Assembly (NCBI GenBank): GCA_032718475.1
Contig: JAUCBJ010008233.1
Coordinates: 1 to 42,462, forward strand
DNA length: 42,462 nt
Source of the DNA: Nemertoderma westbladi
Lineage: Eukaryota; Animalia; Xenacoelomorpha
Reading direction: 5' to 3'
The notes under the pieces are model-generated. The model did no database searches and was not told where the DNA came from. It saw only the letters and a list, made by a program, of their open reading frames with translations. The translations under genes were made by a program, and so were the position numbers. How positions within the stretch are numbered: the stretch's first letter is position 1; the number at the start of each line of letters is the position of its first letter. Below are positions 1 through 42,462 of the stretch, in pieces.

Positions 1-1740
1 AACCGGTGGGCGAATGACAGCATTTGAAACAACTGGCCTTGTAGGTCGAAACGTCATTGGGTAAGCGTAATGTGTAACGGGTTTAGGTGTCAAAGGTGGA
101 CTCACCTGTTTTGTCGTCAGTAGCGCAGGTCCGGTCAATAAACTACTACGATCCGTAATCGGTGGGTTACTTACCTTGACTTTCAGAATGGGCGACGACG
201 TTGCTCTTGGCGGTGTAAACTCGTCCGGAATAACAAACCTGTGCTCCGTCGCACCATGGATAGGAGAAATGTTACTACTACCCGCAATCGAAACAGGTTC
301 CTTAGTCGTAACCGGTGCAAACATATGAGTTACCTGTGGGAATCGTTGACACACGTCTTTTACTAATTGTCGTTCCCGTCCGGGTGCTCCTACGCTTCCT
401 TCCTTCTTTCGTTCCTGAATTTGGCGATGTCTTACCTCTAACTGGTCCAAGTCATGTCCGTCTCGAGATCTCATCGATCGATCGCGGGCTTGTAGATCCA
501 GATCTTCCTTGGCGTTGGCTAATTCTCTCGCCTTCCTCCCGAGTTCGAAATGAAGTTTAACTTCCTTCTCGCGTTGTTCCGTCTGTCGTTGTTGCGCCTC
601 GAACTCTGCTTGTCGTATAGCTGACTGAGCCTTTATTTGCCGTGTTTTCATCTCGGCTCTCGCTTCTGATACTAACCTCTGTCTCTCTAACTCGGCCGCA
701 GCTGTTCGTTGCGCTAACTCGGCCGCTGCCACTTGTTGTGCAATGTCCAACTCTAACCTTTCCATCTCAGCCGCTTCCAACTCGGCTTGTTCTTGCAGAT
801 GAGAGATTCTTGCAACATCCGCAACGCGTAGTTTTTCTTCTTCTACCGCCGCTTGTGCCGTCAACAATTGAGCTTGTTCCTCCGCTTCCCGTTGTTGTCT
901 ATCCACTTGTTGTTGCTGTCTGGAAATTTCTGACGTCACGATACTTATCTCGCCAATTTCGCTGCGAATACTCACTAACGATTGGTCCAGTATTCCCGGT
1001 GCCGATTCGATTCGTACGGGTGAAGTTTCCCTCGTATATTCCGGCACGGTTTCCAAATCGCCGACGTCTTCGCCGCACATACGTAAGTGGTCCGTCAGAT
1101 GTTTCAATTGTCCATCCAGTCGGTACAGTTCCTGTTCTTCCTCGGGCTGCAATAATTCGTCCGAAACTGACTCACCTAACAACTGGTCCGCTTGTTCCTG
1201 TTGTATCTGTCTAATCGTCGACTTAAACTGAATCAGTTTCTCTCTAGCGATCATTAGTTTCCCGAGGATTCTAAGTTGAGTATCCATGTCCTGTCTCTGT
1301 CTAGCTAGATCTTGTAGGCCAACTAGATTATCTACGGACTTATATACTTTACTCTGTACTCTAACCTGGAGGGTGTAGAACTCGAATCGAGACATCGGAG
1401 CGGTCAACCCGTCTAATATGCGTTGGCCTTCTCCAATACTCCTGGTAATATGCGCCATATAACCTCCGACGCTCCTAACAACACTTTCTGTGCTTCCTGC
1501 TGAACTTACCATTTCCGTTTCCCTATATCTAGGTTGCGGAACAGTTAGAAAGTCCTCGGTCCTGCCGTCGCCTCGTACTACGGCATCCGGTACTCCCGTT
1601 GGATGTACTGGTGACGCACACGGTGTAGGTTCGGTAGGCTCGCGAGTCTTCCCCTGTTGTTCTTCCGCTGCTGACTTATCTCCGTCGCATGAGTCATAGT
1701 CGGTTTGTGTATTCTTCGTATAGTCTTGTTTGTCACTCAT
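1..1740 (-). CDS. N-terminal part (580 aa, runs off window) of an LTR-retrotransposon gag/polyprotein, BEL/Pao-like
   Basis: Manual translation from the ATG at 1740 (MSDKQDYTKNTQTDYDSCDG...) is open to position 1. It is missing from the ORF track because no stop lies in the window. It contains RSVGGYMAHITR (resembles the BEL gag N-terminal R..gG..g.iTr motif), a long E/Q/R/A coiled-coil (~480-920) and a Pro-rich stretch, and it lies downstream of an LTR-like region. Confidence 0.75.
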   Translation of the reverse strand, partial: MSDKQDYTKNTQTDYDSCDGDKSAAEEQQGKTREPTEPTPCASPVHPTGVPDAVVRGDGRTEDFLTVPQPRYRETEMVSSAGSTESVVRSVGGYMAHITRSIGEGQRILDGLTAPMSRFEFYTLQVRVQSKVYKSVDNLVGLQDLARQRQDMDTQLRILGKLMIAREKLIQFKSTIRQIQQEQADQLLGESVSDELLQPEEEQELYRLDGQLKHLTDHLRMCGEDVGDLETVPEYTRETSPVRIESAPGILDQSLVSIRSEIGEISIVTSEISRQQQQVDRQQREAEEQAQLLTAQAAVEEEKLRVADVARISHLQEQAELEAAEMERLELDIAQQVAAAELAQRTAAAELERQRLVSEARAEMKTRQIKAQSAIRQAEFEAQQRQTEQREKEVKLHFELGRKARELANAKEDLDLQARDRSMRSRDGHDLDQLEVRHRQIQERKKEGSVGAPGRERQLVKDVCQRFPQVTHMFAPVTTKEPVSIAGSSNISPIHGATEHRFVIPDEFTPPRATSSPILKVKVSNPPITDRSSLLTGPALLTTKQVSPPLTPKPVTHYAYPMTFRPTRPVVSNAVIRPPV

Positions 1741-1822
1741 TTCGGTAGTTGTAAGTCAAGTAAAGTGAGTGTCAAAGTATCAAACTTACCGTATTTTATC
1801 TAAACGGTACTAATTACAGTCT

Positions 1823-1948
1823 TATAAAATTAGCCTACCGGCCGATTTTATAGCAGATGGATAAAATTAGCCTAAACGGCCAATTTTACAGCAAAATAAA
1901 TGTCACGGAATAAGTATATAATAAAATTAGCCTAGCGGCCAATTTTAT
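1823..1948. repeat. Three imperfect palindromic ~29-bp repeats in the retroelement 5' leader
   Basis: ATAAAATTAGCCTA(c/aa/g)CGGCC(g/a)ATTTTA at ~1823, 1861 and 1921. Each copy can fold into a hairpin. Confidence 0.8.
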
Positions 1949-4040
1949 AACAAATAAATCGGATAACGATATGCGTTATCAAAGGGTAAATTAAATACAA
2001 TAATACGGACTAATTCAGCAATGAACAAAGAAATCATACGGAATGCATAAATACTTGAGACAGTGGAACCCACAATAATTTTAACTAATACGGTAATGCC
2101 TAACTTATTTATGCAACTTTTCGAACTCACCCACTCCAATAATTCTCCAGAAAAACAGATTCCCAGATACAAACCGGACGTGAACCTTTCCGTTTTTAAC
2201 GTTGCGGACGAAACGCGATTTTCCCAACCAAAGTTGTTGAGTTATCTATCTCCCAAACTTGCTAAACACGGTCTTGCTCCCGTTACAGTCTAGAAATGAG
2301 TTCTGAATCCTGAAAAACAAAAGAGTTAGGTTTTACTTTACGAAAATTTTGTACCGGTACAATATGGTATTTAAACCCTTTTAAACACCGGTATTCAATT
2401 CCAAAATATTTTACACGCGGTTCAAATCAAATTTTATTTCAAAAAATTAGCACTTAGCTAATCAAATACAAATTTTTTACCTCAAAATACAGAATTTTCA
2501 AATAACTTTAGTCCTACCGAACCGTAGTTCAGTAAAACATATTCCTACTAAATTGGAGAGATACGCCTATTCCTACTAATTGGAAAAGACGGTAACAATA
2601 CCTGCAATATCCTACTGTAAAGTTTGTAAATCAAATCATAAATCCGACCTTCTCACCAAAACAGTAAACCCTAAGTAAGCGAATATATTGCAGTATCGAT
2701 CTCTTTTAACCGGTGAGGCAGAAAACAGTCTACGAGCAGACAAACTTCGATAAAACAAATCCCGCGCAGCGAATCCTAAAATCAGGCTGACTCACTGACG
2801 GACTAAGAGGCTCGTATACTTTGCCGCGGTGTGATTTATATGGTTGGGCAAAGAGACGCTAGCTAGGTATAGAGCAGATTTGGAGATGTCTAACTAGCGA
2901 GCAAAGTGCAGTAAGGACGAAAGTTAATTTTATATATTTTGAGGTGTAAATAATTTCTAACGCGCGTGTGTTAATTCTGAACAGTCAAAGCAGTTTTGCT
3001 CCTTCACATATATAATTACTGGGTACGGTGTGCATTTTACGAATATTCTAATTTTATAACTTGTAGGTCCAATACTCACGAATGATAAGGTTCCTTCCCC
3101 TCTTGCGTATTTCCAGGACTCAAATTCAGGCATAAAGTTAATACTACGCCCAGAATTCGGCAATTTTAGGTACCAGGTCCCTGATACTAAGAAGAGATGT
3201 GTTAGTTTACTACTGTAGGCGTACAGGTACTAATAGCTATCCTGGCTCCTATCTAGAATTTTAGTCACCCAGGTAGTCCGGGTAACTTCCTATTAGGGCG
3301 TTGGCGGGGACACGGTAGATGTTAGTATATCCCTGATAGCCTCAATTTATTTGCGCCTAGCGTAAACTGCCCTACCGCCTGAACGGTACAATCCCAATTC
3401 AGGTGAAAACACAGCAACCCCTTTAGCCTACAAGTTCCGATGTAATGGACACTGTCGTACGGCAAATAGTCGCACGCACACCTGTACTTAGCAAGAGTTA
3501 AGCGTACAGTTTGCTGCACCCTAACCAATGTGTATGCCTTGTACCGGTGTGCCTACGTCCTATCTGCGTACTAGTATCTGCTCTCTCTCCCTCCCCCCGT
3601 AGGAATATGAAGGTCTACTGCGGTTTTTTCCTGAGTCAAGACAGTACAGTCCCTATGATGTAATTTTGGGCTTACAGCGTGTCACTACGTCTACCTTTGA
3701 TCTTTTGGTCTTACACTTAGGTAGCAAGGATCGAACGCTGTCTAACCTTTCAGGCGATGGGCGAATAACTCTAAGATGGTATTGCGGGTTGTCTCTCGTC
3801 TACATTCCTGTGATGTTCCCGTTCATTGCTGCGGCCCGATCTCTAGCCGGCCATCCTGTCCCTGAGTTTGTTCACCGTAGTGAAACCATAGTAAAACAGA
3901 TAGAAAAGCTGAGATGTGACTAGTATTTCTGACTTTATTACAAAAGATATAATAACTATTATACAATAAACAATGTAATCTGAAATAAGACAGAAAGGAT
4001 TGAGAGTGAATGATAGAAGTGAACTAATGAACAAATCGCA

Positions 4041-4189
4041 CCTTTATATACTAAATTTGTGCCGCAATCAATCGAGAAAATTCTCGATTGTTCTATGGGT
4101 TCTAACGGGGTTTTAAAGATAGCTATTGGTCCAGCTAATATATAACTTGCACGACATTGGTTACAATCAAATAACTACAGCCTCATTGG
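4041..4189 (-). promoter_or_regulatory. Pol II promoter of the LTR: TATA, HSE-like palindrome, 3 CCAAT boxes
   Basis: CCTTTATATA at 4041-4050; CAATCGAGAA-AA-TTCTCGATTG at 4069-4090 (contains nGAAnnTTCn); ATTGG at 4125, 4156 and 4185. Confidence 0.6.
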
Positions 4190-4246
4190 TACAGACAAAT
4201 GCAATTAATTTGTAGCGGTTAATTTAAATGAGTTGAAATTCTGCAC

Positions 4247-4333
4247 AAAAAATAATTCGCACTTACTAGGATTCGAACTCGATACCTACTACACATATAA
4301 TTTCCAACGCTCTACCAACTGAGCTACTGAACC
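4247..4333 (-). ncRNA. tRNA-like Pol III cassette (A box, B box, T6 terminator) inside the LTR; not a functional tRNA
   Basis: The - strand reads GGTTCAGTAGCTCAGTTGGTAGAGCG...GAGTTCGAATCC...TTTTTT. A box 4312-4326, B box 4269-4280, T6 4247-4252. Acceptor and anticodon stems do not pair. Confidence 0.6.
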
Positions 4334-5756
4334 ACTTGACCGATAGATACACAATAGATAGGACCAATACGAATGAGAACTCAAAGCAATCTTTACAAAG
4401 TTAATCCGAATAAAATAAAATTTTGAAAATCCACGGCATTTAGGGAATATAATTCTATACCGCTCCATGAAAACAGGATATTATCGTGCATAAAATATAC
4501 GGTTTTCACCAATAATCAATCAAACTATAGAATACTTAGGGCGTACTTACATATTTACAATTAAATTTCAAACAATACTTCCTTTCTACGTAATGATTCG
4601 ATACAAAAATAATTACAAATTCAAACTTTACGTAGTTAAGGCTTTACTAAGTAAGTACAATATAAATCTAAATTAAATTCACCAATATAAATCTATTGCA
4701 TCTCAGATATTGCATAAATTCAAACAATTACAAATACAAATAAATGAAAACAATAAGAAAGGCTCGCGAGTCTTCCATCTACTATTGCATCCCAAATATT
4801 GCATAAATTCAAGTAATTACAAATACTTTCGTACCTAAATGTAGATTGCATAGGTTTGGAATAATTACAAATATGAGTCTTTCTGAGCACAAAATTTTCT
4901 GTCTATAAAACTTTCTCTTTTGGTACAAATACTGCTTATAAAATATAAATTGCATAATATTCGGAACAATATAAATTGCATAAGTTCGAAATAATCACGT
5001 AAATATAAAATATAAATTCTTACTAAATATAAATCTTACTAAATATAAGTCTTTACTTAAATATAAATATAAACTGCATTAGTTTAGAATAATATAAACC
5101 TTTGCATCTCAAATATGAAACATAAATCTTTCAAATATAAGTTCCTTCTAAACTTTCTAAATTTCATAAATTCGGAACAATACAAATTGCATAAGTTTGG
5201 AATAAGCACAAATATAAAATATAAGTTTTTACTAAATATGAGTCTCTTTCAGAATACAAAACTTTCTAAATATAAAACATATAATTCAAATAAATCACAA
5301 ATCATAAGAAAGGCTCACGAGTCTTCCGTCCACCCTTGCCCTCCCTTTTATCGCTTAGTTGATCGAGCCCTGCCGCGTCCTCGTAAACTGCGCACAGGTG
5401 ACTTTGCTCGCGATATGGGACTTGTGGGGCGAGTCACTGGTTTACTTGGGACGTTGAGAGACGGTGCAACTATTTCCTCGCAAATTCGTCTATTTGGCAT
5501 CCCAAAACCTTGACCAATTCCTACGACGACTACATGCTCTAAAACCCCCAAAAATGATTTCAGGTCAAAATGTCGAAAGAGTCAAATTGTCGAACAGGTC
5601 AAAATGTCGAAAGAGTCAAGTTGTCGAACAGCCATGTCAAATTATCGAAAAAGCTTTCGACACAGACATGCCAAATTGTCGAAAGAATTAATTAATAAAT
5701 GAATGTTGTAGGCCTATTAATGAACTTAACTTTATACTTTATACTTTATACATTAT

Positions 5757-5846
5757 ACTAAACTTGTAGGCCTATTAATGAATGAATGAGTGGTACTAAA
5801 CTTGTAGGCCTATTAATGAATGAATGAGTGGTACTAAACCTGTAGG
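5757..5846. repeat. 38-bp tandem repeat (~2.4 copies) in the MULE 5' region
   Basis: ACTAAACTTGTAGGCCTATTAATGAATGAATGAGTGGT repeated with period 38. Confidence 0.85.
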
Positions 5847-5963
5847 TACTTTCAGTTTGGTGCAATATAATACACTAAACCACACTGGAGTAAGTCATTA
5901 CCTGTTTACTAGATGTTATAATATCATAATTTTATGATTTAATAGGTTATAGCATAAGCCCTT

Positions 5964-7622
5964 ATGGAGTTCAATCCTGTCCCCGCTAAATTCGTTGAGT
6001 CCGCTGTTAAGAAACATAAGGTAATACAATTCAATAGTTTGAGATGGCCCGGAACTGTCCTCGAGTTTCAACAAAGTAAGACTTATAAAGATAACATATA
6101 CTATAAATGCTCACAGTGTATTAAGCGTGGACCAAATACCAGTGTTGCGACAATAATGGTCACTAACGGTACTATTCAGACTGATCCGGACCATCCCGAC
6201 AATAATATGACATATATATATGATATGATATAATATGACTATAACAAAAAACCGCACGGATGTGTACCAACAGTTGATTGCAAAGTGGCAAACGTACAAG
6301 CTAAGCGACATATGTATGAAATCACAACAGAAGTTAGAAATAGCCGGAAGCGTCCAAGAGAAGCGTTCGATAGAGCCCTGCAATCTGTCGATATTAAGTA
6401 CCAGGAGTATGGAGGACAGGTAGCTGCCGAAATTAAGGGGAAACTATCTGCTGGGTACGGCTTCGACTCAAAACGTTGGTCATTAAGCAGAAACCGACAC
6501 CGTGAGATTCCTAAATATTATATTAGTATTTATATAGTATTTATGTATATAGTATTTATAACATACCAGATCAGTTAAAGGTGACCAAGCCCAGTTCTTA
6601 TCGGTTCCTCTTAATCAATGAAATTATTGAGGGAGAAGAAATACTGTTCTATTCAGCAGACGATGATCTACGCTTGTTAAATAATTGCGAAGTTGTCATC
6701 TGTGATGGGAACTTTAAGTTTACACCTCCCGAATTTCACAACCTGGGTGAAATGTATACAGTGCATGGTGTGGTGGGTGGAGAGCCCCATCGTTTAGGAT
6801 ACGCTCTGATGAAGGGACAATCGGAAGGAAGCTACATCAGGATGTTTACTGCTTTAAGAGATAACATTTATCATCTTTGCGGTGAAGGTGGCAGAATTAA
6901 TACAGCTAAGTGGCTTTTCGATTTCGAACTTGAAGCAATGAATGCTTGAATATAGTTTTCCCAATGGTGACCGTGTTAGGTTGTGCTTTTCATTTCGCTA
7001 AGGCCATAAACGAGAAGCGAGACAGCCTTGGCCTCAAAGGTGTTTGTGTTGAAGATACAGCAGAGGGTAAAACTGTAAAGTATTGGTTCAAAGAGATTCG
7101 TTCTTTACCATTCCTTCCCGATGGGTATCACTATCAGGTTGCCTATACTCTGATCAATGAACAGCTACCAAACCTGTCCGCTTTAACAGCCAATAAAGTT
7201 TTCCAATTTCGACAATATTTTATTGGATTTTGGCTTCGGCAGGATGTCAGGATGTCATCAGATGGGGACAGTTCGGAAATACCGGCCCTAGGACCAGCAA
7301 CTATGCCGAAGGTTTCCACAGTGGGCTTCATTCCCGGCTCACCAGCCTCCATCCGTGCCTTGGAGAGATCCTGGAATTTTTCCAGTTAAATCAACATACT
7401 TCCCAGCAGCGCATGAAGGCCTTGCTAGAACCGAATTCTATTGCTGTTCCCAAACCAAAGTCTCCACATATCCAGATACGGGACCAACGGTTGGTTGAGG
7501 AGATGGGGCGATTCGCAAACTACATGGCTGCATGGCCTAATAACATTTATTATAATGACTGTAAGATGTACATGCGTTGTTTGATGGTCATTGGACTGGT
7601 ACCCCAGGTTTTAGAGGAGTAA
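5964..7622 (+). pseudogene. FLYWCH-like + MULE DDE transposase, frameshifted
   Basis: Motifs YYKCSQC, IPDQLKVT, ICDGNFKFTP (D1), WLFDFELEAMNA (D2), GCAFHFAKAI (CxxH) and RTSNYAEGFHS (E) are split over 5 ORFs. The breaks are AT-rich indels, a 1-bp loss near 6946 and an 8-bp duplication at 7241-7256. Confidence 0.9.
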
Positions 7623-8466
7623 TGCCCAATGGTCAGCTAGTCAAGATAACTCTTACTGTATAGGCCTAATTGCCCATTGCTATTGAGATATTATACACAA
7701 TTCTTTAGCCATATCAATTATCAGGTTTCCAATTTCTCAGGTTCAACAATTTAGTAGCAAATTTCAAAAGTATCTAAAAAAGGATAAGCGCCATATTATC
7801 GAAAGGGTTGCGCCATGTTGTCGAAAAAAAATTCGACATTTTGACATGCCCAAAAACTTTTTCGACAATTTGACTCTACTTTTCGACAATTTGTCTCTTT
7901 CGACATTTTGGCTCTTTCGACATTTTGACCATAAGCCCCAAAAATGACCCCCCCCCCCCCCCCCCCTCCGCTAAATGGCAGGTCTCCTTTGCTAATTCCC
8001 GTATACAAACACGGTACTCGTGGATGCCTTGGAACTCATGACACATTATTGAAAGTTTATTATTTACTCACAAGTCTAGAAAACTAGATAATATATTTGT
8101 AATATGATAATTTATTTGTCAATATAACACGATTAACTGATACTCGTTTAATTAAACGTAAACCTTTGATGAAATTAAAAAATTCCTTCCAAATCCTTGC
8201 CTGTAATCAATAATTAATTAAAAGTTTAGTTGTTTTGTTGGGTTAACTTAGCAGCCTATCCCAGTACATGATTTCCCATCTCCTCAACCAGGGGAACTAC
8301 TATATAGTTTAAACTATGTAAGCTATTTATAACAGCCAATAGAAAGCCGGGCTTTTCCTACCATCCACCTAAGCAAGCTACTCCCTTCCTCACATCCACG
8401 CTACTCGCGACCTTAGCTCTAGCCTACTCTCAACCTTAGATTTACCACAGTCCTTAGGTATTCTGC

Positions 8467-8607
8467 CTGAGCTACTGAACCACTTGACCGATAGATACAC
8501 AATAGATAGGACCAATACGAATGAGAACTCAAAGCAATCTTTACAAAGTTAATCCGAATAAAATAAAATTTTGAAAATCCACGGCATTTAGGGAATATAA
8601 TTCTATA
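8467..8607 (-). repeat. 141-bp exact direct repeat of 4319-4459 (truncated LTR start)
   Basis: CTGAGCTACTGAACC...GGGAATATAATTCTATA reads identically at both positions. Confidence 0.95.
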
Positions 8608-8857
8608 GATATAGTACAGCAATATTATCCTTTGCAATATTTGTTCTGTAGCTTGGTAGATGGTAGTCAGTTTGTGATTGAGTATTTAAGTGATGAATAT
8701 CTCGGTTTATAAGAAGTTTAGATTTTAGTTCAATGGGAAAAAGAGAATGGCCCATTCTGTATTTATACAAAAATATTACGCACTGAAAACGAAAGATATT
8801 TTTTAGCTTTAAAATGTTTAACTTTGAAAACAGTTCAGCAGTATGATGTTTGTTAGG
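8608..8857 (-). pseudogene. C-terminal ORF2 fragment of a CR1-group (L2/Crack-like) LINE
   Basis: HHTAELFSKLNILKLKNIFRFQCVIFLYKY...NRDIHHLNTQSQTDYHLPSYRT matches the typical HT..LF..L.IL / H.yNTR tail of CR1-group ORF2. It is cut by the LTR on one side and the satellite on the other. Confidence 0.75.
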
Positions 8858-9600
8858 GATAGGAGTAGCGCCCACCCCTACCCTCGGGTAGCAGATAGGA
8901 GTAGCGCCCACCCCTACCTTCGAGTAACGTCCACCCCTACCCTCGGGTAGCAGATAGGAGTAGCACCCACCCCTACCCTCGGGTAGCAGATAGGAGTAGC
9001 GCCCACCCCTACCCTCGGGTAGCAGATAGGAGTAGCGCCCACCCCTACCTTCGGGAAGCAGATAGGAGTAGCGCCCACCCCTACCTTCGGGAAGCAGATA
9101 GGAGTAACGTCCACCCCTACCCTCGGGTAGCAGATAGGAGTAGCACCCACCCCTACCCTCGGGTAGCAGATAGGAGTAGCGCCCACCCCTACCCTCGGGT
9201 AGCAGATAGGAGTAGCGCCCACCCCTACCTTCGGGTAGCAGATAGGAGTAACGCCCACTCCTACCTTCGGGTAGCAGATAGGAGTAACGTCCACCCCTAC
9301 CTTCGGGTAGCAGATAGGAGTAGTGCCCACCCCTACCTCCTACCTTCGTGTAGCAGATATATGAGTAGCACCCACCCCTACCTTCGGGTAGCAGATAGGA
9401 GTAACGCCCACTCCTACCTTCGGGTAGCAGATAGGAGTAACGTCCACCCCTACCTTCGGGTAGCAGATAGGAGTAACGCCCACTCCTACCTTCGGGTAGC
9501 AGATAGGAGTAACGTCCACCCCTACCTTCGGGTAGCAGATAGGAGTAACGCCCATCCCTACCTTCGGGAAGCAGATAGGAGTAGCGCCCACCCCTACCTT

Positions 9601-9751
9601 TAGACACTACTTTAGACATTAGTGCCTACGCCAACCCAGCGGTATAATGAGAACCTAGCTTTGCTGGGGTAATGATAATAAAAGCGCTTTGAGTATGCTG
9701 AGCGTAGAAAAGCGCTATATAAATAACCAATATTATTATTATTATTATTAT
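9601..9751 (+). mobile_element. 5'-truncated L2-type LINE/SINE 3' tail, copy 1
   Basis: AAAGCGCTTTGAG...GAAAAGCGCTATATAAAT...(TAT)n is the canonical L2-clade 3' end. It is flanked by TACCTT at 9595-9600 and 9752-9757 (probable TSD). Confidence 0.8.
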
Positions 9752-10452
9752 TACCTTCGGGTAGCAGATAGGAGTAGCGCCCACCCCTACCTTCGGGTAG
9801 CAGATAGGAGTAGCGTCCACCCCTACCCTCGGGTAGCAGATAGGAGTAGCGCCAACCCCTACCTTCGGGTTGCAGCAGATGGAGTAGTGCCCACCCCTAC
9901 CTTCGGGTAGCAGATAGGAGTAGCGCCCACCCCTACCTTCGGGAAGCAGATAGGAGTAACGTCCACCCCTACCCTCGGGTAGCAGATAGGAGTAGCACCC
10001 ACCCCTACCCTCGGGTAGCAGATAGGAGTAGCGCCCACCCCTACCCTCGGGTAGCAGATAGGAGTAGCGCCCACCCCTACCTTCGGGTAGCAGATAGGAG
10101 TAACGCCCACTCCTACCTTCGGGTAGCAGATAGGAGTAACGTCCACCCCTACCTTCGGGTAGCAGATAGGAGTAGTGCCCACCCCTACCTCCTACCTTCG
10201 TGTAGCAGATATATGAGTAGCACCCACCCCTACCTTCGGGTAGCAGATAGGAGTAACGCCCACTCCTACCTTCGGGTAGCAGATAGGAGTAACGTCCACC
10301 CCTACCTTCGGGTAGCAGATAGGAGTAACGCCCACTCCTACCTTCGGGTAGCAGATAGGAGTAACGTCCACCCCTACCTTCGGGTAGCAGATAGGAGTAA
10401 CGCCCATCCCTACCTTCGGGAAGCAGATAGGAGTAGCGCCCACCCCTACCTT

Positions 10453-10603
10453 TAGACACTACTTTAGACATTAGTGCCTACGCCAACCCAGCGGTATAAT
10501 GAGAACCTAGCTTTGCTGGGGTAATGATAATAAAAGCGCTTTGAGTATGCTGAGCGTAGAAAAGCGCTATATAAATAACCAATATTATTATTATTATTAT
10601 TAT
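10453..10603 (+). mobile_element. L2-type 3' tail, copy 2 (from an 852-bp tandem duplication)
   Basis: Identical to 9601-9751 at offset 852, with the same surrounding satellite variants. Confidence 0.8.
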
Positions 10604-10947
10604 TACCTTCGGGTAGCAGATAGGAGTAGCGCCCACCCCTACCTTCGGGTAGCAGATAGGAGTAGCGTCCACCCCTACCCTCGGGTAGCAGATAGGAGTA
10701 GCGCCAACCCCTACCTTCGGGTTGCAGCAGATGGAGTAGTGCCCACCCCTACCTTCGGGTAGCAGATAGGAGTAGTGCCCACCCCTACCTTCGGGTAGCA
10801 GCAGATGGAGTAGTGCCCACCCCTACCTCGGGTAGCAACTATCGAAAGAGGAGCCTTCGGGTCGCATCCGGCTTTGGGTTACTCTTTGCTTTTTATCTAT
10901 AAACTAAATGAGAAATGAAATAATTGAAGTAAATGTATATCGTGTAG

Positions 10948-11178
10948 AATTCAACATTAAAGAAAGAGGAACAACCCAGTGCCGACACGGATGAAGGGTT
11001 TAACATTGAGTGTTCAGATGATACTGAAGTGGTAACCAATAACGACGTGGTTGTTTCTCCTTCTGTATCAAGGGTTGATGATTCCCAAGTAGAAGTGTCT
11101 CCTAGTGAACCTCCTGTTGATGCTGATGATGTGGGCAAATCGAAGGAGTTACGCAACAGTGAAGTAGAAACACCAGAG
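10948..11178 (+). CDS. SLK: Host exon (77 codons, phase 0-0), acidic linker of an SLK/STK10-like kinase
   Basis: tgtag|AAT TCA ACA...CCA GAG|gttagt; open frame NSTLKKEEQPSADTDEG...SEVETPE; phase matches the next exon. The acceptor pyrimidine tract is weak, and the gene assignment rests on linkage to the 16037 exon. Confidence 0.65.
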
Positions 11179-11439
11179 GTTAGTTATTATCGATCGAATT
11201 TTTTTTCATTGTCGATCATTTTCTTACTATAGAATATCAATCATTTTTAACAAAAAATTTCAACAGCAATTTTTGAATAATTTTCATTTTCCCGTAATTT
11301 TGAAATGTTACAATTTTGGAATAAAATTACTGGTACATACAGTGTACTAATACTCATCTACATTTCTACTCACTCAAACCATTCATTTTTTATCTGAATG
11401 CAACAGAACGCCCTTACCAGTATACTGTGTATGTGTATT

Positions 11440-11869
11440 ATTAACCGCCACTTTTGTAATTTCTTTAAACCGCCAGTTTAAAAGGAATGATTTCTCACTA
11501 AAACCGGCAGTTAGTTAACCGCCATTTTGTATTTCTTGTTTCTTCAAACCGCCGGTTAATGGGAAATTATTACTTTGAAAAACCGGCATTTTTCCGAATA
11601 TAACCGCCACTTTTGTAATTTTCTTCAAACCGCCAGTTTTAAAGGAATGATTTCTCACTAAAACCGGCACTAGCATGATATAACCAACTGTTTGATATTT
11701 TGACTTATATTTAACAATAAATTCACCTAAACTAACTCACTCATGAACCGACGGTTTATGAATGCCTTTGATTAACATTTTATGCTAACCCCGGTTTTGA
11801 AATTTCTACCACCAGTACTTAAATACAACCACTGGTTAAAAATTCGACCGGCACTTGGTTTTTTCAGTG
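11440..11869. mobile_element. Partial non-autonomous DNA transposon with CACTG-type terminus (CMC/EnSpm-like)
   Basis: Ends in GGTTTTTTCAGTG|TA. Has an internal ~68-bp direct repeat (11442/11601) and many AACCGC/AACCGG motifs. No left TIR was found. Confidence 0.45.
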
Positions 11870-12162
11870 TAGTGCCACTTACGTTACACACATACATTTT
11901 TTTTTAATAGTTAACATTTATTACCTTCTTTTTACTTTAACTTTTAAATTTTTCTAATAGTAACCAATAAATAACTGAAAAACTATTTTATATTTTTCAT
12001 TGGTATTAATCTAGAATCATCAATAATCGAACGCTAATTTCAGGAAATTAATACCATAAAATGATTTACAGTAGACCTTACAGATCTCCATTTACAAATC
12101 ATGATTTTTGTTTGTTTGAATTAATTGTCCGGGTCCCATGCAAATATAGATAACCACCATAA

Positions 12163-12636
12163 AGGGGCATCCATAAAGGACGTCCGAGGTCAGGGGGAAA
12201 TTGGGTCTGCGAAATCCGGACATTTTCGGGCAGGGGGGTGGGGGTTGGCTATAAATACGGACGTCCGATTTTTGTATTTTCTATATTTACCATAATATAT
12301 GCTATAATATTAATTTATCACTGAAATAAAAATGGGCTACCAGATTTGCAATACCAGTAGAGTCCGATTAAATAGCCACTTATTGTTGGCATTAATATAT
12401 TGGTTGGGGACAGACCTACATTATTTCGTGTTATTAAGCCTTCGTTTACACTAGACTGACTGTACGATCTCCAAAACTATTTTTTTTGTCGACTTTTTTG
12501 TATTGTAAATTCGGACGTCCGAGTTGGGAGGGGGGGGGGGGGGGGGGGGTGTTATTGGCAAAAACCGGACAATCTTGGACAGGGGGAGGGGTCTGAAAAT
12601 CGGGAATTTACTCGGAGGTCCTTTATGGGTGCCCCC
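12163..12636. mobile_element. PIF/Harbinger-type MITE (474 bp)
   Basis: TIRs AGGGGCATCCATAAAGGACGTCCGAG / CTCGGAGGTCCTTTATGGGTGCCCCC; TAA TSD at 12160-12162 and 12637-12639. Confidence 0.9.
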
Positions 12637-12658
12637 TAAGTTACTGAAGGAACCAGAA

Positions 12659-12940
12659 GGTTCAGGTTGTCTAGGTGGTTAGAGCGTCGGTCCTCCAACC
12701 GGTAGGTCTTGAGTTCGAACCCCAGAAAAGGAACAGCTCAGTTTTCTTTAAGCCGTTTATTCTTAGGGACTATCTGTAATGGGAATAAAAGGGTTGGAGT
12801 GTGAGTCATGGGTTCTTGGGAGTTAGTTAGTGTGGCACCCTCCATAACCAGATGCACAAGGCACCACCACACACACAAGTAAATGGAGCTGACAAGTAAA
12901 CACACAAGTAAATACGGACGGCACACTTCGTGCCACCAGA
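12659..12940 (+). mobile_element. tRNA-derived SINE whose 3' tail runs into the 49-bp array
   Basis: A-box-like TGTCTAGGTGGTTAGAGCG (~12668), B box GAGTTCGAACCCC (12711-12723). The body leads to a GGCAC-N5-GTGCC hairpin, and an A-rich end (AAAAAGAAA) follows the array. Confidence 0.7.
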
Positions 12941-14862
12941 CACACAAGTAAATAGAGCTGACACGGACGGCACACTTAGTGCCACCAGACACACAAGTAA
13001 ATAGAGCTGACACGGACGGCACACTTAGTGCCACCAGACACACAAGTAAATAGAGCTGATACGGACGGCACACTTAGTGTCACCAGACACACAAGTAAAT
13101 AGAGCTGACACGGACGGCACACTTAGTGCCACCAGACACACAAGTAAATAGAGCTGACACGGACGGCACACTTAGTGCCACCAGACACACAAGTAAATAG
13201 AGCTGATACGGACGGCACACTTAGTGCCACCGGACACACAAGTAAATAGAGCTGACACGGACGGCACACTTAGTGCCACCAGACACACAAGTAAATAGAG
13301 CTGACACGGACGGCACACTTAGTGCCACCAGACACACAAGTAAATAATAGAGCTGACACGGACGGCACACTTAGTGCCACCACACACACAAGTAAATAGA
13401 GCTGACACGGACGGCACACTTAGTGCCACCACACACACAAGTAAATAGAGCTGACACGGACGGCACACTTAGTGCCACCAGACACACAAGTAAATAGAGC
13501 TGACACGGACGGCACACTTAGTGCCACCAGACACACAAGTAAATAGAGCTGACACGGACGGCACACTTAGTGCCACCGGACACACAAGTAAATAGAGCTG
13601 ACACGGACGGCACACTTAGTGCCACCGGACACACAAGTAAATAGAGCTGACACGGACGGCACACTTAGTGCCACCAGACACACAAGTAAATAGAGCTGAC
13701 ACGGACGGCACACTTAGTGCCACCAGACACACAAGTAAATAGAGCTGACACGGACGGCACACTTAGTGCCACCAGACACACAAGTAAATAGAGCTGACAC
13801 GGACGGCACACTTAGTGCCACCAGACACACAAGTAAATAGAGCTGACACGGACGGCACACTTAGTGCCACCAGACACACAAGTAAATAGAGCTGACACGG
13901 ACGGCACACTTAGTGCCACCAGACACACAAGTAAATAGAGCTGACACGGACGGCACACTTAGTGCCACCAGACACACAAGTAAATAGAGCTGACACGGAC
14001 GGCACACTTAGTGCCACCAGACACACAAGTAAATAGAGCTGACACGGACGGCACACTTAGTGCCACCAGACACACAAGTAAATAGAGCTGACACGGACGG
14101 CACACTTAGTGCCACCAGACACACAAGTAAATAGAGCTGACACGGACGGCACACTTAGTGCCACCAGACACACAAGTAAATAGAGCTGACACGGACGGCA
14201 CACCTAGTGCCACCAGACACACAAGTAAATAGAGCTGACACGGACGGCACACTTAGTGCCACCAGACACACAAGTAAATAGAGCTGACACGGACGGCACA
14301 CTTAGTGCCACCAGACACACAAGTAAATAGAGCTGACACGGACGGCACACTTAGTGCCACCAGACACACAAGTAAATAGAGCTGACACGGACGGCACACT
14401 TAGTGCCACCAGACACACAAGTAAATAGAGCTGACACGGACGGCACACTTAGTGCCACCAGACACACAAGTAAATAGAGCTGACACGGACGGCACACTTA
14501 GTGCCACCAGACACACAAGTAAATAGAGCTGACACGGACGGCACACTTAGTGCCACCAGACACACAAGTAAATAGAGCTGACACGGACGGCACACTTAGT
14601 GCCACCGGACACACAAGTAAATAGAGCTGACACGGACGGCACACTTAGTGCCACCAGACACACAAGTAAATACGGACGGCACACTTAGTGCCACCAGACA
14701 CACAAGTAAATACGGACGGCACACTTAGTGCCACCAGACACACAAGTAAATACGGACGGCACAGTTAGTGCCACCAGACACACAAGTAAATACGGACGGC
14801 ACACTTAGTGCCACCAGACACACAAGTAAATACGGACGGCACACTTAGTGCCACCAGACACA
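12901..14862 (+). repeat. 49-bp (~35 copies) and 40-bp (first and last five copies) minisatellite
   Basis: Unit CACACAAGTAAATAGAGCTGACACGGACGGCACACTTAGTGCCACCAGA, near-identical copies. The 40-bp form lacks 9 bp. Confidence 0.97.
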
Positions 14863-14968
14863 AAAAGAAATTAGCGACGGACAAGTTACGCTCATAGTTG
14901 ATCAGTAAACAAGGAACGACTGCACATACACAATAAACGCTCACTAAATTCCTGTAAACCCTTTGTAG

Positions 14969-15682
14969 GTGTCAGATCCGGCCTTACCAAGCGGGATCCA
15001 GTCTGCCGCCACACAACCGCGGCTCTCCATTGCAACAGCCACACCTCCACCGCCGCCCGCATTCCGAGACGATCACTCATCTCCCGCACCCACGACAACG
15101 GGCAGCCCGACTGGGGCCAAGAGGACCTCGGTAATGGATTCCGTGAAGTTATTCGAATCTACCGCCGGTGACGGTGAATCTTCAACGGACACTGATCCCT
15201 CAACCCCTGCGGGTGGTGACGTCACTGGGACCACTCGCGGTGACGTAATCCGGCCGTCATTGGTTGGGGTCGCCATAATTCCTCCCCCCGAGGAGTTTGG
15301 GGACCGGGATTCCCCGCCCCCCGAGCCCCCCGCCAAGGACTACCCGAGGGGGGGCTCGGTGGACCTGCTGCGGGGGGAACTGGACCAGCTGGGCCAGGCC
15401 CTGGGGGCGCGGTTTGTGGACGAGCCGCAGGATGGCGCTGCGCAGGACGCGGACGACGCGGTTCGGCTGCTGGACTCCGTGATCCGCGCTGCCGAGGCCG
15501 AGACCGCGTCCTCTCCGCTCGGGTCCCCGGTCGCCACTTCCCCTAGCCAGCCCAAGGGGGCGCCTCGACCAGTCAGAGTAAGTCAATCCAAGGGCGGAGT
15601 TGCTAGCCACCTACCGGTTGCAAATGGAACTGTAAAATCAACAGCCAGTGCCGATTCTACCGCCGACAGCGTATCATCTATG
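14969..15682 (+). CDS. SLK: Host exon (238 codons, phase 0-0), Pro/Ser/Thr/Asp-rich linker of an SLK/STK10-like kinase
   Basis: Branch-like CACTAAA, then ccctttgtag|GTG TCA GAT...TCT ATG|gtaagt. 714 bp, open, GC-rich and coding-like; in phase with both neighbouring exons. Confidence 0.85.
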
Positions 15683-16036
15683 GTAAGTCTTTGTGTCAGG
15701 GGGCTAATCTCTCCCCTTACTAAGTAGTATGTTTTGTTTACAAAGTTACTTTGCCAGGAATTCTGGAGTGTTAGTTGGATATGGAGTGTATAAATTAAGG
15801 TGTTGGGTGTTAATATATTATTCTTTATTTCTTTACATGAATGGACAATTAGGTTTTTTTCTAGGTTTTTTTCTAAGTCCTATTTTGAACAAACTGCTAT
15901 AGGTTACAGTTTGATTCAGTTCGAGGATACATTTTATGCATTTACTTTTAATAAAAATACAAATCTTATAATTTTAACTTGTGATTTGGTCCAAATTTCA
16001 TTATGTATTTATTTATTTATCTTATTGTTTTTTTAG

Positions 16037-16182
16037 GCCGACCGCTCTGCAAAATACAAGAGTTTGAAGAGAACTCGAAAGTTTGTGGTTGATGGTGTTG
16101 AAAGGACGACCACCACTCAAAAAGTTGTGCCAACAAACGCCGACGGTAGAAATAGAACCAGGGCTGAGGTGTATAACGCCAG
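16037..16182 (+). CDS. SLK: Host exon with the SLK/STK10/Slik motif preceding the C-terminal coiled-coil region
   Basis: ttttttttag|GCC GAC CGC... translates as [48 protein letters not shown](R), matching the recalled STK10/SLK motif [22 protein letters not shown]. The best donor is CAG|GTTGGT at 16183 (phase 2). This exon is not in the ORF track. Confidence 0.88.
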
Positions 16183-19100
16183 GTTGGTATAGAGAGATAG
16201 AACCAGGGCTGAGGTGTATAACGCCAGGTTGGTATAGAGAGATAGAACCAGGGCTGAGGTGTATAACGCCAGGTTGGTATAGAGAGATAGAACCAGGGCT
16301 GAGGTGTATAACGCCATGTTGGTATAGAGAGATAGAACCAGGGCTCAGGTGTATAACGCCATGTTGGTATAGAGAGATATAGAACCAGGGCTGAGGTGTA
16401 TAACGCCAGGTTGGTAGAGAGAGATAGAACCAGGGCTGAGGTGTATAACGCCAGGTTGGTAGAGAGAGAGATAGAACCAGGGCTGAGGTGTATAACGCCA
16501 GGTTGGTAGAGATAGAACCAGTGCTGAGGTGTATAACGCCAGGTTGGTTGAGAGAGAGATAGAACCAGGGCTGAGGTGTATAACGCCAGGTTGGTAGAGA
16601 GAGAGATAGAACCAGGGCTGAGGTGTATAACGCCAGGTTGGTAGAGAGAGAGATAGAACCAGGGCTGAGGTGTATAACGCCAGGTTGGTTAAGAGAGAGA
16701 TAGAACCAGGGCTGAGGTGTATAACGCCAGGTTGGTAGAGAGAGATAGAACCAGGGCTGAGGTGTATAACGCCAGGTTGGTAGAGAGAGAGATAGAACCA
16801 GGGCTGAGGTGTATAACGCCAGGTTGGTAGAGATAGAACCAGTGCTGAGGTGTATAACGCCAGGTTGGTTGAGAGAGAGATAGAACCAGGGCTGAGGTGT
16901 ATAACGCCAGGTTGGTAGAGAGAGAGATAGAACCAGGGCTGAGGTGTATAACGCCAGGTTGGTAGAGAGAGAGATAGAACCAGGGCTGAGGTGTATAACG
17001 CCAGGTTGGTAGAGAGAGATAGAACCAGGGCTGAGGTGTATAACGCCAGGTTGGTAGAGATAGAACCAGTGCTGAGGTGTATAACGCCAGGTTGGTTGAG
17101 AGAGAGATAGAACCAGGGCTGAGGTGTATAACGCCAGGTTGGTAGAGAGAGAGATAGAACCAGGGCTGAGGTGTATAACGCCAGGTTGGTAGAGAGAGAT
17201 AGAACCAGGGCTGAGGTGTATAACGCCAGGTTGGTAGAGATAGAACCAGTGCTGAGGTGTATAACGCCAGGTTGGTTGAGAGAGAGATAGAACCAGGGCT
17301 GAGGTGTATAACGCCAGGTTGGTAGAGAGAGAGATAGAACCAGGGCTGAGGTGTATAACGCCAGGTTGGTAGAGATAGAAACAGGGCTGAGGTGTATAAC
17401 GCCAGGTTGGTAGAGAGAGAGATAGAACCAGGGCTGAGGTGTATAACGCCAGGTTGGTAGAGATAGAAACAGGGCTGAGGTGTATAACGCCAGGTTGGTA
17501 GAGAGAGATAGAACCAGGGCTGAGGTGTATAACGCCATGTTGGTAGAGAGAGATAGAACCAGGGCTGAGGTGTATAACGCCAGGTTGGTAGAGAGAGATA
17601 GAACCAGGGCTGAGGTGTATAACGCCATGTTGGTAGAGAGAGATAGAACCAGGGCTGAGGTGTATAACGCCATGTTGGTAGAGAGAGATAGAACCAGGGC
17701 TGAGGTGTATAACGCCAGGTTGGTAGAGATAGAAACAGGGCTGAGGTGTATAACGCCAGGTTGGTAGAGAGAGATAGAACCAGGGCTGAGGTGTATAACG
17801 CCATGTTGGTAGAGAGAGATAGAACCAGGGCTGAGGTGTATAACGCCAGGTTGGTAGAGATAGAACCAGGGCTGAGGTGTATAACGCCAGGTTGGTTAAG
17901 AGAGAGATAGAACCAGGGCTCAGGTGTATAACGCCAGGTTGGTGAGAAAGAGATAGAACCAGGGCTGAGGTGTATAACGCCAGGTTGGTAGAGATAGAAA
18001 CAGGGCTGAGGTGTATAACGCCAGGTTGGTATAGGGAGAGATAGAACCAGGGCTGAGGTGTATAACGCCAGGTTGGTATAGGGAGAGATAGAACCTGGGC
18101 TGAGGTGTATAACGCCAGGTTGGTAGAGAGAGATAGAACCAGGGCTGAGGTGTATAACGCCATGTTGGTATAGAGAGATAGAACCAGGGCTGAGGTGTAT
18201 AACGCCAGGTTGGTAGAGAGAGATAGAACCAGGGCTGAGGTGTATAACGCCATGTTGGTAGAGAGAGATAGAACCAGGGCTGAGGTGTATAACGCCATGT
18301 TGGTAGAGAGAGATAGAACCAGGGCTGACGTGTATAACGCCAGGTTGGTATAGGGAGAGATAGAACCTGGGCTGAGGTGTATAACGCCATGTTGGTTGAG
18401 ATAGAGATAGAACCAGGGCTGAGGTGTATAACGCCAGGTTGGTAGAGAGAGATAGAACCAGGGCTGAGGTGTATAACGCCAGGTTGGTATAGGGAGAGAT
18501 AGAACCTGGGCTGAGGTGTATAACGCCATGTTGGTTGAGAGAGAGATAGAACCAGGGCTGAGGTGTATAACGCCAGGTTGGTAGAGAGAGATAGAACCAG
18601 GGCTGAGGTGTATAACGCCAGGTTGGTAGAGAGAGATAGAACCAGGGCTGAGGTGTATAACGCCAGGTTGGTTGAGAGAGAGAGAGATAGAACCAGGGCT
18701 CAGGTGTATAACGCCATGTTGGTAGAGAGAGATAGAACCAGGGCTGAGGTGTATAACGCCAGGTTGGTAGAGAGAGATAGAACCAGGGCTGAGGTGTATA
18801 ACGCCAGGTTGGTATAGAGAGATAGAACCACGGCTGAGGTGTATAACGCCATGTTGGTAGAGAGAGATAGAACCAGGGCTGAGGTGTATAACGCCAGGTT
18901 GGTAGAGAGAGATAGAACCAGGGCTGAGGTGTATAACGCCAGGTTGGTATAGGGAGAGATAGAACCTGGGCTGAGGTGTATAACGCCAGGTTGGTTGAGA
19001 GATAGATAGAACCAGGGCTGAGGTGTATAACGCCAGGTTGGTAGAGAGAGATAGAACCAGGGCTGAGGTGTATAACGCCATGTTGGTAGAGATAGAACCT

Positions 19101-22100
19101 GGGCTGAGGTGTATAACGCCATGTTGGTTGAGAGAGAGATAGAACCAGGGCTGAGGTGTATAACGCCAGGTTGGTAGAGAGAGATAGAACCAGGGCTGAG
19201 GTGTATAACGCCAGGTTGGTAGAGAGAGATAGAACCAGGGCTGAGGTGTATAACGCCAGGTTGGTTGAGGAGAGAGAGAGATAGAACCAGGGCTCAGGTG
19301 TATAACGCCATGTTGGTAGAGAGAGATAGAACCAGGGCTGAGGTGTATAACGCCAGGTTGGTAGAGAGAGATAGAACCAGGGCTGAGGTGTATAACGCCA
19401 GGTTGGTATAGAGAGATAGAACCAGGGCTGAGGTGTATAACGCCATGTTGGTAGAGAGAGATAGAACCAGGGCTGAGGTGTATAACGCCAGGTTGGTAGA
19501 GAGAGATAGAACCAGGGCTGAGGTGTATAACGCCAGGTTGGTAGAGAGAGAGATAGAACCAGGGCTGAGGTGTATAACGCCAGGTTGGTAGAGAGAGATA
19601 GAACCAGGGCTGAGGTGTATAACGCCAGGTTGGTAGAGAGAGATAGAACCAGGGCTGAGGTGTATAACGCCAGGTTGGTATAGGAGAGATAGAACCAGGG
19701 CTGAGGTGTATAACGCCATGTTGGTGAGAGAGAGATAGAACCAGGGCTGAGGTGTATAACGCCAGGTTGGTAGAGAGAGATAGAACCAGGGCTGAGGTGT
19801 ATAACGCCAGGTTGGTAGAGAGAGATAGAACCAGGGCTGAGGTGTATAACGCCAGGTTGGTAGAGAGAGATAGAACCAGGGCTGAGGTGTATAACGCCAG
19901 GTTGGTAGAGATAGAACCAGGGCTGAGGTGTATAACGCCATGTTGGTAAGGAGATAGAACCAGGGCTGAGGTGTATAACGCCAGGTTGGTAGAGAGAGAG
20001 ATAGAACCAGGGCTGAGGTGTATAACGCCAGGTTGGTAGAGAGAGATAGAACCAGGGCTGAGGTGTATAACGCCAGGTTGGTAGAGAGAGATAGAACCAG
20101 GGCTGAGGTGTATAACGCCATGTTGGTAGAGAGAGATAGAACCAGGGCTGAGGTGTATAACGCCAGGTTGGTAAGAGAGATAGAACCAGGGCTGAGGTGT
20201 ATAACGCCAGGTTGGTAAGAGAGAGATAGAACCAGGGCTGAGGTGTATAACGCCAGGTTGGTAGAGAGAGAGATAGAACCAGGGCTGAGGTGTATAACGC
20301 CAGGTTGGTAAGAGAGAGATAGAACCAGGGCTGAGGTGTATAACGCCAGGTTGGTAGAGAGAGATAGAACCAGGGCTGAGGTGTATAACGCCAGGTTGGT
20401 AGAGAGAGATAGAACCAGGGCTGAGGTGTATAACGCCATGTTGGTAGAGAGAGATAGAACCAGGGCTCAGGTGTATAACGCCAGGTTGGTAAGAGAGATA
20501 GAACCAGGGCTGAGGTGTATAACGCCAGGTTGGTAGAGAGAGAGATAGAACCAGGGCTGAGGTGTATAACGCCAGGTTGGTAGAGAGAGAGATAGAACCA
20601 GGGCTGAGGTGTATAACGCCATGTTGGTAGAGAGAGATAGAACCAGGGCTCAGGTGTATAACGCCATGTTGGTAGAGATAGAACCAGGGCTGAGGTGTAT
20701 AACGCCAGGTTGGTTGAGAGAGAGAGAGAACCAGGGCTGAGGTGTATAACGCCAGGTTGGTAGAGAGAGATAGAACCAGGGCTGAGGTGTATAACGCCAG
20801 GTTGGTAGAGAGAGATAGAACCAGGGCTGAGGTGTATAACGCCAGGTTGGTTGAGAGAGAGAGAGAACCAGGGCTGAGGTGTATAACGCCAGGTTGGTAG
20901 AGAGAGATAGAACCAGGGCTGAGGTGTATAACGCCAGGTTGGTAGAGAGAGATAGAACCAGGGCTGAGGTGTATAACGCCAGGTTGGTAGAGATAGAACC
21001 AGGGCTGAGGTGTATAACGCCAGGTTGGTTGAGAGAGAGAGAGAACCAGGGCTGAGGTGTATAACGCCAGGTTGGTAGAGAGAGATAGAACCAGGGCTGA
21101 GGTGTATAACGCCAGGTTGGTAGAGAGAGATAGAACCAGGGCTGAGGTGTATAACGCCAGGTTGGTAGAGAGAGAGAGAACCAGGGCTGAGGTGTATAAC
21201 GCCAGGTTGGTAGAGAGAGATAGAACCAGGGCTCAGGTGTATAACGCCATGTTGGTAGAGATAGAACCAGGGCTGAGGTGTATAACGCCAGGTTGGTAGA
21301 GAGAGATAGAACCAGGGCTCAGGTGTATAACGCCATGTTGGTAGAGATAGAACCAGGGCTGCGGTGTATAACGCCAGGTTGGTAGAGATAGAACCAGGGC
21401 TGAGGTGTATAACGCCATGTTGGTATAGAGAGAGATAGAACCAGGGCTGAGGTGTATAACGCCATGTTGGTAGAGAGAGAGAGAACCAGGGCTGAGGTGT
21501 ATAACGCCAGGTTGGTAGAGAGAGATAGAACCAGGGCTCAGGTGTATAACGCCATGTTGGTAGAGATAGAACCAGGGCTGAGGTGTATAACGCCAGGTTG
21601 GTAGAGAGAGATAGAACCAGGGCTCAGGTGTATAACGCCATGTTGGTAGAGATAGAACCAGGGCTGAGGTATATAACGCCAGGTTGGTAGAGATAGAACC
21701 AGGGCTGAGGTGTATAACGCCATGTTGGTATAGAGAGAGATAGAACCAGGGCTGAGGTGTATAACGCCATGTTGGTAGAGAGAGAGATAGAACCAGGGCT
21801 GATGTGTATAACGCCATGTTGGTAGAGATAGAACCTGGGCTGAGGTGTATAACGCCAGGTTGGTAGAGATAGAACCAGGGCTGAGGTGTATAACGCCAGG
21901 TTGGTAGAGAGAGAGATAGAACCAGGGCTGAGGTGTATAACGCCAGGTTGGTAGAAGGAGAGATAGAACCAGGGCTGAGGTGTATAACGCCAGGTTGGTT
22001 GAGAGAGAGATAGAACCAGGGCTGAGGTGTATAACGCCATGTTGGTAGAGAGAGATAGAACCAGGGCTGAGGTGTATAACGCCAGGTTGGTAGAGAGAGA

Positions 22101-23081
22101 TAGAACCAGGGCTGAGGTGTATAACGCCAGGTTGGTAGAGATAGAAACAGGGCTGAGGTGTATAACGCCATGTTGGTAGAGATAGCACCAGGGCTGAGGT
22201 GTATAACGCCAGGTTGGTAGAGAGAGAGATAGAACCAGGGCTGAGGTGTATAACGCCAGGTTGGTAGAAGGAGAGATAGAACCAGGGCTGAGGTGTATAA
22301 CGCCAGGTTGGTTGAGAGAGAGATAGAACCAGGACTGAGGTGTATAACGCCATGTTGGTAGAGAGAGATAGAACCAGGGCTGAGGTGTATAACGCCATGT
22401 TGGTAGAGAGATATAGAACCAGGGCTGAGGTGTATAACGCCATGTTGGTAGAGAGAGATAGAACCAGGGCTGAGGTGTATAACGCCAGGTTGGTAGAGAG
22501 AGATAGAACCAGGGCTGAGGTGTATAACGCCAGGTTGGTTGAGAGAGAGATAGAACCAGGACTGAGGTGTATAACGCCATGTTGGTAGAGAGAGATAGAA
22601 CCAGGGCTGAGGTGTATAACGCCATGTTGGTAGAGAGATATAGAACCAGGGCTGAGGTGTATAACGCCATGTTGGTAGAGAGAGATAGAACCAGGGCTGA
22701 GGTGTATAACGCCATGTTGGTAGAGAGAGATAGAACCAGGGCTGAGGTGTATAACGCCATGTTGGTTGAGAGAGAGATAGAACCAGGGCTGAGGTGTATA
22801 ACGCCATGTTGGTAGATAGAGATAGAACCAGGGCTGAGGTGTATAACGCCAGGTTGGTAGAGAGAGAGAGAACCAGGGCTGAGGTGTATAACGCCATGTT
22901 GGTAGAGAGAGATAGAACCAGGGCTGAGGTGTATAACGCCATGTTGGTAGAGAGAGATAGAACCAGGGCTGAGGTGTATAACGCCATGTTGGTTGTGAGA
23001 GAGATAGAACCAGGGCTGAGGTGTATAACGCCAGGTTGGTAGAGATAGAACCAGTGCTGAGGTGTATAACGCCAGGTTGGT
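16145..23081 (+). repeat. 41-49-bp minisatellite (~150 units) with an embedded variable (GA)n, derived from the exon end and donor site
   Basis: Unit GGTAGA(GA)nTAGAACCAGGGCTGAGGTGTATAACGCCA(G/T)GTT. The first unit overlaps the coding exon. Confidence 0.97.
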
Positions 23082-23220
23082 AAATACCCGGCAGATACAT
23101 TGGGATTTGAGATACCGGTATATGATAGTGGTTTAAGTAAACAACGAGGATTTCATATCCTTTTATCTAAAAATAGTTAAATTAAAAAAAAAACTAATAT
23201 ACGAAATTGGATAGAGTTTC

Positions 23221-23262
23221 AACAAAAGCAAACAGTCGGCCGAAACCGGAGGCAACCCGAGG
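23221..23262. mobile_element. Shared terminus of the 36-bp-array element (Helentron/DINE-1-like, non-autonomous)
   Basis: AACAAAAGCAAACAGTCGGCCGAAACCGGAGGCAACCCGAGG. Its reverse complement aligns with the flank of array A at ~10854-10894. The AACAA-hairpin-ACCCG layout recalls DINE-1 ends. Confidence 0.45.
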
Positions 23263-26200
23263 GTAGGGGTGGGCGCTACTCCTATCTGCTACTCGAGGGA
23301 AGGAATGCGCGCTACTCTTATCTGCTACCCGAGGGTAGGGGTGGGCGCTACTCCTATCTGCTACCCAAAGGTAGGGGCGGGCGCTACTCCTATCTGCTAC
23401 CCGAGGGTAGGGGTGGGCGCTACTCCTATCTGCTACCCGAGGGTAGGGGTGGGCGCTACTCCTATCTGCTACCCGACGGTAGGGGTGGGCGCTACTCCTA
23501 TCTGCTACCCGACTGTAGGGGTGGGCGCTACTCCTATCTGCTACCCGAGGGTAGGGGTGGGCGCTACTCCTATCTGCTACCAGAGGGTAGGAATGGGCGC
23601 TACTCCTATCTGCTACCCGAAGGTAGGGGTGGGCGCTACTCCTATCTGCTACCCGAAGGTAGGGGTGGGCGCTACTCCTATCTGCTACCCGAAGGTAGGG
23701 GTGGGCGCTACTCCTATCTGCTACCCGAGGGTAGGGGTGGGCGCTACTCCTATCTGCTACCCGAGGGTAGGGGTGGGCGCTACTCCTATCTGCTACCCAA
23801 AGGTAGGGGCGGACGCTACTCATATCTGCTACCCGACGGTAGGGGTGGGTGCTACTCCTATCTGCTACCCGAAGGTAGGGATGGGCGCTACTCCTATCTG
23901 CTACCCGAAGGTAGGGGTGGGCGCTACTCCTATCTGCTACCCGAGGGTAGGGGTGGGTGCTACTCCTATCTGCTACCCGAGGGTAGGGGTGGGCGCTACT
24001 CCTATCTGCTACCCAAAGGTAGGGGCGGACGCTACTCATATCTGCTACCCGACGGTAGGGGTGGGCGCTACTCCTATCTGCTACCCGACGGTAGGGGTGG
24101 GCGCTACTCCTATCTGCTACCCAACGGTAGGGGTGGGCGCTATTCCTATCTGCTACCCGACGATAGGGGTGGACGCTACTCCTATCTGCTACCCGAAGGT
24201 AGGGGTGGGCGCTATTCCTATCTGCTACCCGACGGTTGGGGTGGGCGCTACTCCTATCTGCTACCCGACGGTAGGGGTTGGCGCTACTCCTATCTGCTAC
24301 CCGAAGGTAGGGGTGGGCGCTATTCCTATCTGCTACCCGACGGTTGGGGTGGGCGCTACTCCTATCTGCTACCCGACGGTAGGGGTGGGCGCTACTCCTA
24401 TCTGCTACCCGACGGTAGGGGTGGGCGCTACTCCTATCTGCTACCCGACTGTAGGGGTGGGCGCTACTCCTATCTGCTACCCGACGGTAGGGGTGGGCGC
24501 TATTCCTATCTGCTACCCGACGGTAAGGGTGGACGCTACTCATATCTGCTACCCGACGGTAGGGGTGGGCGCTACTTCTATCTGCTACCCGACGGTAGGG
24601 GTGGGCGCTACTCCTATCTGCTACCCGACGGTAGGGGTGGGCGCTACTCCTATCTGCTACCCGACGGTAGGGGTGGGCGCTACTCCTATCTGCTACCCGA
24701 CGGTAAGGGTGGACGCTACTCATATCTGCTACCCGACGGTAAGGGTGGACGCTACTCATATCTGCTACCCGACGGTAGGGGTGGGCGCTACTTCTATCTG
24801 CTACCCGATGGTAGGGGTGGGCGCTACTCCTATCTGCTACCCGACGGTAGGGGTGGGCGCTACTCCTATCTGCTACCCGAAGGTAGGGGTGGGCGCTATT
24901 CCTATCTGCTACCCGACGGTTGGGGTGGGCGCTACTCCTATCTGCTACCCGACGGTAGGGGTGGGCGCTACTCCTATCTGCTAACCGACGGTAGGGGTGG
25001 ACGCTACTCATATCTGCTACCCGAAGATAGGGGTGGACGCTAATCCTATCTGCTACCCGACGGTAGGGGTAGGCGCTACTCCTATCTGCTATCCGACGGT
25101 AGGGGTGGGCGCTACTCCTATCTGCTACCCGAAGGTAGGGGTGGACGCTACTCCTATCTGCTACCCGAAGGTCAGGGTGTGCGCTACTCCTATCTGCTAA
25201 CCGACGGTAGGGGTGGACGCTACTCATATCTGCTAACCGACGGTAGGGGTGGACGCTACTCATATCTGCTACCCGAAGATAGGGGTGGACGCTAATCCTA
25301 TCTGATACCCGACGGTAGGGGTAGGCGCTTCTCCTATCTGCTACCCGACGGTAGGGGTGGGCGCTACTCCTAGCTGCTACCCGAGGGTAGGAATGGGCGC
25401 TACTCCTATCTGCTACCCGAAGGTAGGGGTGGGCGCTACTCCTATCTGCTACCCGAAGGTAGGGGTGGACGTACTCATATCTGCTACCCGAAGATAGGGG
25501 TGGACGCTAATCCTATCTGCTACCCGACGGTAGGGGTAGGCGCTACTCCTATCTGCTACCCGAAGGTAGGGGTGGGCGCTACTCCTATCTGCTACCTGAA
25601 GGTAGGGGTGGGCGCTACTCCTATCTGCTACCCGACGGTAGGGGTGGGCGCTACTCCTATCTGCTACCCGACGGTAGGGGTGGACGCTACTCCGATCTGC
25701 TACCCGAAGGTAGGGGTGGACGCTACTCCTATCTGCTACCCGAAGGTAGGGGTGGGCTCTACCCCTATCTGCTACCCGAAGGTAGGGGTGGGCACTACTC
25801 CTATCTGCTACCTGAAGGTAGGGGTGGGCGCTACTCCTATCTGCTACCCGATGGTAGGGGTTGGCGCTACTCCTATCTGCTACCAGAAGGTAGGGGTGGG
25901 CGCTACTCCAATCTGCTACCCGACGGTAGGGGTGGGCGCTACTCATATCTGCTACCCGACGGTAGGGGTGGACGCTACTCCTATCTGTTACCCGAATGTA
26001 GGGGTGGGCGCTACTCCTATCTGCTACCCGAGGGTAGGGGTGGGCGCTACTCCTATCTGCTACCCGAAGGTAGGGATGGGCGCTACTCCTATCTGCTACC
26101 CGAAGGTAGGGGTGGGCGCTACTCCTATCTGTTACCCGACGGTAAGGGTGGGCGCTACTCTTATCTGCTACCCGACGGTAGGGGTGGACGCTACTCATAT

Positions 26201-27950
26201 CTGCTACCCGAAGGTAGGGGTTGGCGTTACTCCTATCTGCTACCCGAGGGTAGGAATGGGCGCTACTCCTATCTGCTACCCTAAGGTAGGGGTGGGCGCT
26301 ACTCACATCTGCTACCCGAAGGTAGGGGTTGGCGTTACTCCTATCTGCTACCCGAGGGTAGGGGTGGGCGCTACTCCTATCTGCTACCCGACGGTAGGGG
26401 TGGACGCTACTCCTATCTGCTACCCGAAGGTAGGGGTGGGCGCTATTCCTATCTGCTACCCGACGGTTGGGGTGGGCGCTACTCCTATCTGCTACCCGAC
26501 GGTAGGGGTGGGCGCTACTCCAATCTGCTACCCGACGGTAGGGGTGGACGCTACTCCTATCTGCTACCCGACGGTAGGGGTGGACGCTACTCCTATCTGC
26601 TACCCGAAGGTCAGGGTGGGCGCTACTGCTATCTGCTACCCGAAGGTAGGGATGGGCGCTACTCCTATCTGCTACCCGAGGGTAGGGGTGGGCGCTACTC
26701 CTATCTGCTACCAGAGGGTAGGAATGGGCGCTACTCCTATCTGCTACCCGAAGGTAGGGGTGGGCGCTACTCCTATATGCTACCCGAAGGTAGGGGTGGG
26801 CGCTACTCCTATCTGCTACCCGAAGGTAGGGGTGGGCGCAACTCCTATCTGCTACCCGAGGGTAGGGGTGGGCGCTACTCCTATCTGCTACCCGAGGGTA
26901 GGGGTGGGCGCTACTCCTATCTGCTACCCAAAGGTAGGGGCGGACGCTTCTCATATCTGCTACCCGACGGTAGGGGTGGGTGCTACTCCTATCTGCTACC
27001 CGAAGGTAGGGATGGGCGCTACTCCTATCTGCTACCCGAAGGTAGGGGTGGGCGCTACTCCTATCTGCTACCCGAGGGTAGGGGTGGGCGCTACTCCTAT
27101 CTGCTACCCGAGGGTAGGGGTGGGCGCTACTCCTATCTGCTACCCAAAGGTAGGGGCGGACGCTACTCATATCTGCTACCCGAAGGTAGGGGTGGACGCT
27201 ACTCCTATCTGCTACCCGACGGTAGGGGTAGGCGCTACTCCTATCTGCTACCCGACGGTAAGGGTGGGCGCTACTCCTATCTGCTACCCGATGGTAGGGG
27301 TGGGCGCTACTATCTGCTACCCGACGGTAGGGGTGGGCGCTACTCCTATCTGCTACCCGAGGGTAGGGGTGGGCGCTACTCCTATTGCTACCGGACGGTA
27401 GGGGTGGACGCTACTCATCTGCTACCCGAAGGTAGGGGTGGGCGCTATTCCTATCTGCTACCCGACGGTAGGGGTGGGCGCTACTCCTATCTGCTACCCG
27501 ACGGTAGGGGTGGACGCTACTCATATCTGCTACCCGTAGGTAGGGGTGGACGCTATTCCTATCTGCTACCCGACAGTAGGGGTGGGCGCTACTCCTATCT
27601 GCTACCCGACGGTAGGGGTTGGCGCTACTCCTATCTGCTACCCGACGGTAGGGGTGGACGCTACTCATATCTGCTACCCGAAGGTAGGGGTGGACGCTAC
27701 TCCTATCTGCTACCCGACGGTAGGGGTAGGCGCTACTCCTATCTGCTACCCGACGGTAAGGGTGGGCGCTACTCCTATCTGCTACCCGACGGTAGGGGTG
27801 GGCGCTACTATCTGCTACCCGACGGTAGGGGTGGACGCTACTCATATCTGCTACCCGACGGTAGTGGTGGGCTCTACCCCTATCGGCTACCCGACGGTAG
27901 GGGTGGGCGCTACTCCTATCTGCTACCCGACGGTAGGGGTGGACGCTACT
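23256..27950 (-). repeat. 36-bp minisatellite array B (~130 units), inverted relative to array A
   Basis: Unit ACCCGA(A/G/C)GGTAGGGGTGGGCGCTACTCCTATCTGCT, the reverse complement of the array A unit. Confidence 0.97.
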
Positions 27951-28159
27951 TATTATTATTCTCGCCTATTAGGCGCAGCACCAGTCAAGCTGGTATATAA
28001 TTGAATAGTTAAATAATGAAGTAAAATGACACATCAGTGACAATAAAATATGGCTAATCGTAAACAGTGACTAAAATCATAATTATAATTATTTACGTAA
28101 ACAGAGACAGTATCATCAATTAAAGTTATTTACCATTTACGTCACACACCTTGACAACT

Positions 28160-31100
28160 TTAAAACCAGGCGGGATAACAAAATAAATCTAATATCATGT
28201 TGTGCTTAAATTTAAAACTGGTAGATAAACGGTAGCAGCTATCTATGAAGTTGATTTTGACCGCCTCTGCTAGTGATACTTCACCTGGTATTATTCGATT
28301 TTTTAGGGCTGATTTTGAGTATTTATTTGTTAAAAGAGACTGCATATTGGGGAGTGGGTATGCTTTATAACTCTTTTCATATGTGGAGAAGACACCTGTG
28401 TAAGAAGCACCGTATTCCGAAGCACTTACTCGAAGGAATGACTGAATTAACATATTGTTGGATTCAAACGATCGTGTAATGATCCCAATATTTTGCCGAT
28501 ATACTTCCATTGAGAGTGGAATACAACCAAGTAGGTTGTACACAACCTGGTTGTCTGCATATGGTCCGAGGTGGAGGATGCTCCGTAAGGCCTTACGGTA
28601 TGCCACATCTAACAGTTCGATTTCAGTATCACGCATGGAACCCACAGTAAACTTGAGAGTATACAAGATGGAAGGTATAGCTACCGTCCGCCATATATAT
28701 CCAACGGTTGTGCAGTCAAAGTGTCTTGTAGTCCAACCATGTCTGTGAAAGCAGCTGGTTAACCTTGCGATCGACTGCTGTGCATCCTTTAATGCAGATG
28801 TATTCACTGAGTACAATGGATAACCCAGGAATGTAAGTTTAGGGCTGGCTGGAACTAAGGTGGTATTAATACTTAGAAACGACGGGATTTCTTTTGCCGA
28901 TTGACCATTCCCAACGAATACCGCCCATTTCGTTTTGGATCCTTCTATGTCCAATTTTATATTGTTGAGCTCTGTTGTTAGTAACAACACCATTGCCTCT
29001 AAGTCATGCATTGTACGGCTGCAAAGAAGCACATCATCAGCATAAGCTAGGCAGCCCAACCAATGAAGATGAAGGTTAAATCCATATCCACTTGACTCAA
29101 GTGCTGAGATAGCATCTGAGGTGTAGAAGAGAAATAATAATGGTGATATCAAGCTACCCTGTTTCACACCCCGCCGAATGATGATTCCCTCACAATCTAT
29201 TAAGTTACCAAAACGTAGATAGGCGGCTGTTTGGAGATAATACGAAACCATGGACAGACAGATGAATGGATTGAGGTAGGATGATAGCTTCTTGAATAGT
29301 GTAATGTACTGGACGTTATCAAATGCTCCATGCATGTCCATCTGACACATGTAAACGTTTTGACCCCGACTACGTTGTGAATTCAAAAATTCTAGAAGTG
29401 CTGCGATGATTAAATCTGAGCCCATTTTCTTTTGATATGCCAGCTGGGAAAGTGGGATGCATTCAAAAAGCACAGGCAAATATTCCTGCAGCAGGACGCT
29501 TTCAAAAACCTTCCCAAAGATACTAACTGAAGATATTGGGCGATAGGACCTTGGATTCAACTGTGGACGGTTTTTCCCTTTATATATATGAGTAATTAAC
29601 GTTTTGCCAAATAATTCAGGCACTTCCCCCAATCGAAAGCATGCATTGACGATATCTGCAAGAACTTCAGTTATGAATGATTCCTCTAGGCAAAGAAGAT
29701 GCTCAACCATTAGTGAAGCTGCATCAGTTGCTTTCCCCAGTGCAAGAGAAGCAATCGCCCGTCGAATAGTGCAAGGAGAAATAATGGGTGGCAAAATATC
29801 GTTACATGAACTACGAAGCTTATCTGTAAACTGCAATAGTTCATCGTCTTCCTGGACATTCGGCTCATTCCTGCACTTCAAGTCTTCTCTTAGAAGTTCT
29901 TGAACATCCCTTGGTGGCGTAGATTTGTCTTTCTTACTAAAATACTGCCAGAATTGCCTAGGATTTTTATCAAATCCTGTTGCTCTCTTCCGAATGTCTT
30001 TATGTAAGAGAGATTTGGTCAGATAATTTTTCAGTTTCCTTATTGAACGACGCGATTCTTTGTAGGCATCTCCAAATATATTATCATCACCTTTACCATC
30101 TTTGCACCATAAATTGTATAGTTGTCGACATGTATTTGTTCTTGATTTCAAAACCCTTGATCGTATACGCAAATTCTTTGTTACATGCTTATTTGAATGG
30201 GTACATGGGAGGTTATGATTGGCTGATAGAGTAAGTATCATTTGCAGTTGGTTTACAAATATATTTGTGTCATCTGCAGTCCATTTTGTAGCACTTGGCA
30301 ATGTCTTATATATGTCGCTAATTCTCTGCGTTACATCATTTTGAAAACGTGTGAGATGATCCTCGCTTATCCTGTTCCATGCAACTCTACCTTTGAGCCG
30401 GCGGGAGTCATGCTGTTGTTCCTCGCAGTTATATACTCGGCTGGTTTTGAACTGGAACAGTGCTGTCAGAGGAACGTGATCCGAGTGGTATGTGCACTCT
30501 TCTTTAAAAATTGTACCCTGAACAAGTTGGTCATTGCCATGTTCATTGGTTATAATGTGATCTATATAGGAAGATCCGTGTCCCCGAAAAGTAATACATG
30601 GCCCCAAGAATTTATTTTCTGTGTCAGCCGCAACCAGACTTCTGTCTACTAAGAAGGAATTGAACCGTGAACCTCTGTCTGTTGGTTTATCCCAACCCCT
30701 GCGGGGACCCTGCAAAGGACCAAGGTCAGCGTTGGTATCAGCTAGTATTAGTGGTGTAGCATCTTCATATTGGTCAAGGATATTGCTGAGTCTCCCCAAA
30801 AATTCCTCATAATTTGCTTTGGGTTTTGAAGTGTCAGGGAAATAGCCATTCAATAAAACTACTGGTTGTACGACTTGGCAGAGTGATGCATGTATCCCTA
30901 TGATATCTTCCCCTGATACAATTTTACTGACATTGGAAAAAGTAGATTTTCGAAATAGCATAGCTACACCACCCCGTACACCATTGTTGACCACATAGTC
31001 TCGACATGTAAAGTAGCAATCAAATTCATTGTGTAACTTCGGTAATAAGTAAGTAGCTTCTAAATTATCCATCCATATTTCTTGCAATGCAAGAATGTCT

Positions 31101-31240
31101 AGGCTATCCAACAGTCCAGCAACAACATCCCAGCTCGGGATAATTCCTCGCACATTAAATGTACCAACTCGCAAGTCACAAGTATCTGGTCGTTGAATAT
31201 TGTATACTTTGTCAGGTGGTGACGTCTTTGTGCTAAACAT
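28160..31240 (-). CDS. LINE ORF2: AP-like endonuclease + reverse transcriptase (1026 aa)
   Basis: EN motifs TFNVRGI, LALQEIW, ADTNA, YIDHI, SDHVP. RT motifs YRPIS, DMHGAFD, GVKQGSLISPLLF, AYADD. Uninterrupted. Confidence 0.96.
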   Translation of the reverse strand: MFSTKTSPPDKVYNIQRPDTCDLRVGTFNVRGIIPSWDVVAGLLDSLDILALQEIWMDNLEATYLLPKLHNEFDCYFTCRDYVVNNGVRGGVAMLFRKSTFSNVSKIVSGEDIIGIHASLCQVVQPVVLLNGYFPDTSKPKANYEEFLGRLSNILDQYEDATPLILADTNADLGPLQGPRRGWDKPTDRGSRFNSFLVDRSLVAADTENKFLGPCITFRGHGSSYIDHIITNEHGNDQLVQGTIFKEECTYHSDHVPLTALFQFKTSRVYNCEEQQHDSRRLKGRVAWNRISEDHLTRFQNDVTQRISDIYKTLPSATKWTADDTNIFVNQLQMILTLSANHNLPCTHSNKHVTKNLRIRSRVLKSRTNTCRQLYNLWCKDGKGDDNIFGDAYKESRRSIRKLKNYLTKSLLHKDIRKRATGFDKNPRQFWQYFSKKDKSTPPRDVQELLREDLKCRNEPNVQEDDELLQFTDKLRSSCNDILPPIISPCTIRRAIASLALGKATDAASLMVEHLLCLEESFITEVLADIVNACFRLGEVPELFGKTLITHIYKGKNRPQLNPRSYRPISSVSIFGKVFESVLLQEYLPVLFECIPLSQLAYQKKMGSDLIIAALLEFLNSQRSRGQNVYMCQMDMHGAFDNVQYITLFKKLSSYLNPFICLSMVSYYLQTAAYLRFGNLIDCEGIIIRRGVKQGSLISPLLFLFYTSDAISALESSGYGFNLHLHWLGCLAYADDVLLCSRTMHDLEAMVLLLTTELNNIKLDIEGSKTKWAVFVGNGQSAKEIPSFLSINTTLVPASPKLTFLGYPLYSVNTSALKDAQQSIARLTSCFHRHGWTTRHFDCTTVGYIWRTVAIPSILYTLKFTVGSMRDTEIELLDVAYRKALRSILHLGPYADNQVVYNLLGCIPLSMEVYRQNIGIITRSFESNNMLIQSFLRVSASEYGASYTGVFSTYEKSYKAYPLPNMQSLLTNKYSKSALKNRIIPGEVSLAEAVKINFIDSCYRLSTSFKFKHNMILDLFCYPAWF

Positions 31241-34200
31241 ACTGCTGCCGCCTAGAAACAGTCACTCTATTGTTGCTAGCGTTCTGTACATATTTGTTGC
31301 CACCAAACTTTGTAATGTTGTTGGCTGTAGCTGTAATGTTCATGATGTTCCACTTTCGACAATTGATATAGTGAGGCCAAAAAGAGCTACCTAGTAGAGT
31401 CGATTGTGCTGACGCATCTGTAGTGATTCGCAAGCTTGTTGTGTTTCCATCTGTATGTACTGATGATATCCTGTGTAAGTGTATCCCTCTATTCCTTATA
31501 AGCTTTTCAATGCCTAACAAATCGATATCTCTTCTATCGGCTGTGACTTGGAGATAAGAGTATGGGTTATTCAGGACGTATCCTTTCCTGTTGTGTTGCG
31601 TTTGTTTGTCAGATGATCCAGGTTGCGAACTTATGCCTCCATTATGTATTACTTTATATGCATCGTTTTGTTTCTCCTTGGATATGGTCTCACTGTGACC
31701 GAATGCCCTGTTATTACGTTTTGTATTCTGCCAGGGGTTGTTGTTACCAGTGGTTGTTCTTGTGTCCTCTCTGTTGTGATCCATATTTCTTGAGCTCCTT
31801 GAATGGGCTACATTATTCTGCACTTCATTGAAAGGCCCTAAGGAGTCATAATAGTTATAGCAAGTTGTTGTTGGCTGCGGCTGTTGTCTATGATCCCTTC
31901 CACTGCCTAGATTCAATTTAGGGATTTGTCTACTTGTTCCATTATGATGGTTTATATTATTCTGTGGTTTTCGAGATTTATTCGTTGAAAACAGATTAGT
32001 GTTTTGTTGGTTAGATCTAGATGACTTCAATGTTGGATGCCTGTGTCTGTCCACATCCACTGATGCCGGATTGGTTTGTTTCCTGTAGGGCCCATCTGCT
32101 TCCTTCATATAGTTATGATTTTCAGTTTTATTGTGATGGTCGAAAGAGTGGATGTTGTTTGTATTTATATTTGAGGTAAGAGTTGCCTCAAGGACTATCC
32201 GTGCATGTCGCTCATGATTTAATTCATCTTTTAAATTACAGACACTTTCCTTTAGTACTGTATTCTCATTTTCAAGAACAGAAAGTCGTGCCTGAATTGT
32301 GGCTACTGAATGTACCAGATCGAGCCTTAGTTGGTCTGTGGCATTATCTTCTACTTTGACGCTACTGGTACTAATGTTACACTTTCGCAATCGTTTTCTG
32401 CATAGTTCCGTGAAAAGGTTCTCCTTTATGCACATTAAAAGCTCATAAATATCAATGCACAGTTCTTTGATCGAATTTCTGGAGATTACTTCAAATGTGG
32501 AGCTTTGGGTTGGGTGCATCAACCGCTTGACATCAATGAGCAGCTCATCTCTGGCACAGTGCAGTTTGGGCTTATTCTCCTGTGATATCATCTTGAGAGC
32601 TTTTTTCCTGTTTGATTTGATGATATTAGTAAAGTCAATTGAATAGGTTCTGTGGGAAAGTGTTTCGTTATTCATGGACTGTGATGAAAGTTGTGTTGAT
32701 GTTTGTGGGAATTGTGCATTCGTCGATGATGGTTGTATTTTAGTATGTGAAGCACTTCCTGATGGTTTGGATTTTGAAGGATGTGGTATTGCTGGTGGTG
32801 GGAGGATGCGACTCTGTTGATGTTGAACTCCACTCTCATCGTAGATTGTATTCTCATATTCCAGGTAGCCAATTTTCACATTTGCAACACCGGTGGAAGA
32901 GGAAATCTCATTTGATTCGGTAGTTAGAGAGCTGTTATTTTTTACTTGAGTCGGTGGGACGTACGTTCGGTCACAAATAACCTGGGGATGTTCCATAAGT
33001 TTGCAATTCTTGAGACATGAAAGAACCCAGTGCCTAGCGGCAGTACTATCATGGTAAATGGGTGATATCGTTGAACTTCCCTGAGCCTGAGCTAGAGCAT
33101 ACAGGCATAAATATATTCCACAGTTTACATAATCATGTTCAGGTTGCTGTGGATATGGCGGCGTACCACCGGCAACTATCCATTTCCGGCTAGAGGAGTC
33201 TGATATATTCCAATCGCTATTACAATCAATGAGAGATAGTAGGTCTGCGATGGCAAAGGTCGTGTTAGTAGGCATAGAAGAACCTTTTGAGCTTAGCAAT
33301 TTGACCGTTTTTATTTGTAAATCTGCAACATGTAGAACCCAGTGATTTTTGGTACATTCTGGAAAAAATATTAGATGTGGTCGGTGTTTTGTGTGTCTCG
33401 CAATGTAGTGGCGGGCCACATATTGTACCGCGATCAGTTGATCATGACCAGGTCGTCGCAGGTTATATGTTAGAGTTGTCAGAATGGGAGCTGTATGTGG
33501 ATACTGCCTGCAGATTAATCCCAGAAAACCGTCAACTACATCATCGTTAATCCATAGGTTTGCTGTATTTATAATTTCTTCTTGTTTTTTGGGCTCACTG
33601 TAGTTTAACTCCAGACACTTCAGCGATTCTTTTGCTGGTACTGGGTAGTTAGGCGCTGTAGTGCAGATAGAGTCAATGAAGATTCTAATTTCAGATGGTA
33701 TGTCACGTTCGCACATATTTAGATTGTTGTCTGGGTAAACATCATAACCAGTGCCGGCATCATTAGTTGCTTCATTGTAAGCGTGGCGCACCTTAGGGTT
33801 TAAGTTTCCACCCAATGTAACATCGTCAATGACTACCACACTGTTGTCAAATGATACATGTTTGTGTTCAGGATCATCTTCAGTAAGATCTATTGTTTCT
33901 GGAATAGTGATTTCAGGTTTATGTTTCTTCCTGAAGAAATCAGTTATCTTTGTTATATGAGTAGACTGATTCTTGTTGGAGAGGTTCCCTGATACTGCGA
34001 TCGAGGAAGGATCGACTCCGGTTAAACTCGAGGAAGAATCGACTTCGGTTAAACTCGAGGAAGGATCGACTCCGGTTAAACTCGAGGAAGGATCGACTCT
34101 GGTTAAACTCGATGAGGGATCGACTCCGGTTAAACTCGAGGAAGGATCGACTCCGGTTGAACTCGAGGAAGGATCGACTCCGGTTAAACTCGAGGAAGGA

Positions 34201-35237
34201 TCGACTCCGGTTAAACTCGAGGAAGGATCGACTCCGGTTAAACTCGAGGAAGGATCGACTCCGGTTAAACTCGAGGAAGGATCAACTCCGGTTAAACTCG
34301 GGGAAGGATCGACTCCGGTTAAACTCGAGGAAGGATCGACTCCGGTTAGACTCGAGGAAGGATCGACTCTGGTTAAACACGAGGAAGGATCGGCATCGGT
34401 TGAGGTCAAGGACGGATCGACTCCGGTTAAACTCGAGGAAGGATCGACACTGGTTAAACTCGAGGAAGGATCGACTCCGGTTGAACTTGGGGGAGGATCG
34501 ACTCCAGTTGAAGTCGAGGAATGATCGGCACCGGTTGAGCTAGATGAAGGATCGACTCCGGTTGAAGTCGAGGAAGGGTCGGCTCCGCTTAAACTCGAGG
34601 AAGGATCAACTCCGGTTAAACTCGGGGAAGGATCGACTCCGGTTAAACTCGAGGAAGGATCGACTCCGGTTAGACTCGAGGAAGGATCGACTCTAGTTGA
34701 ACACGAGGAAGGATCGGCATCGGTTGAGGTCAAGGACGGATCGACTCCGGTTAAACTCGAGGAAGGATCGACACCGGTTAAACTCGAGGAAGGATCGACT
34801 CTGGTTGAACTTGGGGGAGGATCGACTCCAGTTGAAGTCGAGGAATGATCAGCACTGGTTGAGCTAGATGAAGGATCGACTCCGGTTGAAGTCGAGGAAG
34901 GATCGGCTCCGGTTAAACTCGAGGGACGATCGACTCCGGTTAAACTCGAGGAAGGATCGACTCCAGTTGAAGTCGAGGAATGATCGGCACCGGTTGAGCT
35001 CGATGAAGGATCGACTCCGGTTGAAGTGAAGTCGTGCGTATCGGTGCACGATTGAGCGGATGGAGTGCCTGAGTCCCGGCGGAGGTCCTCTGGGAATATC
35101 GCTTTTCCTTTTAAATCTAAAAGGCGCATAGCACGCTTGAGTTTTTCTGGACGAGATCCCGTAGTGGTTAAATCGTTCTTGTCAAGGAACCGTTTCAGTG
35201 TCTCCGTGTTCATTTTACGGAGACGAGTGTAATCCAT
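31233..35237 (-). CDS. LINE ORF1 (1334 aa): SAP domain, 9-aa Ser/Thr repeats, Ulp1/SENP (C48)-like protease, coiled coil, C-terminal RRM-like motif
   Basis: SAP-like LRKMNTETLKRFLDKNDLTTTGSRPEKLKR; (TGVDPSSSL)n; WINDDVVD...NHWVL...PQQPEHDYVNCGIY; heptads LSVLENENTVLKESVCNLKDEL; LLGSSFWPHYINCRKW, typical of LINE ORF1 C-termini. Confidence 0.88.
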   Translation of the reverse strand: MDYTRLRKMNTETLKRFLDKNDLTTTGSRPEKLKRAMRLLDLKGKAIFPEDLRRDSGTPSAQSCTDTHDFTSTGVDPSSSSTGADHSSTSTGVDPSSSLTGVDRPSSLTGADPSSTSTGVDPSSSSTSADHSSTSTGVDPPPSSTRVDPSSSLTGVDPSSSLTGVDPSLTSTDADPSSCSTRVDPSSSLTGVDPSSSLTGVDPSPSLTGVDPSSSLSGADPSSTSTGVDPSSSSTGADHSSTSTGVDPPPSSTGVDPSSSLTSVDPSSSLTGVDPSLTSTDADPSSCLTRVDPSSSLTGVDPSSSLTGVDPSPSLTGVDPSSSLTGVDPSSSLTGVDPSSSLTGVDPSSSLTGVDPSSSSTGVDPSSSLTGVDPSSSLTRVDPSSSLTGVDPSSSLTEVDSSSSLTGVDPSSIAVSGNLSNKNQSTHITKITDFFRKKHKPEITIPETIDLTEDDPEHKHVSFDNSVVVIDDVTLGGNLNPKVRHAYNEATNDAGTGYDVYPDNNLNMCERDIPSEIRIFIDSICTTAPNYPVPAKESLKCLELNYSEPKKQEEIINTANLWINDDVVDGFLGLICRQYPHTAPILTTLTYNLRRPGHDQLIAVQYVARHYIARHTKHRPHLIFFPECTKNHWVLHVADLQIKTVKLLSSKGSSMPTNTTFAIADLLSLIDCNSDWNISDSSSRKWIVAGGTPPYPQQPEHDYVNCGIYLCLYALAQAQGSSTISPIYHDSTAARHWVLSCLKNCKLMEHPQVICDRTYVPPTQVKNNSSLTTESNEISSSTGVANVKIGYLEYENTIYDESGVQHQQSRILPPPAIPHPSKSKPSGSASHTKIQPSSTNAQFPQTSTQLSSQSMNNETLSHRTYSIDFTNIIKSNRKKALKMISQENKPKLHCARDELLIDVKRLMHPTQSSTFEVISRNSIKELCIDIYELLMCIKENLFTELCRKRLRKCNISTSSVKVEDNATDQLRLDLVHSVATIQARLSVLENENTVLKESVCNLKDELNHERHARIVLEATLTSNINTNNIHSFDHHNKTENHNYMKEADGPYRKQTNPASVDVDRHRHPTLKSSRSNQQNTNLFSTNKSRKPQNNINHHNGTSRQIPKLNLGSGRDHRQQPQPTTTCYNYYDSLGPFNEVQNNVAHSRSSRNMDHNREDTRTTTGNNNPWQNTKRNNRAFGHSETISKEKQNDAYKVIHNGGISSQPGSSDKQTQHNRKGYVLNNPYSYLQVTADRRDIDLLGIEKLIRNRGIHLHRISSVHTDGNTTSLRITTDASAQSTLLGSSFWPHYINCRKWNIMNITATANNITKFGGNKYVQNASNNRVTVSRRQQYV
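34000..35025 (-). repeat. In-frame 27-bp coding tandem repeat (~38 units) with a 324-bp higher-order duplication
   Basis: Unit (+) AAACTCGAGGAAGGATCGACTCCGGTT. The diagnostic variant GAACTTGGGGGAGG occurs at 34483 and 34807 (offset 12 x 27). Confidence 0.93.
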
Positions 35238-35529
35238 ATCCAGAAATACGTGGACGCTAGCACTCGTCTATACGCCCGTTCTGTCTATCCGAGGGATCGC
35301 TTGTTGAGGTCTCTGACGTGGTTGTAGGCTACGAACCCGGCCTCCAGCGAGTATTCTCTGCCAGAAACCTTCGCGCGCGTATTACAGTAGGTACAGCAAA
35401 TAAAATAAAATAAAATCGGAGATAAAATTATGAGTCTGACAGTATTGTCGTGTAGTACAGCGGTACAGCAGTATTAATTAAAATAATTGTGAAATAAAAG
35501 CATATCTACATCCAAAAAAGTTTTAACAA

Positions 35530-38431
35530 TCGTCAGCCAAGGAGTAAACCGCATTGCAATTGACGACGTCGATCTCGATTACATAAGTGTTAAACTATCG
35601 AGTCCAACCAACCCATCGTTCCATGGGACAATACAGGATGTCCTACCGGACAGCAGTGACTGGGCTACGGTTGTTATCAGTGAGATTATGTTCCGAAATT
35701 CAGGGTCCAACAAGCTGACCTCTTCCCGTACAACAGTCTCAAACTCATTGCAGCAAACAAACTCCCACTACGTATACTCAGACAATACCCAATTAAAATC
35801 ACGTATTCGGGGGAAACAGCGCACACCCATCTGGTCTTCCCTCCGGAAGTCAACGGCCTCATACTCTCGAAACAAGTTGCCAAGGACCTTGGAATCATTC
35901 CCAAGAACTTCCTGACTCAAATCATATGCCATGCCAATGTCACTTTCATGGCACCCGGGCAGCACACCGGCAGTCCCATGGAACTTCTCACTGAATTCGC
36001 CGACTTTTGTTTTGCCGTTTACGCCGAATTTCGTAGGTGTGTATACCTGCGCAACTTAAATAATCAGGTCAGGAGACCCAACTATCCAACTCCTAGCCCA
36101 TATGGCTTGCGCCAATATCCCACCATCAGCTCACATATTTTCTGCCTTCAACGCCGCATCGGGATACTGGCAGGTGCCACTCGATGAGGAATCGCAACCC
36201 CTCACCATATTCCATATTCGCGACCCCATGGGGTCAATACAAGCACCTATGCAGCCCAATGGGACTCATTTCATCTGGGGATGAATATAACCAATGGGGC
36301 AATGATGCTCTGCTCGGTCTCCCTAACACAGTTAAACACATAGATGACATACTCCTCTATGACTCAACCATAGAGGAACACATCGCACACTTACGCGTGT
36401 TCCTTAACTGCTGTTGCATACACGGCATCTGCCTCCACCCTGGTAAAACCCAACTTGCCCAGCCTGAGGTTCGGTTAGCGAGATACATATTTGGCGCCTC
36501 TGGAGTAAAAGCAGAACCCGCAAAACTACGCGCGATCTCCAGTTTCCCATGCCAAGCCAACCCCACCATCACCAACTTAAACAGTTTTGTCAGACTAGCT
36601 GAGCAACTGGTGGTTTTCAGCGCCAACCTACTGTAGCTTCTATACTCGGTCCATTGCATCCTCTCCTAAGAACTCCTCAAAAGTATCCAAAAAACTCATT
36701 TATATGGACAATGGACCACAACCTCACCTTTGAAGCAACTAAAAAGGCGCTCACATCGCCCCTGATCCTTACAACATTCGACTCTACTGGAAATGGCGAT
36801 CCAAACGAACGCCTCCTATCTCCATGGACTTGGATACGCCCTGCTACAATGACACGGTGAAACCTGGAGATTCGACGAATCCACCGAGATGGAGGCACAT
36901 TACGCAATGGTGGAACTCGAACTGCTTGCCACAGTGTGGGTAATAAACAAATGTCGATTATTTCTGTTGGGAATTCCCCACTTCGAACTTATTGTTGACC
37001 ACCAGCCACTGGTGACAATAATAGTCAAATATACACTTGACGCCACCAACAACATCCACCTCCAGCGTTTGAAGGCTAAACTCTCCCCATACATCTTCAC
37101 AATGATATGGAAGAAGGGGAAATCCTACCTCATTCCTGACGCCCTCTCACTCGCTCCCATCGATGACCCCAGGGTAATGACGTCACAGACGATGGAGAAA
37201 TCTCAGTGTATATCTGTGCAACCACCCTTAATGCAGTAGCCATAATCCAGGACCATGCACCGGGCTACCTTGCAGACCCTCCCCTGGATTCCCTGGCTAA
37301 CACAGCAAAAGATGACCCCAACTACGTCATCTTACACCGCGCTGTCGAGACCGGATTTCCCACCACCTTCCACTCGGACCCAGCTGCTGGAATGTATTGG
37401 GCGATCCGGGATGAACTTGCCACGGATGGCGACCTCGTTTTATTTGGGAGTCACATCGTAATCCCCACCGCCACCCACAAAGAGACACTGCGAACTCTCC
37501 ATGCCTCCAACCAGGGTATCGAGCGTACACTGCGTCGAGCCCGTCAATGCGTCTTTTGGCCTGGACTTACCAATCATGTCACTACGCGCCTGTGACGAAT
37601 GTCGAATGTCTCACCCAATGCCAAAGCTTTGGAAAAGAAACCTCCACCAGCGACCCACCAGCAACTCGACCATTCGAGAAATGTCAGCCGACCTTTTTGC
37701 CCTAGATAGAAAACAATTTATGGTGATGGTCGATCGTTACTCCAGGTGGCCGGAAGTCCACCAATTACATCATACCCCACCGCAGACCATACAATACGTG
37801 CCATCCACGAAATATTTATCTGGTTTGGCGTTCCAATCCAATTACGTTCCGATGGAGGAATACAGTTTAATAAGGCTGCGTTCAGCATGTTTCTTAAACA
37901 CTGGGGTGTCACACCAGTGACGTCATCACTAGAATACCCCCAGAGTAACGGCCCCGCTGAGGCTGCCATTAAGGCCCTGAAAGGACTCCTTTCGAAGACA
38001 GGGGCTTCCATACAGTCTCCAGAATTCCTGAAATGCCATTCGGACATCGCTCCCGAGTACCAACACACCATCATGGTGGTGCCACACACCTCCCACCCCT
38101 AGTCGTGGGTACACTATTAAGGGTACAACACCCCACTACTAAACGATGGGACCATGGTGGAAGGCCACCTGGTGGAAACCATCGACCACTGGAAATACCG
38201 TGTCCGGATGCTGTCCGGAATCGCCGACACGTGTTGGTTAACACAGCAACGGCGTCATCGACAGAAACGCCCACGACAACAATGAAATCACCCACACGTG
38301 ACGTGAGCTGGGACACACCCCTCACAGACACGCGGGACGCCCCAAAGACATATCCACACTGCGCACGCCGCCAACCTAACAGACTGTTGTGTGTGATGAT
38401 ATGGATTGCCCCACATATGCCAACTATATAG
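35530..38431 (+). pseudogene. pol: Degenerate Gypsy (Mag/K02A2.6-like) pol: protease-RT-RNase H-integrase
   Basis: VLPDSS (protease remnant), ASGYWQVPLDEES, TPWGQY..PMGL, HIDDILL, YAMVELELLATVW, VDHQPL, LHASNQGIERTLRRAR..FWPG, ADLF..VDRYS, SDGGIQF, YPQSNGPAE. Many frameshifts and stops. Confidence 0.93.
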
Positions 38432-38629
38432 GCTCGCCCCAGATCATAGATAAAAAGATACGTGATCTACCGCTACGTGGCACGACAGTTATTCATTGAT
38501 GTTGTGCTACTGTTGTACACTGTTAGTAATAGGCTGACTTTATTACAATATACAAGACATCCGAGATATCAAATCTCCGATATTTATGTACCATGATCCT
38601 CAGCACATTACATTATATAAATTACTATT

Positions 38630-38818
38630 CATGAGAGGAAGTGATTGCCATTATCCGTCGCTCATTTAATCTGATCGGTGTTGAGCAAAGGATCGGTAAT
38701 AAAACTGCAAAACGTACATACTGTACAATACGTTTGGGCCCAACTACATATATCATATATGTGGATGGTTGGGATAAACTTAAGGTTTATGGTTTTGCGG
38801 TTCATGGTTGTTCAGGGA
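38630..38818 (+). pseudogene. Fragment of an IS3EU-like (integrase-core) transposase
   Basis: GVEQR...KRTYCTIRLGPTTYIIYVDGWDKLKVYGFAVHGC resembles the recalled RR.Y...GPN..WH.DG.DKL.P.GF.IHGCIDG motif. Confidence 0.6.
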
Positions 38819-40416
38819 TGTACCCTATAGATACAAAGATCATACAAAATTTTGCGGCTTGGTTGTGCGTGTGCGTGCCTGCGTGGTGCGTCAACAATTA
38901 ACGTCCCGTTTGTTGTCTGAAATAACTTTATCCTCCGTGTAGTCGAACAACTTAGAAGACTACATTAGCTACCGGTACATTTAACAACTACATTATGAAC
39001 ATCTACACATTGAATGAATATTTTGAATATTTTCAGGAAAAAATATTCCTAATTTCTTTTCTGGAAAATATATTCCTAAATTTTTCTGGGAGAAATATTC
39101 ACAATTTGTTCTCACAGCAAATATTATAGGTATATTTTGTATGGCCCCAAATGATGTATGATGAGGCGAGATATTAATTCGCGAGAAATTAATTATGGGA
39201 TTTGCATCCACTTTCCACCTCACCCTCCCTCTTTTTATAATTTATTTTTACAATGCCATTTTTTAAAAGATGGTTCACATTACCTTACTGAATTAATAAC
39301 ATTTTCTTTTAATGCCTACAATGATGGACTGTGGTTTGTTGGTACTGATAGAAAGCTGGTCATGCTCTATGTAACACAAACTGAATTTCGTTGTAAACTA
39401 GCTGAAATGTGGGCATTCGAAAATTTAATGGTTTTGGAGGCTATTTAAAAAAATTCAAACTCCAGAAACCGCCAGCTAGGTTGCTGCAGAGATCCACTTA
39501 TGCATCATCGATCCATGCGGAACTCTCAATCCGATTACGTTATTACCCCCCCCCCCCCCCCCCCCCCCAACCTTATTTAAGTAGAACCTATCATTGTGGT
39601 GCACTGTGTAAAACTAACTCAGCTGCAATAATAGTACCTACTGTAACTTTTAACATTTTACTTTTTTTAATTTTAAACTATTTTTTAACCTTAATTAAAT
39701 CCTTTTATCACAATGTACAGTTTTGACCTTGTTCCTTAAATATCTACATTTTAATAAATAATTTGGGGCCTATAGATAGAATATATAATTAATATATTAT
39801 TATGATAATATAAAGAAGTTCCTCTGTCTCCCTAGAAACGTCTTGAATAGCAAGGTTATACTCATATGCGGCCTGACTCTTAACAGAGATAGTGAAAGCC
39901 GGCATCAGTCGAACTGAAGCATATTAATGTTATGTTGAGAATGTCTTTCAAAAACTTGTTGATGCGTAAGACGAACTATCCGAAACGCCACCACATCACA
40001 AGACTCAGCTATCACGGGTTTCACCATAAACTCTGCTATGAATAACAGTAAACTCTGTGGGAAGCAGTGCATTCTTCAACAAGCGTTGGAATGCAGCAAA
40101 ATTAAATCGTTGGAAGACCTTGACAGCCTGTAACTTTATTATTACAATTTATTTACTTATGTATTTTAAGTTCTCTTTTTATCATCTATTTTTTATCATA
40201 TCCATTTTACCATATCATATCCATAGCAAATCTATTCAGATTTCAATAAAAGCTATTAGTTTTCTGTGCCGGTTACGTCACTATTTTAAAATTATTACTT
40301 AATTTATTTGTGAAAAATTTATTTGTTGTGGTTCCAATAGAAGGAAATATAATTCAGATCACAGCTTTATTTCCTAAAAAACCCGGCCATGGCCAAAGTA
40401 AAGTTAAGGTGTATTA

Positions 40417-42459
40417 GGGTAATTCCATGTGACTCCTGGGACAGAGAGGCCAAAGGTTCCTCCATTTGAACATGGTTTAAGGAGATGTATAACAAGCATA
40501 TGTAAAACTTGCTATTGGAATGCAACCATGGATAATGTAGGCTGCAAAATTAATAAAGAACATCATGATATGAATCATTTGAACCATTTTGTGAGCGTTT
40601 TTATGCGTGTGACTACGGGGACATGAAAAAAGACACGAATTTTCGACCGTTTTTTTATTTATTTGCTGTCAGCAGCCATCGAAAGATACTGGTTTCAATG
40701 ATATTTTATGTTGCCACAGCACAACCAAAGTTTGTTTTTAGAGTATTCCCGAGTTCAAAGGGTAATTGGCGTTGCTGCAGCAGAGATTGCTGAGTGTGAC
40801 TGCTGGGACGTGACTACCGGGACAGCATGTCCCATTTTACAATATAGTTCAACAATCCTAATTATACCCATGTGTGATTGAAGTGAATACATGTTTATAC
40901 GAAAATAATAATTTTAATCCCATGAATTCAATAAATCCCTAGATGAGCTGTGAATTTGGATTTGTTGTGACTTCTGGGACATTGATCTATATTTGATAAG
41001 TTAGCCCGTTAGTCCAGTATTAGAGCACGATCTCGGTGTACCGAGATATAAGGAACTAAAATCAAGTAGTATTACAACGACAATCGAGAGAGAGATATTA
41101 CATTTAATCACGAAATTAGTCAATTTACTGATAATAATTTGTGACTACCGGGACAATTTATCATACTAATTTATCATTATCATTCAATTTATCTAATCTG
41201 GCATGTGTCCATCAACAAATGACCCAATATCAAAACGATACAGTTTCTGACTCCTTACAGTACCACCCATAGGCGTAGGTCTTGCCAACACCTTTACTAC
41301 TGAGCGATGCGGCTGCAACCCAAACTCTGACTCTAGCTTGAAGGTCGCTGATCCAGGGAGTTTTATATCACTGCGAATGCGAGAAGCAAACTGCACTTCA
41401 AGTTCCCCCTCCTCACGAATCTTAACTAACAACGACACAAAGTTTTTGACAACTCTATCTCCAGGGACAGAAACTAGTAGCCAATCACCTACTTCGACAA
41501 CAGACTCATCAATGTTTACAACAGAATTCTCAGTATCCTGTACTTCAGACACGGTATCAATATGGTTAGTGCTGTCAGTGTTCGTTCGAACATTGTGAAC
41601 GGGGTTGCTAAATTGATGAATAACCGGTTTGCCATCGACGAAGGTAATTTGGTGAGATGACAAGATTCCAATCAAAGGAGTTGCTGCTGCAAAGTGAGTT
41701 GCAATATCAGTTTTAGATGCTGGTAAAGGGTGTAAACTGCGATCGCGATGGGTTTTAGTGACTTCCTGGACAAGAAAAATTAATTTTTTTGCAATAATGG
41801 TACAATTTTGCACAGATTGATGTGCCTATAACTTTCCTATAAAGTAATTTCATTGTTTGAATACGTGCGACTTTCTATGTATAAGAAATATAGACAATTG
41901 TGTGACATGTGTTGAAATGTGACTCGCGGGACAAAATTTTATCACTCATTGCTACATCCAATGTTAACACTACGATGTAATAATCTATATGCAGTGGAGA
42001 CCCATGTCATACATTAGGAAAATCTGCCACTGTTTGCCACATACACTCCGATTTATTTTCTTAATGGAAACTTTTCATACTATTTTGTGACTTCCGGGAC
42101 ACGATTTCAGGGATGTTTTTGAGTGCCATGCTCTGCTTTATAATATGTAGCACAGGCCTAAATCTCTAGTATATGAAAGGTGTACATATTGCCTGTTTGT
42201 AAACAAAAAATATTCGTTCCAGTCTGCAATCTAGTACTATTGCTTAGCATATTATATTTACATACCGTTTTTCACTACGACTTAAAAACATGTTGCCTTT
42301 ACTTTAAAACATCGAAAAAATTTTAATGTTGCATTAAAAGTGATATGTTCTCCATTTTCATACATTTCAACTATCCCCAGCACCGATTTCATAACAAATT
42401 TTGATGATTCCGGACTTTTATATTCCCATGGTCGTGTCCCATTTTCTGTGGAATTGCCC
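40417..42459 (-). mobile_element. Internally deleted TIR DNA transposon, Sola2-like (2043 bp)
   Basis: TIRs GGGTAATTCCA / TGGAATTGCCC. The left flank is ATTA and the right flank ATT (window ends), consistent with a 4-bp TSD. Nine internal GTGACT-N3-GGGACA-like motifs. Confidence 0.75.
41193..41813 (-). pseudogene. C-terminal remnant of a transposase (Tudor-like tail domain; no DDE core seen)
   Basis: VEVGDWLLVSV...LEVQF...VVKVLARPTPMGG...LYRF resembles the C-terminal domain of Sola2/pogo-type transposases. It lies between the TIRs. Confidence 0.55.
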
Positions 42460-42462
42460 ATT

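What the first reader, a model, noticed from the sequence alone, without database searches (positions are those of the whole stretch)
33030..35237. LINE ORF1 fused to SAP and Ulp1/SENP-like SUMO-protease domains
ORF1 is 1334 aa, with an N-terminal SAP DNA-binding-like motif and a C48-like domain: W.ND, His in NHW (33342-33344), PQQ and Cys in NCG (33120-33122). These precede the normal coiled-coil/RRM-like ORF1 core. Ulp1 domains are known in NeSL-type retroelements and several DNA transposons (SAP plus protease in Zisupton), but I do not recall this architecture in ORF1 of APE-type LINEs. SUMO is needed for piRNA-guided chromatin silencing, so a chromatin-tethered deSUMOylase would be a plausible anti-silencing device. 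Caveat: the position of the catalytic Asp (His+17, normally the DS motif) reads LLSS, so activity may be altered or lost.
Basis: partly seen in the sequence, partly recalled or inferred. Interest (0 to 1): 0.85.

Follow-up and report, generated by a model that had tools for sequence, protein, structure and literature searches.

The report
LINE ORF1 carrying SUMO-protease domain
An intact jumping gene (a LINE) carries a SUMO-protease-type domain and likely SUMO-binding motifs fused into the front of its first protein, so it is predicted to strip the host's SUMO tags from chromatin or repair proteins, although one catalytic residue is changed and the activity is untested.

Summary
Observation largely confirmed. 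An intact two-ORF LINE (about 35447-27951, minus strand; APE+RT ORF2) has a 1334-aa ORF1 whose residues ~545-745 match yeast Ulp1 by sequence (E=1.4e-6) and SENP/Ulp1 by fold (Z 20.4). His632, Cys706, Gln698 and both Trp are kept; the catalytic Asp is Ser649 (Asp in 21 of 21 homologous domains). No listed variant touches it in four runs, and a 5.1-kb contig from a public run joins protease to RT, so this is no assembly chimera. An 81%-identical relative keeps the Cys motif with 9 of 11 changed codons synonymous. New here: a PIP-box-like motif and two SIM-like motifs just upstream of the protease, which favour SUMO as target. The SAP head (below Pfam cut-off) and the RRM are unproven; no close relatives, clade or donor were found. 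Best reading: an ORF1p-borne deSUMOylase with a variant triad (0.45); rivals are a SUMO-binding pseudo-enzyme and self-cleavage. Anti-piRNA action is only one possible target. Ulp1 is known in NeSL/Utopia, Ginger and Mutator; I found no report in an APE-LINE ORF1, but Repbase/Dfam could not be searched. The scan noted Ulp1 in NeSL-type and OTU in LINE elements elsewhere, not this architecture.

The parts
27951..35447 (-). APE-RT LINE, two intact ORFs; the true 5' end may lie further upstream; no target-site duplication found
   Evidence: ORFs; contigs leave the window sequence at 35430-35468 into four different upstream sequences; an X2 contig of 951 letters reaches 99 beyond 28050, i.e. to about 27951; TSD search negative
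35238..35447 (-). 5' UTR, 210 nt, no upstream ATG
31233..35237 (-). ORF1, 1334 aa
35103..35237 (-). basic SAP-like (helix-extended-helix) head, aa 1-45; assignment weak
   Evidence: Pfam SAP E=0.0098, 16 bits, below cut-off 23.9; 15 K+R in aa 1-59; no SAP hit in PDB
34001..35022 (-). 27-nt tandem repeat, 37.9 copies, read in frame as a Ser/Thr-rich acidic 9-residue spacer (aa ~72-412); linker differs between copies
   Evidence: composition; variant sequence after the head in X1 and X3
33918..33956 (-). PIP-box-like motif (I431-T-D-F-F435; no Gln at position 1, His at +4) followed by a basic cluster, possible NLS (label from recall)
   Evidence: motif definition PMC6881253 passages
33873..33893 (-). 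SIM-like motif 1 (I449-D-L-T-E-D-D)
   Evidence: general SIM definition PMC12751080 passages; the V/I-D-L-T subtype is recalled
33822..33839 (-). SIM-like motif 2 (V467-V-V-I-D-D)
33810..33815 (-). Leu475-Gly476 codons leading into the Gly476-Gly477 pair upstream of the protease, a possible self-cleavage site (weak)
   Evidence: 4 Gly-Gly pairs in ORF1 against 1.4 expected outside the repeat
33003..33605 (-). Ulp1/SENP-fold (clan CE) protease domain, aa ~545-745: W562, H632, W633, S649 (Asp position, codon AGC, 33293-33291), Q698, C706
32163..32333 (-). coiled coil, aa 969-1025
   Evidence: heptad count; weak coiled-coil Pfam hits
31338..31592 (-). C-terminal globular part of ORF1, putative RRM-like (from recall, untested)
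   Evidence: no Pfam or PDB hit; aa 861-1334 resembles unnamed eukaryotic clusters of 283-411 aa, scores 0.89-0.91
28160..31240 (-). ORF2, 1026 aa, APE endonuclease plus reverse transcriptase (YADD at 29044-29033); overlaps the ORF1 stop by 8 nt; no RNase H hit, no CCHC
27951..28159 (-). 3' UTR ending in a short hairpin (27963-27975) and a (TAA)n tail that abuts a 36-bp minisatellite
   Evidence: whole UTR folds no better than shuffles (z -0.93)

Best explanation
The element is an intact APE-RT LINE whose ORF1 protein carries a Ulp1/SENP-fold domain that likely still cuts SUMO off host proteins with a variant His-Ser-Cys triad, and is predicted to be held at SUMO-marked chromatin or replication/repair sites by two SIM-like motifs, a PIP-like motif and a possible SAP head. 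Shown: the fusion, the fold match, the kept His/Cys/Gln/Trp, the Ser in place of Asp, the motifs, purifying selection on the Cys motif in a relative. Inferred: the C-terminal third (coiled coil plus putative RRM) does the usual ORF1p job of oligomerising and packaging the element's RNA, so each particle brings several protease heads on long flexible spacers into the nucleus; SIMs bind poly-SUMO, the PIP-like motif binds PCNA, the head binds DNA; removal of SUMO then loosens silencing complexes on the element's copies or clears SUMO-dependent repair factors at the insertion site. Which of those two targets matters is not resolved.
For: Sequence-only match to Ulp1 and SENP2 as best PDB rows; model pLDDT 77, the first 23 VIA rows are all SENP/Ulp1 (Z 20.4-17.5, rmsd about 3, 180 aligned), NEDD8 protease follows at 16.1. 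His-Trp and Cys-Gly are invariant in 14 of 14 aligned rows including the query. Ser649 is two base changes from an Asp codon and no variant is listed there in 4 of 4 runs that cover it, so it is not a private decay of this copy. A 140-nt contig in X1, X2, X3 (81% identical over 99 nt) keeps Cys706-Gly707; 9 of 11 changed codons among the 13 listed differences are synonymous (P about 1e-4; about 0.01 if all 6 unlisted differences were non-synonymous). PIP-like, and the two SIM-like patterns occur in 0.2%, 0.16% and 1% of 5000 shuffles of ORF1 without its repeat, all three together in 0 of 5000, and they cluster within 45 residues. A Cys-His-Ser triad works in USP30 (PMC8927814 passages). L1 ORF1p enters the nucleus and L1 ORF2p meets PCNA at forks (PMC5821460 passages); SUMO is needed for piRNA-guided and piRNA-independent transposon repression in flies (PMC7676866).
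Against: Asp stands at His+17 in 21 of 21 homologous domains, Ser only here; USP30 is another fold, so it is an analogy. The selected fragment covers only aa ~695-727, not His632 or Ser649, and its link to a LINE is not shown. Among near-identical copies ORF1 shows no significant selection (7 of 18 changed codons synonymous, P=0.12), and X4 carries changes at D565 and P696. The model was built on an alignment of C48 hits, so its fold ranking is partly circular; the single-sequence model failed (pLDDT 33.5). Motif patterns were chosen after seeing the sequence; loose PIP patterns occur in 45% of shuffles. An aromatic position that I recall as a SUMO contact in Ulp1 ('SFF') reads T-T-L here. In human L1 the chromatin-bound ORF2p-PCNA complex is depleted of ORF1p. 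SAP and RRM are unproven.
Confidence: 0.45

Rival explanations
1. The domain is a pseudo-protease: with the Asp lost it binds SUMO but cuts poorly or not at all, and together with the SIMs acts as a SUMO reader or trap that steers the particle to SUMOylated chromatin or forks, or sequesters SUMO.
For: Asp replaced, against 21 of 21 homologues; SIM-like motifs beside the domain; chromatin-reader PHD domains are common in ORF1s (PMC4120745 section 9).
Against: Nucleophile Cys, His and oxyanion Gln are all kept, and Cys is kept in the diverged relative; a pure binder would be expected to lose these first (inference).
Confidence: 0.25
2. The protease processes the element's own protein, cutting ORF1p after a Gly-Gly pair (aa 476-477 upstream of the domain, or aa 1312-1313 near the end) to release the head and spacer or to mature the RNA-binding core.
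For: 4 Gly-Gly pairs in ORF1, 1.4 expected outside the repeat; Ulp1-type enzymes cut after Gly-Gly (established knowledge); earlier unchecked notes propose this for NeSL-type elements.
Against: No relatives to show that any pair is conserved; none lies between protease and coiled coil, where a cut would free the core; a cut at 476-477 would part the SIMs from the protease; SENPs need a folded SUMO body (established knowledge).
Confidence: 0.12
3. Active protease, but for ubiquitin or NEDD8, protecting the element's proteins from degradation.
For: Clan CE enzymes vary in specificity (NEDD8 protease and bacterial DUBs at Z 16-12); Josephin domains of Dualen elements are proposed to block degradation (PMC8557442 passage).
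Against: SUMO proteases rank first by sequence and fold; SIM-like motifs.
Confidence: 0.08
4. A captured passenger: a protease fragment picked up recently and now decaying without function.
For: Catalytic Asp lost; no selection signal among near-identical copies; no other element with this architecture found.
Against: Synonymous bias in the 81%-identical relative; the domain is only 22-39% identical to anything in 1.84 billion representatives, yet open and in frame.
Confidence: 0.07
5. Artefact: an assembly chimera or a nested insertion in one copy.
For: No single listed contig spans the whole element because the repeat breaks them; no target-site duplication.
Against: One ORF without stop from head to C-terminus; an X2 contig of 5098 letters runs from RT (28933) through the protease into the repeat (34030) with 16 other letters over 28933-33960; X1 and X3 contigs also bridge protease and core; no joints listed.
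Confidence: 0.03

Closest known systems
NeSL elements of nematodes and Utopia-1_TSP (PMC4640811, passages)
   Same: [quoted passage not shown]
   Different: They are single-ORF elements with a restriction-like endonuclease and the protease is on the RT protein; here the endonuclease is APE, there are two ORFs and the protease is in ORF1.
Ginger1 and Mutator DNA transposons with Ulp1 (PMC2836005, passages); Zisupton (SAP cited in PMC8557442; its Ulp1 domain is recalled, paper not seen)
   Same: Transposon-borne Ulp1 domain, with a chromatin or DNA binder (PHD, SAP); a role in ubiquitin/SUMO control of repair during transposition was already proposed.
   Different: DNA transposons; protease fused to or beside a transposase; catalytic Asp kept in the comparable hits seen here. 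A quick tree did not place this domain with any group.
LINE ORF1 proteins with accessory domains: PHD and SGNH esterase (PMC4120745, abstract, passages, section 9, supplements; PMC3905857, passages)
   Same: Modular ORF1 with coiled coil and a shuffled extra domain; an enzyme in ORF1 has precedent (esterase).
   Different: Neither text mentions a transposon-encoded protease in ORF1; 'protease', 'Ulp1', 'SUMO', 'SAP' occur 0 times in the survey of 448 Jockey-group ORF1s.
Dualen elements with a Josephin-like protease, and Chlamys Penelope-like elements with SAP or weak Josephin (PMC8557442, passages)
   Same: Ubiquitin-family protease, or SAP, inside a retroelement.
   Different: Other protease fold; not in a separate ORF1; SAP and protease not reported together with Ulp1.
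Cellular SENP/Ulp1 SUMO proteases (1euv, SENP1/2/3/5)
   Same: Fold, His, Cys, Gln, both Trp.
   Different: 15-24% identity, Ser for the catalytic Asp, two extra residues between Gln and Cys.

Membership tests
Ulp1/SENP proteases (Peptidase C48, clan CE) | Fold and sequence similarity of the catalytic domain | tested here: met
   1euv E=1.4e-6; Z 20.4, rmsd 3.0, 181 aligned to SENP5 (model built on C48 alignment)
Ulp1/SENP proteases (Peptidase C48, clan CE) | Catalytic His and Cys, oxyanion Gln, two Trp of the Gly-Gly tunnel (roles recalled) | tested here: met
   H632, C706, Q698, W562, W633
Ulp1/SENP proteases (Peptidase C48, clan CE) | Catalytic Asp at His+17 | tested here: not met
   Ser649; Asp in 21 of 21 homologous domains. 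Hence filed as a Ulp1-fold variant, not a canonical member
Ulp1/SENP proteases (Peptidase C48, clan CE) | Pfam PF02902 gathering score | tested here: not met
   18.7 bits against 20.7
Ulp1/SENP proteases (Peptidase C48, clan CE) | Cleavage after the Gly-Gly of SUMO | not testable with these tools
   needs an assay
SAP domain | PF02037 profile and two-helix fold | tested here: inconclusive
   E=0.0098, 16 bits, cut-off 23.9; no SAP row in PDB search; not folded
APE-type non-LTR retrotransposon (LINE) | ORF2 with APE endonuclease and non-LTR RT, preceded by ORF1 | tested here: met
   Exo_endo_phos 2.3e-8, RVT_1 6.4e-22; R2 and L1 RTs in PDB; catalytic motifs present
APE-type non-LTR retrotransposon (LINE) | 3' tail of short repeats; dispersed copies | tested here: met
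   (TAA)n tail; four different upstream sequences
APE-type non-LTR retrotransposon (LINE) | Target-site duplication (not universal among clades; recalled) | tested here: inconclusive
   none found at this copy's ends; 5' end uncertain and 3' flank is a minisatellite
Named LINE clade (CR1, L2, RTEX, Proto2 ...) | RT phylogeny against reference families | not testable with these tools
   best ORF2 relatives only 21-24% identical, 4 hits; no Repbase references held
L1-like ORF1p (coiled coil + RRM + CTD) | Coiled coil | tested here: met
   11 of 16 a/d positions hydrophobic
L1-like ORF1p (coiled coil + RRM + CTD) | RRM domain | tested here: inconclusive
   no Pfam, PDB or named Atlas match; not folded
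NeSL/Utopia elements | Single ORF with restriction-like endonuclease | tested here: not met
   two ORFs, APE
Zisupton, Ginger1, Mutator | Transposase rather than RT | tested here: not met
   element encodes APE-RT; no transposase family hit on either ORF
PIP box / PIP degron | Hydrophobic 4, aromatic 7 and 8 (with TD at 5-6) | tested here: met
   I431, T432, D433, F434, F435; definition
PIP box / PIP degron | Gln at 1; Lys/Arg at +4 for a degron | tested here: not met
   Ile428 and His439; 34% of confirmed motifs lack the Gln
SUMO-interacting motif | Hydrophobic core with acidic flank | tested here: met
   aa 449-455 and 467-472; the motif is loose; binding untested

The most novel reading that the evidence does not exclude
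A LINE that has built a complete SUMO-removing machine into ORF1p: DNA-binding head, long spacer, PCNA motif, tandem SIMs and a SENP-fold protease working with a Cys-His-Ser triad not described for this clan in what I read, delivered with the element's own RNA to disarm SUMO-dependent silencing or fork protection.
Probability: 0.25. Interest if true: 0.85.

Novelty: new variant of a known kind. Interest (0 to 1): 0.62.

Why it matters
Ulp1 domains have been seen in several transposon groups since about 2000-2010 without a tested function in the papers read here. This element offers an intact, probably recent copy in which the protease sits on the RNA-packaging protein next to SIM-like and PIP-like motifs, so three clean mutations (Cys, SIMs, PIP) can ask whether a transposon fights SUMO-dependent silencing or repair. 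It would be a LINE-encoded counter-defence enzyme, and the Asp-to-Ser change is a natural test of how clan CE proteases tolerate loss of the third triad residue.

Tried and rejected
No whole genome is held, so copies could not be counted or aligned. Word-based protein searches found nothing for the protease region among proteins of 733-2335 aa (620 candidates) or for the C-terminal 489 aa among proteins of 268-856 aa (5366 candidates); these blanks do not show absence. ORF2 found 4 distant RTs. Metagenome scans with the protease (201 pattern matches) and RT (81), and a viral scan with ORF2, confirmed no locus. Of 47 phmmer hits, 27 PKD-repeat and 2 other repeat proteins were dropped as summed chance matches; 17 carry Pfam C48 and one more the motif; none of those 18 matches the ORF1 core, head or ORF2 (best E 0.19 within that small set). 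Single-sequence folding failed. I suspected a Mutator/Ginger donor from the two-residue insertion before Cys, shared with P0024, P0031 and some others; a quick tree of 22 domains left the query on a long branch in an open fork, apart from those proteins, so no donor is claimed (careful search unfinished). The profile score of 85 bits is circular and not used. No RNA holder was listed. X4 has no cover over ORF2; not used as evidence. Contig depth rises towards the 3' end in X1-X3, as 5' truncation would give, but depth is no copy number. The 3' UTR folds no better than shuffles. No complex prediction was obtained. PMC4961225 (one passage), PMC6431247 and PMC5718144 (passages) gave nothing on Ulp1 in ORF1. 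Kojima's 2019 review is not held.


Full report
Observation. The minus strand holds two long open frames: ORF1 35237..31233 (1334 aa) and ORF2 31240..28160 (1026 aa), overlapping by 8 nt. ORF2 is an APE endonuclease plus non-LTR RT (Pfam E 2.3e-8 and 6.4e-22; R2 and L1 in PDB) with its catalytic motifs in place and no CCHC. Its 4 database relatives are 21-24% identical, so the clade is not assigned.

The protease domain. Residues 500-780 hit yeast Ulp1 (1euv) at E=1.4e-6 and SENP2 at 0.0014, the five best of 14 rows being Ulp1/SENP2. Pfam C48 gives E=0.0017, just under its cut-off, and only when the domain is cut out. Of 47 proteins found among 1.84 billion representatives, 18 are C48-type at 22-39% identity and 29 are repeat proteins dropped as chance; none is a close relative or carries an ORF1 core. 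With 13 of the 18 as alignment (the short ones) AlphaFold gave pLDDT 77; Foldseek ranks SENP5 and Ulp1 first (E 1e-8) and VIA-align gives Z 20.4, rmsd 3.0, 181 residues, with 23 SENP/Ulp1 entries ahead of the NEDD8 protease. This is partly circular; the single-sequence model failed. His, Trp, Cys and Gly are invariant in 14 of 14 rows. The Asp at His+17 is present in 21 of 21 homologous domains and is Ser here; the codon is AGC, two changes from Asp. USP30, an unrelated fold, works with Cys-His-Ser (PMC8927814, passages).

Is it part of the family? Four of six listed runs were laid (at most three samples, and the best may be the window's source). An X2 contig of 5098 letters joins RT to the protease and the start of the repeat; X1 and X3 contigs bridge protease and core; no joints are listed. 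No variant is listed at H632, S649, Q698, C706 of the main family or in the PIP/SIM motifs; variants in the domain are D565N and P696Q (X4 only), I602S and a silent one (all four). Contigs leave the window's sequence at 35430-35468 into four different upstream sequences, and X1 and X2 also hold the window's own flank, so there are several loci; X2, X3 and X4 share one upstream sequence, which may be a longer 5' UTR. The 3' end is a hairpin and (TAA)n at 27951. No target-site duplication was found. In X1 and X3 the head is followed by other sequence than in the window, X2 and X4 match the window: the linker varies between copies. A 140-nt contig in three runs matches 33055-33153 with 19 differences; the 13 listed fall in 11 codons, 9 synonymous, Cys706 kept; P is about 1e-4, or 0.01 in the worst case for the 6 unlisted. 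That shows purifying selection on the Cys helix in a relative, whose element type is unknown and which does not cover His or Ser649. Near-identical copies give no significant signal in ORF1 (7 of 18 codons synonymous, P=0.12).

Rest of ORF1. Residues 1-45 are basic and weakly SAP-like (E=0.0098, under cut-off; no PDB support). Residues ~72-412 are a 27-nt repeat in 37.9 copies. Between repeat and protease lie I431-T-D-F-F with a basic tail, I449-D-L-T-E-D-D and V467-V-V-I-D-D. The first fits positions 4-8 of a PIP box with the TD pair but lacks Gln1 and the +4 basic residue of a degron (PMC6881253, passages); the others fit the loose SIM pattern (PMC12751080, passages). They occur in 0.2%, 0.16% and 1% of 5000 shuffles, together in none, but the patterns were chosen after the fact. 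A Gly-Gly pair follows at 476-477. After the protease come a linker, a coiled coil at 969-1025, an N/Q/H-rich stretch and a C-terminal part with no Pfam or PDB match; the Atlas links aa 861-1334 to unnamed eukaryotic clusters of 283-411 aa at 0.89-0.91, a lead that the core exists elsewhere without the extension. The RRM label is recall.

Mechanism. Most likely (0.45) the ORF1 protein oligomerises by its coiled coil, packages the RNA and carries a SUMO protease with a variant triad to SUMO-marked chromatin or forks. SUMO and Su(var)2-10 act in piRNA-guided silencing, and SUMO represses R1/R2 independently of piRNA (PMC7676866, abstract and passages); L1 ORF1p enters nuclei and ORF2p meets PCNA at forks, though that complex is depleted of ORF1p (PMC5821460, passages). 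Rivals: SUMO-binding pseudo-enzyme (0.25), self-cleavage at Gly-Gly (0.12, idea taken from earlier scan notes), ubiquitin/NEDD8 protease (0.08), passenger (0.07), artefact (0.03). No donor can be named: the quick tree is unresolved.

What is known. Ulp1 domains are reported in NeSL and Utopia-1_TSP (PMC4640811, passages) and in Ginger1 and Mutator, with a proposed role in repair during transposition (PMC2836005, passages). SAP is reported in Zisupton and a Chlamys element, Josephin in Dualen (PMC8557442, passages). The survey of 448 Jockey-group ORF1s never mentions a protease, Ulp1, SUMO or SAP (PMC4120745, term search, abstract, section 9, three supplements), nor does the L1 survey (PMC5203782, term search of main text and one supplement; the other could not be searched). 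Searches for Ulp1 + non-LTR retrotransposon + ORF1 (2 unrelated papers), Ulp1 + retrotransposon + protease domain (11), cysteine protease + non-LTR retrotransposons + ORF1 + SUMO (0), Ulp1 + Repbase + non-LTR (6) and transposon + SUMO protease/anti-silencing/deSUMOylase (14) listed no APE-LINE ORF1 with Ulp1; I saw listings only for most of them. Repbase, Dfam, the Zisupton paper and Kojima's review were not seen, and Repbase reports are the likeliest place for a prior record. The scan's own notes hold no look-alike sequence and no finding with all the words, but several on Ulp1 in NeSL-type and LTR elements and OTU in LINEs (unchecked).

Verdict. A real, family-level fusion; a new variant of a known kind (transposon-borne Ulp1 domain, here in ORF1 with SIM-like and PIP-like motifs and an Asp-to-Ser change). 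Function inferred, directly testable. Interest 0.62.

Noticed in passing
window 9626-9753 and 10478-10605 (+): A ~130-nt unit ending in a hairpin-like stretch and (TTA)7, resembling an L2-type 3' tail (label recalled), is repeated in tandem with the same minisatellite family that abuts the 3' tail of the LINE at 27950; in both cases the tail runs into the same strand of the minisatellite. Possible target preference or slippage.
   Followed up: partly
window 32409, run X4: One X4 contig carries loose letters that look like a template-switch cDNA adapter (recalled), joined so that it would read antisense to ORF1; X4 may be a cDNA library listed as DNA. Single contig.
   Followed up: no
window 35035, runs X1 and X3: Contigs nearly identical over 5' UTR and head continue with a different sequence of 175 or more letters; read by eye the 30 printed letters keep the ORF1 frame and look like another 9-residue unit, if they are those next to the junction.
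   Followed up: partly
window 33378-33428, run X2: A 490-nt low-depth contig matches 51 nt of the protease domain with 8 differences: perhaps another diverged relative.
   Followed up: no
window 35493-38431 (+): Broken gypsy-like LTR retrotransposon pol region in many short frames (weak RVT_1 hit at 36097-36633), directly upstream of the LINE's 5' end.
   Followed up: no
window 1-1755 (-): 585-aa frame, open at the window edge, coiled-coil rich, no Pfam hit; may be a gag-like ORF (guess).
   Followed up: no
window 6111-7622 (+): Broken frames that read like a Mutator-type transposase (recalled motifs; no Pfam hit for 6527-6946).
   Followed up: no
window 16017-23150 and 23181-27950: Two long minisatellite arrays with strong strand skew give spurious frames of up to 1736 aa.
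   Followed up: no
protein P0010: A 1342-aa database protein with three C48 stretches around a SET domain.
   Followed up: no
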